Source of the DNA: Patescibacteria group bacterium
GTDB taxonomy: Bacteria > Patescibacteriota > Microgenomatia > UBA1400 > MFAQ01
Direction of reading: 5' to 3'
Assembly (NCBI GenBank): GCA_943355005.1
Contig: CALRDV010000001.1
Location: 92,632-156,631 of the forward strand
Length of the DNA stretch: 64,000 nucleotides
Part shown: positions 1 through 64,000 of the stretch, in pieces
Numbering within the stretch: the first letter of the stretch is position 1
How the letters are laid out: each line of letters starts with the position of its first letter
Made by a program: the position numbers and the translations under genes
The notes under the pieces: model-generated
What the model was told of the DNA's origin: nothing
Database searches by the model: none
What the model saw: only the letters and a program-made list of their open reading frames with translations

Positions 1-1547
1 ATTCTTTTTACTCCACAACCTCATACCAGTTCACCAAGATTCTGTACACTTGTAATGGAAAAACCATAACGGACAATTTGCAACAGCTTTGCGACAAGTA
101 CAACACTTTCTCTTTGATTGCTGCTTCCAAGCTCGCCGACGCCGTCTATCAAGTTTCTGTTGAAGGCCTTGATGAAGTTGGTAACTCCTCACCTATCAGC
201 TTCACCTTGGTTGTAGGTAAGAATACTCCTAAACCTACACCCACTCCTAAACCTACACCCACTTCTAAACCAACTCCTACCCCCACTCCTACCCCAACTC
301 CAACTCCTACCCCCACTCCCACTGTTACAAGTACCCCAGCAGATACTCCTACTCCTACCCCCACTCCCACTCAAACCATTACCATTCAAGTAAACGACGT
401 CAACGGTCAGCCTGTCAGTGGTGTCGGTGTCATGGTCACCCCCGTTGCTCCGACTACTCTCACCGATTCCCCACCCATCACTATTCAAACCGTAACTCTC
501 ACCGCTACCGAGCCGTCTGCTACTAATACAGCTTCTTCGGGGACACAGGAAAATCTATCCATATTCGAACAATTCAAAATTGCTTTAAACAATATTATCG
601 GAGAAAAGACGAATGAAAATGGTCAAATCACTTTAGAGATTCCTCCCGGTGACTATCGGGTCAGAGTCAATGCTGCCACCGAATCCTTTATATTTCCCTC
701 GGTTCTTGCCGCGGAAACCTCGGTCACTAAGGTAGAACTACCCGTAGCTAAGAATTCTATCCAAATTGCCCCTGAGCCATTACCGGTCATCATCAAGAGT
801 TCGGAGAAAGTCTCGGAAGCGGTTGTTCAAGTCTCGGCTACTTCTGTCGCCGCCGTCACCACCTATGGGACACTCACTTCTATCATTGTTGCTATCAAAT
901 CCCTTCTCCCCATCTATGCCGAAACTGGTCGGAGTTTGGCCAGTCTTCCTCTGGACTTTCTAAACGCTTTGTCCAAGCTCGGTCTAAACTACTTTGGTAC
1001 TGGACTTACTTTTATCACCGGCAGGGTCTTTCTGAAGAGGAAGAGAGACGGGTTTGTTTTTGACAGTATTTCTCACAAGCCCATCTTCGGTGCCTATGTC
1101 CTCCTATATTCCCAGTCTGGTAATCTAGCCACGGATTTTACTGACATTGAAGGCAGATACTCCGTCAGTCCTCAGCCGGACACCTATCGTCTAAAAACTC
1201 AATCCACCGGTTTTATTTTCCCCTCAACAATTATCAGCAATGGTCAAGACATTGTTTATTCAAACGTCTACATTCCCGGTGAAGAAGTAGAAGTTGTCAA
1301 TCCCGTAGTACAGCCTGTAAGATATTCGGTAGCCATGGATCCCAAGATCTCCGGACCTATTTCAAAAGGTACAAGCTTCATACGTAGTTTACTGAAGAAA
1401 CTAAAGTATCCTCTCTACATCCTCACTTTTGTCTCCCTGTTCTTCACCTCACTCTCTCCGACTGCCGGCTACTACCGTTCCATCTTCATCATCTTCTGCA
1501 TCCACATCATCTTGAACATTTATCACAGCATTACCGCCAAGGCTTGA
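1..1547 (+). CDS. Surface/membrane protein, 5'-truncated by the window edge. It has a long (TP)n/PTPTPKPTP linker, a carboxypeptidase-regulatory-like beta-sandwich segment ([16 protein letters not shown]...TDIEGRYSV) and a C-terminal hydrophobic anchor.
   Basis: The frame of the listed ORF (78..1547, TTG start) stays open back to base 3, so the true start is upstream of the window. The linker is low-complexity Thr/Pro; the C-terminal ~45 aa are strongly hydrophobic. Confidence 0.5.
229..400 (+). repeat. Imperfect tandem ACTCCT/ACCCCC-type hexanucleotide tract encoding the (TP)n linker; could expand or contract.
   Basis: Direct reading shows cctacaccc / actcctaaa / actcctaccccc units repeated about 25 times. 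Confidence 0.6.
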
Positions 1548-1601
1548 GTTGATTGAATTTAAATTGACACATCAACTACAAAAGTCTAAAATTCCTTATC
1601 C

Positions 1602-4600
1602 ATGGAAAAAATCAAATCTGGGCTACGTTCTTTTGGTGTTAGGAATGCCATTTTGTCCCTGATAGGAATAGCTGTTATCGTCTTTGGTGTTATTTTTGCG
1701 TCCAATTATCTTCGAAGTTCTGCCCGTTCGAGGCTAGGTTCTGATGCCGGCTTGGTGCTTACAGCCGACAGAGAAGATACCCTGGGAGCCTTCACAGACA
1801 CTACCTTCACCCTGAAGTCAGACAAAGACCTGTCGGTTTCAGATGTCAAAAAGAACATCATCTTCTTCCCCGAAATCGATTTTGATGTTAGAGAAGTTGG
1901 CTCACGCCAATTTAGCATTAAGCCCAAAAACAATCTAAATGATAACAGCCTTTATCGCATCAAGATTCTTTCACAAGCCAAAACCTTTTCCTGGGCATTT
2001 CAAACGAAGAACGATTTTCGGGTTGTTCAGTCTCTTCCCAGAGACAAAGGCACCTACGTTCCCCTCAATTCCGGTATCGAAGTCACCTTTAGCCATGACA
2101 ATTGGGAAGACATAAATTTCAAAACGAATAACTTCGAAATCACCCCAAATGTTGAAGGCCGATTTGAGAGACATTCCAGAACCTTATCTTTCGTGCCCAA
2201 ATCGCTGGCTCCGGACACCTTGTATACAGTCAAAGTTAAGAAAGGTGTCGTATTAAAGGGTAGTACCGACTCGCTTAAGGAAGATTATATTTTTCAGTTC
2301 GAAACCCAGCCGGCCAGTAGGGACCAAGTCCAATTAAATCTTTCCAGAAGTTTCTACGAATTTTCTCAGGCCGAAACACCGGCCCTTGATTTGTACAGTT
2401 CGTCGCAAGGCGGTGCCGATGTCACAGTGAAAGTCTACCAGGATCCCCCTCAAGGTTTTCTGTCGGATTTAATTACCAAACTTTCCATTCCTTCGTGGGC
2501 CAACAACTCTCTTCGAAACAATCGCCGTCCGGTTTCGGGTCTCACCAAAGTACTCGAGTTTAATACTCCTATCCAGAAGCAAACTTATACCTCCTACGTG
2601 ATGTTTCCTCAGACCTTGCCAAAAGGTTATTACATTGTCGAACTTAATATTGGTAATGTCACTACCCAAGCCCTAATACAAATTACCGACATCTCGGCCT
2701 ATCTCTCGGTCAGTGGTACCAAAACAGTCGTCTGGGTAAACGATTTGAAGACTGCCGGTCCCATTTCAGGAGCCGAGGTTGTTCTTGGTGAGGTCAAGGG
2801 TACTTCAGTCGCCGACGGTACAGTTTCTTTTGATACTCCTCTGGATAAATTATCAGATATAAAATATGCCACTGTTTCCAAGGGTGATAGTAAATTATTC
2901 CTACCTCTTCAAAACTCCCGTTATTACTACGATGCTTCATACCAAAATTCTCGCCGACAGACGGATAAATACTGGAATTATTTCTATACCGATCGTCCCG
3001 CTTATCTTCCTACAGACACTCTAAAGTTCTGGGGTTTACTTAGAGATCGCGATAATCTAAGCCAGAAACAAAAATTCACCCTCGAGGTTACCAGGACAGA
3101 TTACTCAAATTGGGATTTTAACCCGGTTGTTTTATTTTCCAGAGAAATTGAGACGAGTGACTTGGGTACTTTTATCGGAGATATACCTCTGACCAATTTC
3201 AATCCTGGCTACTACGGTGTAAATCTCAAGCTCGGCAGCAACATTATTTCCAGTTCTTCTTTCTCCGTAGAGACCTACACCAAGCCGGCATACAAGATTT
3301 CTCTGAATTCACCGAAAAAGGCCTACATTATCGGTGACACTGTCACTTTTTCCGGCCAGGCAACTTTCTTCGAGGGCTCTCCGGTTCCCGGCATGAATCT
3401 CAAGTACAGCATAGGGGGAGATGAAGGAAAAATGTCCACCGACTCAATGGGGAAATACAGCTTCAATTACACTGCTGGTGTCTCGAATAACACCTACAGT
3501 TATTCTCCGGAATCTAAATATATCAATGTCTATTCTGCTCTTCAGGAAGAAGGGGAAATAAACACTAACACCTCTATTTCAGTATTTGACTCTTCATTGG
3601 TATTTGGAAATTCCAAGTCTTCTACCAAGGACCAAGCAGGCAATGTCGAGGTAGATTTGAGGCTAGTTGATACTGATAAATATGTTCAAGGTACTCCAAT
3701 TGAAGAACTTTTTGCCCCCGCTCCATCCAGACAAATTACAGGTGACCTCATGGAAAACCAATATGTAAAGAAAGAAGTTGGCACCTATTACGATTTTATT
3801 AATAAAATTACTACTCCCAGATACGAGTACAGCACAGTCCAGAATAAAATCGCTGACATCACACTGACTACCGATTCAAACGGGAAAGCTGTTTATTCAT
3901 TCCCTGCTACCAAAGGCAAGTCCTACAACGTAAGGCTAAAAGCATCAGACGATCAAGGAAGAGTTACCTCTCGGGATATTTATGTTTCCGGTTACGCTAG
4001 TGACAACTACCTAAATAGTTACCTGTATCTAAAAACGAACAAAACAGGTGAAATCCAAAATAGGTATTCGGTAGGAGAACAAGTGAGTCTTACTTTGATG
4101 AAAGGTGAGTCGGAATTAGTTACCAATTCCTCAGATAAATTCCTTTATCTCTTTGCCCAACGAGGCATCAAGTCTTATCAGATTACCTCAGGTAACAGTA
4201 TTAGTTTCAAATATTCTGATATTTTTGTGCCAAATATCAATATTACTGCGGTTCGTTTCACCGGTAAGACTTATGAGGTTGCAGAAAATATGAGTTTGTA
4301 TTTCGACACAAGTTCCAAAAAACTCTCCTTGGATGTGACCAAAGATAAAGCAACTTACCTTCCGGGGGATACTGCGAAGATTTCTGTTTTGGCCAAGGAT
4401 TTTTCCGGGAGTCCTGCCCAGGCAGAAGTAAATCTTAGTTTTGTGGATGAAGCTTACTACGCGCTTTACAGCCAGTATTTGGACCCACTTTCCCGAATTT
4501 ATTCTCAGCTCGATTCGGACATCATTGCAAGTTATCAATCTCATCGTTATCCCCTTGATAGTGGTGGTGCTGAAGGTGGTGGGTGTTTCTTGCCTGGGAC

Positions 4601-6818
4601 TCAGATTCTCATGTCGGATGGAAAAACCAAGAATATTGAAGATGTTAAAGTCGGAGATAAAGTCAAAACTCTTACTTCTTCCGATTCAGATAAATTGGTA
4701 AGCGCCAAAGTTATCAAGACATTTGTTCACAAATTAGCTGGCTATCTTGTAATAAACAATCACCTTAGAGTGACCGGTGAACACAACTTATTTATCAACG
4801 GCCGATGGATGACTGCTTTGGAAGCCAAGGTAGGGGATTCTTATCTGGACGTAAATGGTAAATATCAGGATATTTATTCCATCGAAAATTATTCGGGAAT
4901 TAATACTGTCTACAACTTTACGGTCGAGAAACTCAGCACTTATTTTGCTGATGGATTCTATGTTCACAACGACAAGGGCCGTGAACTCTTTGTAGACAAT
5001 GCCTTCTTTGGTAGTGTCAGGACCGGTGCCGATGGTCGCGCCTCAGTAGACGTGAAGCTTCCCGACAATCTTACTTCCTGGAGAATCACATCTCAGGGAA
5101 TCACGGGAGATCTGAAGGTGGGTGTCGCTCAAACTCCACTTATCGTCAAACAACCTCTCTTTGTCGATGCCGTCATGAATACTGAATATGTCATCGGAGA
5201 TCATCCACAGATTTTAGTTCGTGTCTATGGTGAAGGATTGTCTACTGGGGAAAACGTAAATGTCGTGGTTCAGTCGGATAGTTTAGGAATCTCCAAAACA
5301 TTCTCAGTTAAAGCTTTTGAATCTTCCAAAATTGATCTTGGAGTGCTAAAGGAAGGTATCCATAAAATTTCTTTCACCGGGAACTCCGGAAGTTTGTCTG
5401 ACAAACTTATTCGTAGCCTTACCGTTATCCCATCCAGATTGCAGGTTGCTAAAACGGAAAGTTCGGCTCTTACTGCTGAGACTAAGCCTGTCGGATCCTC
5501 AAATTCTCCTACCGGAATATTTATTTCAGACCTAAGTTTGGGGCGTTTCTACCCTCCACTACTGAATCTGTCATATACATGGGGAGATCGTTTGGATCAA
5601 AGAATTGCCCGTACTCTTTCTCAAGAAATTATCAAAAAAAGTTTTGATGATACTGTTATTCCGGAAAAATTGGACCTAACTTCCTTTCAGACTGGTGAAG
5701 GTGGCTACGCTCTCTTTCCATACTCCGGTTCAGATTTAGAACTATCCGCCTTTGTGGCTGCTTTGGCTGGTGATAAAGTTGATAGAGTAGGTCTTGCCAA
5801 TTATTTCTATAGAAATCTTTCAAAAATTCAGGACTCGGAAGGCTTTGCCAAATCTCTATACGGTCTAGCTTCTCTGGATGAGCCGGTTCTTCTTTTAATA
5901 AACCGTCTCGATGAGACCAAAAATCTTTCGCCTATGGCTAGGATTTATATTGGCTTAGCTCAAGCCGCCATTGGAGATACCGAGAATGCGGCTGATACCT
6001 ATCGTTCACTAATATCTGAGTTTGCCATCCCACAAGATAATCTTACTTACATGAAGGTGGGAAATGATAAGGATAGCTTTTTAAGAGCCACCGCTCTTAC
6101 TTCTGCCTTAGCTTCAGTTCTAAGTGAGAAAGAAGCTGATAGTCTTTTGGCTTATACCTTAAGTAATAGGGCCAAAGATATTCTATTAGTTTCGCCGGAA
6201 TTAATATCCATCAAGAATCAAGTTAACAATTCTGTTCCTCAGCCTGTCTCTTTTGCTTACACTTTGGGTGGTAAAAAAGTCACTAAGAGTTTAGAAAAAG
6301 GAAAAGTATTTAAGCTGGAACTTTCACCCAAAGACTTGGCGGATATCACTTTCTCTGATATTGTAGGCAGTGTGGGGATAACTTCTGCTTACTTCACTCC
6401 CTTGGATCCCAAAACAGCAACTGTAGACCCGTCGGTAAAAGTTAGTCGAAATTATTCTGTCAAAGGTAAAGATACAACCGTGTTCTCTGAGTCTGATCTT
6501 GTCAAAGTCACTCTTCCGGTTACTTATGCCGCCATTACTCAGGATGGTTGTTATCAGGTCACAGACATCCTTCCGTCGGGTCTGAAACCTGTTACATCCA
6601 TGTCATCCATGATTAGCAATGCCTATCTATACCCCTATGATATCAATGGTCAGAAGGTCAGCTTCTGTGTCTCCAAGGGCGATACGAGGAGTAGTGTGTC
6701 CTATTATGCTCGAGTGATATCGGCAGGGGATTACAGGTCGGAGAACGCAATTATTCAGTCACTCAAGGCTCCGTCAATCTTCAATTTCTCACCTGCCGGA
6801 ACCGTGAGTATCAAATGA
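1602..6818 (+). CDS. Giant (1738 aa) membrane-anchored alpha-2-macroglobulin-like protein with degenerate thioester site, carrying a Hint/bacterial-intein-like domain at the bait-region position.
   Basis: N-terminal TM helix (ILSLIGIAVIVFGVIFASNYL). A2M MG motif 'AFFGSVRTGADGRASVDVKLPDNLTSWRI...GDLKVGVAQ' (compare human A2M 'PDTITEW'). Helical TED-like region 'TGEGGYALFPY...LSAFVAALAG' in place of CGEQ. Hint domain from 'GGGCFLPGTQILMSDG' to 'FYVHN'. Confidence 0.65.
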   Translation: MEKIKSGLRSFGVRNAILSLIGIAVIVFGVIFASNYLRSSARSRLGSDAGLVLTADREDTLGAFTDTTFTLKSDKDLSVSDVKKNIIFFPEIDFDVREVGSRQFSIKPKNNLNDNSLYRIKILSQAKTFSWAFQTKNDFRVVQSLPRDKGTYVPLNSGIEVTFSHDNWEDINFKTNNFEITPNVEGRFERHSRTLSFVPKSLAPDTLYTVKVKKGVVLKGSTDSLKEDYIFQFETQPASRDQVQLNLSRSFYEFSQAETPALDLYSSSQGGADVTVKVYQDPPQGFLSDLITKLSIPSWANNSLRNNRRPVSGLTKVLEFNTPIQKQTYTSYVMFPQTLPKGYYIVELNIGNVTTQALIQITDISAYLSVSGTKTVVWVNDLKTAGPISGAEVVLGEVKGTSVADGTVSFDTPLDKLSDIKYATVSKGDSKLFLPLQNSRYYYDASYQNSRRQTDKYWNYFYTDRPAYLPTDTLKFWGLLRDRDNLSQKQKFTLEVTRTDYSNWDFNPVVLFSREIETSDLGTFIGDIPLTNFNPGYYGVNLKLGSNIISSSSFSVETYTKPAYKISLNSPKKAYIIGDTVTFSGQATFFEGSPVPGMNLKYSIGGDEGKMSTDSMGKYSFNYTAGVSNNTYSYSPESKYINVYSALQEEGEINTNTSISVFDSSLVFGNSKSSTKDQAGNVEVDLRLVDTDKYVQGTPIEELFAPAPSRQITGDLMENQYVKKEVGTYYDFINKITTPRYEYSTVQNKIADITLTTDSNGKAVYSFPATKGKSYNVRLKASDDQGRVTSRDIYVSGYASDNYLNSYLYLKTNKTGEIQNRYSVGEQVSLTLMKGESELVTNSSDKFLYLFAQRGIKSYQITSGNSISFKYSDIFVPNINITAVRFTGKTYEVAENMSLYFDTSSKKLSLDVTKDKATYLPGDTAKISVLAKDFSGSPAQAEVNLSFVDEAYYALYSQYLDPLSRIYSQLDSDIIASYQSHRYPLDSGGAEGGGCFLPGTQILMSDGKTKNIEDVKVGDKVKTLTSSDSDKLVSAKVIKTFVHKLAGYLVINNHLRVTGEHNLFINGRWMTALEAKVGDSYLDVNGKYQDIYSIENYSGINTVYNFTVEKLSTYFADGFYVHNDKGRELFVDNAFFGSVRTGADGRASVDVKLPDNLTSWRITSQGITGDLKVGVAQTPLIVKQPLFVDAVMNTEYVIGDHPQILVRVYGEGLSTGENVNVVVQSDSLGISKTFSVKAFESSKIDLGVLKEGIHKISFTGNSGSLSDKLIRSLTVIPSRLQVAKTESSALTAETKPVGSSNSPTGIFISDLSLGRFYPPLLNLSYTWGDRLDQRIARTLSQEIIKKSFDDTVIPEKLDLTSFQTGEGGYALFPYSGSDLELSAFVAALAGDKVDRVGLANYFYRNLSKIQDSEGFAKSLYGLASLDEPVLLLINRLDETKNLSPMARIYIGLAQAAIGDTENAADTYRSLISEFAIPQDNLTYMKVGNDKDSFLRATALTSALASVLSEKEADSLLAYTLSNRAKDILLVSPELISIKNQVNNSVPQPVSFAYTLGGKKVTKSLEKGKVFKLELSPKDLADITFSDIVGSVGITSAYFTPLDPKTATVDPSVKVSRNYSVKGKDTTVFSESDLVKVTLPVTYAAITQDGCYQVTDILPSGLKPVTSMSSMISNAYLYPYDINGQKVSFCVSKGDTRSSVSYYARVISAGDYRSENAIIQSLKAPSIFNFSPAGTVSIK
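4584..4970 (+). other. Hint / bacterial intein-like (BIL) domain, about 129 aa, embedded in the A2M-like protein. The flanks are DSGGAEGGG|C ... VHN|DKG, so there is no C+1 nucleophile.
   Basis: N-terminal splicing motif C-F-L-x-G-T-x-I; block B 'TGEH'; C-terminal 'VHN'. The following residue is Asp, as in BIL domains rather than canonical inteins. Confidence 0.6.
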
Positions 6819-8614
6819 AGCATCTTAAGAAGCATCTTGTCATTCCGGGCCCTGCCTTGCTAGTAGGCAGGTTGACCCGGAATCCATCTGGATTTGTAAT
6901 TGGTCTTCTGTTGTCCTTATTACTTATCGTACTTGGAATAAACATTTTACTTTCTTATAAGCCCAGAAAAACAATTTCTCTAAAGCCAACCTTCTCCACA
7001 GACTTTGCCTATGACAATCGTACTTTTCTCCACGCCGTAGCCGAAAACAAAAGTATTGGAGGTTCTATTCCGAGTGTCGTTATCCTACCCCACCATCTAC
7101 TTGCTTCCACCATTATTGCAGAAGGCATTTCGATGTTGGCGAGGCAGTCACCTAAAACTATTATTATTCTTTCTCCAAATCATGCGAATACCGGCCAGTG
7201 TGACATTGTTACTTCACGAAATAGTTGGGAGACTCCCTTTGGTCAAATGGATGTTGATCTAGATATTCAAAAGATATTTTTGGATTCCAAGATTATATGT
7301 ACAGACGACACCGCTATGCAGGTGGAGCACGGTGTAGCCGGTCTTTTGCCATTTATTAAATATTATCTACCGAACACTAAAGTTGTTCCTTTGGCACTAA
7401 AGAAAGAAATTGATCCTAATTCGTTCAAAATATTTACTCAAAAATTAATTGAAGTTTCCAAAAACTCTACCATTTTAGCCTCCATCGACTTCTCTCATGG
7501 TCTGTCTCAGAAGGAATCATTAAAGCGGGACAGCCAAACAAAAAGTTTAATTGCCAATCTTAATTATTCGGAATTAGAAAAATTATCTTCTGAGTACATA
7601 GACTCCCCAATATCTCTCATTTCTGCACTAAGTGTAATTAATTCCTATGGTTCCAAGCCCGAATTTCTCGTTCACTCCGACTCGTCAGCATTCAATAGAG
7701 ACACCAAAGATGTCACCTCATATTTTTTGATTTCCGACACACCGTCATTGCGAGGTACTCCGCGGCAATCTACCGGCTCGAACGACTCCTTCACCCTTGT
7801 CTTCGGCGGAGACGTCATGCTTGGTCGTTCTGTGAACACTCGCATGCTCAAATATTCAGATTTCACTTGGCCTTTTTTAAAAATATCAACTTTACTTTCC
7901 CAAGCAGATTTAACTCTGGTGAATCTGGAGTCGCCCTTTCGCTCTGGATGCAAAGAGTCTGATTCTGGAATGGTTTTCTGTGCGGATCCACGGTCCATCG
8001 AAGGTTTACTCGCCGCAGGAGTGGATGTTGTGAATCTGGCCAACAACCATATTGATAACCAGGGAAAAGAGGGGATAACTGAGACTTTGGAGATTTTAAA
8101 TAAGAATAATATTGTCTCTGTGGGGGTGGACCCCCGCGACCACCCAACTCCGTCAAATATTTTCACCATCAAAAACACCAAAATCGCCTTCCTCGGCTTT
8201 GACGATATTCGACCCGTCTCATCGGAAGTTACTTCTGCCACTCCGGAAAATATCAAGACTCAAATCGCTGAAGCCAAAAAGATGTCTGATCTTGTTGTAG
8301 CCACCTTTCACTGGGGAAGCGAATACAGTTCTCACAATTCCGGACAAGAATATTTGGCTCATCTAGCTATTGATTCCGGTGCCGACTTGGTCATTGGTCA
8401 TCACCCCCACTGGGTTCAGGAGTTTGAAGAATACAAAAGCAAGCCCATCTATTATTCTTTGGGAAACTTGGTCTTCGATCAAATGTGGTCCGACAAGACC
8501 AGAAATGGACTAGTTGTCAGATTCACTTACACTGGTTCCGATTTGCTCAACAGAGAAGAATTCCCCATCAAGATTTTTGACTACGGCCAACCGGCTCTGC
8601 TATACAATAAGTAG
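6815..8614 (+). CDS. Membrane-anchored fusion protein: MEMO1/AmmeMemoRadiSam-B-like domain fused to a CapA/PGA_cap metallophosphatase-like domain. The N-terminal tail is encoded by a palindromic repeat.
   Basis: Memo-like 'ILPHHLLAST...LSPNHAN...WETPFGQMDVD...VEHGVAGLLPFIKYYLP'. CapA-like 'FGGDVMLGR...NLESPF...NLANNHIDNQG...HWGSEYS...IGHHPHW'. TM 'FVIGLLLSLLLIVLGINILL'. The ATG overlaps the stop of the upstream gene (ATGA). Confidence 0.6.
   Translation: MKHLKKHLVIPGPALLVGRLTRNPSGFVIGLLLSLLLIVLGINILLSYKPRKTISLKPTFSTDFAYDNRTFLHAVAENKSIGGSIPSVVILPHHLLASTIIAEGISMLARQSPKTIIILSPNHANTGQCDIVTSRNSWETPFGQMDVDLDIQKIFLDSKIICTDDTAMQVEHGVAGLLPFIKYYLPNTKVVPLALKKEIDPNSFKIFTQKLIEVSKNSTILASIDFSHGLSQKESLKRDSQTKSLIANLNYSELEKLSSEYIDSPISLISALSVINSYGSKPEFLVHSDSSAFNRDTKDVTSYFLISDTPSLRGTPRQSTGSNDSFTLVFGGDVMLGRSVNTRMLKYSDFTWPFLKISTLLSQADLTLVNLESPFRSGCKESDSGMVFCADPRSIEGLLAAGVDVVNLANNHIDNQGKEGITETLEILNKNNIVSVGVDPRDHPTPSNIFTIKNTKIAFLGFDDIRPVSSEVTSATPENIKTQIAEAKKMSDLVVATFHWGSEYSSHNSGQEYLAHLAIDSGADLVIGHHPHWVQEFEEYKSKPIYYSLGNLVFDQMWSDKTRNGLVVRFTYTGSDLLNREEFPIKIFDYGQPALLYNK
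6839..6892 (+). repeat. GTCATTCC...GGAATCCATCTGG palindromic repeat with a nested inner palindrome, translated as 'VIPGPALLVGRLTRNPSG' at the N-terminus of the Memo/CapA gene.
   Basis: gtcattccgggccctgccttgctagtaggcaggttgacccggaatccatctgg. Confidence 0.8.
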
Positions 8615-8615
8615 T

Positions 8616-9761
8616 ATGAAAAACATCTGCCGCACTCTGGCTATCTTCCTTTCCTCATTAACATTTATTTTTCTCTTTTCCTTCCCTGCCCACGCTGTAT
8701 TTATTCAGTCAGGCAACGTTTTAGATCTACCTAAAGACAAGAAAATTGACGAATCCGTCCTAATTAGTGGTGGTACCCTCACTGTTGATTCGGACATAAA
8801 TGGTGATTTGTTGTGTGCAGGCAAGGATGTGGTGGTAAATGGAAATATCAAAGGAGATATCCTTTGTGCAGCTCAGTCAATTAAGGTCAATGGCAACGTC
8901 GACGGCAATATAAGAGTTGTAGCTCAAAATATCGAGATAACAGGTACGATTACTCGTAATTTATATTCACTGGCTCAAAATCTATCTTTATCAAAGCTTT
9001 CTTCGGTAAAAGGTGATATTTTCTTTGGAGTGCAGAATGTAGACTTGCGCGGTTCCCTTGGCAGAGATATGTTGGGAGCCGGTGACAAGATTGATATTAC
9101 CGGTTCGCTCTTACGGAACGCCAAAGTTACAGCCACCAAAATATCTGTTTCGGATCCGGCCAGGATAGGTGGTAATTTTGAGTACTATATTGATAATGCC
9201 GGTATTGCTTCTGTAAGTGCTGCAAATGTAAAAGGCGAGATTCTCAAACATGAAATTGTAAGACAAACTCCGGAGAAGAAAAATCGAGAACCAAAACCTT
9301 TCGTAATGTTTTTTGGAAAAATTTATTCAGTCATAACTTACATCGTCTTGGGATTAGTCCTTTTATATTTCCTCAAAAAAGGTATTGAGGATCGTACAGC
9401 AATTCTTGTTTCCAAACCGCTTGTGACAGGTTTAATAGGCTTAGCGGTACTTATGTTGACGCCTATTGTGTTTATTCTTCTTCTTATGACTTTCATCGGG
9501 GTACCTTTAGCTTTTGTCCTGATCATTGAGTATGTTTTGGCCATAATTACCGGGACAATCTATTCCACCATTGCCCTTGGCTGGTGGATCATGAAGAACT
9601 TGGCAAAGAGTAAAAAAGAAAGTGATGTCTGGTCCTTAGTGGTTGGAGCCATCGCCATGGGTCTACTTACAAGTATCCCTGTTCTGGGTTTCTTTGTCGG
9701 TCTTATTGCTTTATGTTTGGGTATGGGAGCCATATTTACTTCATACCTTCCCAAGAAATAA
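8616..9761 (+). CDS. Secreted or membrane protein. It has a signal peptide, bactofilin-like beta-helix repeats (V.GD/GN...I.G), and four C-terminal TM helices.
   Basis: Signal 'LAIFLSSLTFIFLFSFPAHA'. Repeats 'DINGDLLCAGKDVVVNGNIKGDILCAAQSIKVNGNVDGNIRVVAQNIEITGTI'. Hydrophobic C-terminus. I chose the start at ATG 8616 rather than the listed 8514. Confidence 0.5.
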   Translation: MKNICRTLAIFLSSLTFIFLFSFPAHAVFIQSGNVLDLPKDKKIDESVLISGGTLTVDSDINGDLLCAGKDVVVNGNIKGDILCAAQSIKVNGNVDGNIRVVAQNIEITGTITRNLYSLAQNLSLSKLSSVKGDIFFGVQNVDLRGSLGRDMLGAGDKIDITGSLLRNAKVTATKISVSDPARIGGNFEYYIDNAGIASVSAANVKGEILKHEIVRQTPEKKNREPKPFVMFFGKIYSVITYIVLGLVLLYFLKKGIEDRTAILVSKPLVTGLIGLAVLMLTPIVFILLLMTFIGVPLAFVLIIEYVLAIITGTIYSTIALGWWIMKNLAKSKKESDVWSLVVGAIAMGLLTSIPVLGFFVGLIALCLGMGAIFTSYLPKK

Positions 9762-9769
9762 TTTTCACA

Positions 9770-9803
9770 AAAAAATCCGGCCGCGTTTTTGCGGTCGGAT
9801 TGG
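9770..9803. terminator. Bidirectional rho-independent terminator between convergent genes.
   Basis: aaaaaaatccggccgcgtttttgcggtcggatt: a GC stem flanked by an A-run and a T-run. Confidence 0.6.
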
Positions 9804-9806
9804 TTA

Positions 9807-10187
9807 TTATTCTTCTTTTGAAGCACCTTCGGCGTTTACCATTAGTTCATTTAGTTTAGATAAGACCTCTTGGTCGACTTCTCCAACGTTATACTCACCG
9901 ACTAAATATCCAATTGGTGAGTAATCGTGATTTTCATACCAGGGGACATATTCAGAAGGTAATTCTGTACCATTTGTTCTGACTTTAATAATCTCAACAA
10001 TTTCACCGTGCAATATAGCATCTACAAAGTCCGGACACGGTACATATCCGTGATTTGAGATATAGTGACAAGTCATTTTGTATACCAGATATTTATACAA
10101 ACGCTCATGTACTTGAATAACAATCTCTACATCGGCAGCTTCCTCTTCCTTCAATCCCTTACACAGTCCGCAAGCTCTAAAAGCCAT
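9807..10187 (-). CDS. Hypothetical protein (126 aa, Cys-containing).
   Basis: ORF of reasonable size that ends just before the convergent terminator. Confidence 0.4.
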   Translation of the reverse strand: MAFRACGLCKGLKEEEAADVEIVIQVHERLYKYLVYKMTCHYISNHGYVPCPDFVDAILHGEIVEIIKVRTNGTELPSEYVPWYENHDYSPIGYLVGEYNVGEVDQEVLSKLNELMVNAEGASKEE

Positions 10188-10243
10188 TTGTGCACCTCTT
10201 TCCTGTTTTTAAGGATTTTCTATCTGCTTGATTCTACACCCTC

Positions 10244-10993
10244 CTATTTTGTTAGGGCAGACCGAAGTGATAGAAATACAGTCCCGACATAGGGTGGAAA
10301 TTTTGCCGAAGCGGTGCTAGCTTCCTCAGAAGCCGGCATAAAGATGTGAACAATACCATTTTGGACATACAAGAATCGAGTTGTTACCAGCCCACTCATA
10401 TCTTTAACTTTTAGCTTTAAATATGAGGTTGAGCCTGTGGATATCTCAGAAGCACTTAGGATATCCCCACGTTTCTTCTGGTATTCATCACTCATGGCAA
10501 ACTCACCATCAAGTTTTCTGCGATACCAATCTCTCCTAGATGTACCATCATAGTAGTTTTTGGTGCCGGCATTTCCAGCAAAGACGGAACTTGAATAATC
10601 CCAAAGTTCAGTCGCAGTAGAATCATTTTGAATGGTAAACTCTGACCCGGTGAATCTAAAAGAGAATCCTGGTGGTAAAGATAGCGTGGTTTTGAAGCCA
10701 AACTGAGGGTCGGTATCTGTAAAAGATTTCCAATCGGCAGGTATAGTTGGTGCTTTTACAATTGATGTACTAGGCTTTGGTTGATTTGGAGAAGTGTCTC
10801 GGGTCTGAATTTGTTCAGGCAGATCTTTTTCATCTAGCATGTCTAAATCACTTTTTCGATTATTCTGGGAGACATAATACCCCACAAGCCCAAAAAACAC
10901 TCCCAAAACGAAAATGGTGGTGAAAACAGGGAAATTTTTTGCTGACAACATTTTTGACAAGCTCTTCATAGAAAACAATGTTTCTTTCTTCAT
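10244..10993 (-). CDS. Hypothetical membrane-anchored protein (N-terminal TM, extracytoplasmic domain).
   Basis: TM 'FPVFTTIFVLGVFFGLVGYYV'; no recognisable catalytic motif. Confidence 0.5.
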   Translation of the reverse strand: MKKETLFSMKSLSKMLSAKNFPVFTTIFVLGVFFGLVGYYVSQNNRKSDLDMLDEKDLPEQIQTRDTSPNQPKPSTSIVKAPTIPADWKSFTDTDPQFGFKTTLSLPPGFSFRFTGSEFTIQNDSTATELWDYSSSVFAGNAGTKNYYDGTSRRDWYRRKLDGEFAMSDEYQKKRGDILSASEISTGSTSYLKLKVKDMSGLVTTRFLYVQNGIVHIFMPASEEASTASAKFPPYVGTVFLSLRSALTK

Positions 10994-11020
10994 AGAACCA
11001 TTATATTACCAAGCATATTG

Positions 11021-11091
11021 TCGGGGTACTCAGAATTGAACTGAGATCGCGCGCACCCCATGCGCGCATACTACCGTTATACTATACCCCG
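11021..11091 (-). tRNA. tRNA-Pro (anticodon GGG), 71 nt, no encoded CCA.
   Basis: Folded by hand: acceptor CGGGGUA/UACCCCG, D-arm GUAU-AACGGUA-GUAU (with G-U pairs), anticodon stem CGCGC/GCGCG with loop AUGGGGU (U33, GGG, G37), T-arm CUCAG-UUCAAUU-CUGAG, discriminator A. Confidence 0.7.
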
Positions 11092-11120
11092 AATCGAACC
11101 TGTCAATTTTACCACTTATT

Positions 11121-11145
11121 CGTCATTGCGAGTTTCGTTATTTAG
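11121..11145 (+). repeat. Truncated copy of the GTCATTGCGAG-type repeat.
   Basis: cgtcattgcgagtttcgttatttag. Confidence 0.5.
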
Positions 11146-11174
11146 AACTTTGTTCATTCAGGGAATTATGTATC

Positions 11175-11202
11175 TTGCGAAAATAACCCAAATAGTTATA
11201 AT
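11175..11202 (+). promoter_or_regulatory. Sigma70-like promoter upstream of recA (TTGCGA-N16-TATAAT).
   Basis: ttgcga at 11175-11180, tataat at 11197-11202. Confidence 0.45.
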
Positions 11203-11231
11203 GGCTTTAGTTAACAAAATACCCGAAGAAA

Positions 11232-12293
11232 ATGCCAAAGAAATCCAAGAAAGATAAAGAAGCCAAGTCCGTCGGTGAACACGTAGATAACTCAGCCCGT
11301 CTTACTGCAGTCAAAATCGCCATGCAGCAAATTACCAAGCAGTTCGGCGAAGGTGCCATTATGCATATGGGTTCCGATAAGGTTGGTGAAAAAATTCCCG
11401 TCATTTCTTCCGGCTCTATTAGTTTGGACTTGGCTCTTGGTATCGGCGGCTTTCCACGCGGTCGTATAGTCGAGATTTACGGCCCGGAAGCTTCCGGTAA
11501 GACGACAGTCGCACTCCACGTCATCGCTGAAGCCCAGAAGGCCGGTGGCATTGCTGCCTTTATCGACGCTGAGCATGCTGTGGATCCGAATCGAGCCAAA
11601 TCTATCGGAGTAAATTTGGACGAACTTCTTTTATCACAGCCGGATAACGGGGAACAAGCCCTGGAAATTGCCGAAACCCTAATTCGCTCAGGCGGAGTAG
11701 ACGTGGTAGTCATTGACTCTGTTGCCGCTTTGGTACCCAAATCCGAAATCGAAGGCGAAATGGGAGACTCCTCCATGGGTCTTCAGGCCAGACTTATGAG
11801 TCAAGCTCTTCGAAAAATCACTGGTGCCATTGCCAAAAGTAAATGTATTGTCATTTTTACGAACCAGCTTAGAGAAAAGATTGGTGTGATGTTTGGCAAT
11901 CCGGAAGTCACTACCGGAGGTAAAGCTCTTAAATTCTATGCATCCATCCGTATCGACATGCGCAAAATCGGCAATATTCAGGAAGGCGATGAAATTATTG
12001 GCTCTCGTCACAGAGCCAAGATAGTGAAAAACAAAGTTGCTTCGCCCTTTAGAACCGCCGAGTTCGATGTTCTAAATGTTGGAGGTATAAGTAAACTAGG
12101 GGATCTTATCGATACTGCTATTGCCTACAATGTACTTGAGAAAGCCGGCTCCTTCATCAAATACGAAGGTGAGACACTTGCCCAAGGACGAGAATCGGCC
12201 AAAACCACCCTGGCAGAGAGACCGGAAATGATTGAGAAAATCAAAGTTCAAGTCATGGAAAAGGTAAATGCAGGAATTCAGCCGGAAAAGTGA
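11232..12293 (+). CDS. recA: Recombinase RecA
   Basis: Walker A 'GPEASGKTT'; typical RecA blocks '[21 protein letters not shown]', '[50 protein letters not shown]'. Confidence 0.95.
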
Positions 12294-12747
12294 TTTTAGG
12301 CAGTCTCTAGTTAGCTACGCAGCCAAGATATTAGTAGCTAGGCCCTATTTTCGGGCTAAGCTAAGGGATAAGCTTTTCTTGAGGGCTGAGAAATTCAATT
12401 TCTTAGATCCTTCAGGGGTTATAGATTCAATTTTGGACGATTTGTCCAAAAGTGGTTATCTAAACGATAAATACCTTGCCGAAGCTTTTGTTCGTAGACA
12501 GCTTTCCAAGGGTTATGGTCCCAAGATTATCTCCTTAAAGTTAAAATTTCTTGGATTAGATCGGGAAATTATCTCTGAAGTCTTAAAATCTCAAGCTTAT
12601 GAAGAGCTGGAAGTTGACTCAATTAGCCGATATTGCCGAAAATATCCCCGAGTAGACCCGAGGAAACTGATCTCCAAGCTCTACCAACGAGGCTACAATA
12701 GCCAGGCAATCAAAAAAGTATTTGACTCAGACTGGTTAGAAGACTAA
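12268..12747 (+). CDS. recX: RecX-like regulatory protein (overlaps the recA 3' end).
   Basis: Conserved recA-recX synteny; helical repeats '[40 protein letters not shown]'. Confidence 0.6.
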
Positions 12748-12844
12748 AATACAGATACTAATCAAGTTGGTCAATCAAAATTACGCAATGTACGAACTCA
12801 AATTAAACAAAAAAATACCCTTTTCTCCTGCTAAGTGGCAGTTT

Positions 12845-12867
12845 GGTCGCTAAAGCGACTTGTTTTT
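12845..12867 (+). terminator. Rho-independent terminator after recX.
   Basis: ggtcgctaaagcgacttgttttt. Confidence 0.55.
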
Positions 12868-12916
12868 GCGTGTTTGGTGGTTCAACTACGGTTAGATTTA
12901 ATCATTAATCTAAACC

Positions 12917-14494
12917 ATGTCCATACTCTCAATTTTTAGGTCAAATATTTTCAAGAATTACTCCTCCAAGGATAAAACAAAACCTGTAGCCTCAGTTTCC
13001 GCACCTGAGCCAAAAGCTCTGGTTCAAGAACCGGCAAAAGTAGCTCCTGCGGTAGTTCAAGCCCCTTCGGTAGATACAGCCGCCATCATCGCCGCCGCTC
13101 AAGCAACCGCTCAGTCCCAGGCTCGAGAGATTATCATTTCAGCCAAGGATGAAGCTTTTAAGCTCAAAGATCAGGCTATCAAAGACGCCCGTATTCAGCT
13201 GGAAGAAATCGAGGTCAGAGCCAAGAATTTAGCCACCAAACAACAGAGTATTACAGCTATAGAAGATCAGCTTAAGAGAGAAAAGACCAACATTGATACC
13301 CAGACTAAGCAAGTCGAAGAGCTTAAGGCTAAAATCGCTACCCAAGCCGATTCCATGGTCGAAAAGCTGGAAAAGATAGCTTCTCTTACCACCGAACAAG
13401 CCAAAAAGGAGCTTATCTCCATGGTCGAGAAAAGAGCAGCTGTTGAAGCTGCCAGAGCGATCAAAGAGTCTGAGGAAAGAGCCAAGATAGTTGCAGAGGA
13501 CCAAGCTAGAGAAATCCTTGTAGATGCCATGAAATCGGGTGCCACCGACTACGTTGCCGAATATACTATTTCTACCGTTCCAATCCCGGACGAAGAAACC
13601 AAAGGTCGTATTATTGGTAAAGATGGACGAAATATTCGCATTTTCGAAAAAGTTTCCGGCTGTGACGTTTCCATGGACGACGGTCCCGACGAAGTTAAGC
13701 TGAGCAGTTTTGATCCGGTCCGGAGAGAGATTGCTCGCTTAACATTAATTCATTTAATTAAAGATGGCCGTATTCATCCAGCTCGTATCGAAGAATACTT
13801 CGAAAGATCAAAGAAAGATGTTGAACAAATTATGTTTCAAGAAGGTCAGAAGCTTTGTCACGCTGTCGGTGTTTACAATATGAATAGAGAAATTATCCAA
13901 ATGTTGGGTCGTTTCAAATTCCGAACGTCTTACGGCCAAAACATGATTAGTCATACCTTGGAGGAGACAAGAATCGGTATCAAGATAGCAAGCGAGGTTG
14001 GAGCCAATGTTGACACTGTTCGCATGGGGTGTCTCTTACACGACATCGGAAAAATTATCGAAGGCGACGGAAATCACGTTGAGCTTGGAGTTGCCTATCT
14101 TAAGAAATTTAATATTCCACAGACCATTATTGACTGTGTGGCTCAACATCACGAAGATGAAGAGTTCACTTCAAATGAATCTGTCATTGTTTACATTTCC
14201 GATGCTATCTCAGGTAGTCGCCCCGGCGCTCGTCATGAAAATACCGAAGAATACGGTAAACGCATTCGACATCTGGAGGAAATTGCCCGCAAACACCCTG
14301 AGGTCGATGATGCTTATGCCATCTCAGCCGGACGCGAGATTAGAGTCATTGTTAATCCTAGTAAAGCAGGAGACGAGCAATTAATTATCTTGGCTCAAGC
14401 CATTAGGGATGAAATCAGGGACACTATGACCTTCCCAGGCACCGTCAAGGTGAACGTTATCCGCGAAACTCGTGCCAGCGAAATCGCCAGCTAA
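12917..14494 (+). CDS. rny: Ribonuclease Y (KH + HD domains).
   Basis: KH 'GRIIGKDGRNIRIFEKVSGCDV'; HD 'LLHDIGKIIEGDGNHVELGVAYLKKF...AQHHEDEE'; long coiled-coil N-terminus. Confidence 0.85.
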   Translation: MSILSIFRSNIFKNYSSKDKTKPVASVSAPEPKALVQEPAKVAPAVVQAPSVDTAAIIAAAQATAQSQAREIIISAKDEAFKLKDQAIKDARIQLEEIEVRAKNLATKQQSITAIEDQLKREKTNIDTQTKQVEELKAKIATQADSMVEKLEKIASLTTEQAKKELISMVEKRAAVEAARAIKESEERAKIVAEDQAREILVDAMKSGATDYVAEYTISTVPIPDEETKGRIIGKDGRNIRIFEKVSGCDVSMDDGPDEVKLSSFDPVRREIARLTLIHLIKDGRIHPARIEEYFERSKKDVEQIMFQEGQKLCHAVGVYNMNREIIQMLGRFKFRTSYGQNMISHTLEETRIGIKIASEVGANVDTVRMGCLLHDIGKIIEGDGNHVELGVAYLKKFNIPQTIIDCVAQHHEDEEFTSNESVIVYISDAISGSRPGARHENTEEYGKRIRHLEEIARKHPEVDDAYAISAGREIRVIVNPSKAGDEQLIILAQAIRDEIRDTMTFPGTVKVNVIRETRASEIAS

Positions 14495-14496
14495 AT

Positions 14497-14568
14497 CGTC
14501 ATTGCGAGGAACGAAGTGACGTGGCAATCCAGGAATTGTCATCCTCGCGAAAGCGGGGATCCATCTGG
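14497..14568 (+). repeat. Two adjacent palindromic repeats, B-type (GTCATTGCGAG...GTGGCAATCCAGG) followed by A-type (GTCATCCTCGCGAAAGCGGGGATCCATCTGG).
   Basis: cgtcattgcgaggaacgaagtgacgtggcaatccaggaattgtcatcctcgcgaaagcggggatccatctgg. Confidence 0.8.
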
Positions 14569-14657
14569 ATAAGTAATTGATAAACTTGCACGAGACGTAT
14601 TTAGATGGTAACATCAGTTAAATTATTATTAAAGTTTCTGCCCGGAAAGAGGAATTA

Positions 14658-14933
14658 ATGACCAAACAGACCCTTATTAACATCGTCAGTAAGAAGGTTC
14701 ACTTGACCAAGAAAGCCGTCAAGGAGACAGTCGACTCATTCTTTGAAGAATCCATTGCCGCCTTGGGCAAAGGTGAAAAAGTCGTCATCTCAGGTTTCGG
14801 AACTTTTTACATCGGTAAAGTCGAAGATAAGCAAGTAGTTCCTTTTGGAAACGAAAACAAACGTCAAGTTGTCAAAGGTCATAAGGTTATCAACTTTCAT
14901 GTTGGAAAACCTTTGAAGAAGAAAGTTGCCTAA
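14658..14933 (+). CDS. hup: HU-family DNA-binding protein.
   Basis: HU signature 'VVISGFGTFYIGKVEDKQVVPFGNENKRQVVKGHKVINFHVGKPLK'; RBS 'aagaggaa' 6 nt upstream of the ATG. Confidence 0.85.
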   Translation: MTKQTLINIVSKKVHLTKKAVKETVDSFFEESIAALGKGEKVVISGFGTFYIGKVEDKQVVPFGNENKRQVVKGHKVINFHVGKPLKKKVA

Positions 14934-16096
14934 TGCCTTCAGTTTTCATAAATACTTTTGGTTGCCAAGCCAACAAATCAGATTCAGAAAGACTTCTGGG
15001 TGATTATCTTGCCCGCGGTTACTCAGAAACTTCCAATTGGCGGGAAGCAGACGAAATCGTCATCAATACCTGTTCTGTTCGACAATCAGCGGAAGACCGT
15101 GTTACCGGCTTCCTCCTAAATGTTGATAAATATTTCCTTGGCCTCCCCGCCGTGGAGGGCAAACCCAAACCAAAAATTATACTTACCGGCTGCATGCTCC
15201 ATTTTAACGAAAAGGAGATCAAAGCTCTTTTGCCTCAGATAGATGAAATTCTTCCGATAAGTGAAGTAGGTTTCAATCAAAAGGCAATCCGTAAGGATAA
15301 AGATAAAGCTTTTATTCCCATTTCTTCGGGCTGCAATTCCTTCTGCACCTTCTGTATCGTTCCTTTTTCTAGAGGTAGAGAGAGGTCTCGACCATTAGAA
15401 GACATAGTTAAAGAAGTCGAAGAGCTGGCAGCTAATGGTTACTCCGAAATAACACTTCTGGGTCAGAATGTAAATTCTTACGGCCTTGAAAAGGTGGGTG
15501 TTGCTCTTCGAAAAATGTTTATGGACAAGGATAAATTTTCTCCCGATATTATTCCCTCAAACCAGTCACAATACTTTAAGCCGGAAGACACTCCGCCATT
15601 TGTTACCTTACTAAAAGCTGTAAGCAAGATAGACGGTATAAACAAAATTAGTTTCTTCACCAGCAACCCTTGGGATTTCTGGGATGAGTTAATAGACGAA
15701 ATAGCTATCAATCCCAAGATTGATCGATTTATTCATTTGCCGGTCCAGTCAGGTAGTAATCGTATTTTAAAGCTGATGAATAGGGGATACACAAGAGAGT
15801 CATATCTAACTTTAATTAATCAAATTAAAGCCAAGGTCTCTGATGCGGTTTTTGGCACCGACATTATCGTGGGATTCCCTGGTGAAACAGATGAGGACTT
15901 CGAAGAGACTAAGAATCTTATTATGGAAGTTGACTTCAAAGTTGCTTTTGTAGCTAGATATTCACCCAGACCCGGAACTGCTTCGTCCAGGCTTTACCCT
16001 GACGATATCCCTGCCAAAGTAAAGAAACAGCGTTGGGAAATTCTCGATCAAATCGCCAATAAGGATAACTTAAAATCCCGCCCCATAGTCCCATAA
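14933..16096 (+). CDS. miaB: MiaB-like radical-SAM tRNA methylthiotransferase (no TRAM domain).
   Basis: UPF0004 N-domain 'INTFGCQANKSDSER'; radical SAM 'CNSFCTFCIVP'; adjacent to miaA. Confidence 0.7.
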   Translation: MPSVFINTFGCQANKSDSERLLGDYLARGYSETSNWREADEIVINTCSVRQSAEDRVTGFLLNVDKYFLGLPAVEGKPKPKIILTGCMLHFNEKEIKALLPQIDEILPISEVGFNQKAIRKDKDKAFIPISSGCNSFCTFCIVPFSRGRERSRPLEDIVKEVEELAANGYSEITLLGQNVNSYGLEKVGVALRKMFMDKDKFSPDIIPSNQSQYFKPEDTPPFVTLLKAVSKIDGINKISFFTSNPWDFWDELIDEIAINPKIDRFIHLPVQSGSNRILKLMNRGYTRESYLTLINQIKAKVSDAVFGTDIIVGFPGETDEDFEETKNLIMEVDFKVAFVARYSPRPGTASSRLYPDDIPAKVKKQRWEILDQIANKDNLKSRPIVP

Positions 16097-16113
16097 ATAA
16101 ATTTAACAACAAC

Positions 16114-16263
16114 GTGTCATTCCGAGCGAAGTCTAGGAACCTGCCTGCCGGCAGGCAGGTCTCCCTCCACCCGTCATTGCGATGAGCGAAGCGTGGTGGC
16201 AATCCAGGAAGTATAAAATCAATAATATCTGTCATTCCGGGCTTGACCCGGAATCCATCCGGG
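16114..16263 (+). repeat. Intergenic cluster of three palindromic repeats (A-type, B-type, A-type) plus a CTGCCGGCAGG / CTCCCTCCACC sub-motif.
   Basis: gtgtcattccgagcgaag...ctgcctgccggcaggcaggtctccctccacccgtcattgcgatgagcgaagcgtggtggcaatccagg...ctgtcattccgggcttgacccggaatccatccggg. Confidence 0.8.
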
Positions 16264-16286
16264 AAATATAAAATGGTAAATATTAA

Positions 16287-17297
16287 ATGAAAAACATACT
16301 CGTCATCTGCGGTCCAACGGCCTCAGGCAAAACCTCCCTCGCCCTCTCCATCGCCAAAGAAATTTTTTTCCCTCGCTCAAGTGTCATTCCCGACCCGCTT
16401 CGACGTAGCTTCAGCGAGGCGAGCCTGATCGGGAATCCATCTGGTAAATCAGTCCACATCCTCTCCGCCGACTCCCGCCAAATCTACAAAGGTCTCGACA
16501 TTATCACGGGCAAAGATATCCCGGCAGACTTGCCGTCTAATATAAAGTTCTTTGGCCTAGACCTAGTGAGTCCAAATCAAGTTTTCAATGTGTCTGATTT
16601 TGTTGCATATTCCCAAAAAATAATTACAGATTCAGCCGAGCAAAACATCCCCTTAATCATTGTTGGAGGTACAGGTTTGTATCTAAAAGCTATCACATCA
16701 AATCTTTTAGATGTTCACGTTCCGCCTGATAAGGAGCTCCGCTCAGAGCTGGAAAAATTAACCCTTTCAGATCTAAAAAAAAGACTGGAAGAACTAAATC
16801 CAAGCAAATATTCTTCTCTTAACAATTCCGATCTAAACAATCCCCGTCGCCTCATCCGTGCCATCGAAATCTCATATTCCTTCAAGCAAACTAACGTCAT
16901 TCCGGGCTTGACCCGGAATCCAGAACAATTTCACGACCAAAATCAAAACTTCCTCTGGCTCGGTCTAAAAGTCGATAAGCAAATCCAGGAAAACAAAATC
17001 CACCAACGGGTACTGGACCGTTTAGAAAACGGCGCCATTGACGAAGTCAAAAAGCTCATACCACACTATCCGGATACCTCGCTACCCATTCACTCTAGTC
17101 TTGGAGTAAAGCAAATCAAAGAATATTTAGCGGGGAATATATCCAAGGAACAGTTAACAGATTTGTGGACCAAAGTCGAAGTTGATTATGCTCGTCGCCA
17201 AATGGTCTGGTTCAATAAACAAAGTGGGATAGTTTGGTATGATAAAGATAGTATTAATCAGGAGTTGGTTGCATCTCTAGCAGAACAATTAAAATAA
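16287..17297 (+). CDS. miaA: tRNA dimethylallyltransferase MiaA, carrying two in-frame palindromic-repeat insertions.
   Basis: P-loop 'ICGPTASGKTSLAL'; 'ILSADSRQIYKGLDIITGK', 'IIVGGTGLYLKAITSNL'. Inserted peptides 'SSVIPDPLRRSFSEASLIGNPSG' and 'NVIPGLTRNPEQ'. Confidence 0.85.
   Translation: MKNILVICGPTASGKTSLALSIAKEIFFPRSSVIPDPLRRSFSEASLIGNPSGKSVHILSADSRQIYKGLDIITGKDIPADLPSNIKFFGLDLVSPNQVFNVSDFVAYSQKIITDSAEQNIPLIIVGGTGLYLKAITSNLLDVHVPPDKELRSELEKLTLSDLKKRLEELNPSKYSSLNNSDLNNPRRLIRAIEISYSFKQTNVIPGLTRNPEQFHDQNQNFLWLGLKVDKQIQENKIHQRVLDRLENGAIDEVKKLIPHYPDTSLPIHSSLGVKQIKEYLAGNISKEQLTDLWTKVEVDYARRQMVWFNKQSGIVWYDKDSINQELVASLAEQLK
16383..16444 (+). repeat. Composite A-type palindromic repeat inserted in-frame inside miaA, between the P-loop and the SADSRQIY motif.
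   Basis: gtcattcccgacccgcttcgacgtagcttcagcgaggcgagcctgatcgggaatccatctgg; 62 bp, not a multiple of 3, so the surrounding sequence must compensate to keep miaA in frame. Confidence 0.8.
16896..16923 (+). repeat. A-type palindromic repeat inserted in-frame inside miaA, encoding VIPGLTRNP.
   Basis: gtcattccgggcttgacccggaatccag. Confidence 0.85.
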
Positions 17298-17298
17298 A

Positions 17299-18294
17299 AT
17301 GCTTAAAAAGAAACACATCACTTTCGATATCTCTATTGGCAGTATTTTTTGGATCCTTTTTTCTCTAGCTCTTGTATACATACTTATCAAGCTTACAGGG
17401 GTCATCATCCTTCTCTTTACAGCCATTCTCATTACCCTTGCTATATGCCCTTTAGTTGACTGGTTAGATAAATACAAAATAAAAAGAGGAATATCTGCAA
17501 TATTAATTTTATTATTGATTTTTGGTTCCATTATTACAATTACAATTTCCATAGCGGCTCCTTTAGTAGAGCAAACGCAGCTATTCTCTCAAAGACTTCC
17601 TGAAATTATTGATAGAGTTAGTCCCTTAAAGTTCGTAGATGGTTCATTTAGTACACAGTTTGCAGCAGTTCCAGGCAAAGTCTTAAACATTGCACTCGAC
17701 ACCTTCTCGGGATTTATCACGGCTTTCACAGTAATAGTTTTAAGCTATTACATGATTCAAGAGATGCACAATCTCAAAAAGTATCTTACTTATTGGTTTG
17801 GAGAAAAAGGACTTACTTACAATACCATCGCCGAGAAACTCGAGGTCCAAATTGGTAACTGGGTTAGAGGTCAACTTCTACTCATGCTTATCGTTGGCTT
17901 CTTAAGTTATCTTGGCTACCTCATTATTGGTATTCCCTTCGCTCTGCCGTTAGCGTTTTTTGCCGGTCTATTGGAGCTTGTACCAAATATCGGGCCTACA
18001 ATCGCGGCTATTCCTGCTATCTTGGTTGGATTTTCAATCTCCACTAACCATGGAATAGCAGCTCTGATTGTTTGTTTGGTCGTTCAGCAATTAGAAAACA
18101 ATCTAATTGTGCCGAAAATCATGCAACAGGTGACCGGTCTAAATCCAATAATTACCATTATCGCTATCATGATTGGCTTCCAGGTCGGTGGTCCGCTTAT
18201 GGCAGTTCTTGCTTTGCCGGTTGTCCTCTCAGCAAGAGTAATTTTCAGTCACATTAGCTTAAACAAAGACACCACCATCCCCGAAATAGACTAA
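17299..18294 (+). CDS. AI-2E family (PerM/UPF0118) transporter-like membrane protein.
   Basis: About 8 TM segments; the motif layout (conserved segment '...ELVPNIGPTIAAIPAILVGF...') is typical of AI-2E permeases. Confidence 0.65.
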   Translation: MLKKKHITFDISIGSIFWILFSLALVYILIKLTGVIILLFTAILITLAICPLVDWLDKYKIKRGISAILILLLIFGSIITITISIAAPLVEQTQLFSQRLPEIIDRVSPLKFVDGSFSTQFAAVPGKVLNIALDTFSGFITAFTVIVLSYYMIQEMHNLKKYLTYWFGEKGLTYNTIAEKLEVQIGNWVRGQLLLMLIVGFLSYLGYLIIGIPFALPLAFFAGLLELVPNIGPTIAAIPAILVGFSISTNHGIAALIVCLVVQQLENNLIVPKIMQQVTGLNPIITIIAIMIGFQVGGPLMAVLALPVVLSARVIFSHISLNKDTTIPEID

Positions 18295-18296
18295 AA

Positions 18297-18902
18297 ATGA
18301 AATCGCTTTCTTGTATTTGCTTGTTGGATAACGCGTCCGAAGAGAAAATTTCATCACTAACAAAAACTCTTTCTAGTGAAACTAATTCAAAAAAGATGCT
18401 ATCTTATCCACCACATCTTACTCTTCGTGGTGACTTTGAAATTAAAGATGAAAATATTCCTATTTTGATTTCTGATCTTTCAGACGTAGCTTCACTTCAA
18501 AAAAAGATTGTTGTTCAAACCTCTAAATTCGAATTCTATCCTTGGAAAATGGTTTCTCTGGAAGTAATAAGCAATTCTGCTCTGGATAATTTACACATCA
18601 TGGCTATGGACACAATTCAAAAATATCGAACTGCTTGGATTCCACAAGTGCTAATAGATAACACTTCCGATTACACAGAAAAACAGAAAGAATATATCCA
18701 CGAGTTTGGATACCAATTTGCGTATGAGTATTTTTCTCCACACTTTGGTTTGGCAGGCAATGATATGACTCAGGAAATTTTTGACACCATCAAAGTCAAA
18801 TATCATAATCGGGAAGAAAAAATAAATGTATCTTTAGAAAAAATTGCCTTAATCGATAGGGAAAAGAATAATCAGCCAATCGCCACTTTTTCACTTACAT
18901 AA
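18297..18902 (+). CDS. Hypothetical protein (201 aa).
   Basis: There is a single 'HLTL' motif, but no second H-x-T/S-x motif, so I do not call it a 2H phosphoesterase. Confidence 0.4.
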   Translation: MKSLSCICLLDNASEEKISSLTKTLSSETNSKKMLSYPPHLTLRGDFEIKDENIPILISDLSDVASLQKKIVVQTSKFEFYPWKMVSLEVISNSALDNLHIMAMDTIQKYRTAWIPQVLIDNTSDYTEKQKEYIHEFGYQFAYEYFSPHFGLAGNDMTQEIFDTIKVKYHNREEKINVSLEKIALIDREKNNQPIATFSLT

Positions 18903-18910
18903 AACCAAAA

Positions 18911-18926
18911 AGAACCCTTTCGGGTT
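18911..18926. terminator. Bidirectional hairpin terminator. On the minus strand it reads GAACCCGAAAGGGUUC + UUUUU at the rnpB 3' end; on the plus strand it follows 18297..18902.
   Basis: aaaccaaaaagaaccctttcgggttc. Confidence 0.6.
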
Positions 18927-19236
18927 CCCTAGGACAATAAGCCGGATTCTGTCGTGGAGGAATATCTATCTATGCTCGAGACTTTAGGGACGGAAAAGAC
19001 ACCTTAATCCCAATTCGTCGATTGCAGCAGGGCGGGTTACCACTCCTCTAGGATTTCTCCTAGCGGATCTCCACCTAGCGGTGGAACGTTTCACCTTTAA
19101 TCGTCTCTGTGGCCCTATCGTGCCCTGTAGGTCGCCCCACAAGGAGCCGGGTTTCCCCGGCCACCCTTTCTTTTAGCTGTCCGGACTTTCCTCCCCACTC
19201 TTGCGAGTAGGGCATTCCTCTCGTCCTAGGGAAGCC
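18921..19236 (-). ncRNA. rnpB: RNase P RNA (bacterial type, reduced size, about 316 nt).
   Basis: The minus strand contains P4 5' strand 'GGAGGAAAGUCCGGAC', P4 3' strand 'ACAGAAUCCGGCUUA', 'AAGGUGAAACG', 'GGUAACCCGCC', and a P1 helix UCCCUAGGAC/GUCCUAGGGA. High GC in an AT-rich genome. Confidence 0.8.
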
Positions 19237-19238
19237 TA

Positions 19239-19247
19239 ATTTTACCA
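19239..19247 (-). promoter_or_regulatory. Extended -10 (TGGTAAAAT) promoter for rnpB.
   Basis: Minus strand '...ttgtggtaaaattaggCUUCCC' lies immediately upstream of the P1 5' end. Confidence 0.35.
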
Positions 19248-19328
19248 CAATTTTGCTGATAAAACCCATAGTAAGTCCTAGATAGTGTATAATATACAAG
19301 TAGGCACATTAAGTTCAAGGAGTATGCG

Positions 19329-19628
19329 ATGGCTCATTTTTTCAATCCAAACGAATTCCCTGCCGGTTATAAGTTCATAGTGCAAATTTTCTCAACGACA
19401 TATATCCACCACGAGGCTGATCGACGCTCAATAGAAGCTCCAGGTCACGGATATCCTGCTCATGACGAACCAATCCATCAAGTAGAACAGATTGCTCTCA
19501 AGGATGAAAAAGAGCTTCAAGAGGAGTTGCAAAGACTGTACACCAAGGACAAAAACCGAAAAGATATCTTGGTTTTGGAAATTAATCGGGTTGTTCCGGT
19601 CGGAGTCTCGGTTCAGGTTGATTTCTAA
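19329..19628 (+). CDS. Hypothetical protein (99 aa).
   Basis: Strong RBS 'aaggag' 6 nt upstream; a -10 'tataat' at 19283-19288; followed by an intrinsic terminator. Confidence 0.5.
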   Translation: MAHFFNPNEFPAGYKFIVQIFSTTYIHHEADRRSIEAPGHGYPAHDEPIHQVEQIALKDEKELQEELQRLYTKDKNRKDILVLEINRVVPVGVSVQVDF

Positions 19629-19634
19629 AAATTA

Positions 19635-19661
19635 AGCCAGGTATAAAGCCTGGCTTTTTTA
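19635..19661 (+). terminator. Rho-independent terminator.
   Basis: agccaggtataaagcctggcttttttt. Confidence 0.7.
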
Positions 19662-19706
19662 CACTATGAAATCACTCATAGTATTTATTTGATATGATAA
19701 GAGCAT

Positions 19707-20396
19707 ATGCAACCAAACGTACTCTTATCTTTCCAAAGCTCGTTCTCTTTAGCCGCCAACCAAGTCCTGGTCGGCATTATTAGTTTCTTGCCAAACATCT
19801 TAGGTGCCTTAGTTCTTTTCCTTGTGGGTTGGATAATTGCCGATTGGCTAAAATCTCTCACAACCAAAGTCGTAAATATCACCAAATTAGATGCTTTGAT
19901 AAATAATCCGGCCGTTAAAGATTTTCTGAAGAATGCTCAAGTTTCACAAAAATTGGAAGTAATCATCGGAGAAGTTGTGAAGTGGCTAGTCATCACTTTA
20001 TTCTTTGTCGCCAGTATCAATCTTCTCGGCATCACCTCCATTAGTTTGTTTTTAAATGGAATTATCGCCGGCATTCCCACACTTATCGCCGCCGTCTTAA
20101 CACTCGTCATCGGCGTCGTCGTTGCCGGCTTCTTGGAGAAGATGGTAAAGGGTTCCTACGGTTCCAAAGATGCTTCCACCGGTCGCTTTATCGGTAAAGC
20201 TGTCAGTTACGCCGTCATGACTTTCTTCGTCCTAGCCGCCCTCTCACAGCTTGGCATTGCCAGCTTCTTCATCAACACTGTCTTTATTGGCTTTATCATG
20301 GCCATTGCCTTAGCACTCGGGATTGGTCTGGGTCTTGGCTCCAAAGATCTCATCAAAAAAATATTAGAAGACTGGTACAAGAAAATCGAGAAATAA
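19707..20396 (+). CDS. Membrane protein with conserved TM-helix repeats (MscS-N-terminal-like).
   Basis: Repeated hydrophobic helices such as 'ALVLFLVGWIIADWLKSL...'; 4-5 TM segments. Confidence 0.5.
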   Translation: MQPNVLLSFQSSFSLAANQVLVGIISFLPNILGALVLFLVGWIIADWLKSLTTKVVNITKLDALINNPAVKDFLKNAQVSQKLEVIIGEVVKWLVITLFFVASINLLGITSISLFLNGIIAGIPTLIAAVLTLVIGVVVAGFLEKMVKGSYGSKDASTGRFIGKAVSYAVMTFFVLAALSQLGIASFFINTVFIGFIMAIALALGIGLGLGSKDLIKKILEDWYKKIEK

Positions 20397-21142
20397 TGAT
20401 CAAATTTTCTGAGTTTAAAAAGTTTTTCATTTTTAACCTAATTGGTAGTCTGGTCATATCGGCAATCGTTGCTGTAATTACAGTTCTATTGGGGAACTTT
20501 AACGAAGTAGCTTTTAAAGTTTTAATCACTTTGACCATGGTGGTTTCTCATTCTCTAGTCAGTCTAGGTTTCATTTGGGATGACGAAAGACAAAACACTT
20601 TCGATAGATTGGCTTATTTTTCCGATGTTCTTTTTGTTTTAATTGTTTCCAGTTTTGTTACTTCTATCTTTGGCGTATGGAGTTTAATATCCAGTGAGCT
20701 GGTTTGGCATTTATATCAAACATTCTTTGTTATTGGATTTGCCTCGCTTCACGGAGACATTTTATCTAAAGTACTTGGTAAGGAAACCTATATAGATACT
20801 ATTGTTTACATCAATTATTTCTTCATGGCCGTTCTAGTCTTATTGTTATTGCCTGCTATTTTTATCACCGATTCAGCCAAGATTTTAGGTGAAATGTATT
20901 TTAGAATAATGGGTGCAGTTGGAATCATTGACGGAACTCTAAGTGTCCTCACAATTATTTTCTACAAGCTTTATATACTTAAGCATCCACAGACTCAAAA
21001 CTTGCTTTCTGGGGCAGCAGAATCAGCTCCAGTGGCTCAAAAGAGGGGACTCTCAGTCTGGGTGTGGATTTTAATATTCTATCTGGCCATTCAAATAATT
21101 TCCTCGCTAATGTTTGGTGTCTTCTCTCGGCTCAGTCTTTAA
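20396..21142 (+). CDS. Hypothetical polytopic membrane protein.
   Basis: 6-7 predicted TM helices; start overlaps the upstream stop (ATGA). Confidence 0.5.
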   Translation: MIKFSEFKKFFIFNLIGSLVISAIVAVITVLLGNFNEVAFKVLITLTMVVSHSLVSLGFIWDDERQNTFDRLAYFSDVLFVLIVSSFVTSIFGVWSLISSELVWHLYQTFFVIGFASLHGDILSKVLGKETYIDTIVYINYFFMAVLVLLLLPAIFITDSAKILGEMYFRIMGAVGIIDGTLSVLTIIFYKLYILKHPQTQNLLSGAAESAPVAQKRGLSVWVWILIFYLAIQIISSLMFGVFSRLSL

Positions 21143-21154
21143 TATACTAGCCAC

Positions 21155-21194
21155 CAAAAAACCCGGGGTCGATTTCTCTCGCTCGGGTTTTTTG
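21155..21194. terminator. Probable bidirectional terminator.
   Basis: aaaaaacccggggtcgatttctctcgctcgggttttttg. Confidence 0.45.
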
Positions 21195-21209
21195 AACGTG
21201 ACAAGTAGT

Positions 21210-21350
21210 TTACTTGGCGCCGATTTTAAACATCTTTGTTCCACAGGTGGGGCAAACAGCTTTAACGGCTGGTTTACCATTCTTCATGGTGACTCTCTCG
21301 AATTCGGTTACGTCTTTTTTGGCTCTACATTTTACACAATAGATCTGCAT
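21210..21350 (-). CDS. Small zinc-ribbon protein (46 aa: MQIYCVKCRAKKDVTEFERVTMKNGKPAVKAVCPTCGTKMFKIGAK). It is below the ORF-track size cutoff.
   Basis: Two CxxC pairs; strong SD on the minus strand (AAAGGGGGTGA about 8 nt before the ATG). Confidence 0.6.
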   Translation of the reverse strand: MQIYCVKCRAKKDVTEFERVTMKNGKPAVKAVCPTCGTKMFKIGAK

Positions 21351-21378
21351 TTACTTGGTTCACCCCCTTTCCTATTTT

Positions 21379-21639
21379 TTAGTGCCTGGATAAATAATTC
21401 CAAATTGCAAGCTCCAAGGCTAGGACAAGCATAGTCAGGAGTAATGTCTTTGTCAAGTCTGTTTTGAAAAACTTCTTTTCTCCTGGCAGAAGTTCTGGAA
21501 TAGAATATGGCTTTTTTGCGCCCACTCCCAGCCATTCATCTTTAATTACAAAGCCTTCGGTTCTCTGTTTTCTTTCTTGACTGTGAACTTTTTCTTTTTT
21601 GGTTTTTCTCTGTCTGCTCATGGTTAATATTATATCCAC
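21379..21639 (-). CDS. Hypothetical small basic protein with a C-terminal hydrophobic segment.
   Basis: ORF only; a competing overlapping frame exists (21332..21535). Confidence 0.3.
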   Translation of the reverse strand: MDIILTMSRQRKTKKEKVHSQERKQRTEGFVIKDEWLGVGAKKPYSIPELLPGEKKFFKTDLTKTLLLTMLVLALELAIWNYLSRH

Positions 21640-21646
21640 AAGCTGT

Positions 21647-21709
21647 CCGTCATTGCGAGGAGGTATTCCGACTGTTTACCCCGGCCAGCAGGCGGGGTGG
21701 CAATCCAGG
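21647..21709 (+). repeat. B-type palindromic repeat with an extended inner segment.
   Basis: ccgtcattgcgaggaggtattccgactgtttaccccggccagcaggcggggtggcaatccagg. Confidence 0.8.
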
Positions 21710-21747
21710 TTTTTAGATAAGGATTTATAGTAAAATAAATTCACTCT

Positions 21748-22203
21748 ATGGTGTTTACCTATATTTTTTACGGAATTATTCTAATCTGGATTTCCACTCT
21801 AACCTATTTAGTTATTCGTCTGATGCGTCACTATAGTCGCCTTACGGCCGATGTTTCCAAGAAGGATCTTATCTCAGCCTTAAATCACTTAATCTCCACT
21901 TCCGGACAGAACACGGACGACATTCGTACCCTTCAGGAGAAGTTGGATAGGGAAATAACAAATAACAAAAAACACCTCCAGAGATTAGGCTTCCGCCGCT
22001 ATAATCCCTTTACGGATACCGGCGGAGATCAGAGCTTCTCAGCTGCCTTTTTAGATGATAATGGTGACGGCATTATGATAAGCTCTTTACATAGTCGGGA
22101 AAATACCCGGCTTTATGCTAAGAAGGTCGATGGAGGAAAAGTTACCACCCAGGCCTTATCCAAAGAGGAACAAGAAGTTATCAATGAAGCAATAAAAAAT
22201 TAA
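21748..22203 (+). CDS. DUF4446-like protein (N-terminal TM, conserved 'YNPFTDTGGDQSFSAAFLDDNGDGIMISSLHSRENTRLYAK').
   Basis: Motif recognised from the DUF4446 family; assigned from memory and not verified. Confidence 0.45.
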   Translation: MVFTYIFYGIILIWISTLTYLVIRLMRHYSRLTADVSKKDLISALNHLISTSGQNTDDIRTLQEKLDREITNNKKHLQRLGFRRYNPFTDTGGDQSFSAAFLDDNGDGIMISSLHSRENTRLYAKKVDGGKVTTQALSKEEQEVINEAIKN

Positions 22204-22210
22204 ATATCTT

Positions 22211-23419
22211 ATGAAATTCACACCTAAAATCATTATTTCATTGGTCTTAACTTTTTTTGTTTCTGCCGGTATGGCCTACGCTGTTGTTCCAGCAAGTGGG
22301 GGAGGTTTGCTTTCTCCAAGCGCCGAAGGACCTGTTACCGAGAAAAAATCTGCCGGTTTTGGTCAGTTTGCTGACGAGCCAAAGACTCAAGCTTGTCCCA
22401 TCAATGGCAAACTTTACACCAAATCGGAAGAAAAGCTTTGGCAAACCAAACGCCCCATTCTTGCCATGATTGAAAATGATATTCACGCCCGTCCCCAGTC
22501 GGGACTTTCTTCGGCCGATGTTGTTTACGAAGCGGTCGCCGAAGGTGGCATTACACGTTTCATGGGAGTTTTTTACTGCGGAGCTCAAAGTGATGCAGCT
22601 AAAGTTGGCCCGGTCAGAAGCGCCAGAATTTATTTCGTAAACATCGCTGCCGAATACAACACTCCTGTTTATTTACACGTCGGTGGTGGTAACTGTAGTC
22701 GTGACGAAGCTAGTGGCCAGTGCACATCCAATAAGAAAGCTTGGGCCATTGAAGAACTTTCTAAATTGGGCTGGAGAAAAGCCGGCGGTAATGATTTTGA
22801 CACTACCGGAGACACTGGCGCACCTGTACTTTTCAGAGATTACAATCGTTTAGGCGCCGATGTCACCTTGGACACGGAACACACTATGGTAGGTTCCCTT
22901 CCTGCCGCCTGGAGGCAAGCTGAGAAACGTGGTTATGGTAGTTTGATGGTCGATGGTAAGACTCCCTGGCTCACGGGCTTCAAGCCTTGGAAAAATGGCA
23001 CTGTTGAAATCAAAGGCAAACCCGCTGTAGATATCGCTTATGATTTTTGGAGCAACTACAAAGATTTTACTGTCACCTGGAAATACGATGCGGTCACCAA
23101 AGAATATATCCGCACTCAAGGTGGTAAGCCACAGATGGATTTAGAAGTTAACAAACAAATTTCTTCACCAAATGTTGTCATTCAATTTGCCAAAGAAGAA
23201 GGTCCTCTAGACGAACACAAACATATGTTCTATACCGTTATTGGTAGCGGGACAGGAATTTTCTTCAACGGCGGACAAGCTATCGATATCAAATGGAGTA
23301 AAGCCACTCAAACAGGTCGAACCATATTTACAGATCTTGCCGGAAAAGAAATTACTTATACACCCGGTGCCATCTGGATAAGTATTTTACCCATTGCGAA
23401 CAAAGTCGTATACAATTAG
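22211..23419 (+). CDS. Secreted DUF3048 (YerB-like) protein.
   Basis: Signal peptide; 'RPILAMIENDIHARPQSGLSSADVVYEAVAEGGITRFMGVFY' resembles the DUF3048 N-domain. Confidence 0.5.
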   Translation: MKFTPKIIISLVLTFFVSAGMAYAVVPASGGGLLSPSAEGPVTEKKSAGFGQFADEPKTQACPINGKLYTKSEEKLWQTKRPILAMIENDIHARPQSGLSSADVVYEAVAEGGITRFMGVFYCGAQSDAAKVGPVRSARIYFVNIAAEYNTPVYLHVGGGNCSRDEASGQCTSNKKAWAIEELSKLGWRKAGGNDFDTTGDTGAPVLFRDYNRLGADVTLDTEHTMVGSLPAAWRQAEKRGYGSLMVDGKTPWLTGFKPWKNGTVEIKGKPAVDIAYDFWSNYKDFTVTWKYDAVTKEYIRTQGGKPQMDLEVNKQISSPNVVIQFAKEEGPLDEHKHMFYTVIGSGTGIFFNGGQAIDIKWSKATQTGRTIFTDLAGKEITYTPGAIWISILPIANKVVYN

Positions 23420-23422
23420 GGG

Positions 23423-24004
23423 GTGGCAAAGCTATCCGATTTAATCATTTCTAAGGTTCGCGTCAAGCTTCTAAAACTTTTTCTTTCTCAGACAAAGGAA
23501 ATGTTTTATGTGCGTCAGCTCACTAGAATCACAAAAGAAGAAATTAACGCTATCAGAAGAGAGCTTGATCATCTGCAGAAAGCCGGACTTCTAAAAAGTG
23601 AGAAAAGAGGTAATCGTCTTTATTATTCCGTTAGGCCCACCTTCACACTTTATCCGGAAATTACCAACTTAGTTATGAAATCCACCGGCTTTGGCCGTCT
23701 AATTATCAAAAACCGCAGCAAACTTGGTTTTGTGAAATACGCCTTCGCCTCCCAAAAGTTAGCCCGAGGCCTAGCTAGAGACCCCGAAGAGGTAGATCTT
23801 ATGATAATAGGAAAAGTTATTATGCCCCAACTTGCACTTCTAATTAAACAGATAGAAAAAATGCTAAATACCGAGCTGAACTATTCTTGTATGACGGAGG
23901 AAGAATTTAATTATCGAAAGTCCCACAAAGATCCTTTTATTGTCAAAGTACTTCTTCAATCTCGAATTACTTTGATAGGGGATGAAATTCAATTACTAAG
24001 CTAA
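23423..24004 (+). CDS. Winged-helix DNA-binding protein with a possible nucleotidyltransferase-like C-domain (GTG start).
   Basis: wHTH 'EEINAIRRELDHLQKAGLLKSEKRGNRLYYSV'; 'EVDLMIIGKV' resembles the NTase aspartate motif; RBS 'aggggg'. Confidence 0.45.
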   Translation: MAKLSDLIISKVRVKLLKLFLSQTKEMFYVRQLTRITKEEINAIRRELDHLQKAGLLKSEKRGNRLYYSVRPTFTLYPEITNLVMKSTGFGRLIIKNRSKLGFVKYAFASQKLARGLARDPEEVDLMIIGKVIMPQLALLIKQIEKMLNTELNYSCMTEEEFNYRKSHKDPFIVKVLLQSRITLIGDEIQLLS

Positions 24005-24204
24005 TGCCAATTCAAAAAATTTTAAAGGTAGGTAACTCACTTGGAGTTACTCTCCCGTCAAACTTGGTCAAAAATCTATCTCTCAAGCCGGGGGATCAAG
24101 TAGAAGTTGTTTATGATTTGAACAATACATTGACTTTTAATTTTATCGATAGTCATCAGCTTAGTTTGGGCCTATCTTCCGGCAGAAAATCAGCCAAAAA
24201 ATAA
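24004..24204 (+). CDS. SpoVT/AbrB (MazE-like) swapped-hairpin domain protein.
   Basis: 'KVGNSLGVTLPSNLVKNLSLKPGDQVEV'; translationally coupled to the upstream gene (TAATG). Confidence 0.5.
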   Translation: MPIQKILKVGNSLGVTLPSNLVKNLSLKPGDQVEVVYDLNNTLTFNFIDSHQLSLGLSSGRKSAKK

Positions 24205-24217
24205 TATAATCCTTAAT

Positions 24218-25567
24218 ATGACACTCTCAAAGCCACAAAAAACTTCTATTGGTGTTTTTATTCTTACGATCATCTCGCTCTACATAATTCTTCCTGCCAA
24301 ATTAGGCAACTTCAATGTTCCGAGAATCAATTTCAAGCTTGGCAACTTTGATTTCTCCAAAGAAATCGAACTTAAGCAAGGCTTGGATATTAAAGGTGGT
24401 CTACAAGTAGTTCTTAACGCAGACATGAAAGACATTGCTCAGGGAGACCGTCCATCAGCTTTAGAATCTCTAAAAAATGTTATCGGCAGAAGAGTAGATC
24501 TTTTTGGTGTTTCCGAATCGGGTGTCAAGACAGCCATGTCCGGCAATGACTACAGACTTATTCTAGAACTACCCGGAGTCACCGATCCCCAGCAAGCTTT
24601 ATCCCTCATTGGTCAAACCGCCAAGATGGTTTTTGCCCTTCCGATATACACTCCAGGGAAAACCGCCTCTGATTCAGCCACTCTTACCGGCTTTAGCCCC
24701 ACAGATCTCACGGGTGCCGACTTGGCCAGAGCTCAAGTTACTTTTGAGTCACAAGATAGATCTCCGGCTGTTTCCATTACTTTCAAAGACACCGGAAAAA
24801 CCAAGTTCGCCAAGCTAACCAAAGAAAATATCGGCAAACCTGTAGCAATTCTATTGGATGGATATCCCATTACCATGCCCACAGTTCAAGCCGAAATCGA
24901 TAGCGGAAGTGCTGTCATTACCGGCAAATTTTCAACCGACGAAGCCAAAGCTTTATCCGTTCAGTTAAATGCAGGAGCACTCCCTGTTCCTGTTTCTATC
25001 CTAAGTCAGAAAAATATTCCCGCGACTTTAGGTGCCGACTCCATCAAGAAAAGTATTACCGCCGGAGCTATCGGATTATTCATGGTTATCTTTTTTATGA
25101 TTGCATACTATGGTTGGATGGGTGTCATCGCCTCCGTTGGTTTGATACTCTATGGTGTTTTTACTTTAGCTCTCTACAAATTAATTCCCGTGGTTCTTAG
25201 TCTACCCGGTATTGCCGGTTTCCTCTTGTCCGTCGGTATGGCTGTAGATAGTAACATTCTGGTATTTGAAAGATACAAAGAAGAAATTCGCGCCGGTCGG
25301 GATTGGCGAGTTGGCTTAGAGCTAGCCTTTGGTCGAGCTTGGGACTCAATCAAAGACGCCAACACGGCTACTATTATTACCGGTTTAATTCTCTTTAATC
25401 CTCTTGAATGGAGTTTTTTAAATACCTCAGGCTCTGTCCGAGGTTTTGCCCTGACACTAATTTTGGGAATTTTTATCTCTCTCTTCACGGGCATTGTCGT
25501 CACCAGAAATCTCCTCCGCATCTTCTTCAAGGGCAAATCCTCTTCGTCATTGCGAGGAACAAAGTGA
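24218..25567 (+). CDS. secD: Protein translocase subunit SecD. Its C-terminus and stop codon are supplied by a palindromic repeat.
   Basis: 'KPVAILLDGYPITMPTVQAEIDSGSAVITGKFSTDEAKAL'; 'GVIASVGLILYGVFTLALYKLIPVVLSLPGIAGFLLSVGMAVDSNILVFER'. Confidence 0.9.
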   Translation: MTLSKPQKTSIGVFILTIISLYIILPAKLGNFNVPRINFKLGNFDFSKEIELKQGLDIKGGLQVVLNADMKDIAQGDRPSALESLKNVIGRRVDLFGVSESGVKTAMSGNDYRLILELPGVTDPQQALSLIGQTAKMVFALPIYTPGKTASDSATLTGFSPTDLTGADLARAQVTFESQDRSPAVSITFKDTGKTKFAKLTKENIGKPVAILLDGYPITMPTVQAEIDSGSAVITGKFSTDEAKALSVQLNAGALPVPVSILSQKNIPATLGADSIKKSITAGAIGLFMVIFFMIAYYGWMGVIASVGLILYGVFTLALYKLIPVVLSLPGIAGFLLSVGMAVDSNILVFERYKEEIRAGRDWRVGLELAFGRAWDSIKDANTATIITGLILFNPLEWSFLNTSGSVRGFALTLILGIFISLFTGIVVTRNLLRIFFKGKSSSSLRGTK

Positions 25568-25680
25568 CGCGGCAATCTATATTCGTCATTCCTGCGAAGG
25601 CAGGAATCCATAAAAACAAACACAAATTAATATTAAATCGTAATAATCTGTCATTCCCGACCTGATCGGGAATCTATAAA
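25545..25680 (+). repeat. Cluster of three palindromic repeats (B, A, A types) between secD and secF. The first overlaps the last codons and the TGA stop of secD.
   Basis: cgtcattgcgaggaacaaagtgacgcggcaatct ... ttcgtcattcctgcgaaggcaggaatccataaaa ... ctgtcattcccgacctgatcgggaatctataaaa. Confidence 0.8.
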
Positions 25681-25701
25681 AATAAATTCAACTAAAAAAA
25701 C

Positions 25702-26556
25702 ATGAACTGGATGAAACATCTCTCCCTCTACTTTCTTCTTTCTGCACTGGTAATCGTTCCAGGTATTTATTCTTTGGTTCGCTATGGCTTTAAACCCTCT
25801 ATCGAATTCACTGGTGGTTCTAGGTTTACCTTAGTTTCCGTCAAGTCCTCATCTGCCGATACCTTAGCAGTATTTAAAGACTACACCCCAGCCTTGGAAT
25901 CAGCGGACAATGGCACTATTACGATTAAATCAAAAGAGGTCTCCCAGGAATCAGTTCAAAAAATTCTAGACAGCGCTAAACCATATAATCCGGACATTAA
26001 GCTAACCAACTTTGAAACCATTGGACCTGCTCTAGGCAAAGAAACTATCAAGAAAACTCTAAATGCTTTAATAATCTCTTCACTTCTTTTACTAGCCTAC
26101 ATAAGTCTGGCCTTTAAACAGCTCAAGTATGGCATCTGTGCCGTTCTAGCTATGTTCCACGATACAATAGTGCTTTTAGGTTCGTTTTCGCTTCTCGGAC
26201 ATTTCTGGGGGGTCGAAGTAGATTTGCTTTTTGTCACTGCAGTTCTGACTATTTTGTCCTTCTCAGTCCACGACACTATTGTGGTTTACGATCGCATTCG
26301 GGAGCTCTCACACAAAAATAAAAATGCGGATTATGTTTCTCTCATCAATCAAGCGGTCACGGAGACCATGGCCAGATCACTCAACAATTCCCTGACCATT
26401 ATCTTTATGCTATTTGCCATGTTCCTCATGGGAGGGGAGACTACCAAATTCTTCGCACTGGCACTTCTAATTGGAACTATCACCGGCACTTATTCCAGCA
26501 CCTTCACCGCCGCGCCTCTTTTAGTTGTCTGGGACAAATTCACCAAGAAAAAATAA
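25702..26556 (+). CDS. secF: Protein translocase subunit SecF.
   Basis: 'FHDTIVLLGSFSLLGHFWGVEVDLLFVTAVLTILSFSVHDTIVVYDRIRE'. Confidence 0.9.
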   Translation: MNWMKHLSLYFLLSALVIVPGIYSLVRYGFKPSIEFTGGSRFTLVSVKSSSADTLAVFKDYTPALESADNGTITIKSKEVSQESVQKILDSAKPYNPDIKLTNFETIGPALGKETIKKTLNALIISSLLLLAYISLAFKQLKYGICAVLAMFHDTIVLLGSFSLLGHFWGVEVDLLFVTAVLTILSFSVHDTIVVYDRIRELSHKNKNADYVSLINQAVTETMARSLNNSLTIIFMLFAMFLMGGETTKFFALALLIGTITGTYSSTFTAAPLLVVWDKFTKKK

Positions 26557-26578
26557 TATCGCAAATATATATTTCGTC

Positions 26579-27274
26579 CTAATCCAAAGGTCTTAATAGT
26601 TCCAGTGACATGTTTGTTGCCGATGTTTTATTAAACATGGTACTTATTCTATAAGATTCAATTGCGCCATTCTCTGACGGCATTATTTTATTAAATATTT
26701 TCTCCAGATTAGCGTTTTTATCCAGCCAATCTTCTTCATCCTCTTTTTTCAGTAGCATTGGCATCCTGTCGTGAAACTCTCTCATTTTGTCATTTGGTTC
26801 AGTCGTAATTATGGTGCATGACTCAATTTTTATGCCATCCTTACCCATCCAAGTTTCATATAATCCGGCAATAGAGAAAAATTCGTTCGTTGTTGGTTTC
26901 ACTAGATAAGGAATTTTCTCAACCCTATTTTCTAAATTAGTTAACGGCTTCCATTCCACAAAATAACCAGCTGGGATGATACACCGTTGGGAATTTTTCC
27001 ACGCATTCGCATAAGTTGGTTTTTCTCTAATAGTTTCAGCTCTAGCATTAAAAGTCGGATATTTAGCGTCTTTAGGGTCTTTAATCCAGCTTGGGATTAG
27101 CCACCAAACCCTTGGAACCAAAGCAGGTAATTCACCACTAATAGTCATTATTTCCGACCTAGGGGTATTTTTCATACCAAGCAATTTTTCATAATTTGAC
27201 GCTTTACTATCTAGGTTAAATTCCTCGATGATTTTGTTTTTTGCCGATGGAAAAAATCCAATTACTCCACACAT
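26579..27274 (-). CDS. SOS-response-associated peptidase (SRAP/YedK/HMCES family, abasic-site processing).
   Basis: N-terminal 'MCGV' (catalytic Cys2); 'IIPAGYFVEWK', 'PTFNARAETI' blocks. Confidence 0.75.
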   Translation of the reverse strand: MCGVIGFFPSAKNKIIEEFNLDSKASNYEKLLGMKNTPRSEIMTISGELPALVPRVWWLIPSWIKDPKDAKYPTFNARAETIREKPTYANAWKNSQRCIIPAGYFVEWKPLTNLENRVEKIPYLVKPTTNEFFSIAGLYETWMGKDGIKIESCTIITTEPNDKMREFHDRMPMLLKKEDEEDWLDKNANLEKIFNKIMPSENGAIESYRISTMFNKTSATNMSLELLRPLD

Positions 27275-27383
27275 TGTTTGTTTTTTTCTAATTCTATAAT
27301 CCTATTTTTCTCGATCTATCTTAACATTTTGTTGACCTAGTCACCTCTGAGGCTATAATATTAGATCTGTCTAGTGGGGTTCA

Positions 27384-28139
27384 TTGACAAATTTTAAAAG
27401 AAAGAAGGTTTTTGTGAAAATAACACATATTTTTCTTTTGCTGGTAATTCTTCTCACTGCTTGTAATATCCCTGGTGTAAGTCAACCTCCGGCAACTTCT
27501 ACACCTACATTAACTTCCACCCCCGTAGCCACAGTGTCTCCTTTCCCGTCTCAGACTCCCACCAACTTTGCTCCGGCGACCGCAACTTCAACTCCGCCGC
27601 CTTCCCTTACTCCTACTCCCGGTTTCCCAACTTTTACCATTACCACTCCCGCCAACTGCAGACAAGGACCTGGCACTGAGTACCCAATCTGGACCGGCAT
27701 TTATAAAGGTCAATCTGTCAGAATCATCGGTATTACTACACCGGACAGACCTACTTGGTGGCTCGTCGAGAAAGACGGTATCAGATGCTGGGTCTCCGGA
27801 ATCTTAGGAGAAACATCCGGTAATTTGTTCGGTATTCCCGTCGTATTTGCACCACCCGTTCCGACTCCGACCAAAGTGACCATTGACGTGCTTTTTGAAA
27901 ATAACACCAGTAGCTACATTTGCCAGATGAATTTCTACGATGGTATCGACCTTGTTGCTACCTTTAATTGGAAGAAGGGAGAATTTGACAACAACGGTTC
28001 AGACAAAATTCTCGCTTTACCGATAGGGGGGTATGATCTCATCGAAGTTTACGACTGTTCCTCGGCTTTGGTTGTCACGCTGAAAAATATCGTGATTAAT
28101 CAGGACAACCACGCCTTTCCACTTCCTCCAGTACCTTAG
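27384..28139 (+). CDS. Lipoprotein with a Thr/Pro-rich linker and a bacterial SH3-like domain.
   Basis: Lipobox 'LLTAC'; SH3b-like 'ANCRQGPGTEYPIWTGIYKGQSVRIIGITTPDRPTWWLVEKDGIRCWVSG'. Confidence 0.55.
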   Translation: MTNFKRKKVFVKITHIFLLLVILLTACNIPGVSQPPATSTPTLTSTPVATVSPFPSQTPTNFAPATATSTPPPSLTPTPGFPTFTITTPANCRQGPGTEYPIWTGIYKGQSVRIIGITTPDRPTWWLVEKDGIRCWVSGILGETSGNLFGIPVVFAPPVPTPTKVTIDVLFENNTSSYICQMNFYDGIDLVATFNWKKGEFDNNGSDKILALPIGGYDLIEVYDCSSALVVTLKNIVINQDNHAFPLPPVP

Positions 28140-28167
28140 CAAATAGTAACAATAGTAAGTAGTAACA

Positions 28168-28205
28168 ATCCTCCCCACAAGACAATCTTGTGGGGATTTT
28201 TTATT
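28168..28205 (+). terminator. Rho-independent terminator.
   Basis: atcctccccacaagacaatcttgtggggattttttatt. Confidence 0.7.
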
Positions 28206-28222
28206 CTGCCTAATAGCCTCTA

Positions 28223-28648
28223 TCAATGAGTGACACAAACGTTTGACTCGCATGTGCAGAAAACATTTTCTCTAGATGGTGCCTCACCATTGCGCCTTCC
28301 TACCGATTCAGCCTCCTTTTGTATTTTTGCTACATATTCAGGGGTATGACACCCTCCGGTGAACCATATGTATTTACAATCATCATTCTGATTACACGAA
28401 TCTTCATTCTTTTTAACATTGTCTACGTTTTGTTCCGTTCGGGTGATATTTACTCTAGATTTCGCAAGCGAAATAACGAGTCGAATAATTAATGGGCTAT
28501 TCCATCCGATATCACCTTCATTAGGACAGTAACGAGCTGGTTTTCCTGGCGGAGTTTCACAAAAAATTATGCCATAACGGAAAGGTATGGGGGTGAATAA
28601 AAATATGATTATTATGAGAACAAGTGCTAGCGATATTTTCTTAAGCAT
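28223..28648 (-). CDS. Secreted Cys-rich hypothetical protein.
   Basis: Signal/TM 'ISLALVLIIIIFLFTPIPF'; 8 Cys. Confidence 0.45.
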   Translation of the reverse strand: MLKKISLALVLIIIIFLFTPIPFRYGIIFCETPPGKPARYCPNEGDIGWNSPLIIRLVISLAKSRVNITRTEQNVDNVKKNEDSCNQNDDCKYIWFTGGCHTPEYVAKIQKEAESVGRRNGEAPSRENVFCTCESNVCVTH

Positions 28649-28689
28649 AATCTCAGCATATCAGAAATGGGTATATCAAATACCAACTA

Positions 28690-28730
28690 GCTCGCTGGGT
28701 TGGACGACTATCGAACCATTGCCGAAATAG
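28690..28730 (+). repeat. Copy 1 of a ~45-bp direct repeat (consensus about TTGCTCGCTnGrrGGGACGATTTTCGAACTATTTCAGmACAAA).
   Basis: gctcgctgggttggacgactatcgaaccattgccgaaatag. Confidence 0.6.
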
Positions 28731-28770
28731 AATTAAGCTCTGAAGACGCCACTAATGATATAATATAATT

Positions 28771-29007
28771 ATGAAAACAATGACATGTAGCCAACTCGCT
28801 GGAGCTTGCGAAATGAAGTTTAGTGCGGAAACATTTGGTGAAATTGCACAGCTTAGTCAGCAGCACGGCACAGAGATGTTTAAAGCAGGCGACGCACAAC
28901 ATCTATCTGCACAGCAAGAAATGATGAAACTAATGTCCGACCCATCTGCAATGCAAAAATGGATGGATCAAAAACAACAAGAGTTCGACTCGCTCCCGGA
29001 AGATTAG
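28771..29007 (+). CDS. DUF1059-like small protein (MKTMTC...C motif).
   Basis: 'MKTMTCSQLAGACEMKFSAETFGEI...' matches the DUF1059 N-terminal pattern from memory. Confidence 0.55.
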   Translation: MKTMTCSQLAGACEMKFSAETFGEIAQLSQQHGTEMFKAGDAQHLSAQQEMMKLMSDPSAMQKWMDQKQQEFDSLPED

Positions 29008-29015
29008 TTAATTTA

Positions 29016-29062
29016 TTTGCTATCCGGGTGGGACGATTTTCGAACTATTTCAGAACAAAGTT
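29016..29062 (+). repeat. Copy 2 of the ~45-bp direct repeat.
   Basis: ttgctatccgggtgggacgattttcgaactatttcagaacaaagttt. Confidence 0.65.
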
Positions 29063-29066
29063 TTGC

Positions 29067-29495
29067 TTATCTTGTCTGTGAGTAAATCTCCGTTTCAGTC
29101 CAATTCCATGCATACCAGACAATATACAAGGTACACGCAATTTCTATAGCAGAGAAAAACGCGTAATACATTGTTGGCGTTCCGATAAATAACGTCAATG
29201 TTTGGACAGCAGTCATTATTATGCCTGAGATAATGTTTGCCTTGCGATTTGCCTTATTCTTCAATATTCGAGATAAAAGAACCATACCAATCGGAATCTC
29301 CAATAGAAATGCTGCTCCCAATAAAAACCCTGGTGTTAGCTGAATTGTCACATCTTTTATAGGATCCATTACCGTAATAACATCGCAATAAAGATAATTG
29401 AGAAGTGCAAACAACCATAATGTTGAAAGCATTACTTTCTTGTCCATAGATTTTTTACTTGTAATCATTTTTTCTTTCATAAAGAATGCTAACAC
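29067..29495 (-). CDS. Hypothetical 4-TM membrane protein.
   Basis: Hydrophobic helices; flanked on both sides by direct repeats. Confidence 0.5.
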   Translation of the reverse strand: MLAFFMKEKMITSKKSMDKKVMLSTLWLFALLNYLYCDVITVMDPIKDVTIQLTPGFLLGAAFLLEIPIGMVLLSRILKNKANRKANIISGIIMTAVQTLTLFIGTPTMYYAFFSAIEIACTLYIVWYAWNWTETEIYSQTR

Positions 29496-29523
29496 AAACA
29501 GCAGAAGTCAATTTCGAGTCCAA

Positions 29524-29568
29524 ATTGCTCGCTAGAAGGGACGATTTTCGAACTATTTCAGCACAAAA
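29524..29568 (+). repeat. Copy 3 of the ~45-bp direct repeat.
   Basis: attgctcgctagaagggacgattttcgaactatttcagcacaaaa. Confidence 0.65.
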
Positions 29569-30227
29569 TCTTTAAATACTTCAGCTGTGTCTGAAGAGAT
29601 AAACTTATCGGACAAACACAATTTAACATTACATAATTTTACCTCCCCCCTATGTTCTGGAATATTCAATAAAATTTCTCTTTCTTTTAAGACCAATCTC
29701 TCCGTAAATCTACCCAAAAAGCTGTAAGGGAAATTCCAATACTCTTCTTTGATGACTGGTACAAATCCATTCTTGACCCAAATGTCCGTTAAATTTTTTC
29801 TTAAGTTATAGATTTCAACTTCTTGGTCACAGACTCCAATGATTCCCGACTGAGCAAATAACGGATAAATGAATTTGCATGTCAGTCTTCTGTGGGTCAA
29901 AAAAAATGATTCTAAGTCAACAGTCAAACTCGCAAGCCTAGTCTCATCTACAAACTCATTTTCCAACAAAGAAGACTGAAGTGTAATGTGTAATGACTCC
30001 GAAGATTGCCAATATATTTTATTAATCAAAGATTTAGTAATTGCCAATTTTACTTCTCTGAAGATATCTCTAGCAATTCTATTGTCAATAAAAATTTGTA
30101 ACCCAAGAAATCGCTGTTTCCTACCTTTTTCAATATTTAAAACATCCACCCCATCAAGCATCGCTCTATGCTGGTAGTCGACCACTCTTTCCCTCCATTT
30201 ATTTTCCACGGTAACCAATTCTACCAA
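29553..30227 (-). CDS. Hypothetical protein (224 aa).
   Basis: ORF only; no recognised motif. Confidence 0.45.
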   Translation of the reverse strand: MVELVTVENKWRERVVDYQHRAMLDGVDVLNIEKGRKQRFLGLQIFIDNRIARDIFREVKLAITKSLINKIYWQSSESLHITLQSSLLENEFVDETRLASLTVDLESFFLTHRRLTCKFIYPLFAQSGIIGVCDQEVEIYNLRKNLTDIWVKNGFVPVIKEEYWNFPYSFLGRFTERLVLKEREILLNIPEHRGEVKLCNVKLCLSDKFISSDTAEVFKDFVLK

Positions 30228-30293
30228 AATTAGATTCCTGTCTTCTACCCACTTAATTATGTTAAAATAATCTTATAATAAAAAAGGAGGCAC

Positions 30294-30530
30294 ATGCCTA
30301 CAATACTCATTGAAATCGTCGGTTGGGCAGGAATGATCGCTATTCTGGCAGCTTACTGGCTAGTGGCAGCCGGGAAAGTCAAGTCGGACTCGAAGTTTTA
30401 TCAGCTTCTTAATCTTCTTGGTGCTTTGTTTGTCATCATAAATGTAGGTTATCATGGTGCAATTCCTTCTGTAGCACTAAACGTAGTCTGGCTTCTAATT
30501 GCTCTTTGGAGTCTCATCAGGAAACAGTAA
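30294..30530 (+). CDS. Small 2-3-TM membrane protein (78 aa).
   Basis: RBS 'aaaggagg' upstream; followed by a terminator. Confidence 0.55.
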   Translation: MPTILIEIVGWAGMIAILAAYWLVAAGKVKSDSKFYQLLNLLGALFVIINVGYHGAIPSVALNVVWLLIALWSLIRKQ

Positions 30531-30535
30531 ACTTT

Positions 30536-30565
30536 AATCCCCAAGATTTATGGGGATTATTTTTA
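30536..30565 (+). terminator. Rho-independent terminator.
   Basis: aatccccaagatttatggggattattttt. Confidence 0.65.
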
Positions 30566-30883
30566 GCATTTATCTTTCTATATAATATATTTATGACCGA
30601 AAATATCCCTCCTGCTCCAACAGAGAAGAATATGGATGAGCTAGACTTGGATCGAGCCTCAAATGAAGGCATGACAGAAACGGAGTGGATAGACGCGGAT
30701 CTGCTTGCCATTTTAATCGAAGACCTTCGAAACGGCCTTACTCCGGGCTAACAGCTACTTACTGTTACTAACAGTTACAGACCCTGACTCCATGGCATCT
30801 TCGGCCATTTGCACCTCTATTACTTCCAGCCCAGGGAGCAATTTTAGGCACGGTCCACATCTACATCGTGATACCATTAGACT

Positions 30884-31228
30884 ATGATAATAATACTTAC
30901 TTCTCCTCAAAAAGAAGACTGGGTCCCAGTGCTGGATTCTCTTCTTCGACGTGTCCATTCTGCAAAGATAGACGGAAACACAATATACTTCGGAAATAAA
31001 AAAGTTGGTACTTACCATTTATCGGATCAAGAATTCCAAGTTGAAGGAGATTGGGAAAGAGGTGTAAAGTGTGCTGCTTCGGTAATTGCCGGAACAACTT
31101 TGGTTGGGTTTAGCGGATCAATCACCGTGGACGGCCGGCTCGTAGAACTTCAAGATTTGCAAACAGCTGTGGGAGACTTAATAGCCGAAGAAAACTTTAA
31201 TTTAGCAAATATAAGCTCCAAAAACTAA
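30884..31228 (+). CDS. Hypothetical protein (114 aa) in a compositionally atypical segment.
   Basis: ORF; higher GC than the surroundings. Confidence 0.4.
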   Translation: MIIILTSPQKEDWVPVLDSLLRRVHSAKIDGNTIYFGNKKVGTYHLSDQEFQVEGDWERGVKCAASVIAGTTLVGFSGSITVDGRLVELQDLQTAVGDLIAEENFNLANISSKN

Positions 31229-31229
31229 T

Positions 31230-32279
31230 ATGGGAGAAGCCGACATGGAAAAATATGCAGTTGCAGAAACAGACAGGCCTCAGGGGAAAAAGGCAGATAA
31301 TCTCGCAGCCATGTCCGCCGAAAGTATGATGCGTAAGAGAGCAAGAGATGAAGCGACCCAGGGGAAAGCAGCCGCTATTCCAGCTGCAGAAAAAGCTACA
31401 CCATTTCAATCGGAAGCGGTGAGTCTAATGTTCCCAGAACGGACCCCTGACGAGTGGGGCAAGCTCCTTAACAAACATGTCAACCAGAATGTTTCGGCTG
31501 CTAATGGGGTTCTAATCCCAGAAGAGAGTCCGGCAGCAATAGCAATGGTACTAAAAGAGATGCCGAATAATATGAGAGCCGTGGCCACAGCTCAAACTCT
31601 TGATTACCTTGAGAAGTACGCTCCTTCTGTTGCCGTTGAAGTGAAAACTTCTCTTTCTAAAGCAGGGGAGCAATCAATATCTTTATCAGCATCGAAAAAT
31701 GAAGTTGAAACTCCGGGTCCCAATAGTCCGGAAAAAACCATTATAAAACATGAAGAATCATTATTCCCCGGTGTTAACTGGCAATTTATGACTTCTTCCG
31801 AATGGAAAGAAGTTTCTGATGAAGAAGATATTTTTAGAGTGTACATCGATGTCCCACCTGTTGAACATCTCTCTGCAGCACGCTTAACAAAAGCAGTTGC
31901 TGAAAAGTTTGATAAACCCATTGATTGGAAATTTATTCAAAGTGGAGACAATGCAGAAACATACCTTGCTCAGAAAAACGAAAGCAAAATTGTAGTTCGA
32001 TGTGCCACGGAAGAGGACGCAAAGCGATTTGCTGAAACATTTGCCAATGCACCTGAAGCAAAAAAATTACACAGTTTTGGGTCAGATTTTGCAAGCAACT
32101 CTGTGGGAGAAAATGGTGTTGTGTCTTACGGTAGGGGTTCAAAGGAAAAGAGATCGTCATACCGAGAAATTGCACGGTCTTCTTATGATGACTACATTTC
32201 TAGAAATCCAAGAAGGGCTGGGGTTTCAAGGGAAAATTTTAATCGGTGGGTGCAGGAAGCCAAAAAATACGGGTTTTAA
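31230..32279 (+). CDS. Hypothetical protein (349 aa), no signal peptide, in a compositionally atypical segment.
   Basis: Long ORF with Ala/Glu-rich codon usage unlike neighbouring genes. Confidence 0.5.
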   Translation: MGEADMEKYAVAETDRPQGKKADNLAAMSAESMMRKRARDEATQGKAAAIPAAEKATPFQSEAVSLMFPERTPDEWGKLLNKHVNQNVSAANGVLIPEESPAAIAMVLKEMPNNMRAVATAQTLDYLEKYAPSVAVEVKTSLSKAGEQSISLSASKNEVETPGPNSPEKTIIKHEESLFPGVNWQFMTSSEWKEVSDEEDIFRVYIDVPPVEHLSAARLTKAVAEKFDKPIDWKFIQSGDNAETYLAQKNESKIVVRCATEEDAKRFAETFANAPEAKKLHSFGSDFASNSVGENGVVSYGRGSKEKRSSYREIARSSYDDYISRNPRRAGVSRENFNRWVQEAKKYGF

Positions 32280-32280
32280 G

Positions 32281-33816
32281 TTAATTCACCTGACTAATAT
32301 CCACAATCCTTTTCAGCAAGTACTCTCGGTTATTTTTGCTGGTATCCTCCAGAACTTCATCAAACAACTCTTTGAGAACTTTGCCGATTATTGGTCCTGG
32401 TTTAACATTCAAGACCTCCATCACATCAAGTCCGTTTACCACAATATCATTAATTTCCATTGGTTCAAAGAGTTGTTCGCCAATTCTTTTTTGCAACTCC
32501 ATAAATCTCCAGCTTGTAGTCTTAGCCCCACTGCCCTTACGGTCGGCTATTCTTAGTAGTACAAGATCACTGATATTTTCTTTCCCCACTTTTCTAATCA
32601 GTCTTCGGATGGCTGCATCAGTCATCTCCGGCTGATATGCAAACATATGCCAGCGGACCAAAGTTACAATTTTATCAATTTCCTTTCTACTAAATTTTAG
32701 TCTCTCGACGATTTCTTTTACCATTTTTGCCCCAATTACTTCATGTCCATAAAAAGTTACCATCCCTCTGGTAGGTTGCATGAAACCGCAGTTGGCACAC
32801 GTCGTCAAATCATCAGAAAGATCCCTGTACATTTTTCCGCACTTTCGGCATTTAAAGCGCTGACTTCTGGGTTTTCCAATATCGTGAACAAGTGTAGCAA
32901 GTCGTATTATTGGATCAGGGGATGGACACTCTTGAAGAGCTTCCAGCATGTGCTCCAGAGCTGTTAATTTGTGATGCCCTCCTTGGATAATCCCTTTACC
33001 CTCCATAATTTCGGGCATAAAATGATTAATTAAGCCGGTCGATATTAACATTCGCATGCCGTCAGCCGGATAATTTGACCCCAAGATTTTCATGAATTCT
33101 TCCCGAATTCTTTCCTTACTAATTTTCTCCAGCAGTTCTGCTCTTTCCGATATTGCCGCTAAGGTTTTTTCTTCTATAACAAATCCCATTTTTGCCGCAA
33201 ATCTTATGGCCCTCAACATTCTCAAAGCATCTTCATTAAATCGAATTCTTGGCTCTCCAACAGCCCTAATCAACCCTTTCTCAAAGTCTTCCAACCCACC
33301 CACCATATCAATCAACTCAAATTCCTGCTTAATACTGTCACTTTCACTCTTGTCATTCCGGGCTTGACCCGGAATCCATCCGGATAATTTATTTTTTTCA
33401 TTTTTTATTCCCACCACCATCGCATTTATCGTAAAGTCCCTTCTGGTTACATCTTCTTCCAGTGTTTGTCCCCAAGAAACATTGTCTGGTCTTCGATAGT
33501 CGGAGTATTCTTTTTCAGATCTAAAAGTCGTAATCTCATAAAGTTCTTCCTTTTCTCCAACCATTACATTATAAGAAACAGTTCCAAAGTCGTTATTGTA
33601 GAAAGGACTATGCATCTTAAGTACTTCCAAACTTTGCTCCGGAGTAGCATTAGTTGTCAAATCGCAATTTTCCGGAACTCTACCCATTATCAGATTTCTG
33701 ACTCCTCCTCCAACCAAATATATTTCAAATCCGGCTTCAAGATACTCTTTCATTACCCCTTTTAAAGGAGTCGGCAAAAGTGATTTTTCATCCGGTAAAA
33801 GTAGTCTGGTATACAC
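32281..33816 (-). CDS. cca: CCA-adding tRNA nucleotidyltransferase (class II head + HD domain). It carries a Zn-ribbon insertion inside the HD domain and an in-frame palindromic-repeat insertion.
   Basis: 'LVGGGVRNLIMGRVPENCDLTTNATPEQ'; 'RRDFTINAM'; HD 'LVHDIGK...FYGHEVIGA'. Insert 'FKCRKCGKMYRDLSDDLTTCANCG'. Repeat peptide 'GWIPGQARNDKS'. Confidence 0.85.
   Translation of the reverse strand: MYTRLLLPDEKSLLPTPLKGVMKEYLEAGFEIYLVGGGVRNLIMGRVPENCDLTTNATPEQSLEVLKMHSPFYNNDFGTVSYNVMVGEKEELYEITTFRSEKEYSDYRRPDNVSWGQTLEEDVTRRDFTINAMVVGIKNEKNKLSGWIPGQARNDKSESDSIKQEFELIDMVGGLEDFEKGLIRAVGEPRIRFNEDALRMLRAIRFAAKMGFVIEEKTLAAISERAELLEKISKERIREEFMKILGSNYPADGMRMLISTGLINHFMPEIMEGKGIIQGGHHKLTALEHMLEALQECPSPDPIIRLATLVHDIGKPRSQRFKCRKCGKMYRDLSDDLTTCANCGFMQPTRGMVTFYGHEVIGAKMVKEIVERLKFSRKEIDKIVTLVRWHMFAYQPEMTDAAIRRLIRKVGKENISDLVLLRIADRKGSGAKTTSWRFMELQKRIGEQLFEPMEINDIVVNGLDVMEVLNVKPGPIIGKVLKELFDEVLEDTSKNNREYLLKRIVDISQVN
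32755..32871 (-). other. CxxC...CxxC zinc-ribbon insertion (about 39 aa) within the HD domain of the CCA enzyme.
   Basis: 'HDIGK|PRSQRFKCRKCGKMYRDLSDDLTTCANCGFMQPTRGMVT|FYGHEVIG'. Confidence 0.5.
33351..33384 (+). repeat. A-type palindromic repeat inserted in-frame in cca (read on the minus strand as WIPGQARND).
   Basis: tgtcattccgggcttgacccggaatccatccgg. Confidence 0.85.
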
Positions 33817-33855
33817 GTCTAAATCTTACCACTCAATTCACGGTAGAATAAGCAT

Positions 33856-35343
33856 GTGGATTTAACTATTAAAGACATCTTGGAAGAAGCAAGAACTCAT
33901 CGCAATGATATAGACGAAAAGCGTCTATTGAAAGTTTTTGAGTATGCCTCACTCAATCACAATGGCCAATTGCGGAAAACTGGCGATCCTTACATCACCC
34001 ATTCCATCAACATTGCCCATACTTTAGCTAGTTGGAGGTTGGATCAGTTATGTATTGAAGCGGGTCTTCTTCATGATTTGCCGGAGATGAGTGGCACTAC
34101 TATTGAGGATCTAGAAAAAGAATTTGGGCTAGAAGTGGCTCATTTGGTTGATGGTGTTAACTTGGTTGGGCAAGTTAGGCTAAGGGGCAGCCAAGAAGTA
34201 GAGTTTCTCGAGAACTTAAGAAAGATGTTTGTTTTTATGGCCAAAGATCTTAGGGCTGTGCTGGTGAGATTAGCCGACAGACGTCACAACATCATGACTC
34301 TACACGGTTTACCTTTGGTTAAACAAAGGCCGATAGCTCTTGAAACTTTAGAAATCTATGTTCCTTTGGCAGAGAGGATTGGTATGGGAAAGTTGAAAAG
34401 TGAGCTAGAAGACTTGACCTTTCCTTATGTCTATCCTGAAGAATATAAATGGGTCATGGAGATTGCCAAGCCTCACTTTAAGCATTCAGTTGAAAATGCT
34501 CCCGATGTCATTAATAGGATAAGACTACAGTTAGCCAAACATAATATCGAAGCCAGTACCGATGGTAGGCCAAAACATAAATATAGCCTTTACCGTAAAC
34601 TGATGCGACCGGAAATAAATATGGATATTGGGAAAATTCATGATCTGGTAGCAATCAGAATAATTACTAAAGATAGTGCTTCATGTTATTCGGCGCTTGG
34701 GGTGATACACCAATACTGGAAGCCGGTTCCATTCTTGGGGATTTCAGATTTTATTTCCCAACCCAAACCAAACGGCTATCAGTCCATTCACACTAAGGTA
34801 TTCGACAGTCACGGCAATATTATAGAGATACAGATTCGGTCGGAAGAAATGCATTTGCAAGCAGAGTATGGTGCAGCGGCTCATTTTGCATATTCTCAAT
34901 CTAAGAACAAAGGTATTAGTGATGAAAAGCTGGAAGGTGGCACAGCTTTTAAGATAGGAAATAAATTTGATTGGGTCAAGCAGCTCGTCGGCTGGAAAGA
35001 TCAAATGTTTTCAGAGAAAGATAGTCTAAAAGATTTTAGGCTGGACGCACTCGCACATCATATATATGTATACTCACCATTGGGTGATGTTTACGATCTG
35101 CCGGAAGACGCTACTCCTGTTGATTACGCCTTTTCTGTGCACTCAGGCTTGGGTTTTCAAATTCAAACTGTAAAAATAAACGATAAAATCGCCACGATTG
35201 ATTCTAAATTAAGAAGCGGTGATGTCATTCAGATTATCAAAACGAAGAATCCGAAGAAACCCAACAGAAATTGGCTTAGATTCGTCAAAACTCATAAAGC
35301 CAAAATCGAAATACGGAAAGCTTTAGAGAAGAGTGGGGTATAA
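33856..35343 (+). CDS. rsh: RelA/SpoT homolog: HD hydrolase + (p)ppGpp synthetase + TGS domain, no ACT domain.
   Basis: HD 'AHTLASWRLDQLCIEAGLLHDLPE'; synthetase 'VAIRIITKDSASCYSALGVIHQYWKPV...DFISQPKPNGYQSIHTKV'; TGS 'IYVYSPLGDVYDLPEDATPVDYAFSVHSGLG'. Confidence 0.85.
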   Translation: MDLTIKDILEEARTHRNDIDEKRLLKVFEYASLNHNGQLRKTGDPYITHSINIAHTLASWRLDQLCIEAGLLHDLPEMSGTTIEDLEKEFGLEVAHLVDGVNLVGQVRLRGSQEVEFLENLRKMFVFMAKDLRAVLVRLADRRHNIMTLHGLPLVKQRPIALETLEIYVPLAERIGMGKLKSELEDLTFPYVYPEEYKWVMEIAKPHFKHSVENAPDVINRIRLQLAKHNIEASTDGRPKHKYSLYRKLMRPEINMDIGKIHDLVAIRIITKDSASCYSALGVIHQYWKPVPFLGISDFISQPKPNGYQSIHTKVFDSHGNIIEIQIRSEEMHLQAEYGAAAHFAYSQSKNKGISDEKLEGGTAFKIGNKFDWVKQLVGWKDQMFSEKDSLKDFRLDALAHHIYVYSPLGDVYDLPEDATPVDYAFSVHSGLGFQIQTVKINDKIATIDSKLRSGDVIQIIKTKNPKKPNRNWLRFVKTHKAKIEIRKALEKSGV

Positions 35344-35357
35344 AATGTATAAGCCCC

Positions 35358-36371
35358 ATGAAAACCACTAAGTCTCATCGCCCCAAAATTGATAGAGTTC
35401 TAAGTCCAAGCCGCAGGAGCTATTCTTTCGCAGCCAAATTCATCTTTATGACTCGTTTTTTTGCTTGGTGTTTGAAGCATTACAACTCCCATCGAGTCAT
35501 TTTAAATACTGCCTCTCTGGTTGGCATTTCACTCTTCTTTGTCCTTTCTCCAGTCATTGGCAAGTTACCTGGTCCGTCCATACCTTTGGTAAAAGCCGCT
35601 TATGTCTCAGAGCCATTGCTTCCCACATCACTTGGCGTTTCACCTCCAGAGTTAACTGCTCACGGTGTCTTTGTTATGGATCTTGATTCCGGCTTAATAC
35701 TTTACGACAAGAATCCTCACCTTCGCCTCAAGCCTGCCTCTCTGACCAAAATTATGACTTCCATGGTTGCTCTAGACTATTTTCAGGAGGACGATATCCT
35801 AAAAGTTAAAAACGGTCAAAATTCCATCGGAAACACAGCCAAACTTCTTAAGGGCGATCAATTAAATGCCTCAGACATGCTCTATGCCTTATTGGTACCT
35901 TCGGGCAATGATGCGGCAGTTACCTTAGCCGAAAATTATCCCGGTGGATATATTGCATTTCTAAAAAGGATGAATGAAAAAGTTACCGAGCTTGGACTCA
36001 AAGATACTCATTTTGTAAATGTTTCAGGCATTGAAAGCCCCAATCATTACACTTCAGCCTACGATATTGCCATGATTTCCAGAAGTGCTCTCACCAGGCT
36101 TTCCTTTTCCAATATCGTTTCAACCAAAAGTATTACTCTAAACAGTCTTAAGGGTCATAAATACCCTCTGGCCTCTACAAACATCTTGTTAGGCAGGCCA
36201 GATGTTCTTGGGGTCAAGACGGGCTGGACACCTGAAGCAGGTGAGTGTTTAGTCATTCTTGTTGAGCGGGACAATCACAAGGTCCTTATCAGCCTTCTAA
36301 ATAGCACTGATCGTTTTGGGGAAGGGAAGCGTTTAATCGACTGGACCTATAAAAACTTCACCTGGCAGTAA
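35358..36371 (+). CDS. D-alanyl-D-alanine carboxypeptidase (peptidase S11, PBP5-like). The true start is possibly downstream.
   Basis: SxxK 'ASLTKIMT', SxN 'VPSGND', KTG 'VKTGWT'. Confidence 0.75.
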   Translation: MKTTKSHRPKIDRVLSPSRRSYSFAAKFIFMTRFFAWCLKHYNSHRVILNTASLVGISLFFVLSPVIGKLPGPSIPLVKAAYVSEPLLPTSLGVSPPELTAHGVFVMDLDSGLILYDKNPHLRLKPASLTKIMTSMVALDYFQEDDILKVKNGQNSIGNTAKLLKGDQLNASDMLYALLVPSGNDAAVTLAENYPGGYIAFLKRMNEKVTELGLKDTHFVNVSGIESPNHYTSAYDIAMISRSALTRLSFSNIVSTKSITLNSLKGHKYPLASTNILLGRPDVLGVKTGWTPEAGECLVILVERDNHKVLISLLNSTDRFGEGKRLIDWTYKNFTWQ

Positions 36372-36476
36372 GCATCTTGTGCGTAGTAATAATATAAGAT
36401 ATAATTGCCCCTTAAGCCGGCTCAGATAAGACTTTTTCCCGAAAGATTTTCTTTGCGTTCCACTTAATCATTTTCT

Positions 36477-37625
36477 ATGAACAAATTAATTACATTTGAT
36501 GTACTCGTTGTATATACCAAGTCCTTGGCCAAAAGTGCCTCTGATAACCGCCTTGGTAATACCTCTCCTTTTGTCGTAGGCTCCACTTCCGAATCTTATA
36601 GTCAAGTATATGGTTATTTCTTGGAAACATGCCGGGAGCACGGATTAAGAGCCGCCTTTACCACTTCCGCAGACATTATTGGAGCAGGTCTGTGTCGTAG
36701 TTACTGGATTTACAAAAATAAAAGGTGGCACAAGTACAACAGTCCCTGCTTTTCGAGTCTAATCTTCGATAAATTTTCTCCAACCAAGAAGAAAATAAGA
36801 ATGAGTAGAGATTTGCTTTTTTCTTCAAACAGAATCAAATCTTTTAATGATCCGGAGTTATTTGGCAAGTTTTTTGATAAGCAGCAAACTTACAATGAGT
36901 TGTCTGAGTTTGCGATTCCGACTGTCTCATTGGAAGAAAAGACTTTGGAAGGTGCCAAGACTGCCTGCCAAAAACTTGCTAAATTAGTTAAAAAATGTCC
37001 TTATTCCGAAGACTATGGTACAGACTTGGTCTTGAAGGACAGGTATGGCGCAGGAGGAAGACGAGTATATAAAGTAGGGGGGAAGAAATACTCTGAAATT
37101 TTAAGAAAAATTAAACACAATTCAAAGGCATCTTTTGTTGTTCAGCCCATGGTTAAGTTTGATCTGGGATTTACATACGAAAATTACTCAGTTCCGACCG
37201 ATATCCGCTTAATTTATCTTGGAGGGAAAGTGGTTCAGTCATACATTAGGAGAGCTTGTCCTGGAGATTTCCGCTGCAATGAGCACCTTGGTGGCTCACT
37301 AACATATCTACCCTTGAGCATATTGCCCTCAAAATTAATTGAAAAAGCAGATATTATCTCTCAAAAGCTAAACCAGTCAGGCTCTTTGTACGCCTTGGAT
37401 TTTATTATCAGTAATAACGGCAACATTTTCTTGTTGGAAGGTAATACTGGCCCGGGACTTGATTGGAACGTCACAGAGCAGGAGAACGAAAGAGAAGCTA
37501 AGCACCTCATTCAGCTAATCGTCAAAGAACTTTGTCTTGTCTCCGGCATTAGCAAATTCTCTTACAGCGGGTGGTCTTTTACTTCGTTATCCACTCTTCT
37601 CTCACCGCTGAGACGTAGGCAGTAA
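36477..37625 (+). CDS. ATP-grasp fold protein (YheC/YheD- or RimK-like ligase).
   Basis: 'LVLKDRYGAGGRRVYKV', 'FVVQPMV', 'LIYLGGKVVQSYIRR', 'LYALDFIISNNGNIFLLEGNTGPGL'. Confidence 0.5.
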   Translation: MNKLITFDVLVVYTKSLAKSASDNRLGNTSPFVVGSTSESYSQVYGYFLETCREHGLRAAFTTSADIIGAGLCRSYWIYKNKRWHKYNSPCFSSLIFDKFSPTKKKIRMSRDLLFSSNRIKSFNDPELFGKFFDKQQTYNELSEFAIPTVSLEEKTLEGAKTACQKLAKLVKKCPYSEDYGTDLVLKDRYGAGGRRVYKVGGKKYSEILRKIKHNSKASFVVQPMVKFDLGFTYENYSVPTDIRLIYLGGKVVQSYIRRACPGDFRCNEHLGGSLTYLPLSILPSKLIEKADIISQKLNQSGSLYALDFIISNNGNIFLLEGNTGPGLDWNVTEQENEREAKHLIQLIVKELCLVSGISKFSYSGWSFTSLSTLLSPLRRRQ

Positions 37626-38661
37626 ATCCTTGGTCACCTAGGAAGACATAAATCGGCATTGCGTACTTCTGGTTTGTGTTTGAATCGTAGTAACCTAGAA
37701 ATATTCTTCTGATTTTTATCTCACCGGTTTTTGGACCGGTGCCTGTTACAAATCCATCACCTTTAGAAAGTTCATCCCAAGCTTCTTCTCCGGTTTTTAC
37801 GGGGTAAGTTCCGCTTTTGGTGTAATCAATGTCCGTGTATTCATAGTCCATGGAAATAATTTTTTCACTCTGAATTTTCGAGCCACTTATTACACTTCGG
37901 ATAAGGCCTTTGGTTGGATCGGTTCTGTAAAACGGATAGCTGGCTTTAATCTCCTTTGATTTGCTGGCAGGATCGATTTCATCGATATTTTTTCTAAATA
38001 AATCTAATTGAATAAAGTCTGCATCGTTCAGAGATAATGCCTTTACCAGTTTGCCGACGTCATTTCTGAGATAGGACACCTTTTCAACTCCCACAGCATC
38101 ATCATTCATAAGACCCACTCTCTTTAAGTAATTTTCAGTTTCGGCTATGACCTGTTTATCGGACTGGAAATTTGCCAAGGTCGCCAGAGTAGGATTGTTT
38201 TGCCACTGTCTGGTCAGTTTAAAGTGGCCGGTAATAATGTTCATTTCTAGTCTAGATCCCAGCTGGTCTTGATTAGTCCATACGTAATCAGTTTCGGTTG
38301 GCTGGTCAGGTTTAAAAAGAAATCCAAGAGCTGTAGCAGTATCAATCGCTCTACTGGCGTCTGCAAACCCACTTCTTCGTGTCGGAGCATAGTAAACTCT
38401 CATCCTATCCGGAAATGCAGGAATTCTCCCGGTCGGCAGTTCGAGTGACATTTTTGGTCTCTCTTTACTTTCTGGAAAATTGAGACTTGGTATCTTGTTA
38501 AAATCCACAGTCGCCGGTGGTGATGGGGGCGGGTTCAAAAATTTGTAGTAATCTAAGGCGGCGACACCAATATACCAAAATATCGTAATTCCTACGAATC
38601 CAAGTCCTCCCCATTTAATTGCGTTCCTCGCCACCACTGAAGCTTCGGTTAGTGTAGCCAT
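37579..38661 (-). CDS. Hypothetical membrane-anchored protein. I chose ATG 38661 as the start rather than the listed 38745, to avoid overlap with gltX.
   Basis: TM 'GGLGFVGITIFWYIGVAALDYY'; large extracytoplasmic domain. Confidence 0.45.
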   Translation of the reverse strand: MATLTEASVVARNAIKWGGLGFVGITIFWYIGVAALDYYKFLNPPPSPPATVDFNKIPSLNFPESKERPKMSLELPTGRIPAFPDRMRVYYAPTRRSGFADASRAIDTATALGFLFKPDQPTETDYVWTNQDQLGSRLEMNIITGHFKLTRQWQNNPTLATLANFQSDKQVIAETENYLKRVGLMNDDAVGVEKVSYLRNDVGKLVKALSLNDADFIQLDLFRKNIDEIDPASKSKEIKASYPFYRTDPTKGLIRSVISGSKIQSEKIISMDYEYTDIDYTKSGTYPVKTGEEAWDELSKGDGFVTGTGPKTGEIKIRRIFLGYYDSNTNQKYAMPIYVFLGDQGFTAYVSAVREEWITK

Positions 38662-38686
38662 AGTCTTTATAAAGTATACTATCCAT

Positions 38687-40150
38687 ATGGCAGATACGCA
38701 CGTCAGAACTAGAAATGCACCCTCGCCGACCGGTACTCCCCACATAGGAAATACAAGGACGGCACTTTACGATTATTTAATCGCCAAAAAATACGGCGGT
38801 GAATTCCTTTTACGTATCGAAGATACCGATGCTAAAAGATTTGTCGAAGGCTCGATAGAAAAAATTTATGCTATTCACGAATTTTTGGGTTTGACCAGAG
38901 ACGAAGATCCCCTCATCGGAGGACCTTACGGTCCCTATATTCAGTCAGAAAGGCTTAAATACTACCAAGAGTACGCTCAACTTCTATTGGATATGGGTGC
39001 CGCCTATTACTGTTTTTGTTCCGAAGAAAGATTAAAGAAACTCCACGAAGATAATCAATTTGCCAAGTACGATCGCCATTGTCGCCATTTGACCAAAGGA
39101 GAAGTCCAAGATCAGTTAGACTCCGGCGCGCCTTATGTAATCAGAACCAAGCTCCCGGAAACCGGTTTTACCGTCTGGCACGATTTAGTTCAAGGCAAAC
39201 TCAGCCTGCCGAATACGGAGTGTGATGACAAAGTACTTATAAAGACGAACGGGGTGCCTACTTATCATCTTGCCGTCGTAGTCGATGATCATCTTATGAA
39301 GGTTAGTCATGTTCTGAGAGGGGTTGAGTGGATGGCTTCTACTCCAATACATTTATTTTTATACGAATCTTTAGGATGGAAACCGCCGATTTTGGCCCAC
39401 GTACCTCTATTATTGGGGACAGATAGATCAAAGCTAGCCAAAAGGCATGGTGCCAAAAACGTTCTTCAGTTTGCTGAAGAGGGTTATTTGCCGGAAGCCA
39501 TCAACAACTTCCTTTTTTACCTTGGCTTCTCCTACAAGGATAATTCCGAACTACTAACTTTATCTCAAATGGCCGAAATCTTTGATGAAACCAAGATTCA
39601 AAGACAAAATGCCATTTTTGATGTCAAGCGTTTAGATTATTTAAATGGTCAATGGATCAAAAGACTCTCTTCTGAAGATTTACTTTCAAGATTAAAGACC
39701 TTTATCTCTGCAGATTGGCTAGCCCAAAAAGAAAAAGTTATTCAGGTTTTAAATCTCACCAAAGAAAGAATGTTGACCTTGGCTGAGTTTGCTCCCGCCG
39801 CCGATTATTTCTTTAATATTCCCATTCTTTCGCAAGAACTTGTTTTGGCTCAATCAAATCACACTCAGGAAGAAACTAAAGCCTGGTTCGACACAGCAAT
39901 CACTGTAATCAATAAAATGACCGTCATCCTCGCGAATGCGGGGATCCATCCGGAAAATTCATTCACCTCCGAAAATCTCCACACCGAACTAGCCAAAGCT
40001 CAGGTGGATTCAGGATTTACGCCCAAAGAAGCCTTTATGTCCCTTCGTGTAGGAATTTCAGGTAGGACGGTGACACCACCACTATTCGATTGCATGGTAA
40101 TCTTAGGTAAAGACGAAACTCTGAAAAGGTTATCTTCTGTCTTTCCCTAA
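38687..40150 (+). CDS. gltX: Glutamyl-tRNA synthetase, with an in-frame palindromic-repeat insertion near the C-terminus.
   Basis: 'RNAPSPTGTPHIGNTRTALYDYL' (HIGH); 'KLAKRHGA' (KMSKS-like); inserted peptide 'VILANAGIHPENS'. Confidence 0.9.
   Translation: MADTHVRTRNAPSPTGTPHIGNTRTALYDYLIAKKYGGEFLLRIEDTDAKRFVEGSIEKIYAIHEFLGLTRDEDPLIGGPYGPYIQSERLKYYQEYAQLLLDMGAAYYCFCSEERLKKLHEDNQFAKYDRHCRHLTKGEVQDQLDSGAPYVIRTKLPETGFTVWHDLVQGKLSLPNTECDDKVLIKTNGVPTYHLAVVVDDHLMKVSHVLRGVEWMASTPIHLFLYESLGWKPPILAHVPLLLGTDRSKLAKRHGAKNVLQFAEEGYLPEAINNFLFYLGFSYKDNSELLTLSQMAEIFDETKIQRQNAIFDVKRLDYLNGQWIKRLSSEDLLSRLKTFISADWLAQKEKVIQVLNLTKERMLTLAEFAPAADYFFNIPILSQELVLAQSNHTQEETKAWFDTAITVINKMTVILANAGIHPENSFTSENLHTELAKAQVDSGFTPKEAFMSLRVGISGRTVTPPLFDCMVILGKDETLKRLSSVFP
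39921..39953 (+). repeat. A-type variant palindromic repeat inside gltX.
   Basis: ccgtcatcctcgcgaatgcggggatccatccgg. Confidence 0.85.
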
Positions 40151-40151
40151 T

Positions 40152-41027
40152 ATGCCAAGTCAAAATCTTCTAAAATCGATAGCTCGTCTCGAAAAAAGGT
40201 CAAATAGTTTACGCAATAAACTCCTTAAGAATTCCTCAGCCAAGAAATTCTTTTTAAAGACACATTTAATTGCCAGTGATTTAAGAGCTCGATCGAGCCA
40301 GCTTCTGGCCGGTGCCGGACTAGTTGGTGCAATTCTCACCATGCCGGCACCTCAAAGTATGGTTCTTACTCCACCTCAGGTCCAAACTCAGCCGATAGAA
40401 AATAAATTCACTGTCCGGCAAAAACTTATGACAGGCCTTCAGGAAATACTTCCTCATCAACCCACCAAGCTTGGGCCGGAGGTTGCTGCCAAAGTTGAGC
40501 AGATTATTTACGAAACCACAGATGTAAAAGCCAAAGTTGTTTTGGAAGATCAGTCTCTCAATCACACTCTTGGTTATATCGGTTTTGAACAACATCTGAC
40601 TCGGTTTCCTGGAGATTCTTTAGCCGGCCACGACGAAATTCAGGAAGCAGGCATTGCCCCGGGTAGGGGAGCTTTTGGTTTTTTTGCCAGAGATTCGGGA
40701 AGTTTTACTACTCGCGAATACATGAGGGAAAAGTATTATTGTGTGGTTCAAACTCTTTATTTAGATAATTGGAACCAAGACCACCGGTTTCTTAAAGATT
40801 GGTATGCATTTAGAAAAATGATTGTCATTAATCCTGTAAATGGTCTGGCGGTAATTTGTGACATTGGCGATGCCGGTCCCGCAGAGTGGACGGGCAAGCA
40901 GTTTGGCGGTTCACCGGAAACCATGCAATACTTAGATTTAAACAAGGGTCCTAGGAAGGGCTTAGTCTTAATGCTCTTTGTAGATGATCCAGATAACAAA
41001 ATTCCACTCGGACCCATTATCCAATAA
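40152..41027 (+). CDS. Membrane-anchored protein with an RlpA-like double-psi beta-barrel (DPBB) domain.
   Basis: 'MIVINPVNGLAVICDIGDAGPAEW...ETMQYLDLNKG' resembles the RlpA/expansin DPBB pattern 'V.N..NG.sv.v.i.DRGP...DLS'. Confidence 0.4.
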   Translation: MPSQNLLKSIARLEKRSNSLRNKLLKNSSAKKFFLKTHLIASDLRARSSQLLAGAGLVGAILTMPAPQSMVLTPPQVQTQPIENKFTVRQKLMTGLQEILPHQPTKLGPEVAAKVEQIIYETTDVKAKVVLEDQSLNHTLGYIGFEQHLTRFPGDSLAGHDEIQEAGIAPGRGAFGFFARDSGSFTTREYMREKYYCVVQTLYLDNWNQDHRFLKDWYAFRKMIVINPVNGLAVICDIGDAGPAEWTGKQFGGSPETMQYLDLNKGPRKGLVLMLFVDDPDNKIPLGPIIQ

Positions 41028-41036
41028 TTACATACC

Positions 41037-41363
41037 ATGTCCATTCTCTTTTACGATCACCTAATTAGCAAAGCCGAAATCCATAATCATATTAATTGTC
41101 TAGAGGAAGCAGATAATCATAAAGGTAAGGCTCTCCAGCTAATCGACGATATTATTTTTCAAGCTATTATCTCTATGATTCTGGAAAAATTGGAGCCTCA
41201 TCATCACCCTGTTTTTCTTACTACAATCCATGAAAGGCCCTACGACCCGGAGATTCTGGGATATCTAAGAGACCATATCGGCGAAAATATTGAGGAAGAT
41301 ATTCGCAGTGAAGCCGACAAAGTCGTCAAGATGATTCTCAAAGATCTTCAGTCCGAAGATTAA
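41037..41363 (+). CDS. Hypothetical acidic protein (108 aa).
   Basis: ORF only. Confidence 0.4.
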   Translation: MSILFYDHLISKAEIHNHINCLEEADNHKGKALQLIDDIIFQAIISMILEKLEPHHHPVFLTTIHERPYDPEILGYLRDHIGENIEEDIRSEADKVVKMILKDLQSED

Positions 41364-41412
41364 TTATTCGTCCATCTTTCATTTCTCTTCCCAAAGTGTT
41401 ACCCTAGTATCT

Positions 41413-41943
41413 ATGCAAGATGAAAAATGTCCCAAATGTGGTGCGCCATTAGGTGAAGTTGTTGAAACAGCTACAGGTAAACGTCTTCAGCGTTGTACAG
41501 CAGGCAGTTGGAACAAAGAAACCAAGAAGTCCGAAGGCTGTGATTACGTCAAGTGGCTCGAGGTGGAGCCTCAAACTCTTGATGAGAAATGTCCCAAGTG
41601 TGGCAACCCTTTAGTTCTCAATGTCACTCGTTTTGGCAAGAAGATGAAAAAGTGCAGTACCAATGTGTGGAACAAAGAAACCAAATTGTCAGAAGGTTGT
41701 GATTACATTGAGTGGATCAATGGCACTACCGAAAAGTTGGACGAGAAGTGTCCCCAGTGTGGAGAACCATTAGTTTTATTTACCACTGCCGCAGGCAAAA
41801 GAATGAAAAAATGTTCTACCTCAGGCTGGGATAGAGAAGCCAAGCAAGCCACGGGCTGTACTTATGTCCAGTGGCTCAAAGGTAATTTTGCTTCTGCTCC
41901 TGCCAACGGCGAAGAATTCCTTCCTCCCGAAGACATTTTCTAA
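41413..41943 (+). CDS. Protein made of three tandem C4 zinc-ribbon repeats (topoisomerase-type zf-like).
   Basis: Three repeats of 'DEKCPKCG.PL...G...C....W.KE.K.SEGCDY..W'. Confidence 0.6.
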   Translation: MQDEKCPKCGAPLGEVVETATGKRLQRCTAGSWNKETKKSEGCDYVKWLEVEPQTLDEKCPKCGNPLVLNVTRFGKKMKKCSTNVWNKETKLSEGCDYIEWINGTTEKLDEKCPQCGEPLVLFTTAAGKRMKKCSTSGWDREAKQATGCTYVQWLKGNFASAPANGEEFLPPEDIF

Positions 41944-41965
41944 GCTATTACTCCACAATTAATGG

Positions 41966-42000
41966 CTTGTCATTCCGGGCTTGACCCGGAATCCATCTGG
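41966..42000 (+). repeat. A-type palindromic repeat just downstream of the zinc-ribbon gene; may act as its terminator.
   Basis: cttgtcattccgggcttgacccggaatccatctgg. Confidence 0.8.
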
Positions 42001-42039
42001 AAATTGTCATATAATTGATTTATATCTATTCCTGTTATC

Positions 42040-42450
42040 ATGAAAAAGAAAAAACTCTCCGGTCTAGATAAGTTGTCCCAAAAATTCACGTACTATATCG
42101 GCACCAACACTTCAATTCTGATTCATACAATTCTATTTGCCGGGATTTTTTCCCTCCGATTCTTTGGTACTACCACGGAAGAAATTTTACTTATCCTTAC
42201 CACTGCCGTTTCTCTCGAAGCCATTTATTTGGCCATCTTCATTCAGATGACCGTCAACCGCACCACCGAAAGTCTTGCCAGCGTAGAGGAAGACATCGAT
42301 GACATTCAAGAGAATATTGATGACATCCAGGAGGATTACAGTGAAGATTCTACCGACGACGTCGATATGATCAAAATTCTTAAGGATATGGAGCTCAGAC
42401 TCAAAGAGCTCCAAACAGACATTTCGGCGCTCCAGAAGAAAAAAGTCTAA
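42040..42450 (+). CDS. DUF1003-like membrane protein with an acidic coiled-coil tail.
   Basis: 'ILLILTTAVSLEAIYLAIFIQMTVNRTTE' resembles the DUF1003 conserved core (...LS.eA....I.MSQNRQ...). Confidence 0.5.
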   Translation: MKKKKLSGLDKLSQKFTYYIGTNTSILIHTILFAGIFSLRFFGTTTEEILLILTTAVSLEAIYLAIFIQMTVNRTTESLASVEEDIDDIQENIDDIQEDYSEDSTDDVDMIKILKDMELRLKELQTDISALQKKKV

Positions 42451-42483
42451 TCTTTTCTATCTTCGAAAACCGTCAAATATTAA

Positions 42484-43302
42484 CTACCTTTGCTTCGTCT
42501 TTCTATTTTTTGCTTCCTCGTAAGAAGATTTCACAGCGCCGCCGGTGGTGCCGATAAGTTTCCCTACAAAGGTGGCAATTGTGTCTGCTCCGGCACCCGC
42601 CATGGCTGGTAGCCACTCTAGAATTGCGTCTCTGGTTTTCTCTTGAGACATTAAGTTAAGAGCAAGCACTCTTCTCTGAGCATCCATTGTTTCCTCACTA
42701 ATTCCGGCATGTTGAGACGCTAAAGCACTTATCGATGGTAGTTGAAATAAGATTACTTGCTTAAACTCCTTTGGTAATGCGTTGTATCGAACCTTGTTCC
42801 CTTTAAAAACTTCGTATGTTATTTGAATAATTTCATCCGCCACTTGCTGAGCGGCCGAGGCAATTTGTTCCTTTCCTAGTTCTCGATAAGTAATTAGTTC
42901 TTCTTTTGCTCTCTCAATCATTTCACTTGTCGTTTTTGGAATCTGATCTTCGGGGGTTCCCAGAGCCACCAGTCTTTTTCTGTACTCCTCCGCTACATAC
43001 GATGGAATTAGTGCATCAAATGCTTCTTGGTCAATATCTACTTCACCCTGTGTCAGAGAGGTCAAACGTGCTGCGATTAGATCTTGTCCTTGTTGCTTTG
43101 ACAATGCAAACTTAATTTCTTTTCCATTTTCTTTAATTAGCATCACATCGTATCCATCAATGTTTTTACCATTCATTCTGGGAATAATAGTTGCGTCACC
43201 ACCAAGCAATGTCTCGACAATTCTTTCTTCATCCATCTTTACAATTGCAGACCCTGTTACCTCGACTTCTTCATTCACTAAGGGCTTTATTTCTGGTATC
43301 AT
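42484..43302 (-). CDS. Hypothetical protein (272 aa).
   Basis: ORF only. Confidence 0.45.
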   Translation of the reverse strand: MIPEIKPLVNEEVEVTGSAIVKMDEERIVETLLGGDATIIPRMNGKNIDGYDVMLIKENGKEIKFALSKQQGQDLIAARLTSLTQGEVDIDQEAFDALIPSYVAEEYRKRLVALGTPEDQIPKTTSEMIERAKEELITYRELGKEQIASAAQQVADEIIQITYEVFKGNKVRYNALPKEFKQVILFQLPSISALASQHAGISEETMDAQRRVLALNLMSQEKTRDAILEWLPAMAGAGADTIATFVGKLIGTTGGAVKSSYEEAKNRKTKQR

Positions 43303-43388
43303 GATATTTTCCTATAACAGTAAAATAATCAGTTATAAGTTATGTGAATAGTACGCTTCTGATTTTTTTCTGTCAACCCTCAATTTAT

Positions 43389-43435
43389 CCGTCATTGCGA
43401 GCCATGTACTCATGGTGTGGCAATCTCACTCCACC
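43389..43435 (+). repeat. B-type palindromic repeat.
   Basis: ccgtcattgcgagccatgtactcatggtgtggcaatctcactccacc. Confidence 0.75.
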
Positions 43436-43440
43436 TTACC

Positions 43441-45093
43441 TCACCATTTCTCCCTCAGATGACTCATCGCAAATTTCAAATCTCCTCTTACTTTCTTTCT
43501 GGGATTAAAAATTCCTTCGGGGTCAAAAATATTTTTAACTTGTTCGAATAGCGCCACCATCTTTTCCCCAAACATATCTTTTAAGTAAGGCGTACGTATC
43601 AATCCATCGTTATGTTCTCCTGTAGTTGACCCTCCATTGTCGATAATTATTTTATAGACTTTTTGGGCTATCTCCGGAATCGCAGCTCGCACCTTTGGAT
43701 CCTTAATGTTAACTATTGGGATAATGTGAAAGTTCCCATCACCCACATGTCCAGCTACAGTAAAAATAAATTCCGGGTGCTCAGACAATATTTGAGTTAC
43801 TTGAGGCAAGACATTTTGAATTTTTTGCGGATCTATCACAAAATCATCAATAAAAGGCACTGTGTGTTTTTCTCGTATTTTGCTTCTGAGTAAGTTGAAA
43901 CTTTCTCTCCGAACCAGCCAGTATTTTTCCTCTTGGTTTTCCACCGCCACCTTTGTTTTTACTTTTAGTGGCTTGAGCATTTCGAGTAGTTCAGATACCT
44001 TTCCACTCAATTCATTCACATCATTCCCCGTAAAATCGACTTGAAGGACCAGCTTTGGTAGTCGTCCCATAAACATCATCATAAAGGCAGGTAAGAATGC
44101 CAGGCCAGCCTGAATCATGCCAAAAATACCCAGTTGCTTGGCAAACTCAGGTAGATATCTCAGAGCCAGTTTCAAAGTGTTGTCGTCATAAGACTCGAAA
44201 CTTTCGGGACCAAGAGGCAGTATTTTTTTAATAATATCACCCAAATTATCCATGTTCGGAAGGAAGACCACTACCATCTGCCTATGTTTCTGTATTGGTA
44301 CTAGTCCAATTTCAGCGCTGGTCATTAATCCCAATGTTCCTTGAGCACCCACCCACAATTTAGTCAGGTCAAATATTCCTGTCTCTTCGTTCCATATATC
44401 CCAAAGGTTATAGCCTGCCGAATTCTTGAGGACTGTTGGCCGTGCGTTTTGGATAACTTCTTTATTTTCAGTCACAATCTTGAACATACTTCGATATAAA
44501 TTTCCCTCAAAATCATTTTGACCCATCTTAGCGTCCAATTCTATCTTACTTATAGGTTTTATTTCATATGTTTTTCCGTCTGCTAGAACCGCTTCTATTT
44601 TACGGACGAATTTATCTGTTTTACCGTATTTAAGACTTTTTTCTCCTCCGGAATTATTATTTACAATACCTCCAATACCGCAAATTGATTTAGATGCTGG
44701 ATAAGAAGGGAATAATAGTCCTTTTTTTAAGGTCTCGGCTTCAAAGTCTCGGTAAAAAACTCCAGGTTCAGTTACTGCACTACTTTCACCAACCACCGGC
44801 AGATGATTAAAATATTTTGAAAATTCCACGATTATCGAATCATTCAGCGGTCCGCCACTCATATCTGTTCCTGCAGATCTGCTGGTAATAGATATTCTTG
44901 GATTAGATTTCTTGTATTTGTTTACAAAATTCACTAATTTTTGAATATCTTCTGTGTCTTTCGGAAAAACTACAACTTCTGGTTTTACCTCGAAGATACT
45001 TGCGTCGTGACTGTAGAGTTCAATCGTTTCCTGATTTATCTCTATATCTCCGGACAAAAGACTTTTAAGCTCTATTATTAGATTATTATCCAT
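43441..45093 (-). CDS. FAD-linked oxidase (GlcD / D-lactate dehydrogenase-like).
   Basis: FAD_binding_4 'RSAGTDMSGGPL'; C-terminal 4Fe-less FAD-oxidase_C fold 'GHVGDGNFHI'. Confidence 0.75.
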   Translation of the reverse strand: MDNNLIIELKSLLSGDIEINQETIELYSHDASIFEVKPEVVVFPKDTEDIQKLVNFVNKYKKSNPRISITSRSAGTDMSGGPLNDSIIVEFSKYFNHLPVVGESSAVTEPGVFYRDFEAETLKKGLLFPSYPASKSICGIGGIVNNNSGGEKSLKYGKTDKFVRKIEAVLADGKTYEIKPISKIELDAKMGQNDFEGNLYRSMFKIVTENKEVIQNARPTVLKNSAGYNLWDIWNEETGIFDLTKLWVGAQGTLGLMTSAEIGLVPIQKHRQMVVVFLPNMDNLGDIIKKILPLGPESFESYDDNTLKLALRYLPEFAKQLGIFGMIQAGLAFLPAFMMMFMGRLPKLVLQVDFTGNDVNELSGKVSELLEMLKPLKVKTKVAVENQEEKYWLVRRESFNLLRSKIREKHTVPFIDDFVIDPQKIQNVLPQVTQILSEHPEFIFTVAGHVGDGNFHIIPIVNIKDPKVRAAIPEIAQKVYKIIIDNGGSTTGEHNDGLIRTPYLKDMFGEKMVALFEQVKNIFDPEGIFNPRKKVRGDLKFAMSHLREKW

Positions 45094-46080
45094 TTATTTT
45101 CTTGTTATTACTTTTTTAACTGCCTCCATAATCGCTGTTTTTCCCATACCGTATTTTTCAATAATATCTTTAGGACTTCCGGACTCGGCAAAAGTATTTT
45201 GAAGTCCAATAAATTCCATGGGGATTGGTTTTTTAGCTACAAAAAGTTCAGCCAAAGCTCCACCAAGCCCACCCGCCACTTGGTGATCCTCGACACTGAT
45301 TGCGGCTCCGGTTTTGTTTACGAGCTCCAAGATTCCGATTTCATCTAGTGGCTTTATCGAAGCTACATTGACTACGTTTACCATAATTCCTGCCGACTCC
45401 AGCTCTTTAGCTGCCAGTAAACCGTAATAAAGTTCGTGGCCGGTTGCAAAGATTGTCACTTGTGGGTTTTCTGAAATCCAAAATTCCTGCACTTTTCCGT
45501 CATACGGCGTTTCCTCCGTGGTCATTACTACTGATTTGTCTCTGCTATATCTTAAGTACACTGGACCTTTGTATTCACCTGCCCACGTAGTTATCTTTTG
45601 AGATTCAATACTGTCACAAGGGACCAGCACAGTCATCTTGGGCCAGCAGCGGGTAATGGCAATATCTTCAGTCGCTTGGTGTGTGCATCCATCAGGACCT
45701 GTCATTATGCCACTATGGTGACCGGCTACTTTGACGTTTGCTTGGTTGTAGACTGCGGTGGTTCGAATCGTTTCCCAGTTTTTACCGGGAGAAAAAGTTG
45801 CATAAGAAGAAATAAACGGCACCTTACCGGCGATTGCCAGTCCTGCTGCAATTGCAGCCATGTTTTGTTCTGCTACTCCGCATTCAAAAAATCTATCGGG
45901 GAATTTTTGCGCAAATTCTTCGGTTCTGGTGGACTCAGATAAATCTGCCGTCAGCACCACTACATTTTGGTCTTTCTCACCCAAGCTGACGATAGCCTTT
46001 CCAAAGCCTTCTCTGGTTGCTTTTTTTTCGACATCCTCATCGAAAATTTTACTGTTTAGTTTTAGATTTGGGTTAAGCAT
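45094..46080 (-). CDS. Transketolase, C-terminal (pyrimidine-binding) subunit.
   Basis: 'GHHSGIMTGPDGCTHQATEDIAITRCWPKMTVLVPCD'. Confidence 0.9.
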   Translation of the reverse strand: MLNPNLKLNSKIFDEDVEKKATREGFGKAIVSLGEKDQNVVVLTADLSESTRTEEFAQKFPDRFFECGVAEQNMAAIAAGLAIAGKVPFISSYATFSPGKNWETIRTTAVYNQANVKVAGHHSGIMTGPDGCTHQATEDIAITRCWPKMTVLVPCDSIESQKITTWAGEYKGPVYLRYSRDKSVVMTTEETPYDGKVQEFWISENPQVTIFATGHELYYGLLAAKELESAGIMVNVVNVASIKPLDEIGILELVNKTGAAISVEDHQVAGGLGGALAELFVAKKPIPMEFIGLQNTFAESGSPKDIIEKYGMGKTAIMEAVKKVITRK

Positions 46081-46081
46081 T

Positions 46082-46975
46082 TTATTGGTGTTCGCTTTCT
46101 ATTTTGCCTTGTAATGTTCTTAATTCGGCTAAAGCAATTTTGGCTTGATCGCCTTTGGCAGGGGATCCCGGAACTTCGACAACGTCGGGTGGGTTGCCGT
46201 GCCAAAGGTAATTTCTTTCCATAAAATCGACCCCTTTCCCTGGTATGGTGTGAGCGATAATCACTGTTGGCTTATTGAAAATTGCTCTAGCTTCTCGAAC
46301 AGTCTCCTCAAAAGCATGAATATTATTTCCGTCTACTTCCAAAACGTACCAGCCAAAAGATTCATATTTGTCCTTAAAAGGCTCAAGTGGCATTATATCT
46401 TCCGTAAAGCCATCAATCTGTATATTATTGCGGTCCACAATTACCGTCAGATTATTTATTTTATTTTTCCCTGCGTACATTATGGCCTCCCAAGTATTTC
46501 CCTCCTGATGTTCACCATCTGAAGCAATGCAATAAATATATTGCTTATTCTTGTCTAGTTTAGCCGCCAGGGCCAGCCCAATAGCTTGAGAAATTCCTTC
46601 ACCAAGGGGTCCCGATGAAGTTTCCAATCCAGGTAAATAATGTCTGGAGGGATGTCCTTGAAGTCTGGAATTAATTTTTCTTAAGGTTTTCAGTTCTTCA
46701 ATGGGGAAATAACCGGCCATCGCCATCGTTACGTACTGTATTGGGCAAATATGCCCATTAGAAAGGACCAGTTTATCTCTATCATTCCACTCCGGGTTTT
46801 TTGGATCATGTTTGAGGATGTGGAAGTAAAAGGCTACAAAAATATCTGCCATTCCGAGAGGTCCTGCACTATGTCCGGATCCGGCTTCTACCAAAGTTTC
46901 AATTACCAGTTGTCTGGCTTTTACAGCCAAGTCGTTTAATTCAAATAGTTTTGCCTCGGTTAGTTCTGTATCCAT
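46082..46975 (-). CDS. Transketolase, N-terminal (TPP-binding) subunit.
   Basis: 'GHSAGPLGMADIF', 'GDGEHQEGNTWEA'; split-tkt arrangement. Confidence 0.9.
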   Translation of the reverse strand: MDTELTEAKLFELNDLAVKARQLVIETLVEAGSGHSAGPLGMADIFVAFYFHILKHDPKNPEWNDRDKLVLSNGHICPIQYVTMAMAGYFPIEELKTLRKINSRLQGHPSRHYLPGLETSSGPLGEGISQAIGLALAAKLDKNKQYIYCIASDGEHQEGNTWEAIMYAGKNKINNLTVIVDRNNIQIDGFTEDIMPLEPFKDKYESFGWYVLEVDGNNIHAFEETVREARAIFNKPTVIIAHTIPGKGVDFMERNYLWHGNPPDVVEVPGSPAKGDQAKIALAELRTLQGKIESEHQ

Positions 46976-46979
46976 ATTT

Positions 46980-48251
46980 TTATATTTTTAGAATCATAAT
47001 TAAATCGGCCACGTTCGATCCTAGTTTTTCGGTGAAGATTCCGTCACCGGTTTTTTCGAAGAACGCTGAGCTGTCATCGTTGTCCAAAAACTTCTGAGGA
47101 TCCAGCTTCAATTTTTCCGATTTTTCCCAAGTGTCTTTGTCTCCTAGAGCACCTCCAAATTTGTAATAATCTACCCCATCGGAATCAAAAGATAATATCA
47201 GTGTATCATCCGGCAGGGGTAATGAAGCCAGAACTAGAGTTTGGTTTCTTCCCCCGTTTCCTTTACCAGTCACTTTTATTGTTGTTTCACCTCCGGCCAG
47301 CAAAATTTTTCCTGGAGGTGTTTGTTCTATCAGTTTCTTTCCCAATTTCTTAGCTTCTCCTTCAATTCTGTCGGAGAAAATAGCTGCTTTGTAGCCTAGA
47401 TTTTTTGCTTCTTCTTGCATGGCAGTCAGAGCTGTCATGTTGCTAAGTATCATAATATTTAAGACATTCTCAAAATATTTTTCGTCCTTTGGCAGCTCAG
47501 TCAGTGCACTATCCGGCACTAGTGAAGCCGAAATTTTATATTTATTCAAGATAGACAGAGCTTTTTTGGATGTGGATCTATCTCTTACTGTTGGTCCAGA
47601 CGCGATGACAGACAAGTCATTCCCAGGTACATCAGAAAATATTAGATTTACGATTTTAGCCGGATAAAGATGTTTGGCTAACCCTCCACCTTTTACTTTG
47701 GATAAATGCTTCCGTACGATATTCATCTCGGTAATATTTGCTCCGGAATTGAGAAGTTTGGAGAAGGTGGCTGTTAGTTTGGGAAGATTCAGTTTATAAG
47801 GCGCTTCAAAAAGAGCCGACCCTCCACCGCAGACCACGATAAGTACCAAATCTTTACTATTCAAATCCTTTATTTCTTTCAGCACCCTCTCGGTAAAATC
47901 AACATTATCCTTTGAGGGTAGTGGATGAGTTCCTAAGGTAAACGAAACTTTTTTGAATTTTGTCGGGGTAGTATCAATCACAAAGCCCTGAGTCAGCTTC
48001 TCGCCTAACAATTTTTCCAAATAGAGCGAAATTCCTCCCGACCCCTTCCCAAAGCCAATCAAGAAAACCCTTTCAAATTTATTCAGATGAATCTTTTTGC
48101 TTTTTATGAAGAGTGTCTCCCCGTCGACGGACAAGGATTCGGCCAGTACCTTATTGGGTTGAATTGCTTCAAGTCCGGCGTTTAAGATTTTTAACGCGAC
48201 TGTCCTACGGTCAGATGTTTTTAAACTTGGTAAGTTTTTGATTATGCTCAC
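46980..48251 (-). CDS. Glycerate 2-kinase (MOFRL family).
   Basis: 'LIGFGKGSGG', 'LLAGGETTIKVTGKGNGGRNQ'. Confidence 0.7.
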   Translation of the reverse strand: MSIIKNLPSLKTSDRRTVALKILNAGLEAIQPNKVLAESLSVDGETLFIKSKKIHLNKFERVFLIGFGKGSGGISLYLEKLLGEKLTQGFVIDTTPTKFKKVSFTLGTHPLPSKDNVDFTERVLKEIKDLNSKDLVLIVVCGGGSALFEAPYKLNLPKLTATFSKLLNSGANITEMNIVRKHLSKVKGGGLAKHLYPAKIVNLIFSDVPGNDLSVIASGPTVRDRSTSKKALSILNKYKISASLVPDSALTELPKDEKYFENVLNIMILSNMTALTAMQEEAKNLGYKAAIFSDRIEGEAKKLGKKLIEQTPPGKILLAGGETTIKVTGKGNGGRNQTLVLASLPLPDDTLILSFDSDGVDYYKFGGALGDKDTWEKSEKLKLDPQKFLDNDDSSAFFEKTGDGIFTEKLGSNVADLIMILKI

Positions 48252-48275
48252 AAATTCAGTTTATCATCTCTGGCT

Positions 48276-48460
48276 CGTGTCATTCTGAGCGAGTACTCGA
48301 GTCGAAGAATCTCCCTCGCCGGCAGGCGAATCTCCCTCCACCCACCCTCGTCATTCCGGGCTTGACCCGGAATCCAGTCCGCCCACCGTCATTTCGACCG
48401 AGTGAAACGAGTGGAGAAAACTCCTTCCACCAAGCATTCGTCATTGCGGGGTTTGAGATA
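48276..48460 (+). repeat. Dense intergenic cluster of at least four palindromic repeats (GTCATTCTGAGCGAG..., A-type, GTCATTTCGACCGAG..., truncated B) with CTCGCCGGCAGGCG / CTCCCTCCACC sub-motifs.
   Basis: cgtgtcattctgagcgagtactcgagtcgaagaatc...ctcgtcattccgggcttgacccggaatccagtcc...ccgtcatttcgaccgagtgaaacgagtggag...ttcgtcattgcgggg. Confidence 0.8.
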
Positions 48461-48634
48461 TTTTAGGTTTAACAATAGATCCCTAGTGGATTTATTGTTA
48501 TACAAAACAAAATAAAATATCACAAACATGCCATAGCCTGTTTCGTAACGAACCTGGCTAGGCCGGGTTTACAATGCGCGGCAATCTAGCTTATCAACCA
48601 CCTCACCCGTTCGATTTTCTCAGTTCCCTCCACT

Positions 48635-50545
48635 TCAGTCTAATATCTTCCTCTTCATCTCCTCATACCCCCTAGTTAAGTAAACTCCATTTTGAGCTTC
48701 TCTGAGGTCAAACCCAAAGGCTCTGCGGCTAACGGCAATTATTGGAGGAGCCTGAATTCTCTTAAAGATATTTATTTTGTATTGTTTCCATTTATGTTCC
48801 AAATCAGCTACAAAAGCTTCGGCAGTCGGGAAATATTTATCTACCAGTCCTGTTTCAATTTTTAGTTCATTCTCCAGTTCACCTTTGGTATACAAGTTCA
48901 AGATATATTCAGGGTCCCGTCTAAATTCTACGAACGATCGGAAAAGTCTGTCGTGATATGGGTAAAGGATTGGGTCTCCTAGTCCTTTAGTCACATCTTG
49001 CTTCTCGGAAAGTTCGGCTGAGGGAATCACATTCAATATTTCAGCCGGAATTATTTCTTTCCCTGCCAATTTATTCATATATCTGGCCAGTTGGTACACT
49101 TCACTCTTATAAATATCGGCAATAGGTGCTATGGCTCCATTTACATCTCCATAAAGTGTGCACCAGCCAATAGTTGTCTCGGTCTTGTTTCCGTTATTGG
49201 TGAATACGGCCCCCAGACAAGCAGCAATACCGGCCAGTACCCTGCTACCCCTATCTCTTGCTTGGATATTTTCCAAACTGTACTCACTCACTTCGACATC
49301 CGTTATTTGTTTTTCCTCATCTTGTCTTTCAAATTTCAGCGCCTTCAGTTCTTTCACGGTTAAATCTACCGATTCTTGAATAGGGAAGACTCCGTAATTT
49401 ATTCCAAGATTTTGAGCTAGTACTAAGGCCGCATTTTTTGTCAGATCAGAATTAAATCTGGATGGCATATTTACGGCATATACATTTTCTTTACCGATTG
49501 CCGCCACCAGTAGACATGCACTCACTGCCGAGTCTACTCCACCGGACAGTCCCAATACTGCCTTGCTCATTCTGTTTCCTTCGAAAAATCTCTTCATTCC
49601 GTAAACCAGTCCGTTGTACAGCTCCTCCACATCCCTTTCATCTGTTAGCTCGTCATTCCTGGCTTGACCAGGAATCCATCCAATTAACTCCTTAGAGTTA
49701 AGATCGATATCTACCTCCACTGTTTCCTCTACATAATCTCTCGCTTGTTTGACTACGTTTCCCGATTTGTCATATGCTGTAGAGTTCCCGTCAAAAAGGA
49801 AAATATTTTTGCCGTTATTCTGAATCCCAGTATTATTACAATATAAGAATGGTACGGAGACTTTTTCCAAAAGTGATTTTATGACTCTATGTCTCTTGTT
49901 ATTTTTTCTCCAAGTCCAAGGAGAGCAAGACAAATTCACAATTACATCAGCTCCATTTTCCGCTAATATCTTTGTCGGATTATCGGCGTAATCATCGCTC
50001 CACATATCCTCACAGAGAATAGCACCAATATTAATTTCCTCACCTCGGACAGTTACCTTGAAGGGCTTCAGAAATTCATTTAGTGGTTTTCCCATTTCGT
50101 TTGCGAGTCTTAGCATGGAGTAGAAGTGCCTCTCATCATCAAACTCTCTATACTTTGGCATCAAGGTCTTAAAAGTGTGTCCTTCAAAAGCCCCATTGCT
50201 TAGCCATTCACCGTTTTGGGCCAAATACACCGCATTATATTTACGAATACGGCCATCCTCACCCTTTTTATTTTTGTCTACAAACACATTACCCCAGATT
50301 ACAGCAATTCCTTGGCTGGCCTCCAATACATCCTGGTTATAATCCATCAAGTCATTTACAAACGACTCATTTTCCCACTCATCACCCAGAAGATAGCCCG
50401 GTACTACCATTTCCGAAAATAGAATCACATCTACGTTTCTTCTCTTGGCTACTTCAATTTCTCTAATCATCTTGGCTACGTTCAGATCAGGTCTTCCGGC
50501 GACCACTTCAATCTGTGCCAAAGCAAACTTCACTGTTTTATTCAT
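48635..50545 (-). CDS. nadE: Glutamine-dependent NAD+ synthetase (CN-hydrolase + NadE domains), with an in-frame palindromic-repeat insertion.
   Basis: CN hydrolase 'ILFSEMVVPGY...AILCEDMW'; PP-loop 'LGLSGGVDSAV'; inserted peptide 'GWIPGQARNDEL'. Confidence 0.9.
   Translation of the reverse strand: MNKTVKFALAQIEVVAGRPDLNVAKMIREIEVAKRRNVDVILFSEMVVPGYLLGDEWENESFVNDLMDYNQDVLEASQGIAVIWGNVFVDKNKKGEDGRIRKYNAVYLAQNGEWLSNGAFEGHTFKTLMPKYREFDDERHFYSMLRLANEMGKPLNEFLKPFKVTVRGEEINIGAILCEDMWSDDYADNPTKILAENGADVIVNLSCSPWTWRKNNKRHRVIKSLLEKVSVPFLYCNNTGIQNNGKNIFLFDGNSTAYDKSGNVVKQARDYVEETVEVDIDLNSKELIGWIPGQARNDELTDERDVEELYNGLVYGMKRFFEGNRMSKAVLGLSGGVDSAVSACLLVAAIGKENVYAVNMPSRFNSDLTKNAALVLAQNLGINYGVFPIQESVDLTVKELKALKFERQDEEKQITDVEVSEYSLENIQARDRGSRVLAGIAACLGAVFTNNGNKTETTIGWCTLYGDVNGAIAPIADIYKSEVYQLARYMNKLAGKEIIPAEILNVIPSAELSEKQDVTKGLGDPILYPYHDRLFRSFVEFRRDPEYILNLYTKGELENELKIETGLVDKYFPTAEAFVADLEHKWKQYKINIFKRIQAPPIIAVSRRAFGFDLREAQNGVYLTRGYEEMKRKILD
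49651..49683 (+). repeat. A-type variant repeat inserted in-frame in nadE.
   Basis: cgtcattcctggcttgaccaggaatccatccaa. Confidence 0.85.
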
Positions 50546-51068
50546 TATTCTTTTTAAATTCCTGATAATATTTTTTCGCTAATGGAATCACTCTCTGATC
50601 CAGCAATTTTTCGAGCATTTCTTGGTCATTCTTATCAAGTGCGCTTCTGACATTTGTTGCTGTTATCTCCGGGCTTTTTTTTCTGTCTACCAAAACTACA
50701 GTTTCAAAACGCTGTGCCAATATCTCCAAATCTTCTTTAGATCCACCATAAAAGACAAACTTGGTCTGTTGCTCCTTCTGGATTTTTTCTATGTTATCCA
50801 GCCATTCTTCATTTGTACTGCCGTCAAAGTATACCAGTCCTGGCTTCCCATCAGGTAAAGGGATTGTTTTTATCTCGGGGAAAACCGCCTTAACCATCTC
50901 GGCTCTTTGCTCGTAGGTATAAGGTGTTCGTTCATTCAGAGTATTTGATGAGCCTATCATTATCAGACAATTTTCCATCCCATTTACACGAATCATTTCC
51001 TCAACAATAGAGGCATGACCCCTTTGAAAAGGGGAGAATCGGCCTAAAAATACAGCAGTATCATTCAT
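50538..51068 (-). CDS. Archaeal-type nicotinamide-nucleotide adenylyltransferase (NadM-like).
   Basis: 'GRFSPFQRGH' (HxGH) and 'IGSSN' blocks. Confidence 0.7.
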   Translation of the reverse strand: MNDTAVFLGRFSPFQRGHASIVEEMIRVNGMENCLIMIGSSNTLNERTPYTYEQRAEMVKAVFPEIKTIPLPDGKPGLVYFDGSTNEEWLDNIEKIQKEQQTKFVFYGGSKEDLEILAQRFETVVLVDRKKSPEITATNVRSALDKNDQEMLEKLLDQRVIPLAKKYYQEFKKNNE

Positions 51069-51106
51069 AAATCAGTCAATTAGTAAAGATAGTGTATATA
51101 ATACAC

Positions 51107-51736
51107 CTACGACACATCCCGTGTCAAGACCCCAGAAATCTGTGAATATACAACCTCTTCCTCAGGCATTGCATCAAGCAGAACAAGCTCCCATCCAGGC
51201 TGATTTTTGATTACATTCAGTCTTTCTTCGAGAAGTAGGTTAAATTTCTCCAAACGGCTTGCTACTCCTTCTTCTGTGTCATCTGCTCGTTTCCTGGCGT
51301 TTTTTCCTCGAACTAGTCGATCGTAAGTTTCTTCCTCAGGAATATTTAGATAAATTACCGTCATTGGCAGATCAAGCCCCGCTTGTTCCAGCATGGCTTG
51401 AAATTCTATGGTTTCTTCCAATGTTCTGAGTCCACCATCCAATATCAGCCCGTCTTGCACATCAGGCCGACTAAATCTCTCGACCAGAATTCTAAGTAAC
51501 GTCTCTCCGGCCAGGTATCTACCTTCGGCGAACATGGCTCTGCATTCATCACCAAGTTCTCCAGGATCATTAGCTGCCAAGTCTCTTATAGTATCGCCGG
51601 TAGTTACATACGGGAGTCCCGTGTCTTCAGCCAGAAGAAGAGCGTGGGTGGTTTTACCTGAGCCTTCGGGTCCGATAAAAGTAATAATCCTTTTTCCAAC
51701 AAACTCACACTCTTTACTTTTTAATTTTTCAGTCAT
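51107..51736 (-). CDS. adk: Adenylate kinase.
   Basis: 'GPEGSGKTT', 'TTGDTIRD', 'ILDGGLRT', 'RKRADDTEEGVASRLEKF'. Confidence 0.8.
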   Translation of the reverse strand: MTEKLKSKECEFVGKRIITFIGPEGSGKTTHALLLAEDTGLPYVTTGDTIRDLAANDPGELGDECRAMFAEGRYLAGETLLRILVERFSRPDVQDGLILDGGLRTLEETIEFQAMLEQAGLDLPMTVIYLNIPEEETYDRLVRGKNARKRADDTEEGVASRLEKFNLLLEERLNVIKNQPGWELVLLDAMPEEEVVYSQISGVLTRDVS

Positions 51737-51785
51737 AGAAAAATACTATGTCTAGGTAAGTCAAAACACAACCCTCAATTACCAT

Positions 51786-51927
51786 CCGTCATTGCGAGGT
51801 ACTCCGTGGCAATCTAGCCTATCAGCCACCTGTCATTCCTCACACTATCTCTGTCATTCCAGCGAAGGCTGGAATCCATCAAATAACTCAACTTTTGTCA
51901 TTCCGGGCTTGACCCGGAATCCAGTCT
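51786..51927 (+). repeat. Cluster of 3-4 palindromic repeats (B-type, partial, A-type, A-type). The last overlaps the C-terminus and stop of the GIY-YIG gene.
   Basis: ccgtcattgcgaggtactccgtggcaatctagcc...ctgtcattccagcgaaggctggaatccatc...ttgtcattccgggcttgacccggaatccagtc. Confidence 0.8.
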
Positions 51928-52169
51928 TTTAAAAGTAATTCTTTTTTTGTCTTCGCCCAAGTCCGTATTTCCCTTTCTCTCCTCATGGCATCCCCTCTGG
52001 TCGGCTGTTCCTCCGAATACACCAGCTCTACATTGTCAAAACATCTTACATATCTGGCCGACCTAACAGTCTTACTTAGATGTTCCTTCAAACGCCTTTC
52101 CAAGTTATTTGTCTGACCGACATACAAAGTGTTCGATGAAGTCCGCAAAATATATACCACAAAGCTCAT
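51888..52169 (-). CDS. Small GIY-YIG nuclease-family protein (UPF0213/YhbQ-like) with a repeat-encoded C-terminal tail.
   Basis: 'VVYILRTSSNTLYVGQTNNLERRLKEH'; last 13 aa 'KDWIPGQARNDKS' come from the repeat. Confidence 0.7.
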   Translation of the reverse strand: MSFVVYILRTSSNTLYVGQTNNLERRLKEHLSKTVRSARYVRCFDNVELVYSEEQPTRGDAMRREREIRTWAKTKKELLLKDWIPGQARNDKS

Positions 52170-52513
52170 AGCTGAAGCAGTTGCATTTGAGAATTGATTT
52201 GCTGATTCACTGTATCTATCAGAGATTTAGAGATCCAAATCCCAATAACAAGTGAAAGTATTGTAAGTATCAAAGATATCCATCCATATAGTTTTGATTT
52301 TTCATCTTCGGTTTTTATATATCTAAAAGTAAGCAAAATTCCAAGTGGTGGTAGAAGAGTACTCAAAATAAATAACCATAGCAGGGAACCAAAAGTGTTG
52401 GATACCGTTTTATCTTTAATTTTTCTTCCACAGCTTGGACAGAAGAAATCTTGACTAGATATTGGCTGAGAACAATTTTTACAAACCAACTGGTTGATTA
52501 TTTGAGGCTCCAT
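52166..52513 (-). CDS. Zinc-ribbon + 2-TM membrane protein.
   Basis: 'CKNCSQ...CPSCG' followed by two hydrophobic helices. Confidence 0.5.
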   Translation of the reverse strand: MEPQIINQLVCKNCSQPISSQDFFCPSCGRKIKDKTVSNTFGSLLWLFILSTLLPPLGILLTFRYIKTEDEKSKLYGWISLILTILSLVIGIWISKSLIDTVNQQINSQMQLLQL

Positions 52514-52536
52514 TTCTTCATTTTAACATTCATGGC

Positions 52537-52571
52537 AAAAAACACCCCCATCCTGCAATGGGGGTGTTTTT
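52537..52571 (-). terminator. Rho-independent terminator (minus strand).
   Basis: aaaaaacacccccatcctgcaatgggggtgtttttg. Confidence 0.7.
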
Positions 52572-52582
52572 GAGATATCCAA

Positions 52583-53083
52583 TTACTTCCAATCAAATTT
52601 ACGGTCAGCCGCTCTTGGTCCAAACTTTCCTCGTTCTAGTCCAAGCCCCATCTTAATGTATTTGGGGTCAATACCATGGGCCTTTGCCCACACTCCGATT
52701 TCTGATTTTTCGGCATCAAATATTTTTTTCCTCTCTTCGGGCGTCATTTCTTTAAATGAACCGGCCGGATGAAGCTTCTCAAGCCTAGCCTGTTCCTCCA
52801 GAATAAGCTTCTTCTGCTCTTCCGTTATTTTGCCAAGGCTGACAAGTGTGTCCAGTCTTTTTAGTCTAGCCTCATTCATTTTTTGTTGCCTTGTGACAAA
52901 CTTTGTCTGGCGGAAGTCATCGATTGCTGATTGCACTTGGCTTTTATCCAAGCCAAATTTTTGGGCGATTGTCTGAGCCAAAGCTCCCGATGAGTTGCCC
53001 TGTGCTCGAACCTGTCCTACTGTAATTGAAGCCACTAGCACCATCGCTCCAATTGTCGGCAATATATATTTTTTCTTGCTCAT
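52583..53083 (-). CDS. Secreted hypothetical protein with coiled-coil segments.
   Basis: Signal 'LPTIGAMVLVASITVGQVRA'. Confidence 0.45.
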   Translation of the reverse strand: MSKKKYILPTIGAMVLVASITVGQVRAQGNSSGALAQTIAQKFGLDKSQVQSAIDDFRQTKFVTRQQKMNEARLKRLDTLVSLGKITEEQKKLILEEQARLEKLHPAGSFKEMTPEERKKIFDAEKSEIGVWAKAHGIDPKYIKMGLGLERGKFGPRAADRKFDWK

Positions 53084-53168
53084 ATATTTTTTTAATTATT
53101 AACTCCTTTCATAAGCGTTTATAAAACATGAAACTGAAAAGAAGCTTAAGAAGTGGGATAATAGAGTC

Positions 53169-53834
53169 ATGAAAAAACTCTTGATTGGTTTACTGGTTCT
53201 TGTAGTTTTAGTAGTTATTGGACTTAGTTACATTGGCTTCATGCCTGTTCTCTCCGGGCTTATAGCCAAGCAGGTCGATCTGGGGGTAAAAGTTGATCCC
53301 ACTTTTGTTTCCGCATTTGAGTCCAAATATGGCACATCCAGTGCTACGGGTAAGGTGGATTTAAATGTTGAATTGTCCAGTCAAGAAGTTACTTCCATTT
53401 TTGCTACTTGGGAAGCCAGGGACAAATTCTTTCCTTTACACAATGTCCAAATTAGATTCAATCCCGATGGTACCGGCGAGGCATCTGGCTTTCTAAAAGT
53501 CTCTACTGCAGTTTCTCTCGCCAAGAATCTTGGCTACTCAGACTCCGATATAGAAAAAGGTAAAAAGTATGTCCAGTTTGTCGCAGGGGATCTACCTTTC
53601 TATGTCAAAGGTAAGGGTGGCATGAATAACAATGTCCTGTCGATTGACCCTTCCACTTTTCAGCTAGGACGAGTTACGGTCCCTGACTCCATCACCAAGC
53701 CGGCTGCCTCAGCCGTGTCAGACATGATTGAACGTCGGATAAATCAAATTGGGGGTGCCGATATCAAAGAGGCAGATTTTAAGTCCGGTGCTCTCAAATT
53801 AGTTGGTACCGTCCCGGCCACGATAAAATACTAG
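53169..53834 (+). CDS. Hypothetical membrane-anchored protein.
   Basis: N-terminal TM 'LLIGLLVLVVLVVIGLSYIGF'. Confidence 0.45.
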   Translation: MKKLLIGLLVLVVLVVIGLSYIGFMPVLSGLIAKQVDLGVKVDPTFVSAFESKYGTSSATGKVDLNVELSSQEVTSIFATWEARDKFFPLHNVQIRFNPDGTGEASGFLKVSTAVSLAKNLGYSDSDIEKGKKYVQFVAGDLPFYVKGKGGMNNNVLSIDPSTFQLGRVTVPDSITKPAASAVSDMIERRINQIGGADIKEADFKSGALKLVGTVPATIKY

Positions 53835-53852
53835 AAAAAGTAAAATTACTTT

Positions 53853-54272
53853 CTATTTTTGCAACATCTCGATCATTGGTCCAATATAGTAATCTTTCCA
53901 GCCTTGACTGATGTCTTTTACTTCTTCGTTCGGTACATCTGTTTGAATTAGATCCAGCTCGGTCACTCCTTCTTTTCCTATCAGGATCAACGTAAGTATC
54001 GAAGGTTTCTCCCATTTACCACCAAACCATTCCTGGACCAATTTTTTCTCTTTTACCACTTCAATATTCTTCCCATAAATATCCCCGCCCCAAAGCGAAA
54101 ATTTGGTCCCCACCTTTTCGTTCATTTTTGCCGGTCCGGCTCCCAAATCTGCAATTATTTTGGGGTTCACCAACGCTTGCCAAACTTCCGAGACCGGTGC
54201 TTTAATTTCGTATTTTTGGTTTATGGACTTCATATGAATATTATATTCAAAAAAATCAAAAATTAATTTCAA
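53853..54272 (-). CDS. SRPBCC (AHSA1 / polyketide-cyclase-like) domain protein.
   Basis: 'YEIKAPVSEVWQALVNPKIIA...WGG' is typical of Aha1/SRPBCC. Confidence 0.6.
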   Translation of the reverse strand: MKLIFDFFEYNIHMKSINQKYEIKAPVSEVWQALVNPKIIADLGAGPAKMNEKVGTKFSLWGGDIYGKNIEVVKEKKLVQEWFGGKWEKPSILTLILIGKEGVTELDLIQTDVPNEEVKDISQGWKDYYIGPMIEMLQK

Positions 54273-54946
54273 CTAAATATTTTTAGAATCACATCATTGA
54301 AGAAAGAGTGGACAATTAAACTTTTAGTTTTTTTATCCGCTCTACCGGGGATCTCAGGCAGAAGATACTCAGGAGAAATACGTCTATTTAGTACCCAAGC
54401 AGAAATAGTGCCATCATCTTTTTCATTCCCCGGGAATATCATCTTGTTGTAGCCGTCAACAAACTCAAAACCTAGACTTGTGTCCTCGATGTCATCAATC
54501 CCGGTAAGTAAAGTAACTCCATTTTTTTTCAGTATTTCATTATGAGCCAGCGCTAGTTCATGTCTATCTTTTCTATAGCCTACATCATATATGTAATAGT
54601 CATTTAGCTCCGGGTCTTCGTGGAAGGAAACAAACAAATCGAATTTTTGGTCCTTAATCACTTCAATATTGGCTTGCACTTCCGGGTCCTTTGAGTCGGA
54701 AAAAAACATTCGGTTCATGTCGTGACCCATATTATTTATTCTGGTTTTTTGGTCCACTGCAGTAGGGGATACTTCAGGGACAAAAATAAATGATGGAAGT
54801 TCTGCTTCATATTTATACAAGCATTCCATCACGAAATCAGTCACTTCAAATTCATCCCCATGAGTTCCTGAATGTATTAATAATTTTGGATTCTCCCCGG
54901 AGACAAAATATGCGAATTTTCCACCGTCAATGACTATTTTTTTCAC
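54269..54946 (-). CDS. M14-like zinc carboxypeptidase / succinylglutamate desuccinylase-aspartoacylase family protein.
   Basis: 'LLIHSGTHGDEFE' (HxxE zinc motif); 'FVSFHED'. Confidence 0.45.
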   Translation of the reverse strand: MKKIVIDGGKFAYFVSGENPKLLIHSGTHGDEFEVTDFVMECLYKYEAELPSFIFVPEVSPTAVDQKTRINNMGHDMNRMFFSDSKDPEVQANIEVIKDQKFDLFVSFHEDPELNDYYIYDVGYRKDRHELALAHNEILKKNGVTLLTGIDDIEDTSLGFEFVDGYNKMIFPGNEKDDGTISAWVLNRRISPEYLLPEIPGRADKKTKSLIVHSFFNDVILKIFS

Positions 54947-54990
54947 TCCTATATTCTACCAGCCTCATCACTTAACTATAAAATTTTGTA

Positions 54991-55890
54991 TCAATTTACC
55001 TCTTTAGATCCTTCCAGATTTTTTCTAGCTGTTATTGCCTCTTCAACAATCGCACCCATTTCACCCCTGAACCATCTTTGTTGAGGCTTACCTGTAGATG
55101 GTAACACTGGGGGGTTGACTTGATGAAATCTAGAAAGAGTTTTCTGTTCGTCCAATATCATGGATCCAAGCTGAAACTCTACAGTATCTTGACCTTTTGC
55201 ACTATGTGATGGGTGTATGGTAATTTTCATTGCTTGTACCCGACCTTTTTTTATGGTTGGAATAGCGGCATAGAAATCTCCTTCTTCTCTAAGAAGGTTG
55301 CTAAAAATAGTATATTGTGGAAATTCTGCTAAAAATACTTTTACTGCAGCTTCAGCAATCATTGCATTTGATTCGTTAATTATTTTTTTTCTTTCTAGTT
55401 CGTCAGTAAATAAGTTAGTCAAATATTCAAAATAACCCAACCTATCTGCTTGTTGAATAATTTCTACCACTTTAGCATAGCCTTTCTTTCGCATATCTAT
55501 TTTTTTGATTCTTCCTTTTTCTATCGAATCTTCCAGTTTCTTGATTTCCTCTTTCAGAACAGCGTCACCACCATTTTCAACAAACCAATCCAAAAAAGTA
55601 TCCGAGAGAACATTGTTTTCCATACTCCAATTTTCCGATGATTCTTTAGCTCGAACTCCAACGTGAACCTCTTCAAGTGTTCCATCATGAAAATCCTCAG
55701 AATGAAGTATTGTTTCAATAGGGAGAAAATCAGCTCCACTATCTCTTGAGTAATATCTTTCCCGTCCGCGACTTATTGGGTCTGGAATAAATCTCAATGC
55801 TTTAGCCATTTCGATAGGAGAATTAATCTTTTTGGGTGTTCGTTCGTCTTCTGCTGCAGGATATTCGTCGTGTTCTTTCATAATGCTCAA
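54991..55890 (-). CDS. Hypothetical protein (299 aa).
   Basis: ORF only. Confidence 0.4.
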   Translation of the reverse strand: MSIMKEHDEYPAAEDERTPKKINSPIEMAKALRFIPDPISRGRERYYSRDSGADFLPIETILHSEDFHDGTLEEVHVGVRAKESSENWSMENNVLSDTFLDWFVENGGDAVLKEEIKKLEDSIEKGRIKKIDMRKKGYAKVVEIIQQADRLGYFEYLTNLFTDELERKKIINESNAMIAEAAVKVFLAEFPQYTIFSNLLREEGDFYAAIPTIKKGRVQAMKITIHPSHSAKGQDTVEFQLGSMILDEQKTLSRFHQVNPPVLPSTGKPQQRWFRGEMGAIVEEAITARKNLEGSKEVN

Positions 55891-55910
55891 TTATATCCCT
55901 ATCAGACCAT

Positions 55911-56363
55911 CTACTCGCCCCACCCGCTGGCCGAGAAAGCCACTCCATTTTTGTAATTATTCAAAACCTCATGAATGTAAGGCAAAATGTTATCCGGCAA
56001 ATTATCCAAATAGAACCATGTCAGAGAGTCGCATTTATCGGGTTCCCCGATAACGATTTCTCCATCCCATTTTGTAATTATAAAAAAGAAATCTATGTAC
56101 TCGGCATCAGGCGACTTACGGTGCAATACTGTAACGGGCATTAAGTCCTCTTTTTTGACCACAATTACGGCTTCCTCATAAGCTTCTCTAATCATGGCGT
56201 CATTCACGGATTCGTTTCCATCCAAGTGTCCGGAAATTAAACTGTACATCCCATCCATCCAACCGGTATTAAATCTGCGAGAAAGCAAAATTTGATTATC
56301 TTTCAGTGGGATTAAATATGTGGCCGATTTGACGGTAAATCTTTCCGTTTGACTCATTGCCAA
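55911..56363 (-). CDS. NUDIX hydrolase.
   Basis: Nudix box 'SGHLDGNESVNDAMIREAYEEAVIVV'. Confidence 0.6.
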   Translation of the reverse strand: MAMSQTERFTVKSATYLIPLKDNQILLSRRFNTGWMDGMYSLISGHLDGNESVNDAMIREAYEEAVIVVKKEDLMPVTVLHRKSPDAEYIDFFFIITKWDGEIVIGEPDKCDSLTWFYLDNLPDNILPYIHEVLNNYKNGVAFSASGWGE

Positions 56364-56413
56364 AGTATATCAAGAAAACTTCCAATAGCATCAATCAAGC
56401 ACTAAAATAAAAA

Positions 56414-57574
56414 TCAGTTAGATGTCGGGCTGTTTTCTGTTCTAGTGTAAAAGAATAAAATGAAGATAATAATCAGGGCGGGGATTAATGCAAATAAGTA
56501 ACTGACCTTCAAAATGATTAAAGATAAGGGGACTAAAATTGCAGCGCCCAATCCGGAGATAAAACTACTACTTGAAAGGCTCAAAGCCCGATCTTTTGAT
56601 GAAAAGAATTCGTTTAGTATTGTGGGTACGATGTGATTCCTCGCGGTCCATGAAAGATCAAAGACTATGCCAAAAGCAATTGCAAAGATTAGGGAGTTGG
56701 TTAATCCAAATAAGATAAAAGCAATTATTGGTAGCAAAGAATAAAGTATTAAGCTGTAACTTTTGTTCTTAAACACAATTTTTGGCAAGATCGCAAGGAG
56801 GGCAGACATCAATCCAAGGTTGATAGTATCCAAAACTCCCAGATATTTGATATCTAATCCCAAGCTATTAATTTTTGGTGCGTATAAAGTCTGATAAAAA
56901 ATGATAACGATAGTCAGCAATAAGATATCCATTAATAGCAGCATTCTCACATTCTTATTTTTGACAATAGATTTGACACCATCAAATATTTCAATTGCAT
57001 TACCCACTTCACTTGGTTTCTTTTGCTCATCAAAACGTAATATATAGAATGCTAGAAATAAATGGGGGATAGCGGTCAAGAGGAAAGGAATACCTGTATT
57101 TATCACGTATAAAAGTGGACCAACAAATGAAGCTAATCCTCCTGCAATAGTTCCTAGTGTTGATCCTCTGGAAGATACTTTTAAATATTCAGATTCACTG
57201 GCTGACTGTTTTAGGTCATCGTAGATTAAAGATTCTGTCGCGCCACTCTTAAGTGCCTGAGCCAAACCCATCAAAAATGAAATTAGTAGCAAATTGTAGA
57301 AGTTGCTAACAAATATAAGTCCTAAAAATGCCAGTGAACTAACGAAAAAACCGATTGACACGGATACTCTTCTGGAAAACTTGTCAGCAACATATCCGGT
57401 GGGAATTTCCATGATAGTTGCACATATGGAAGTTGCACTCGCAAAAATACCCAGTTGAATTGGCGTAATTCCCTTGCTCAGCAAATAAATCGCTTGTAGG
57501 GCATAAATAAAATAAAAGCCATTAATAAATCTCCAAATATAATATTTAAAAATATTTGGAGAAAGATTCTTCAT
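56414..57574 (-). CDS. MFS-type transporter.
   Basis: 12 TM helices; 'GYVADKFSRR' loop motif between TM2 and TM3. Confidence 0.65.
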   Translation of the reverse strand: MKNLSPNIFKYYIWRFINGFYFIYALQAIYLLSKGITPIQLGIFASATSICATIMEIPTGYVADKFSRRVSVSIGFFVSSLAFLGLIFVSNFYNLLLISFLMGLAQALKSGATESLIYDDLKQSASESEYLKVSSRGSTLGTIAGGLASFVGPLLYVINTGIPFLLTAIPHLFLAFYILRFDEQKKPSEVGNAIEIFDGVKSIVKNKNVRMLLLMDILLLTIVIIFYQTLYAPKINSLGLDIKYLGVLDTINLGLMSALLAILPKIVFKNKSYSLILYSLLPIIAFILFGLTNSLIFAIAFGIVFDLSWTARNHIVPTILNEFFSSKDRALSLSSSSFISGLGAAILVPLSLIILKVSYLFALIPALIIIFILFFYTRTENSPTSN

Positions 57575-57602
57575 AAGTAATTCTATCCCTCTTGTGAAAC
57601 TT

Positions 57603-58115
57603 TTATATTCCAGTTTCTTTAAGAATTTTTCTTATTGTTGTCTGGAGACTACTTGTCTCTCTGATTATCTTTTCTCCTTCTACTCTCAACAAGTCGTTCT
57701 TTCTATACCAGCTTCGAATTTCCTTCTCACCAAACTCATGTGAGTCGGGTTTAGTCTTGTGCCTGCGCAGTGTTTCCTCAAGCGAGACATCAAAGTAATA
57801 TACAAAATGGTTTGGTGTCATTTTAAGCAAGTTTTTAATCATCGAGCCATATCTCGGAGAATATAAAATTCCCTCAAGGATCACATCATAGCCGTGGAAT
57901 AACGAGAATTTCACAACTTCTTTTATTAGTCGAATGTTGTCTCCACCTGATTTTTCCTTTTCTTTAAGGACTATTCTTCTCAAATAATCTTGTTCCACAA
58001 GTGCAATTTTGTTCTCTTTGTCTGAATTCTCCCGTAACTCTCTCGCTAGAGTGCTTTTCCCTGATCCGGAATTTCCTCTCAAAACAATTAGCTTATTGGC
58101 ATATTTCTTTACCAT
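57603..58115 (-). CDS. P-loop kinase (AAA_33 / zeta-toxin-like small kinase).
   Basis: Walker A 'LRGNSGSGKSTLA'; about 170 aa. Confidence 0.55.
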   Translation of the reverse strand: MVKKYANKLIVLRGNSGSGKSTLARELRENSDKENKIALVEQDYLRRIVLKEKEKSGGDNIRLIKEVVKFSLFHGYDVILEGILYSPRYGSMIKNLLKMTPNHFVYYFDVSLEETLRRHKTKPDSHEFGEKEIRSWYRKNDLLRVEGEKIIRETSSLQTTIRKILKETGI

Positions 58116-58147
58116 GACTCAATTTACCACGAGTAACTTTTTCAATG

Positions 58148-58164
58148 TTGCCGAGCCTGGACTC
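58148..58164 (-). repeat. 17-nt partial duplicate of the tRNA-Gln 3' end (GAGTCCnnGCTCGGCAA); possible att-site remnant.
   Basis: ttgccgagcctggactc here versus ttgccgagctaggactc at 59057-59073. Confidence 0.5.
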
Positions 58165-58212
58165 CTTTCGATAAAGTTCTGCTGAACTTTTCTCAAGACC
58201 TGGCTTCCCAAG

Positions 58213-58245
58213 ATCGTTACGAGCTTGGGTCCGCCCTTCGAGTCC
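58213..58245 (+). repeat. Copy 1 of a 33-bp direct repeat (ATCGTTACGAGyTTGGsTCCGyCCTTCGAGTCC).
   Basis: atcgttacgagcttgggtccgcccttcgagtcc; second copy at 58973-59005. Confidence 0.6.
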
Positions 58246-58326
58246 AGTCATAATTAACATTAAAAAACTCCCGCTATGGGAAAATAGCAAGATTTTTATC
58301 ATCAAGGCGAAATTAAAAGTCAAATC

Positions 58327-58915
58327 TTAAAAAGGCTCTTTGTCGCCAATTAAGATACTTTCAATTAGATTACTATCAGTGTTAATTTGAAGCGAAATCG
58401 CGTTCTGGTTATTAGTAGTACCTTTTTGGTTGAAGAACATGATATCGACCAAGCTCTTATCAGTGTTGTTGATAAAACCAAAATAGCGATAATTGTTTTC
58501 TAAAATTAGAAATGATAAAAATTCAAAAAAATCTTTTTCTGAAATATATCGGTATTCACTTGCAGGTTGTCCTATCTTGTAATAACTGTCGACACTCTCG
58601 TCTTCCGTTGGTAATACAATATTGTCACAATTATATACATCAGGATCACAATTGTTATTTGTAAGATGTGACTCGTCATAAGAGAATGATTTTGTATGGC
58701 TAATAATCGCTGTTAGATCATCCGAATTCAGCACTTGATCATCTAGAACAGTTCTTAATTCCTGTGATTTGATGAACTGACTCGCGATGATCCATGAACG
58801 ATTTGTTTTCACTATCGAATACAGGCTAGAAGCAAAGAAACCTACCAAAATTATTGAAAGAACTAAATAAAAATATTTTTTACCACCTTGCTTTTTGTGG
58901 ACATTTGTGGGCATA
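58327..58915 (-). CDS. Hypothetical membrane-anchored protein. I chose ATG 58915 as the start; the listed TTG-extended start runs into a repeat.
   Basis: TM 'FYLVLSIILVGFFASSLYSIV'. Confidence 0.4.
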
Positions 58916-58972
58916 TTATTTAGTCTAGCATGGATTTTGTTTGCGACTGGGAATAGAACCCAGCTCGTCAAA

Positions 58973-59005
58973 ATCGTTACGAGTTTGGCTCCGTCCTTCG
59001 AGTCC
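58973..59005 (+). repeat. Copy 2 of the 33-bp direct repeat.
   Basis: atcgttacgagtttggctccgtccttcgagtcc. Confidence 0.6.
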
Positions 59006-59020
59006 TACTCGATATTAAAT

Positions 59021-59047
59021 AAAAAATCACTCCACAAGGGAGTGATC
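59021..59047 (-). terminator. Rho-independent terminator downstream of tRNA-Gln (minus strand).
   Basis: Minus strand reads aaagatcactcccttgtggagtgatttttt. Confidence 0.65.
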
Positions 59048-59056
59048 TTTCATTTG

Positions 59057-59128
59057 TTGCCGAGCTAGGACTCGAACCTAGAATATTCGCCTCCAGAGGG
59101 CGACGTCCTACCATTAGACGACTCGGCA
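59057..59128 (-). tRNA. tRNA-Gln (anticodon CUG), 72 nt, no encoded CCA.
   Basis: Hand fold: acceptor UGCCGAG/CUCGGCA (U1-A72), D-arm GUCU-AAUGGUA-GGAC, anticodon stem UCGCC/GGCGA with loop CUCUGGA, T-arm CUAGG-UUCGAGU-CCUAG. Confidence 0.8.
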
Positions 59129-59167
59129 AAATTCAACCTACGAGCTATATTTTACCCCATCTTAGGC

Positions 59168-59947
59168 TTATTTATTCCTTTCGTTACGGACAAATATGAG
59201 TGTTCCGGCCACAATCATCACTACTGCCATGCCCAAAACCACCATCAGGTTCGTGCCCATGCTGTTTATGACTACTTTGTCGTATGCCGGGTTCCCTATA
59301 TAGTAGATGCTTCGAACTAGGTCTACAGCGTATGTCATGGGAGAAATTCTGGAAAGCACAAGCAGATAGATTGGAAGCTCTTTGATAGGCGAAAACACAC
59401 CGGAAAGAAAAAACTGGGGGAATATCAAGAAGGGGAATATTTGGTTAGCTTGTTTCTGGTTTGAAAGATTTGCCATCACTAGAACACCGAAGGCGCCACC
59501 AAGAAGTGTAATTAGCGGAACGACGGCTAGAATCCCTAGTAGTTGAGGCCAAGTAAATGGTATTCGGAAAATAAATGCCATCAGTCCAATTCCCAAAAGT
59601 TGCACTGTCGCCACCATAGACTCACCAATTATTTTACCGAGGATTATGATATATCGAGACACCGGAGCGATAAACATACTCTGAGAAAAATCATTTTCCC
59701 GGTCTTCAATTAATGAAATTAACCCCGAGGCGGTAGACTGAAACAAGTTTTGGCCTATGACTCCAAGATAAACAAAAGTCAGGAAGCTATATCCGACGTC
59801 GGCAGACAAATTAGAATTCAAACTGTTCCCCAGCACTCCAACAAATACCAGAGGAAATATCAAGGAAGCCAAAATTCGGCCACGATCTCTTAATAGTTTT
59901 GTCAAATCTCGAACAGCAATTACCAGTAGGGCATTAAACGTTTTCAT
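59168..59947 (-). CDS. ABC-2 type transporter permease.
   Basis: 6 TM helices; ABC-2 membrane-domain layout; overlaps and follows the ATPase gene. Confidence 0.7.
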   Translation of the reverse strand: MKTFNALLVIAVRDLTKLLRDRGRILASLIFPLVFVGVLGNSLNSNLSADVGYSFLTFVYLGVIGQNLFQSTASGLISLIEDRENDFSQSMFIAPVSRYIIILGKIIGESMVATVQLLGIGLMAFIFRIPFTWPQLLGILAVVPLITLLGGAFGVLVMANLSNQKQANQIFPFLIFPQFFLSGVFSPIKELPIYLLVLSRISPMTYAVDLVRSIYYIGNPAYDKVVINSMGTNLMVVLGMAVVMIVAGTLIFVRNERNK

Positions 59948-60887
59948 TTTTCGGTTCGTTGTTGATTATTTCCAGATAAGCTTCTTCAAGGGTGGGAGTG
60001 TGGAGTTTTATGTTGGTTATCTTAGTTTTCAAGTCGCTGAGTACGCCTTGTACTTGATTATTTTTAAGCCTAATTTTAAAACTCTCATGTTCCTCGAAGC
60101 TTAGCTTCATTTTTTGAAGCTCTTTCCTTAGCGATTCTTTGTCTTGGGTCTCTACTTCCAGATAATCATCGACTAGATCTTTTTTAATCTCATTTGGTGT
60201 TCCCAGTGAGACTACTTTTCCTTCATCGATAATGCAAATTCTGTCAGATCCTTCAGCCTCCTCAAGGTAATGAGTAGTTAAGAATAGTGTTAGTTCACCT
60301 TTTTTTCTAACCTCAGATAAGTACTGCCATAAGTTTTTACGCGAAAGTGGATCAAGTCCTGTTGTGGGCTCATCAAGAAATAAAAGTTTTGGTCTGTGGA
60401 CCAGTCCCTTTACAATTTCCAATTTTCGCTTCATTCCACCAGAAAATGTCTTAATCGGATTGTGAATTTCTTTCCCGATACCTAGTACCTCAGAAAGCTC
60501 TTCTACTTTATCCCGGTATGCTTTCGGCATCATGGAAAAAAGTGGATAGTATGAATAAAGTCCATATAGCACGGCGTGGAATCTCACATTTTCTTCCGCA
60601 GTTAAGTTTTGGTCCAAGCTTTGATTCTGAAATATTACACCAATTTTGCGTCTTACTTGATCAGCATTTTCTTCTATCTCAAGACCATCCACTTTCACAC
60701 TCCCGGCTGTTTTTGAGAGAGTAGTGTTCAAAACCGAAATCGTCGTCGTCTTCCCGGCTCCATTTGGTCCGAGTAAAGTAAAGAATTCTCCTTCTTTTAC
60801 GTCAAAGCTTACTCCGTCCACCGCGTTTTGAGTCGCTTTCTTATATTTTTTTACTAGATTTCTAACTTCAATAATGTTATTTTTCAC
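59934..60887 (-). CDS. ABC transporter ATP-binding protein.
   Basis: Walker A 'GPNGAGKTT'; signature 'FSGGMKRKL'; Walker B 'LLFLDEPTTGLD'. Confidence 0.9.
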   Translation of the reverse strand: MKNNIIEVRNLVKKYKKATQNAVDGVSFDVKEGEFFTLLGPNGAGKTTTISVLNTTLSKTAGSVKVDGLEIEENADQVRRKIGVIFQNQSLDQNLTAEENVRFHAVLYGLYSYYPLFSMMPKAYRDKVEELSEVLGIGKEIHNPIKTFSGGMKRKLEIVKGLVHRPKLLFLDEPTTGLDPLSRKNLWQYLSEVRKKGELTLFLTTHYLEEAEGSDRICIIDEGKVVSLGTPNEIKKDLVDDYLEVETQDKESLRKELQKMKLSFEEHESFKIRLKNNQVQGVLSDLKTKITNIKLHTPTLEEAYLEIINNEPKNENV

Positions 60888-60928
60888 TCAAATCATTATA
60901 AGTGATGTGTAGGTTTCATACCATCCGC

Positions 60929-60954
60929 AAAAAAGCCTGCCGTATGGCAGGCTT
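60929..60954 (-). terminator. Rho-independent terminator (minus strand).
   Basis: Minus strand reads aagcctgccatacggcaggctttttt. Confidence 0.65.
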
Positions 60955-60958
60955 TGCT

Positions 60959-61405
60959 CTACTTAATTTCGAAAACAGCTTCCCATCCTTTATCCACTAA
61001 GTCTTTTCGAATTTTAGTCACGGTTTCGATTACATCGACGCCGTAAACTTCCTCCCACATTTCAAGCATCTCGTCCGGTACAAAGTCGGTCGGCAAGACT
61101 ATGTTTCCGCAAGAATACTCGTATATATTGCTGAACTCTACGCATAATAATGCCGTCCAACGAAGTCTTTCGACAGGACTTTTTGGTAGTAGTATGCATC
61201 CACTTACGTATAGGTCATGAAATAATGCCATGAGGGGCATATCTTCCCACCACGGATATCCAGGGTCATTTTCTTCAAGCCACTTGAGTCTCTCAATTAC
61301 TTCATCGCCCAGCTGTTGAATTTCCAGAGCCTCTTCAAGCACAAGTTTATTTTTTTTGTCGGGGAGTATTTGAGTAAAAAAGTCATCTACTATCTCAGTC
61401 TTCAC
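60959..61405 (-). CDS. Hypothetical protein (148 aa).
   Basis: ORF only. Confidence 0.4.
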   Translation of the reverse strand: MKTEIVDDFFTQILPDKKNKLVLEEALEIQQLGDEVIERLKWLEENDPGYPWWEDMPLMALFHDLYVSGCILLPKSPVERLRWTALLCVEFSNIYEYSCGNIVLPTDFVPDEMLEMWEEVYGVDVIETVTKIRKDLVDKGWEAVFEIK

Positions 61406-61438
61406 GCAAGCCTCCTTCTTACATTGATTAAAGTACCT

Positions 61439-61789
61439 TCATATTTTACTAGATGCAATAGCTACAGACGATTCAGCTTTTGAGTCTGCCTTCTTAATTA
61501 TTTCCACCATACCTTCAAATCTCTTTGCTCTGGAAGTACAGAAAAATTCACCGCAAACCTTGGGCCGTCCCTCATGAATGCTGCATTTGTTATCCACGAG
61601 GTAGACACAGCTGCCATCCTCTTTTTTGGCCAGTAGGTTAGCTCCGACTTCTTTAGCCAATTTAAAGTTGGATATTTTTCCATGTTCCTCGAGAATCGTT
61701 TTGTATTTTCCTGACTCGTATTCATTTTTGGTCAGATTTATATAGAACAGACGGCAACACAATCCGCAAGCGTTACAAGAGTTAGCCAT
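61439..61789 (-). CDS. YkgJ-family Cys-cluster (CxxCxxCC) protein.
   Basis: 'CNACGLCCRLF' plus downstream Cys residues. Confidence 0.6.
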   Translation of the reverse strand: MANSCNACGLCCRLFYINLTKNEYESGKYKTILEEHGKISNFKLAKEVGANLLAKKEDGSCVYLVDNKCSIHEGRPKVCGEFFCTSRAKRFEGMVEIIKKADSKAESSVAIASSKI

Positions 61790-61798
61790 ATACGTATT

Positions 61799-62602
61799 CT
61801 ACTTTCTAGCCACTATTATCCCGGTAGACCTGAGGCTCTCCAGCTCATCATCGGTAAAAGCAAAGTCGGTCTGCCATTTATTTTTTAAGTAGGGGATTGT
61901 CGATGATCTTTGAAACAGTACTTTCATTCCTAGCAAATTAAAAATCTGGTCGTACTCTTCGAAGCTTACCGGCACATAATTTTCCCTACATTCTCTATCC
62001 CAGTTGTCAGCATACATATATTTAAGCAGGAAGTGGTTCAGTCTCTTTACATTAACCACTTCTTTAAATATTTTTTCAAAATCAAAGAATAATATCTTTA
62101 CATCATTTTTGCCTTTTACTTTTTCAATCATCTCCGTTAACCAAAGTTGGGATTGACTGGCATAGTTGTACAAGATCATATCTCGAATGATAAGTGTCCC
62201 CTTAGCCTTCAATATTTCATGAGCATCGGCCAGCGCCTTGACTACAGTCGAGATTCCTTCACCATATGTATAAAATTCATGTAACACGGAACAAAACAAA
62301 ACCACGTCAAATCTATCCTTACCGGAAAGTCTTTCTCTTAGATATACATTCTCAAAGCTTACATTTTTCAGGCGTTCGCCTTTCTTTTTGGCCAATTCTA
62401 TGAAATCTCTATTCAGGTCTATTCCCACAAATTTTATCTCAGGAAACATCTCCGCCAGTGCTATAGTTATTGTCCCATCCGCACACCCGACGTCAAGTAC
62501 AGTCTTAGCACCCCGGGGGATATACTTGGCAACCTTCAATTTTTCCTGAAGAGGTTTACTCATCCTGCTCAAATATAGATCTTCGTTAGCAATTTCTTCC
62601 AT
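61799..62602 (-). CDS. SAM-dependent methyltransferase.
   Basis: Motif I 'VLDVGCADGTITIALAEMF'; 'DVVLFCSVLHEF'. Confidence 0.7.
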   Translation of the reverse strand: MEEIANEDLYLSRMSKPLQEKLKVAKYIPRGAKTVLDVGCADGTITIALAEMFPEIKFVGIDLNRDFIELAKKKGERLKNVSFENVYLRERLSGKDRFDVVLFCSVLHEFYTYGEGISTVVKALADAHEILKAKGTLIIRDMILYNYASQSQLWLTEMIEKVKGKNDVKILFFDFEKIFKEVVNVKRLNHFLLKYMYADNWDRECRENYVPVSFEEYDQIFNLLGMKVLFQRSSTIPYLKNKWQTDFAFTDDELESLRSTGIIVARK

Positions 62603-62631
62603 GTGGTTATTTTACTCCATAGCCATAAGTG

Positions 62632-62660
62632 TTGACAATACACTAAGTCTGGTATATAAC
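62632..62660 (+). promoter_or_regulatory. Sigma70-like promoter for pnuC (TTGACA-N17-TATAAC).
   Basis: ttgaca at 62632-62637; tataac at 62655-62660. Confidence 0.45.
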
Positions 62661-62667
62661 TTACACC

Positions 62668-63345
62668 ATGATATTACAAAACTTCTTTAGCGTAGACACG
62701 ATCTTCTTCACTATTTTGAACTACCCCATGAGTTATCTTGAATTTTTTGGCACCATATTTACCGGATGGTCGGTTTATCTGGCCGCCAAAAACAAAGTCA
62801 TCACTTGGCCTGTAGGCTTGGTAGGCATCATTCTATACGGCTTTCTTTTCTACCAAATACACTTATATTCAGATCTTCTTGAGCAGTTTTACTACTTTAT
62901 TACTACCTTCTGGGGCTGGTCTCTGTGGCTAAAGCCCAAAAATTCCAGTGACACCGATGCTGACAATCTGGAGTTGAAAATTGGAACCTTAAACAAAAGC
63001 CAAATAATACCATGGGGGATCGCTGTCTTGGTTCTCACGTACATCTTAGGCTTACTCATGTCGAATATTCACCTCTTGCTTCCTGCTTATTTCCCCGTTG
63101 CAGCCTCATTTGCTTATCTCGATAGCTTTACCACGATTCTAAGTTTTGTCGCGACTATTTTCTTAGCTCAGAGAAAGTTCGAAAACTGGCATCTTTGGAT
63201 CATCGTCGACGTTATCGGTATCTGGCTTTATTACCAAAAAGGCGTTGCATTCCTCTCTCTCTTGTATCTCGCCTTCTTAATCAACGCCTTCTATGGTCTG
63301 TCTAAGTGGAAAAAAATATTACACCGCTATGTCCAAGAAATATAA
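62668..63345 (+). CDS. pnuC: PnuC-family nicotinamide riboside/NMN transporter.
   Basis: 7-TM protein rich in Trp/Tyr, adjacent to nadR. Confidence 0.65.
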   Translation: MILQNFFSVDTIFFTILNYPMSYLEFFGTIFTGWSVYLAAKNKVITWPVGLVGIILYGFLFYQIHLYSDLLEQFYYFITTFWGWSLWLKPKNSSDTDADNLELKIGTLNKSQIIPWGIAVLVLTYILGLLMSNIHLLLPAYFPVAASFAYLDSFTTILSFVATIFLAQRKFENWHLWIIVDVIGIWLYYQKGVAFLSLLYLAFLINAFYGLSKWKKILHRYVQEI

Positions 63346-64000
63346 TCGAGGTTTGGTCATCGGCAAATTTTATCCCTTTCACAACGGTCATAAGCTTCTG
63401 ATAGAGACTGGGTTAAAACATTCCAATTCTCTCACTGTCATCGTTTGTCAGACAGAGCGTTACAAAATCCCGGCTGAGATCAGAGCCGGCTGGATCAAGT
63501 CCACTTTTCCACATGTAGAAGTTAAAATTCTTAATCATTCCGCGAGTCTAGATTCCGACTCACCGGACATCTCAAAAATCTGGGCAGAACTAACTATAAA
63601 ATTCTTAGGCTATTCTCCTGACATTGTCTTCAGCTCGGAACTATACGGAAAGCCATACGCACTTGGCATGGGAAGTAAGCATTTGTTAGTGGATTTGAAA
63701 AGAATAAATATACCCATTAGCGCCACCAAGATTCGCTCGGATATAGATAAATATTGGAAGTATTTACCCGCTTCTACCAAAGAATATTTCACCCAAAAAA
63801 TCGTAATAGTAGGTGCCGAATCCACTGGTACCACTACTCTCTCTCAGGATCTAGCCAGACATTACAATACTGTTTGGATACCTGAATATGGCCGTCTATA
63901 TTACGAAGGTAAGATGTTTTCCAAAGATTTAGATATATGGACTACGGATGAATTTGTCCACATAGCTCATTCTCAAAATCAGTTAGAAGACGCTTTGATA
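63329..64000 (+). CDS. nadR: NadR-type NMN adenylyltransferase / ribosylnicotinamide kinase, 3'-truncated by the window edge.
   Basis: Not in the ORF track because there is no stop before the window end. 'GKFYPFHNGH' (HxGH); P-loop 'GAESTGTTTL' of the kinase domain. Confidence 0.75.
   Translation, partial: MSKKYNRGLVIGKFYPFHNGHKLLIETGLKHSNSLTVIVCQTERYKIPAEIRAGWIKSTFPHVEVKILNHSASLDSDSPDISKIWAELTIKFLGYSPDIVFSSELYGKPYALGMGSKHLLVDLKRINIPISATKIRSDIDKYWKYLPASTKEYFTQKIVIVGAESTGTTTLSQDLARHYNTVWIPEYGRLYYEGKMFSKDLDIWTTDEFVHIAHSQNQLEDALI

Follow-up and report, generated by a model that had tools for sequence, protein, structure and literature searches.

The spacer between miaB (stop at 16096) and miaA (start at 16287) holds three adjacent palindromic elements, of types C, B and A, at 16116-16257, and the question raised by this locus (16114-16263) is what such repeats are, what reads them and how they came to be distributed among the surrounding genes. 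The window, by which is meant the whole 64-kb stretch of DNA that was analysed, comes from the genome of an uncultured, Collierbacteria-like member of the Patescibacteria. The explanation favoured here, to which a probability of roughly 0.6 is given as a whole, is that the repeats are oriented DNA hairpins of the NTS/SRM class, that a 93-aa GIY-YIG protein encoded in the window is their candidate enzyme, and that a process acting on one DNA strand accounts for their arrangement.

The repeat family and its orientation

The repeats at 16114-16263 and elsewhere in the window were confirmed to form a real family. Manual census of the window yielded 27 copies of the unit "YGTC + AT-based hairpin + C", 26-57 nt in size and of subtypes A, A', B and C, which are listed below together with the GIY-YIG gene (coordinates, strand, description).

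6839-6888, +, A type, loop holding a nested palindrome of 21 nt, located in the Memo/PGA_cap gene leader
7744-7772, +, B type, in frame (SLRGTPRQS) in the Memo-PGA_cap interdomain linker of ORF 6815-8614
11122-11132, +, B type, 5' half only (GTCATTGCGAG), direct-repeat family D5
14498-14531, +, B type, 3 nt past the RNase Y stop codon; orthologous copy in relative L084, absent in L083
14538-14563, +, A' type (GTCATCCTCGCGAAAGCGGGGATCCA), SRM-pattern match
16116-16172, +, C type GTCATTCCGAGCGAAGTCTAGGAA, then the perfect nested palindrome CCTGCCTGCCGGCAGGCAGG, then the tail TCTCCCTCCACCC
16173-16206, +, B type, GTCATTGCGATG...GGCAATCCA, direct-repeat family D8
16231-16257, +, A type, GTCATTCCGGGCTTGACCCGGAATCCA, perfect 8-bp stem, DNA-fold z-score -3.2
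16383-16439, +, 57-nt A type that contains a nested insert and reads in frame within miaA
16896-16922, +, A type, 27 nt, in frame in miaA (VIPGLTRNP), second hot spot
21649-21705, +, B type with nested hairpin (CCCCGGCCAGCAGGCGGGG)
25546-25577, +, B type, provides the final 7 codons and the stop of secD
25585-25610, +, A type, the sole copy within 3 mismatches of the 28-nt Neisseria NTS consensus
25650-25676, +, A type, in the secD-secF spacer, which is empty in L083 and L084
33352-33378, +, A type, in frame (- strand WIPGQARND) in the CCA-adding enzyme gene
39923-39948, +, A' type, in frame (VILANAGIHP) in the gltX anticodon-binding domain, SRM-pattern match
41969-41995, +, A type, intergenic
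43391-43440, +, B type with tail ATCTCACTCCACC, adjoining the stop codon of gene 43441-45093 (-)
48279-48347, +, C type with hairpin TCGCCGGCAGGCGA and tail ATCTCCCTCCACCCACCC
48350-48376, +, A type
48388-48436, +, C' variant (GTCATTTCGACCGAG...CTCCTTCCACC), weak fold
48440-48603, +, B 5' end (GTCATTGCGGGG) and B 3' end with tail (CGCGGCAATCTAGCTTATCAACCACCT), about 125 nt apart, families D5 and D11; either one split element or two half elements
49652-49678, +, A type, in frame (- strand WIPGQARND) in the nadE CN-hydrolase/NAD-synthase linker
51788-51831, +, B type with tail, opening the adk/GIY-YIG intergenic array
51832-51852, +, A type, 5' half only
51853-51878, +, A type, SRM-pattern match
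51897-51923, +, A type, read on the complementary strand as WIPGQARND, the C terminus of the GIY-YIG protein
51888-52169, -, single-domain GIY-YIG nuclease gene, 93 aa (PF01541, E = 2.8e-16), candidate Ssn-like partner

Each unit consists of a pyrimidine, GTC, an imperfect palindrome with AT...AT invariably at its base, and then C, the commonest 3' end being ATC[C/T]A. The B and C subtypes bear an extra 3' tail, ATCTCNCTCCACC, and in some copies a second small palindrome is nested in the loop. A preliminary description of this DNA had reported an oriented palindromic family of several interleaved subtypes, some of them nested, and this was borne out by the census: its arrays at 14497-14568, 16114-16263, 25545-25680, 48276-48460 and 51786-51927 are all present, as are nested copies at 6839-6888 and 16383-16439. 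The 5' terminus that it took to be common to all copies does exist, but reads YGTCAT rather than GTCATT (A' has GTCATC), the hexamer and its pyrimidine at position -1 being found in 27 of the 27 copies of the manual census. The two modules that it described as shared were redefined, CTCCCTCCACC being a variant of the 3' tail ATCTC[A/C]CTCCACC carried by B and C copies, those of relatives included, and CCGGCAGGC the centre of a separate small palindrome that is nested within some elements or added on to them.

The scanned pattern GTCAT, stem (5 bp or longer), ATC occurred 23-26 times on the + strand and not once on the - strand, compared with about 7 matches, both strands summed, in block shuffles. 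Window copies were also recovered independently of the stem scan, as direct-repeat families D2-D4. About one quarter of the intergenic spacers of the window hold an element, and many copies lie 0-25 nt from a stop codon.

Conservation within the unit was assessed in an alignment of 19 A and A' copies, 12 from the window and seven from other loci. The letters G, T, C, A and T before the stem and A, T and C after it are invariant, while the inner stem varies. Stem cells were paired in 99.3% of cases, with compensatory changes in five of the eight pairs, against 15-55% paired in slid controls; the figure for the copies is inflated by ascertainment, since some of them came from a scan that requires a stem. 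The 8-bp stems of the A and A' copies gave DNA-fold z-scores of about -2.7 to -3.2; the terminal stem of the B and C subtypes is just 5 bp long and folds weakly.

All 27 copies lie on the + strand (two-sided binomial, about 1.5e-8). The prevailing direction of the genes in the window switches at about 42.4 kb, and ten of the 27 copies are located among - strand genes. Since co-orientation thus holds irrespective of transcription, the elements are probably inserted or retained by a process acting on one DNA strand and not on RNA. This one-strand process is most likely tied to replication, a strand logic that we infer from the arrangement of the copies. Overall, the window has a GC skew of -0.086, and 25 of its 32 bins have negative values. 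The same co-orientation was seen in five relatives, which, like all the extra Collierbacteria loci compared, are syntenic with the window and are therefore not independent tests of a link to replication. A replication-strand check on metagenome contigs carrying the A-type 27-mer gave no relation to GC skew (35 negative, 37 positive).

Copies within genes and turnover among relatives

The preliminary description had placed the repeats in intergenic spacers, and arrays are indeed found there, but at least six copies lie in frame within intact genes, namely miaA (two copies), the CCA-adding enzyme gene, nadE, gltX and the Memo/PGA_cap gene. The peptides encoded by the repeats include VIPGLTRNP, WIPGQARND and SLRG...NLTPP. 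Comparison with solved homologues revealed a 28-aa insertion in MiaA (relative to PDB 2qgn) that is partly made of the 16383-16439 element, a 27-aa insertion in the CCA-adding enzyme (relative to PDB 1miv) inside which the 33352-33378 element lies, and a 7-aa insertion in NadE. MiaA orthologues carry differing repeat-derived peptides at two common hot spots, or none. A first literature search for in-frame palindromic repeats in the Candidate Phyla Radiation returned nothing relevant. In-frame palindromic inserts have been described in Rickettsia, where the RPEs occupy surface-permissive sites of unrelated housekeeping genes and spare the proteins (PMC10969869). Like RPEs, the window elements add short peptide segments to unrelated housekeeping proteins; unlike RPEs, which are Rickettsia-specific and about 100-150 bp long, they measure 26-57 nt, bear a CGTCAT/ATC signature and are mostly intergenic. 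As Rickettsia is counted among the SRM-rich genomes (PMC11893778), RPEs and NTS/SRM elements may be related.

The occupancy of individual sites differs among close relatives. The spacer between the GIY-YIG gene and adk is empty in the Collierbacteria loci L004, L007 and L008, the secD-secF and RNase Y-HU spacers of L083 are without elements, and the miaB-miaA spacer contains different element types in different relatives. The B copy after RNase Y is orthologous in the window and L084 and is therefore old rather than recent. The existence of further copies outside the window was established in L082 (at 19466), in the syntenic relatives and in more than 120 metagenome contigs. In more than 100 metagenome contigs, the A-type 27-mer is accompanied by canonical copies of NTS. 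In at least 120 metagenome contigs it forms mostly convergent doublets, unlike the arrangement in the window; these contigs have GC contents of 36-66%, and the 27-mer often lies within larger units bounded by terminal inverted repeats.

Probable NTS/SRM-class hairpins and a candidate GIY-YIG partner

The NTS/SRM class of Chenal et al. (Nat Commun 2025) takes in the Neisseria dRS3/NIME repeats, NTS being CGTCATTCCCGCGMAVGCGGGAATCYRG (PMC11893778). Its members are imperfect palindromes of 20-50 nt that form hairpins as single-stranded DNA and are oriented by non-palindromic flanks, (C/T)GTC immediately before the stem and C immediately after it. The partner of these repeats, Ssn, an approximately 94-aa GIY-YIG ssDNA nuclease of Neisseria and Wolbachia, binds the forward strand folded as ssDNA and nicks a few nucleotides upstream; for SsnA on NTS, the C after the palindrome is needed for binding and the GTC before it for cleavage (PMC11893778). 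In that study, homology to Ssn was defined by a blast E < 1e-10 to SsnA. The window hairpins resemble this class in that they are oriented, 26-34 nt long, beginning with CGTCAT and ending with ATCYRG, in that many copies per genome cluster around genes, in that the GTC and C that determine SsnA cleavage and binding are invariant, and in that a small single-domain GIY-YIG gene adjoins one of the arrays. The combination of covarying stems and unchanging SsnA-read positions speaks for ongoing selection by a protein that reads the sequence.

There are also differences. The published SRM search pattern, HGTCWYN(0-2)YYVSBRHN(0-5)WNVSBRGN(0-2)RNCYNB, which is hand-made, matched the window three times (14537, 39922 and 51852) against 0.14 expected, accounting for three of the 27 copies; the A type (8-bp stem, 5-nt loop) and the B and C types, and with them most window copies, fall outside it. 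The Neisseria dRS3 core ATTCCC-N8-GGGAAT had no match in the window. Unlike NTS/SRM elements, the window copies are all co-oriented singlets in mixed tandem arrays, and several lie in frame within essential genes. Nowhere in the text of PMC11893778 is the phylum Patescibacteria named.

The preliminary description had suggested a mobilising enzyme that acts in trans on the common 5' end, had pointed to IS200/IS605-type TnpA or other HUH enzymes, and had stated that the window contains no transposase. The repeats do very probably depend on a trans-acting protein that reads the conserved 5' GTCAT end, but the proposed class of partner was unsupported. No Y1/HUH match was found among the scanned ORFs of at least 100 aa, most of those in the window. 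The GIY-YIG gene at 51888-52169 (-) had been missed, and as Ssn is the closest documented partner of CGTCAT hairpins, the best candidate was thereby overlooked. The encoded protein consists of a single domain, with PF01541 covering residues 4-76, and its orthologues range from 79 to 106 aa. In 36 orthologues, Y16 and E65 do not vary and Y6 is almost invariant (at least 90%); these residues match, by position only, Y6, Y17 and E64 of N. meningitidis SsnA, the residues that have been mutated in that enzyme (PMC11893778). The array at 51788-51923 adjoins the 3' end of the gene and runs into it, with a repeat supplying the last codons of the gene; on its 5' side no repeats were found.

The assignment of the protein to a subfamily is ambiguous. 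It is 37% identical (tblastn E = 3e-11) to a GIY-YIG protein encoded on a Shinella plasmid, the gene of which is flanked by SRMs, with GTCATCCTCGGGCTTGACCCGAGGATCCA on both sides. In hhalign, the window family matched the Shinella protein (E = 8.7e-16) and YhbQ (E = 5.2e-16) about equally, the latter value being indicative only. The best PDB matches were the UPF0213 proteins 1zg2 and 1ywl (E = 7e-8 and 5e-5), and NCBIfam held no specific model for the protein. Like E. coli YhbQ/UPF0213 (1zg2, 1ywl), it has a single-domain size, and we know of no association of YhbQ/UPF0213 proteins with hairpin repeats. Unlike the enzymes of NTS/SRM systems, it is not clearly placed in cd10448, the CDD clade of Ssn nucleases (one GIY-YIG domain, about 90-100 aa), as opposed to the UPF0213/YhbQ clade cd10456, and has repeats at its 3' side only. 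In Shinella and in locus L169, cd10448-like GIY-YIG genes have elements of these types on their flanks, in L169 the A-type 27-mer in exact form.

Across 80 orthologue loci (680 kb), 15 strict GTCAT-hairpin matches were obtained, and 38 relaxed matches compared with 22 in shuffles, so that hairpins flanking the GIY-YIG orthologues are barely above background in these genomic loci, which weakened the link between enzyme and repeats. The gene also occupies a conserved syntenic slot. From these two observations it follows that the gene does not move by itself and that finding it gives no indication of neighbouring repeats. Given that about one quarter of the spacers in the window hold elements, the array beside it could be a coincidence. 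By analogy with Ssn, it is nevertheless plausible that the window protein is the cognate enzyme that binds and cuts the window hairpins, and it may take part in their spread.

If so, the forward strand of each window hairpin would fold as ssDNA and be recognised by the Ssn-type GIY-YIG protein. In all copies the forward strand lies on the C-rich strand. Copies have built up in a lineage-specific manner, either immediately past a stop codon or within housekeeping proteins, where they occupy permissive loops and linkers. In the proteins they persist solely in stop-free frames, in which they are translated.

Alternative readings and wider significance

One alternative is that the repeats are relics, horizontally acquired, non-autonomous MITE-like elements that are now spread and kept solely by recombination or gene conversion together with drift, and that the GIY-YIG protein is an unrelated, YhbQ-like repair nuclease. 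The vertical inheritance of the gene in its fixed slot, usually without surrounding repeats, and the equal similarity of its product to YhbQ/UPF0213 and Ssn-like proteins would be expected under this reading, as would the occurrence of the A-type 27-mer in contigs of widely differing GC content, often within units bounded by terminal inverted repeats, and the age of the B copy beside RNase Y. It is nonetheless considered unlikely, if worth keeping in view, as the invariance of the SsnA-read positions alongside covarying stems and the turnover of element types at common sites among close relatives stand against it, and drift alone would hardly give strict co-orientation.

The elements might instead act mainly at the RNA level, as intrinsic terminators, stabilisers of 3' ends or regulatory stem-loops under selection in spacers, a role akin to the terminator or promoter function suggested in the preliminary description. 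REP elements stabilise upstream mRNA, many window copies are close to a stop codon (0-25 nt), and a palindromic core would form a stem in the mRNA of either strand. However, the stems lack a following T-run, and in 14000-17500 no element was called terminator-like; at the gathering threshold, Rfam matched the RNase P RNA and two tRNAs only in the window, with no match at the repeats. The asymmetric flanks (GTC, C) are invariant and co-oriented whatever the gene strand, which a function tied to transcription would not yield, and at least six copies are within coding sequence. Such a primary role is therefore improbable, and the suggested one was not upheld, although the elements may have a secondary, exapted effect on mRNA 3' ends.

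Still more improbable is that these are REP/BIME-like elements moved by a RAYT (Y1 HUH, IS200-like) transposase encoded elsewhere in the genome. The logic would be a common one, in that REP/BIMEs and REPINs (E. coli, Pseudomonas) are likewise short hairpins with a conserved 5' oligonucleotide, arranged in mosaic, mixed intergenic clusters 3' of genes, with a trans-acting, single-strand-specific enzyme such as is presumed for the window repeats, and single-strand chemistry would yield a replication-strand bias. The convergent doublets formed by the A-type 27-mer in other metagenomic contigs are also REPIN-like; the window copies are not inverted doublets. A Y1_Tnp-like gene does lie near secF in two syntenic relatives, L084 (20064-20624, 27.4 bits) and L210, but in L084 it is bracketed by a different hairpin, GGGGTTTCATTTATGAAACCC, and tblastn with its product found no match in the window or in L082. 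Among the scanned ORFs of at least 100 aa, which comprise most of those in the window, there was no Y1/HUH or transposase match and hence no RAYT gene. REPs have a conserved 5' GTAG motif, as opposed to the YGTCAT of the window, and the candidate here is a GIY-YIG protein rather than a Y1 HUH enzyme. Experimentally, CGTCAT hairpins have been linked to GIY-YIG Ssn (PMC11893778). A CRISPR array or other spacer-acquiring repeat locus, suggested only by the mere presence of short palindromic repeats, is ruled out by the anatomy of the arrays, as the preliminary description had also concluded: the spacing is irregular, neighbouring units are of mixed type and often abut without unique spacers, copies are spread across 45 kb and some lie in genes, and no cas domains occur in the scanned ORFs.

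Read as NTS/SRM-class hairpins with a GIY-YIG partner, the repeats would extend to the Patescibacteria a hairpin system described in 2025, with invariant positions that are exactly those found by mutagenesis to be needed by SsnA. The window also offers a compact natural data set, with 27 copies, four subtypes and empty and filled orthologous sites in five relatives. To our knowledge, no copying mechanism has been established for NTS/SRM elements, those of Neisseria included, and the absolute co-orientation and repeated in-frame colonisation of the same loops, as in MiaA, provide testable handles on how such elements spread. For annotation, the practical upshot is that repeats of this kind give rise, in annotated proteins of the Candidate Phyla Radiation, to ORFs that are spurious or extended and to peptide segments of repeat origin.

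A bolder proposal, regarded here as speculative and rather unlikely to hold, is that of a strand-locked, self-marking Ssn-SRM system that also writes in-frame peptides, with RPEs and NTS as products of one GIY-YIG-driven mechanism, the Candidate Phyla Radiation included. Every hairpin would have its cleavable forward strand held on the template for leading-strand synthesis, so that host ssDNA at replication forks would never offer a substrate. Single strands that enter through transformation or conjugation, or from ssDNA phage, would carry the motif either way round and would be cut. New copies, too, would be placed by this strand-specific chemistry in a single strand, and these insertions would write peptides such as VIPGLTRNP, WIPGQARND and SLRG...NLTPP into loops of essential proteins.

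Repeat census and class assignment

The repeat cluster at 16114-16263 reported in the preliminary description was confirmed, with three abutting or nearby units found between miaB (14933-16096) and miaA (16287-17297):

16116-16172, + strand, C-type unit: GTCATTCCGAGCGAAGTCTAGGAA, then the perfect palindrome CCTGCCTGCCGGCAGGCAGG, then TCTCCCTCCACCC
16173-16206, + strand, B-type unit: GTCATTGCGATG...GGCAATCCA
16231-16257, + strand, A-type unit: GTCATTCCGGGCTTGACCCGGAATCCA

Across the window, 27 repeat copies were counted, distributed among the following subtypes:

Type A, 12 copies: 10 full (two with nested inserts), one 5' half and one inside the GIY-YIG gene
Type A', 2 copies: GTCATCCTCGCGAAxGCGGGGATCCA
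Type B, 9 copies, one of them a 5' half and another split
Type C or C', 3 copies

Direct-repeat families D2, D3, D4, D5, D8, D11 and D17 were recovered by the repeat finder without any structural criterion. A scan of the window for GTCAT followed by a stem of 5 bp or more and ATC matched 23-26 times on the + strand and never on the - strand, while block shuffles gave about 7 for both strands summed. All 27 copies lie on the + strand (two-sided binomial about 1.5e-8), 10 of them among - strand genes, and a pyrimidine precedes GTCAT in every one. As for the two shared modules described earlier, CTCCCTCCACC is one form of the 3' tail ATCTC(A/C)CTCCACC, found after B and C copies in the window and in relatives, and CCGGCAGGC lies at the centre of a small palindrome of its own that several copies, also in the relatives L083 and L210, carry as a nested or appended module.

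As ssDNA, A and A' copies form perfect 8-bp hairpins (fold z-scores -2.7 to -3.2); B and C copies fold weakly, with a terminal stem of only 5 bp plus internal structure. When 12 A/A' copies of the window were aligned with 7 from other loci (19 in all), GTC 5' of the stem, C 3' of the stem and the first two (A-T, T-A) and fourth (C-G) stem pairs were invariant, the inner stem being variable. Pairing was observed in 99.3% of cells, a figure inflated because part of the alignment came from a stem-requiring scan, window copies also having been recovered by plain sequence similarity. Both-sided changes were seen at 5 of 8 pairs, and pairing fell to 15-55% in a control in which the 3' partner was slid.

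Chenal et al. 2025 (PMC11893778) described a hairpin class made up of the NTS, CGTCATTCCCGCGMAVGCGGGAATCYRG, and a wider set, the Ssn-related motifs (SRM). Its nuclease SsnA, a 94-aa single-domain GIY-YIG protein (cd10448), acts on ssDNA: it binds the forward strand alone and places its nick a few nucleotides upstream; the key binding determinant is the C directly 3' of the palindrome, and the key cleavage determinants are the three nucleotides on its 5' side, GTC (PMC11893778). These are exactly the positions constant across the window subtypes, and the hairpin family is under selection for the stem and the SsnA-contact positions. The published degenerate SRM pattern matched 3 window copies against 0.14 expected, and one copy was at most 3 mismatches from NTS; the canonical dRS3 core was absent from the window. 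The exact A-type 27-mer GTCATTCCGGGCTTGACCCGGAATCCA was found in more than 120 JGI metagenome contigs (L085-L204, 36-66% G+C), mostly paired convergently, as a doublet, with a canonical NTS in reverse orientation 8-25 nt away. In contig L169 it flanks a cd10448-like GIY-YIG gene, and GTCATCCTCGGGCTTGACCCGAGGATCCA stands on both sides of a GIY-YIG gene on a Shinella plasmid. Together, the invariant SsnA positions, the SRM and NTS matches and the copies flanking GIY-YIG genes point, with high confidence, to the window repeats being NTS/SRM-class elements. The metagenome doublet is often part of a larger unit that ends in terminal inverted repeats (tatacatnacgacataagtc ... gattaatgtcgctgt), an arrangement that suggests a MITE-like composite transferred widely. 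NTS/SRM repeats and their nuclease family have been described before; the Patescibacterial host, the absolute co-orientation of singlet copies within mixed arrays, and the repeated occurrence of translated inserts at fixed hot spots in essential genes seem new relative to PMC11893778.

Copies within genes and turnover between relatives

Copies were located within the following genes, all of which retain intact ORFs with recognised domains on either side of the insert:

16383-16439, miaA: residues 27-56 in place of 2 residues of PDB 2qgn (28-aa insertion)
33352-33378, CCA-adding enzyme: residues 135-166 in place of 5 residues of PDB 1miv
49652-49678, nadE: 7 additional residues in the interdomain linker relative to a solved homologue
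39923-39948, gltX: only about 2 additional residues relative to a solved homologue; ambiguous

Intragenic A units with clear limits are 27 or 57 nt long, and the A unit is translated as VIPGLTRNP in + strand genes and WIPGQARND in - strand genes; its remaining forward frame has a TGA, so copies would be expected to survive where the frame is free of stops. B copies provide the final codons of secD, and an A copy the last 11 of the GIY-YIG protein. Alignment of 23 MiaA orthologues revealed two hot spots that hold varied repeat-derived peptides among Collierbacteria (for example SLRGAKRRGNLTPP, HSGLDPESR, VIPAEAGIHP, VISGLTRNPSGI, RHCEARSAAAIQ and LRGGIPTWQS) and are empty in other orthologues. 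The repeats are tolerated in frame within protein loops. The MiaA pattern matches the behaviour described for Rickettsia palindromic elements (PMC10969869), and the recurrent in-gene insertions tie NTS/SRM repeats to that phenomenon.

Repeats have also been gained and lost at orthologous sites. Nothing separates the GIY-YIG gene from the conserved TGAGGGTTGTGTTTTG...ATG of adk in L004, L007 and L008, all Collierbacteria loci; the corresponding interval of the window is about 150 nt and holds four elements. The secD-secF spacer measures 27 nt in L083, is absent from L084 and, in the window, spans 134 nt with three elements. The RNase Y-HU spacer is empty in L083, and in the window and L084 carries a near-identical B copy straight after the stop codon, followed by differing second elements. 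The element set of the miaB-miaA spacer differs in every genome compared.

Best protein matches and gene order place the host in Microgenomates/Patescibacteria near Candidatus Collierbacteria: MiaA shares 60% identity with a Collierbacteria protein, Collierbacteria loci match the GIY-YIG protein at 75-80% identity, and the order recA-recX-rny-hup-miaB-miaA...secD-secF is kept in 5 relatives. Several GTDB records of Collierbacteria-like content and synteny (L002, L004, L010 and others) are titled 'uncultured Pseudomonadales' or 'Gammaproteobacteria', and taxonomy from such titles is unreliable. The window also lies within ENA metagenome contig ERZ27280309 k141_147785 (223 kb; the NCBI copy is 326,620 bp).

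Candidate enzyme, rival origins and strand bias

Whereas no mobilising enzyme had previously been recognised in the window, a six-frame motif scan yielded a candidate:

51888-52169, - strand, 93-aa single-domain GIY-YIG ORF (PF01541, E = 2.8e-16)

Among 36 orthologues, the catalytic-position residues Y16 and E65 are invariant and Y6 nearly so, and the gene directly adjoins the repeat array at 51788-51923. By analogy with SsnA, its product would recognise the forward-strand hairpin on ssDNA. About one-quarter of window spacers contain an element, so adjacency alone is weak evidence, and the link between gene and repeats is weaker than it looks. The rival reading, in which the repeats are decaying MITE relics beside an unrelated YhbQ-like protein, keeps real weight because Collierbacteria without repeats there retain the same slot (zinc-ribbon membrane protein, GIY-YIG, adk) and because GTCAT hairpins around 80 orthologous GIY-YIG loci barely exceed background. 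In a comparison that is only indicative for YhbQ, the window family is as similar to YhbQ/UPF0213 as to the SRM-flanked Shinella protein.

That the repeats are RNA terminators or regulators, as once proposed, is improbable given the absent T-tract, the gene-independent orientation and the copies within coding sequence; effects on mRNA 3' ends, if any, would be secondary. REP/RAYT-type elements are slightly less probable still, the 5' motif being wrong and no enzyme having been found in scanned window ORFs; the suggested IS200/IS605 TnpA or HUH partner likewise found no counterpart, as the ORFs scanned (at least 100 aa, spanning most of the window) contained no match to transposase, HUH or cas families. 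A CRISPR array is ruled out by repeat anatomy, as the preliminary description had held.

A Y1_Tnp (IS200/RAYT-like, 27.4 bits) gene follows secF in two syntenic relatives (L084:20064-20624; L210:20679 onwards) and contains, and precedes, its own hairpin CCCGTAGGGGTTTCATTTATGAAACCC. It was rejected as partner of the window repeats, having a different hairpin and no homologue in the window, and is a second, unrelated hairpin-plus-enzyme system of the lineage, absent from the window.

Co-orientation is strict whatever the direction of transcription (+ until about 42.4 kb, thereafter mostly -), and the forward strand is the C-rich one (window G+C about 41%; + strand GC skew -0.086 overall, 25 of 32 two-kb bins being negative). 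The leading strand usually has G > C, by which rule the + strand of the window is the leading-strand template. Co-orientation of these putative GIY-YIG substrates could result from strand-specific insertion at the replication fork or, alternatively, from selection keeping the cleavable strand off the exposed lagging-strand template. The relatives compared for orientation are all syntenic with the window and hence not independent for this replication link; the metagenome 27-mer loci, arranged differently as doublets, showed no relation to GC skew.

Other features of the window

The alpha-2-macroglobulin-like ORF 1602-6818 (+, 1738 aa) contains, as does its L209 orthologue, a Hint/intein-like module (PF07591 PT-HINT, PF05203, PF14623) at about aa 989-1123, between the bait-region and A2M domains. 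Within ORF 78-1547, tandem 12- and 18-nt repeats (207-376) encode a Pro/Thr-rich stretch (TPKPTPTP...), and a 176-aa protein at 41413-41943 (+) is built from a 53-aa unit repeated three times (159-nt period), every unit being a Top1-type C4 zinc ribbon. A 48-nt segment occurs three times in 28688-29572 (D7, 67-81% identical) at the ends of neighbouring - strand ORFs (28223-28648, 29067-29495 and 29553-30227, one matching DUF6326), which are probably tandem paralogues. Two pairs of segments, 74-81% identical (D13, D19), lie at 58131-58245 and 58958-59073 around tRNA-Gln (59056-59128, -), one pair overlapping its 3' part, and may reflect partial duplication of the tRNA or the scar of an old integration event. 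A bacterial class A RNase P RNA (119.7 bits) was located at 18922-19232 (-), between ORFs 18297-18902 and 19707-20396.

Follow-up and report, generated by a model that had tools for sequence, protein, structure and literature searches.

The miaA gene of the 64-kb stretch of DNA analysed here (the window) raises the question of what the two extra segments in its reading frame are, how they came there, and whether they serve the enzyme. An earlier note on this DNA had claimed that miaA holds two different repeat copies in frame. This claim was borne out, as the ORF was open, its product covered the whole Pfam IPPT profile (positions 1-243 of 243, E = 5e-50), and both copies could be mapped to codons. 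Compared to its orthologues, the window MiaA had a GKT..DSRQ spacer of 45 aa (mode 18 in orthologues) and an NPRR..FxWxG spacer of 33 aa (mode 25). BLASTP against the repeat-free orthologue P0013 opened a 27-aa and an 8-aa gap, precisely at the two insert sites. This excess length relative to the orthologues confirmed that both segments were insertions.

The insert at the downstream site (site 2) was the simpler. Its repeat, CGTCATTCCGGGCTTGACCCGGAATCCA, was 28 nt long, exactly as described before, and the 27 nt in frame (GTC..CCA) occupied codons 204-212, coding for V204-P212, VIPGLTRNP. At site 1, the repeat read TGTCATTCCCGAC[30 nt]CTGATCGGGAATCCA and was made of an outer unit of 28 nt whose loop contained a nested 30-nt hairpin. 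The 57 nt in frame occupied codons 33-51 and coded for V33-P51 (VIPDPLRRSFSEASLIGNP). The outer arms were identical to an intergenic 28-nt unit at 25649..25676, and the outer loop, the 5-nt CCTGA, was interrupted by the nested hairpin and in this departs from the 4-5-nt loop criterion of the class discussed below. The earlier note had called site 1 a composite element of 62 bp with a nested insert; the nested insert was real and folded as a hairpin within the outer loop, but the length was not, since the element measured 58 nt from tag to tail. A 3' extension with the consensus TCYGG(R/W)AA followed a subset of units. With this extension the site-1 unit spanned 70 nt from the tag and 69 nt in frame, making an insert of 69 nt (23 codons) when compared with orthologues having a 22-aa spacer. 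The nested piece itself was considered as a repeat and rejected: it was unique in the window, where no second copy was found even with three mismatches allowed, and only its position and hairpin nature paralleled other nested pieces. Pieces comparable to it were present in the copy at 6839 and in miaA orthologues. Moreover, when two orthologues that were 87% identical, P0011 and P0012, were compared, an 8-aa indel lay within the repeat at site 1, indicating that in miaA nesting arises as an indel inside a repeat.

The repeats were then compared with published elements. CGTC-tagged REPs are defined by a terminal tag that stays unpaired (CGTC, TGTC, or CCTC), a stem of 8-9 bp with A-T and T-A as its first two pairs, a loop of 4-5 nt, and an unpaired 3-nt tail fitting CCA, and their superfamily includes Rickettsia RPE-4/RPE-6 and Neisseria dRS3 (PMC3733652). 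Among 12 aligned units, the first base of the tag was C or T, the following G, T, and C were invariant, and the 5' flanks were unrelated. Similarity began sharply at the tag and stopped at CCA or at CCA plus TCYGG. The tail was CCA in 11 of the 12 units, including both in miaA, and CTA in the remaining one. Because tag, stem, loop, and tail matched the published definition point by point, the repeat is a known type of REP and not a new element; it is the host lineage and the host gene that are new. Rfam gave no match at the gathering threshold, and none at E <= 1 over 16000-17400. The coordinates of the features are collected in the table.

Table. Features of the miaA locus and related repeat units; positions are those of the window.
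Feature	Position	Strand	Description
miaA (tRNA dimethylallyltransferase, IPP-transferase)	16287..17297	+	open ORF, 336 aa
Site-1 composite CGTC-tagged REP	16382..16439	+	TGTC tag, outer 8-bp stem ATTCCCGA/TCGGGAAT, CCA tail
Nested piece in site-1 REP loop	16395..16424	+	CCGCTTCGACGTAGCTTCAGCGAGGCGAGC, 30 nt; own 7-bp hairpin (RNA fold)
3' extension of site-1 unit	16440..16451	+	TCTGGTAAATCA, codes SGKS; matches TCYGG(R/W)AA (12-unit alignment, repeat family D3)
Site-2 minimal CGTC-tagged REP	16895..16922	+	CGTC tag, 8-bp stem ATTCCGGG/CCCGGAAT, CTTGA loop, CCA tail
Cluster of three CGTC-tagged units, head-to-tail	16115..16257	+	starts 16115, 16172, 16230; fills spacer between miaB-like gene and miaA
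Composite unit in ORF 6815..8614	6838..6889	+	near annotated N-terminus
ATTGC-type CGTC-tagged unit in ORF 6815..8614	7743..7772	+	read SLRGTPRQS; Memo/PGA_cap junction
27-mer in CCA-adding enzyme gene (32281..33816, -)	33351..33378	+	antisense; read WIPGQARND
Family unit, 4-nt loop, in gltX (38687..40150)	39922..39948	+	read VILANAGIH; within anticodon-binding domain
Family unit in nadE (48635..50545, -)	49651..49678	+	antisense; read WIPGQARND; linker CN_hydrolase/NAD_synthase

The two miaA copies belonged to a family that was abundant in the window. The repeat was found about 26 times, or about one unit per 2.5 kb. The pattern GTCATTCC-N11-GGAATC had eight exact matches against 0.00 expected from 100 shuffles, and an exact 27-mer was present six times. 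Next to miaA, the last unit of the three-unit cluster was identical to the site-2 unit, and 190 nt separated the miaB-like gene from miaA, compared to 4 nt at the repeat-free orthologous locus L005. In-frame copies in open host genes were found in miaA (two) and in the genes for the CCA-adding enzyme, gltX, nadE, and the Memo/PGA_cap protein, the Pfam domains flanking the inserts being intact. In four other host genes of the window, copies lay between or just beyond Pfam domains or at the N-terminus; the gltX copy was inside the anticodon-binding domain. The copy in the CCA-adding enzyme fell just past the PolyA_pol head (Pfam residues 32-140), ahead of the RNA-binding domain (211-270). Only 7-8 of the 26 units were genic while about 91% of the window was coding (binomial p ~1e-13). 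Such a deficit relative to the coding share of the window points to a selection filter on insertions.

Based on these features, we consider it highly probable that the two miaA inserts are independent CGTC-tagged REP copies in a Collierbacteria-like genome, carried as tolerated passenger DNA (selfish or neutral) that has been filtered by selection, and that they are not functional modules. Most genic insertions of such units would be purged by selection. Those in miaA would have persisted owing to lengths that preserve the frame (27 nt for the unit and 30 nt for the nested piece), to a phase of reading free of stop codons, and to their position in two permissive loops of MiaA, namely the turn between P-loop helix alpha1 and strand beta2 and the naturally variable linker through which the chain returns to the core after the helical insertion domain.

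How the units spread was approached through their orientation. The ratio of units on the + strand to those on the - strand was 26:0 in the window and 28:0 over 81.7 kb, and the + strand units included nine among minus-strand genes and two antisense inside genes. The polarity of the units was independent of the direction of genes and of transcription. The tag-plus-hairpin anatomy together with the complete strand polarity suggests that the units may spread by a replication-coupled, single-stranded-DNA hairpin mechanism, analogous to that of GTAG-REP/RAYT and IS200/IS605. The strand polarity seen here has a single known precedent, the single-strand transposition of IS200/IS605, where the template of the lagging strand is the target of insertion (PMC6006769). 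The survey of CGTC REPs found no dedicated transposase (PMC3733652). A related Collierbacteria locus, L008, encoded a Y1_Tnp/RAYT-like protein with GTAG-type palindromes that was not associated with CGTC units; tblastn with this protein detected no Y1_Tnp-like ORF in the window, the analysis as a whole covering 64-82 kb of the genome, and a scan of the window for hairpins preceded by GTAG revealed no repeated family. No consistent direct duplication was present in the flanks of the 12 units, and the 3-nt GTC flanked the insert on both sides at site 1 only. If the one-strand arrangement tracks the direction of replication, it would hint at the way in which CGTC REPs are mobilised.

That all 28 units over 81.7 kb lay in one orientation regardless of gene direction allows a more far-reaching reading, which we regard as unlikely. 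The CGTC REPs of Collierbacteria would then be strictly strand-specific single-stranded-DNA elements, which a putative HUH-type or hairpin-recognising enzyme inserts at replication forks next to C/TGTC, with the MiaA loops and the Ser-rich TCG TCA linker codons as hot spots that are targeted and do not just tolerate insertion. In repeat-free orthologues, CGTC was present at the homologous point in one of five at site 1 and two of four at site 2, with a background of 0.1-0.3 per 30 nt. If true, this reading would make the lineage a testable system for the missing mobilisation mechanism of CGTC REPs.

The hairpin was also examined at the RNA level. Inner stem positions 6-8 covaried among variants (GGG/CCC, CGA/TCG, TGG/CCA, TGC/GCA, and AGC/GCT); these compensatory changes were taken from the individual sequences, as the units with 4-nt and 5-nt loops were out of register in the alignment. 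The matched changes on both arms of the stem indicated that the hairpin is the conserved feature, and the minimal site-2 unit had a predicted RNA fold of -12.2 kcal/mol (z = -3.4). Given that a role as RNA elements has been proposed for the REPs of other bacteria (PMC3733652) and that several intragenic copies lay at domain boundaries (nadE, CCA-adding enzyme, Memo/PGA_cap, and miaA site 2), the hairpins could have been retained for a role in RNA, such as ribosome pausing at domain boundaries for folding, mRNA stability, or coupling of the miaB-like gene with miaA. We find this very unlikely. Two of seven genic copies were antisense to their host gene, in keeping with a polarity that ignores transcription, and scans for terminator and promoter consensus gave no signal at the units. 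The same sites in orthologues held different REP families or none, and domain boundaries are also simply the places that best tolerate insertions. The conserved hairpin also supports the identity of the repeat as a CGTC-tagged REP.

To follow the history of the inserts, the same two sites were compared among orthologues. The site-1 loop was expanded in about 19 of 113 Microgenomates MiaA sequences, and the site-2 loop in about 32 of 107. At both sites, orthologues carried REPs of the ATTCC type, the ATTGC type, or the GTAG type, in all three phases, and the peptides encoded there included VIP.., SLRG.., HSG..DPES, and VGAIHESP. The existence of insert-free orthologues, together with other REP types at the same two loops of many others, indicated that colonisation was recurrent. 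The earlier note had proposed recurrent insertion in place of a single event, and the different families in different phases at the same two sites, with other orthologues empty, supported it. That these two loops are used again and again could be due to target preference or to function, and not to tolerance alone.

A single old insertion per site in the Collierbacteria ancestor, with the type later changed by gene conversion, was weighed against recurrence and appeared highly improbable. It would suit the concentration of site-1 inserts in one clade (the top ~35 matches), many of which shared the 3' motif GGCAATCTCACTCCACC (coding NLTPP), all in the same orientation. However, the site-1 insert was absent from P0004, P0013, P0016, and P0027 of the same clade and from all outgroups, and site 2 carried inserts also in remote lineages, with identities as low as 42%. 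The CGTC-ATTCC, CGTC-ATTGC, and GTAG types, in three phases, are not interconvertible by point mutation, and replacement by conversion would itself amount to recurrent turnover. For strain-level empty-site alleles, a search of 5.8 billion proteins gave the source protein only, and a scan of genome contigs gave only two orthologous loci. Because the nearest homologue was about 60% identical, the order and timing of the insertions were deduced from orthologues only. One candidate presence/absence pair for site 1, P0015 versus L001, was rejected: P0015 was a mosaic, probably an assembly chimera, with 40 N-terminal residues identical to P0026 followed by 291 residues 100% identical to L001, joined at site 1.

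We further investigated where the inserts lay in the protein. In the AlphaFold model of the window MiaA (mean pLDDT 84), the only residues below a pLDDT of 50 were 32-36, 38-51, and 204-211, which correspond to the inserts (residue 37, inside the first insert, was the exception), although low pLDDT there may partly reflect the gaps that most alignment rows have in these segments and is not proof of disorder. The low-confidence segment of site 1 was located between H15-27 and E56-61, and that of site 2 between H186-202 and H212-215. Site 1 thus corresponded to the alpha1-beta2 turn, about six residues upstream of the conserved SADS Asp, and site 2 to the linker after the helical domain. When the protein was aligned by HMMER to crystallised MiaA proteins, gaps fell at both insert sites. 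The earlier suggestion that both inserts form loops agreed with these results, the loops being the low-confidence parts of the structure model. On this model, the two loops of MiaA are permissive to insertion, and the extra 19-23 and 9 residues would make up loops whose placement in the model is of low confidence.

The peptides encoded by the repeats might instead be selected features of the protein, forming new surface loops with an interaction or regulatory property in these bacteria of reduced genome. The expansion of the same two loops in many Microgenomates MiaA would fit this, and REP-decorated repair and tRNA enzymes have been speculated to be functionally altered (PMC3733652). Nevertheless, we judge such selection to be extremely improbable, in that the peptides of orthologues differed completely in family, phase, and length, those in the window MiaA were predicted with pLDDT below 50, the same 9-residue peptide appeared in unrelated enzymes of the window, and many close orthologues had no insert at all. 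No papers were found on the peptides that the repeats encode (AFAGMT, VIPAKAGI, and others).

Several lines of evidence bore on whether the enzyme is intact. The window MiaA kept the family residue at 56 of 56 invariant columns among 29 aligned MiaA sequences (window protein included). Its PDB sequence matches were MiaA entries (2qgn, 3d3q, and 2zm5), and the best Foldseek matches of its structure model were MiaA crystal structures. The full Pfam profile, the preserved invariant columns, and the model with its MiaA matches led us to judge miaA intact, and the window MiaA is most likely still active, as predicted from sequence and model, notwithstanding its inserts. The earlier note had described miaA as essential; the gene is not known to be so, and E. 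coli miaA knockouts are viable (PMC9303304). An artefact of assembly or sequencing as the origin of the inserts, or decay of miaA into a pseudogene, is barely conceivable. The contig comes from a metagenome assembly, in which repeats can give rise to chimeras, and P0015 has the look of one joined exactly at site 1, but the units (27-58 nt) were shorter than the assembler k = 141 implied by the contig names (k141_...), independent assemblies of orthologues displayed the same phenomenon at the same sites, and the frame, whose disruption the earlier note had named as the mark of a pseudogene, was open over 336 codons with every invariant column kept.

Together, the MiaA orthologues constitute a natural experiment, in which dozens of proteins carry none, one, or several repeats of three families in the same two loops. 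This set could be used to gauge how well a small enzyme tolerates insertion, and to separate target preference from selective filtering.

Finally, the repeats were compared with known systems. GTAG-tagged REP/REPINs with RAYT (TnpA-REP) likewise carry a tag of four nucleotides (GTAG or GTGG) on the 5' side of a short hairpin, and GTAG-type units occupied the same MiaA loops of some orthologues, where they coded for VGAIHESP. The window differed in its C/TGTC tag and in having no RAYT homologue, no GTAG-type REP, and no inverted doublets. The palindrome-associated elements derived from IS200/IS605 (PATEs) share hairpin-defined ends, lack of target duplication, and a strong replication-orientation bias, whereas those elements are longer, with two distinct ends and a known TnpA, and nothing of that kind was found here. 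Unlike a MITE, which has terminal inverted repeats matching an IS element and target-site duplications, the window unit is a single hairpin of 27-28 nt. The dRS3 element of Neisseria, which is also a prophage integration site, has a core of ATTCC(C)-N-GGGAAT with the CGTC tag. It is classed as CGTC-1 in PMC3733652 and differs in that most of its units occur in large clusters (PMC3733652), and in-frame genic copies are not its hallmark.

The closest match in unit structure was with CGTC-1/CGTC-2 (Di Nocera, De Gregorio and Rocco 2013, BMC Genomics 14:522, PMC3733652), which have the same tag, 8-bp stem with A-T then T-A, 4-5-nt loop, and CCA tail, and likewise occur as many dispersed copies, mostly intergenic; the published families have no adjacent transposase. 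In-frame intragenic copies and ORFs with two copies have already been published for them (PMC3733652). Their listed hosts are Proteobacteria, Chlorobi, Bacteroidetes, Spirochaetes, and Thermotogae (PMC3733652), while the host of the window belongs to CPR/Microgenomates, outside that list; nothing specific was found in the literature on such repeats in CPR. Published CGTC REPs are mostly head-to-head dimers, with negligible head-to-tail pairs, whereas the window units were singletons or head-to-tail on one strand, the dimer criterion being one of arrangement of the units and not of the unit itself. Some window units also differed by a nested loop hairpin (26-35-nt "loops") or the 3' TCYGG extension. 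The identical 27-mer was present in at least 120 metagenome contigs as classical opposite-orientation dimers, with such pairs in 66 of 70 multi-copy loci of other metagenome contigs.

The palindromic elements of Rickettsia resemble the miaA inserts as in-frame palindromes of a reduced genome that sit in conserved housekeeping genes, with peptides that are tolerated and with tRNA-modification and repair enzymes among the hosts. A further criterion for these elements is a peptide on the protein surface and remote from the catalytic core. One of them, RPE-1, reportedly described by Ogata et al. in 2000, is 100-150 bp long, compared to 27-58 nt here, and belongs to another bacterial group. In the present case, by contrast, the same two loops of one protein were colonised repeatedly across many lineages. 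The miaA inserts thus look like tolerated selfish DNA of the Rickettsia kind, and add CPR/Microgenomates to the hosts of this known class, in which selfish DNA is tolerated in frame.

Two repeat copies reside inside miaA (table below), as the earlier note had claimed, and its interpretation was essentially right apart from three corrections. The composite copy at site 1 had been given as 62 bp and is shorter (the 28-bp length of the minimal copy at site 2 was borne out); miaA had been called essential, but it is not known to be so, E. coli miaA knockouts being viable (PMC9303304); and the repeats are of a known kind, the CGTC-tagged REP. At site 2, the 27 nt from GTC to CCA constitute codons 204-212 and are read as VIPGLTRNP; at site 1, the in-frame part of 57 nt makes up codons 33-51. 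The outer arms of the composite are identical to an intergenic unit at 25649. Its inner 30 nt occur only once in the window and form, in an RNA fold, a 7-bp hairpin within the outer loop. Another composite copy, at 6839, is built in the same way. We found 8 matches to GTCATTCC-N11-GGAATC in the window versus 0.00 expected, and the exact 27-mer is present 6 times, a pattern well beyond chance.

A scan for hairpin and tag yielded approximately 26 units in the window. When 12 units were aligned, their similarity began sharply at (C/T)GTC and stopped at CCA or, in a subset, at CCA followed by TCYGG(R/W)AA. The stem has 8 bp, the first pairs being A-T and T-A, and the loop has 4 nt (GAAG, GAAA, or GAAT) or 5 nt (CTTGA or CCTGA). 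Since stem positions 6-8 co-vary on both arms (GGG/CCC, CGA/TCG, TGG/CCA, TGC/GCA, and AGC/GCT), what is conserved is the hairpin. The repeat fits at every point the published definition of a CGTC-tagged REP: a CGTC or TGTC tag, a stem of 8-9 bp starting with AT, a loop of 4-5 nt, and a CCA tail (Di Nocera et al. 2013, PMC3733652).

Repeat units, their host genes, and other features of the window
Feature	Coordinates	Strand	Description
Alpha-2-macroglobulin-like protein	1602..6818		1738 aa; Hint/PT-HINT (intein-like) Pfam matches; Memo/PGA_cap ORF directly next
Memo/PGA_cap ORF	6815..8614		599 aa, the two domains fused; composite REP near annotated start/N-terminus
Unit at Memo/PGA_cap junction	7743..7772		ATTGC-type REP, read as SLRGTPRQS
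MiaB-like radical-SAM methylthiotransferase gene	14933..16096		UPF0004 + Radical_SAM, 387 aa; directly upstream of miaA
miaB-like/miaA spacer	16097..16286		190 nt, almost wholly three REP units
miaA ORF	16287..17297	+	336 codons, open frame
Site-1 composite	16382..16439	+	58 nt; TGTCATTCCCGAC-[30 nt]-CTGATCGGGAATCCA
Site-2 repeat	16895..16922	+	28 nt; CGTCATTCCGGGCTTGACCCGGAATCCA
Bacterial RNase P RNA class A	18922..19232	minus	Rfam 119.7 bits; flanked by opposite-strand ORFs
ORF of tandem repeats	41413..41943		176 aa; three tandem repeats of 159-162 nt, each with CPxCG zinc-ribbon-like motif (repeat families D6, D9)
Unit in nadE			Between CN_hydrolase and NAD_synthase domains
Unit in CCA-adding enzyme gene			Directly past head domain, ahead of RNA-binding domain
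Unit in gltX			Inside anticodon-binding domain

Both repeats lie in loops of MiaA. Of 120 homologues, 77 have a spacer of 18 aa between GKT and DSRQ and 12 have one of 22 aa, versus 45 aa in the window protein; the spacer between NPRR and FxWxG has a mode of 25 aa among homologues versus 33 aa. In a BLASTP alignment with P0013, a repeat-free orthologue, a 27-aa gap falls exactly at the site-1 repeat and an 8-aa gap exactly at the site-2 repeat. Relative to orthologues with the 22-aa spacer, 23 codons (VIPDP...SGKS) are cleanly added at site 1; at site 2 the clean addition is of 8 or 9 codons. In an AlphaFold2 model computed from 29 orthologues (mean pLDDT 84, pTM 0.77), the site-1 insert follows helix 15-27 (the P-loop helix) and precedes strand 56-61, and the site-2 insert leads from helix 186-202, which ends the helical insertion domain, to the next elements of the core. 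The pLDDT fell below 50 only at the two inserts (residues 32-36, 38-51, and 204-211), a drop to be expected in part, given that most rows of the alignment have gaps there. The protein covers the Pfam IPPT profile end to end (E = 5e-50) and matched crystallised MiaA proteins in a sequence search. Because the best Foldseek matches of the model were MiaA crystal structures and the family residue is kept at 56/56 invariant columns, including the P-loop, DSRQ, and GGTGLY motifs, in an alignment of 29 MiaA sequences that includes the window protein, miaA looks functional; the model leaves the inserts as loops of uncertain placement.

The source organism is Collierbacteria-like, its best named matches being Candidatus Collierbacteria and its nearest relative approximately 60% identical. 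At the DNA level, all expanded orthologues that were fetched hold tagged palindromes at the two sites, all forward relative to miaA and differing in family and phase. The ATTCC-type is read in phase 0 as VIPAKAGIH, VIPAEAGIH, or VISGLTRNPSG and in phase 2 as CHSG...DPES; the ATTGC-type in phase 0 as VIASFG..NRGNLTP and in phase 1 as SLRGAKRRGNLTPP or SLRSTKCCGNL; the GTAG-type as VGAIHESP or PVGAHRDAP. Site 1 is expanded in approximately 19/113 homologues and site 2 in approximately 32/107; clade members P0004, P0013, P0016, and P0027 and the outgroups are unexpanded at site 1. With different families and phases at the two sites in some orthologues and empty sites in others, the proposal that insertion was recurrent is supported, as is that of a nested insert in the composite. 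Orthologues P0011 and P0012 (87% identical) differ by an 8-aa indel within the site-1 REP, and the module CCGCTGGTACCCGAAGGGGTA is common to the ATTGC-type REP of locus L004 and the ATTCC-type REP of locus L001; nested pieces therefore form a recurring second layer.

Individual orthologues differed further. At site 1, P0005 (L007:6736-7917, 393 aa) carries four REP units. Between them lies a diverged second copy of the segment coding beta2 (SSVHILSADS ... TRVTILSADS), which may be a footprint of inter-REP recombination. P0015 is a mosaic: residues 1-40 are those of P0026, and the other 291 residues are 100% identical to the MiaA of L001 (L001:3001-4095); the junction coincides exactly with REP site 1, reflecting either an assembly chimera or recombination there. 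The site-2 linker of P0027 (L133:3001-3918) has the baseline length, yet holds a GTAG-type palindrome, GTAGGGGCGCATCGCGATGCGCCC, read as PVGAHRDAP; in the MiaA family this linker may to a large extent consist of decayed REP material.

Units were strongly depleted in genes, only 7 or 8 of 26 being genic versus a window approximately 91% coding (p ~1e-13). The spacer upstream of miaA shrinks to 4 nt in the repeat-free orthologous locus L005, and in REP-free relatives the miaB-like gene and miaA either overlap or are separated by 4 nt. Gene depletion with spacer expansion is the signature of insertion and then purifying selection. All six ATTCC/ATCC-type genic copies (sense at 16383, 16896, 6839, and 39923; antisense at 33352 and 49652) share the codon boundaries GTC-ATT-CC, sense copies giving VIPGLTRNP-like peptides and antisense copies WIPGQARND. 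Because each strand has a second stop-free phase, chance is an unlikely cause of such sharing (roughly p = 0.03); orthologues elsewhere use other phases. In L005 and L008, PGA_cap stands alone as a gene of 312-322 aa, and the Memo/PGA_cap fusion recurs in L004 and L006.

Every genuine unit reads GTCAT... on the + strand; the minus strand has none, whether in the window (26 to 0) or across 81.7 kb (28 to 0; window 6838..51923, plus extensions L130, 8.4 kb to the left, and L131, 9.3 kb to the right). The 28 units occur as singletons or in head-to-tail clusters, and they include 9 within a minus-strand gene block at 43-52 kb and 2 antisense within genes. GC skew is negative along the whole 81.7 kb, consistent with a single replichore. 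Because the only well-established cause of this kind of polarity in hairpin elements is Y1/HUH single-strand transposition into the lagging-strand template (PMC6006769), a replication-coupled single-strand mechanism is favoured, if tentatively, as a possible route of spread. A homology search found no Y1 transposase encoded in the window. In repeat-free orthologues, CGTC stands at the corresponding point in 1 of 5 at site 1 and in 2 of 4 at site 2, the background being 0.1-0.3 per 30 nt. The related Collierbacteria genome L008 encodes a 186-aa Y1_Tnp/RAYT-like protein (L008:20064-20624, Pfam E = 4e-6), whose gene accompanies GTAG-type, not CGTC-type, palindromes: GTAGGGGTTTCATTTATGAAACCC lies inside the coding sequence, read as VGVSFMKP, with a second copy at the 3' end. 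The window has neither a homologue of this protein nor a GTAG-type family. Further study would best go to the strand polarity and the two-loop hot spot.

The inserts are most likely neutral or slightly deleterious passengers, surviving through frame-preserving lengths (27 nt for a unit, 30 nt for the nested piece) and through reading phases without a stop codon; the CTTGA-loop unit has TGA in phase 1. Action of the hairpins at the RNA level is weakened as an explanation by the antisense genic copies, by a polarity independent of transcription, and by the turnover of REP families at the MiaA sites. A protein-level function of the insert peptides is likewise weakened, in that peptide conservation is completely absent and an identical peptide occurs in unrelated enzymes. 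One ancient insertion per site is contradicted by empty sites inside the clade and by occupants that are not interconvertible. The open frame contradicts an assembly artefact or a pseudogene, which the earlier note named as refuting cases, and so do the conserved residues, the agreement of independent assemblies, and units shorter than the k = 141 implied by the contig names.

The CGTC-tagged REP superfamily includes R. conorii RPE-4 and RPE-6 and Neisseria dRS3; intragenic in-frame units exist, certain ORFs carry two, their hosts include tRNA-modification and repair genes, and no dedicated transposase is known (PMC3733652). CPR phyla are absent from the five phyla given (PMC3733652), and no later literature describing these REPs in CPR was found. 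The element itself is thus known; new here are the host lineage and the host gene, and the one-strand arrangement is unusual. The site-2 27-mer (GTCATTCCGGGCTTGACCCGGAATCCA) has exact matches in at least 120 metagenome contigs (L010-L129) with GC from 36% to 66%, and such extreme conservation of a short palindrome in organisms that are evidently unrelated suggests either that a conserved factor recognises it or that it spreads horizontally. In these contigs the 27-mer forms classical opposite-orientation dimers, whereas none of the units in the window are opposed.

Follow-up and report, generated by a model that had tools for sequence, protein, structure and literature searches.

Direct repeats between small genes of a Patescibacteria contig as putative half-sites of a large serine recombinase attachment site

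Three direct repeats between small genes

What is the origin of a ~45-nt element that occurs in three direct copies, each at the edge of a small gene, in a stretch of Patescibacteria DNA that encodes no evident recombinase? To answer this question, the 64-kb stretch (here called the window) and related contigs were analyzed. An earlier note had described the locus as a cassette-like array, comparing it with integron attC sites or other site-specific recombination cassettes. A repeat search of the window recovered all three copies, with boundaries differing by 1 to 6 nt from those first described. The features concerned are as follows.

28223-28648, minus strand: 141-aa ORF, left flank of the array, listed as context with no membership in the array implied
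28688-28735, plus strand: repeat copy 1, TAGCTCGC-TGGGTT-GGACGACTATCGAAC-CATT, in-frame reading LAGLDDYRTIAEIEL...
28771-29007, plus strand: 78-aa ORF, cargo of the unit from copy 1 to copy 2 (75 aa long as annotated on the source contig)
29017-29064, plus strand: repeat copy 2, TTGCTATC-CGGGTG-GGACGATTTTCGAAC-TATT, in-frame reading LLSGWDDFRTISEQS...
29067-29495, minus strand: 142-aa ORF, DUF6326 membrane protein (PF19851, 1.7e-22), cargo of the unit from copy 2 to copy 3
29525-29572, plus strand: repeat copy 3, TTGCTCGC-TAGAAG-GGACGATTTTCGAAC-TATT, in-frame reading LLARRDDFRTISAQNL, then stop
29553-30227, minus strand: 224-aa ORF, cargo to the right of copy 3, no Pfam match

Copies 2 and 3 were 81% identical over 48 nt and had the exact 24-mer GGGACGATTTTCGAACTATTTCAG in common, for which 2 matches were found in the window and 0.00 expected from 100 shuffles; copy 1 was the more diverged one (67%). 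The 19-nt degenerate core GGACGAYTWTCGAACYATT matched exactly in all three copies, with 0.14 matches expected in the window even when 3 mismatches were tolerated. Moreover, an independent profile built from 86 copies of other contigs, with the window sequence left out, found exactly these three sites, with E values of 8e-10 (copy 3), 3.1e-8 (copy 2), and 1.1e-7 (copy 1), and no fourth copy below E 0.05 in the 64 kb. Of the three, copy 3 was nearest to the family consensus. The outer box of copy 2 was perfect and its inner box degenerate (GCTATC), while copy 1, the most diverged, kept the inner box GCTCGC intact and carried 2 substitutions in the outer box, the distance from GCTC to TCGAAC being 21 nt.

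The ORF map agreed with the earlier placement of the copies at gene boundaries. Copy 1 lies between the starts of the minus-strand 141-aa ORF (28648) and the plus-strand 78-aa ORF (28771), and copy 2 between the stops of the 78-aa ORF (29007) and the minus-strand 142-aa ORF (29067), while copy 3, between the start of the 142-aa ORF and the 224-aa ORF, covers the last codons and the stop (29553) of the latter on the opposite strand. The cargo genes are thus oriented +, -, -, with the DUF6326 gene antisense to the repeats. The membrane protein predicted from the 142-aa ORF was recognized as DUF6326 (called as 126 or 137 aa elsewhere), but the DUF1059 identity proposed for the 78-aa gene was not supported, since no Pfam family, DUF1059 included, matched it even at E<=10; an AT-rich, TATAAT-like run lies directly 5' of its ATG. 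The 224-aa ORF showed a weak PADLOC match to DpdI (E 0.0015), and the 141-aa ORF is Cys-rich with a signal/TM-like N-terminus.

The weak hairpin potential noted before was also seen in RNA folding, in which the six strand/copy folds of the three copies gave z-scores of -0.45 to +0.58 relative to shuffles. In the window, no inverted repeat or TIR spanning the copies was found by the repeat search. No RNA family was assigned to the copies by Rfam, either at the gathering threshold or at E<=10, no tRNA or tmRNA was found at any of them by ARAGORN, and sigma-70 and terminator scans revealed nothing specific there.

Related repeats in other contigs and the link to serine recombinases

An exact-core scan of genome contigs yielded 31 loci, of which ~18-20 were non-coding with the upstream G[CT][TG]CGC box in common, and a metagenome scan added 70 further loci. 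The consensus G[CT][TG]CGC-N6-GGACGATTTTCGAAC-NATT was found in ~70 non-redundant contigs, which belong to Patescibacteria or were binned as Bacteroidota, Planctomycetota, Chloroflexota, and further phyla; because the loci were fetched by exact core match, conservation of the core is inflated by ascertainment. The nucleotides of the core were conserved even in copies with a broken reading frame. Viral contigs gave 0 matches and phage and plasmid records none, and a phage or plasmid origin was rejected on these grounds. Searches of the literature, limited to the library covered, found neither a match to the repeat sequence string nor a description of such repeat arrays.

Arrays were common, with at least two copies in 27 of the 70 non-redundant non-coding loci. 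Adjacent copies were in direct orientation in 41 of 46 pairs, at spacings of 226 to 3118 bp (median, 701), and units of 226 to 600 bp were the rule in the arrays, not the exception. Additional copies in the surveyed loci adjoined the first one, clustered in one array; a dispersed repeat of the REP/MITE type was rejected, considering the three clustered copies in 64 kb, the lack of a hairpin or TIR, and the single array per other contig. Copies flank small, heterogeneous accessory genes across the ~70 loci, the array cargo including NUDIX (twice), GNAT, glyoxalase/VOC, SDR, ANT-like nucleotidyltransferase, IrrE plus HTH, IS200 tnpA, and DUF6326 genes. Across arrays, 46 cargo ORFs ran opposite to the repeat and 25 were co-oriented. 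In locus L018, every unit combines a gene or tRNA-Ala with a promoter-like sequence and a terminator-like hairpin of its own. All-vs-all BLASTP of the flanking ORFs revealed no common neighbour across loci except the 224-aa gene.

This gene is the one for which a change of context was seen. A homologue in L005 (79% protein identity) is followed by the same repeat at the same relative position, and the pair is non-syntenic with the window, its neighbours differing on both sides; one repeat-plus-gene unit, of the type of copy 3 and the 224-aa gene, therefore occurs in two genomic contexts. The DUF6326 cassette was found with repeats in only one other contig, L115 from a second sample, in identical arrangement and at 99.9% identity, while a 74%-identical DUF6326 homologue in L116/L117 lies without a flanking repeat. 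With L115 identical in arrangement, no polymorphism of the array was observed.

The element proved to be homologous to, and contiguous with, the 3' ends of large serine recombinase (LSR) genes. Read in frame, it encodes (L)LA..DDFRT, the native C-terminal tail of an LSR family. An ORF in L061, 63% identical to residues 342-498 of the intact L102 protein (Resolvase+Recombinase+Zn_ribbon_recom), reads straight into the element and tail, and an LSR ORF in L103 likewise runs into it. An exhaustive HMMER search with a tail profile returned 258 proteins, nearly all short orphan ORFs; the longer ones (P0199, P0204, P0127, P0141, P0186, and others) represent C-terminal regions of LSRs with the tail as their native continuation (P0199 versus the L102 LSR, E 2e-15). 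LSR remnants of varied length precede the element in L104, P0040, P0061, and P0068, and in L061 an LSR with its tail is followed by cargo and then by a second LSR. Full-length LSRs that still carry the tail are rare in databases, only partial ORFs being found, and a Pfam search of the tail peptides returned nothing. In the window copies, early stops shorten the LSR-type tails.

The junction lies immediately 5' of GCTCGC. L061, with an LSR upstream, and L071, with an unrelated gene upstream, have identical element and downstream DNA and diverge immediately 5' of TGCTCGC, and the boundary falls at the same nucleotide position across dozens of unrelated upstream sequences. In integrated copies without the tail (L102 and L113), the LSR ORF departs from the tail sequence at the equivalent codon and reads on into antisense tRNA-Asn; integration targets seen in relatives were the tRNA-Asn 3' end and resident element copies. 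The motif GCTC-N12-TCGAAC was present in 4/4 antisense tRNA-Asn arms, and GCTC-N17-TCGAAC was present in all three window copies and in L023, L061, L103, and L104, so that, compared with the tRNA-Asn target arm, the outer motif of the element is shifted outward by 5 bp. The same displacement is the rule for LSR sites, the outer (zinc-ribbon-domain, ZD) motif being 5 bp farther out in attP than in attB (PMC3783163). The element thus shows the geometry of an attP-type half-site, i.e., an inner box and an outer ZD motif over ~25 bp with the 5-bp shift.

Serine recombinases act on dimer-binding dyad sites, but the window copies do not display two half-sites around a central dinucleotide, and a conserved left arm is absent from them and from most array copies. 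A full dyad partner was found in L023 (2398-2454), a mirrored TTCGAA in the P arm of L113, and a loose counterpart in L058; no P-arm dyad symmetry was found by inspection in L061, L102, and L103.

In agreement with the earlier report of no integrase nearby, neither an LSR nor another recombinase was found in the 64-kb window or within a few kb around most arrays. Searches with IntI1 and XerD (phmmer; ORFs of at least 80 aa; window and first 31 loci), which are query-based and of limited sensitivity, gave no match at E<1, and the later loci were checked for tyrosine integrases with the XerD query only. The tyrosine class suggested in the earlier note is probably wrong, the linked enzyme being a serine recombinase.

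Proposed half-sites at insert edges and competing readings

The explanation that we favor, and consider reasonably probable, is that the repeats represent P' half-sites from the attachment site of an LSR, which stayed behind at the borders of DNA inserts. As judged from sequence comparison, the attP of this LSR family would lie within the final ~35 codons of the LSR gene, where the half-site GCTCGC-N6-GGACGATTTTCGAAC is predicted to provide an inner and an outer protein-binding box and would double as code for the LSR C-terminal tail (...W LAL x DDFRT x x W ... LL, then stop). Strand exchange would take place just 5' of GCTCGC, and upstream DNA would become joined to the half-site, so that one copy would remain on the left side of the insert each time. 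In the window, the three left-edge copies would then bound an insert with the 78-aa gene, a DUF6326 insert, and a third unit with the 224-aa gene, forming a tandem array without recombinase that may have been built on a serine-recombinase site and is comparable to SCC/psi-SCC composite islands and integron CALINs.

Several parts of this explanation are more tentative. The LSR would be expected to bind and cut at the repeats, the one-gene units may be the result of single insertions in trans and not the remains of larger elements, and the partly degenerate window copies could still be substrates today. Canonical LSR integration (attP x attB) produces no long direct repeats and regenerates no target, and the build-up of an array therefore needs an extra assumption, which might be recombination at X|P' sites, similar to CcrAB, which uses several att pairings, or else the decay of full-length elements arranged in tandem. 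Against a half-site reading, copies 1 and 2 are each degenerate in one box.

The same degeneracy, together with the early stops in the window tails, would be expected if the repeats were inert debris, i.e., pseudogene fragments of LSR 3' ends produced by repeated full-size integration and decay and rearranged by deletion or homologous recombination, with the small genes as leftovers of larger islands and the repeats functionless and never the edges of mobile one-gene cassettes. The lack of a nearby LSR, the LSR remnants of varied length before the element, and the existence of tandem full-size elements such as that of L061 fit this account as well. However, debris would hardly keep one constant boundary 5' of GCTCGC behind dozens of unrelated upstream sequences, nor would units of 226 to 600 bp be the rule; in L006, moreover, cargo directly adjoins tRNA-Asn without an LSR remnant, and the core is kept as nucleotides where the frame is broken. 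Considering these points, we regard the debris account as unlikely. Far less likely is an origin as diverged antisense 3' pieces of a tRNA-Asn-like gene, duplicated at each integration of a tyrosine-integrase island. The element does resemble the antisense tRNA-Asn 3' end (GCTC...GGA.TCGAAC), its profile matched weakly at the tRNA-Asn region of L113, the L002 and L006 arrays lie 2 to 4 kb from tRNA-Asn, and tRNA 3'-end-like pieces precede copies in L023 and L014. Nevertheless, neither ARAGORN nor Rfam recognized a tRNA at any copy, the element is longer than the tRNA arm by a constant 5-nt insertion and continues LSR genes of diverged sequence in frame and without interruption, and the IntI1 and XerD queries revealed no tyrosine integrase in the window and the first 31 loci.

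That the repeats could be a regulatory or structural motif (an operator, a promoter/terminator module, or a small RNA, recurring at gene borders) is likewise very unlikely, even though copies are intergenic, often follow terminator-like hairpins and precede promoters in other loci, and include copy 1 upstream of the TATAAT-like run of the 78-aa gene. Stable or conserved structure, an Rfam family, and specific signals in the sigma-70 and terminator scans are all lacking at the copies, the window copies have no consistent orientation to the genes beside them, L018 has a separate promoter (TTGACA-17-TAGACT) downstream of the element, extra copies cluster in arrays beside the first, and the coding homology to LSR tails would be left unexplained. 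Similarly, the generic 3'-UTR or terminator element that had been raised as the alternative to cassettes does not agree with three copies in 64 kb, no structure, and variable flanking content. The least credible reading is an integron-type array of attC sites (CALIN). A single repeat for each small gene, in the absence of an integrase in the vicinity, is indeed CALIN-like, and the GNAT, NUDIX, VOC, and HTH proteins of related arrays resemble integron cassette content. An attC site, as a single strand, forms a hairpin from its imperfect palindrome (R''-L''...L'-R'), but the copies had z-scores near 0 and lacked an R''/R' core pair. What is conserved across phyla is the sequence of the element, whereas in attC sites it is the structure. 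Moreover, the genes point in both directions and have promoters of their own, no IntI-like protein was found in the window and the first loci with the IntI1 and XerD queries, and the linked enzyme family is serine rather than tyrosine. Of the original cassette proposal, the idea of repeats that punctuate small genes through site-specific recombination is supported by the similar arrays in many unrelated contigs and by the LSR 3'-end homology, while the integron/attC comparison fails, there being no palindrome, no IntI/Xer-type enzyme in the window, and mixed orientation.

Two further candidates were discarded. A group II intron 5' end (GTGCG-like starts, upstream terminators) was rejected on the basis of the absence of Rfam intron domains in 17 loci and of units far too short. 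Comparison by eye with consensus sequences gave no convincing match and no symmetry for a Tn3-family/Tn402 inverted repeat, a dif/Xer site, or a sigma-54/sigma-70 promoter.

Known systems and implications

Cassette chromosomes are among the closest known systems. The ccrAB LSRs produce ~50-bp direct-repeat att sites at a gene 3' end, and recombinase-less remnants persist (PMC6222049). SCCmec and the Enterococcus cassette chromosome have in common with the arrays described here the LSR class, tandem units, and att-bounded remnants without recombinase. In SCC, att direct repeats arise as the incoming DNA carries a copy of the gene 3' end; here, direct repeats derived from a gene 3' end likewise flank the units, the window copies being homologous to the LSR 3' end. 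The repeated 3' end is that of rlmH in SCC, while here it comes from the gene of the recombinase and/or from a tRNA-Asn-like arm, and the units are typically 0.3 to 2 kb, often with one gene, rather than tens of kb. In addition, the arrays are hosted by Patescibacteria and other uncultured phyla and lack a ccr-type gene pair (neither ccrAB/ccrC nor an LSR gene of any kind was found in the 64-kb window).

The likeness to integrons and CALINs lies in small, mostly single-gene accessory units with one site repeat each and often no recombinase nearby. Integrons have IntI and attI at the array head (absent in CALINs), and their cassettes are mostly promoterless and co-oriented; the arrays described here differ in having no attC hairpin or IntI, a sequence-conserved site, either orientation, own promoters, and a serine enzyme. 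These results point to a little-described, widespread way of tandem stacking of small accessory genes. A bolder version, which we put forward as a tentative idea and doubt more than we believe, is a serine counterpart of the integron, in which small self-expressed cassettes, each with a single P'-type half-site doubling as a spare recombinase tail, would be inserted and excised in trans by LSRs at resident sites or tRNA-Asn, building exchangeable accessory-gene arrays in Patescibacteria and several other phyla.

If the half-site explanation is true, a single ~30-nt motif marks the insertion boundaries of widespread serine-recombinase elements in poorly known bacteria, and these elements or their cargo pile up as tandem arrays of very small units, providing a second, integron-independent route to cassette-like stacking of accessory genes. 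Moreover, hundreds of orphan 30- to 100-aa "hypothetical proteins" in metagenome catalogues would find an explanation as displaced recombinase tails. With attP embedded in the gene, integration would rewrite the LSR C-terminus, a possible built-in switch for directionality or stability, and in practical terms such LSRs would offer a defined, phylum-spanning attP arm together with a tRNA-Asn attB.

In mycobacteriophage integration-dependent immunity, attP also lies in a phage gene, and integration alters the encoded C-terminus; these systems involve tyrosine integrases and affect the repressor gene, and arrays of leftover tails are not known for them. Phage serine integrases (A118/LI, Bxb1, phiC31) have the same inner/outer box half-site with the 5-bp outer shift and the same domain set (Resolvase + Recombinase + Zn_ribbon_recom) as the LSRs linked to the element. 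Unlike in those phages, attP here would be situated in the coding 3' end of the integrase, so that integration is predicted to swap its C-terminal tail, and, unlike canonical attP x attB products, most chromosomal copies are lone half-sites in direct arrays.

Direct repeats in the window

A repeat search of the window placed three direct repeats of ~45 bp in one three-member family, with the copies at gene boundaries as the earlier note had described:

28688-28735, copy 1, direct repeat
29017-29064, copy 2, direct repeat
29525-29572, copy 3, direct repeat

An exact 24-mer was common to copies 2 and 3 (two matches in the window versus 0.00 expected), and the 19-nt core GGACGAYTWTCGAACYATT was present in all three copies (0.14 expected even with three mismatches allowed), with copies 1 and 2 each degenerate in one box. 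Moreover, an independent profile of 86 element copies from elsewhere, which included no window sequence and whose near-100% core conservation is inflated by the fetching of loci through exact core matches, recovered exactly copies 1 to 3 from the 64 kb (E values of 8e-10 to 1e-7) and nothing else, confirming that the family is real. Among the genes at the array, the 142-aa gene (minus strand) was DUF6326, and the DUF1059 identity proposed earlier for the 78-aa gene (plus strand) had no detectable match. The window belongs to a metagenomic contig of 223 kb (ENA ERZ27280309, k141_147785). In a second sample, a contig of 1.6 kb carried an identical arrangement at 99.9% identity, and no polymorphism of the array was observed in this comparison.

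The repeats had previously been likened to integron attC sites with weak hairpin potential and no integrase nearby. Both strands of all three copies folded no better than shuffled sequence, in agreement with the weak hairpins; Rfam gave nothing at the copies at the gathering threshold or at E≤10, ARAGORN found only two tRNAs in the window, both unrelated to the copies, and promoter and terminator scans of the window revealed nothing specific at the copies. The absence of an integrase holds within 64 kb, where searches found neither a Xer, IntI, or Hin-like protein nor a large serine recombinase (LSR). Because of these results, an integron attC (fold tests and absence of IntI in 64 kb), a terminator (fold tests and terminator scan), a riboswitch-like RNA (fold tests and Rfam), and a tRNA fragment (ARAGORN and Rfam) were all unsupported.

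Distribution and cargo of the element

A scan for the exact core, using one genome per species, retrieved 31 loci, of which about one-third were chance matches within ordinary genes; the remainder were non-coding, with a second box upstream (G[CT][TG]CGC-N6-GGACGATTTTCGAAC-NATT). Besides Patescibacteria, the sources were contigs with bin labels such as Bacteroidales, Phycisphaerales, and Anaerolineaceae, some of these labels being doubtful (contig L005 was labeled Pseudomonadales, yet shared genes with a Collierbacteria contig). Metagenomes yielded 70 further loci, and viral contigs, phage records, and plasmids yielded zero matches. A profile search inside the loci revealed extra, more diverged copies beside the first, nearly always direct: at least two copies occurred in 27 of 70 non-redundant non-coding loci, and 41 of 46 adjacent pairs were in direct orientation, at spacings of 226 to 3118 bp (median, 701).

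The DNA between copies encoded small unrelated accessory proteins in either orientation (NUDIX, GNAT, VOC/glyoxalase, SDR, ANT-like nucleotidyltransferase, IrrE+HTH, IS200 transposase, and DUFs), and no neighboring gene was conserved across loci. For instance, units in contig L018 ran from the element through promoter-like sequence and a gene (or tRNA-Ala) to a terminator-like hairpin. One repeat array of this contig also contained two identical tandem IS200-like (Y1_Tnp) genes (1258-2389), with the same GC-rich hairpin upstream of each. Cargo beside element copies included defense-like genes, such as a PycTM-family gene (L111, 7383-7880; precomputed Pfam), restriction-modification genes (L102 and L103), and, by eye only, a cyclase-like and TM gene pair (L061, 2962-4189). 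In L014 (1822-7090; the same as L042, L047, and L099), ten tRNA genes in five pairs, on one strand and ~0.9 to 1.6 kb apart, adjoined two or three element copies, each preceded by a tRNA-3'-end-like fragment.

Relationship to large serine recombinases

Translation of the element in one frame gives (L)LA(x)(x)DDFRT(I)(x)W, and a subset of copies kept an open tail of 27 to 30 aa (DDFRTIDWxxEYPYPxxxLxxIxxLL*). In L061 a longer ORF ended in this tail; it shared 63% identity (E 2e-64) with residues 342-498 of the 523-aa L102 protein, an intact enzyme with Resolvase, Recombinase, and Zn_ribbon_recom domains. Searches of proteins with the tail returned 84 (word-indexed) and 258 (exhaustive HMMER with a tail profile), nearly all being orphan ORFs of 32 to 160 aa with the tail at the end. 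Longer ones (P0199, P0204, P0203, P0127, P0141, P0186, P0138, and P0150) were diverged LSR C-terminal regions (P0199 versus the L102 LSR, E 2e-15), in which ...FEPxK...KGKxxxFxxxxPxW was natively continuous with LAL(x)(D/N)DFRT...LL*. Since these regions run natively into the tail, the tail is ancestral within this LSR family. The exact core also lay inside another, distantly related LSR of Chitinophagaceae-type contigs (L008, L011, L012, L027, and L088), in a coiled-coil region at aa ~395 of 507-521 (...SIEADDFRTIKKECE...); we treated this as coincidence, and the motif may alternatively share ancestry.

L061 and L071 carried the same element and downstream DNA, with identity beginning at TGCTCGC and upstream sequence consisting of the LSR gene and an unrelated gene, respectively; many database ORFs likewise combined an identical tail with differing upstream sequences, diverging at one common codon. 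Close homologues of the L061 LSR without the tail broke at the equivalent position, ending in peptides such as ALLHGQDSNLQPID or RVGLEPTT, and in L102 and L113 these peptides came from antisense reading of tRNA-Asn, the 3' end of which adjoins the recombinase gene. In the integrated state the recombinase gene is therefore fused to the target (P|B'), and the insert's opposite end (B|P') must carry the displaced tail. The antisense tRNA-Asn arm was GCTC-N12-TCGAAC in L102, L113, L002, and L006, versus GCTC-N17-TCGAAC for the element in copies 1 to 3 of the window as well as in L023, L061, L103, and L104. In attB half-sites of serine integrases, the zinc-ribbon-domain motif lies 5 bp nearer the crossover than it does in attP half-sites (PMC3783163), which together with the observed spacings argues that the element behaves as an attP-type (P', right-half) arm and the tRNA arm as the matching B' arm. 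The P arm of L113 had a mirrored TTCGAA ~17 nt from the junction and, joined to the element, would make a site of ~52 bp. In addition, L023 (2398-2454; the same as L041) contained a complete 56-bp dyad in which two element-type arms flank a central AA (GTTCGAAAATCGACC-N6-AGTATT-AA-GCTCGC-N6-GGACGATTTTCGAAC), which was in the 73-nt spacer of two co-oriented ordinary genes, outside any LSR gene, and may be an intact attP-like site or an intact target.

Possible origin of the array

In L061, the LSR gene with its tail was followed by ~3.6 kb of cargo and a second LSR gene, an arrangement showing that elements of this family do sit head-to-tail with the repeat at the boundary. L002 and L006 had element copies 2 to 4 kb from tRNA-Asn, with cargo only and no LSR between. 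Copy 3 and the 224-aa gene recurred in L005 (79% protein identity), the repeat again following the stop codon and neighbors on both sides being unrelated to those in the window. A group I intron matched by Rfam in L005 (4360-4558, 77.5 bits; region of interest, 3994-4558) lay directly 3' of an HNH-endonuclease-like ORF and directly 5' of the 224-aa homologue, and was absent from the window. The 224-aa protein (29553-30227, minus strand) had no Pfam family; its residues 7-74 weakly matched DpdI in PADLOC (E 0.0015), and it contained an SLHITL motif that by eye recalls 2H phosphoesterases.

We propose, with somewhat better than even confidence, that the three window repeats are P' half-sites remaining at the left margin of DNA inserted in succession, together forming an LSR-less tandem array. 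Within this reading, the stronger, integron-like version, with one-gene cassettes moved in trans, appears unlikely. Canonical attP × attB recombination neither regenerates the target nor makes long direct repeats, so arrays could have grown only if X|P' sites recombine or if tandem full-size elements decayed. Weak points of the proposal are this noncanonical growth, the lack of a recombinase near the array (64 kb searched), the absence of a recognizable left half-site from most copies, the degeneracy of copies 1 and 2, and the lack of polymorphism.

The nearest described analogue is SCC/ECC, in which CcrAB LSRs insert elements at the rlmH 3' end, the att sites take the form of direct repeats of ~50 bp, and remnants that lack a recombinase persist (PMC6222049). 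Tandem inserts delimited by LSR att-site repeats are thus known from SCC, and the window array would be of the same kind; unusual features of this family are an attP that lies within the 3' end of the recombinase gene itself, very small units, and a broad distribution. Within the literature searched, nothing relevant was found on the element sequence string or on Patescibacteria serine-recombinase cassette arrays.

The housekeeping RNA genes of the window were unrelated to the repeats:

11020-11091, minus strand, tRNA-Pro(GGG)
18922-19232, minus strand, bacterial class A RNase P RNA (119.7 bits)
59056-59128, minus strand, tRNA-Gln(CTG)

Large ORFs were almost all on the plus strand at 1-26000 and almost all on the minus strand at 42000-62000, the array lying in the mixed zone between these convergent blocks; this zone could be a replication-terminus-like region, and GC skew across the window showed no clear switch. 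A second short repeat, ATATAATATAWTTATGA (28758-28774 and 30580-30596), is a TATAAT-like run ending directly in ATG; it marks the beginning of both the 78-aa gene and a small internal ORF (MTENIPP...), and suggests leaderless or very-short-leader transcripts in this organism.
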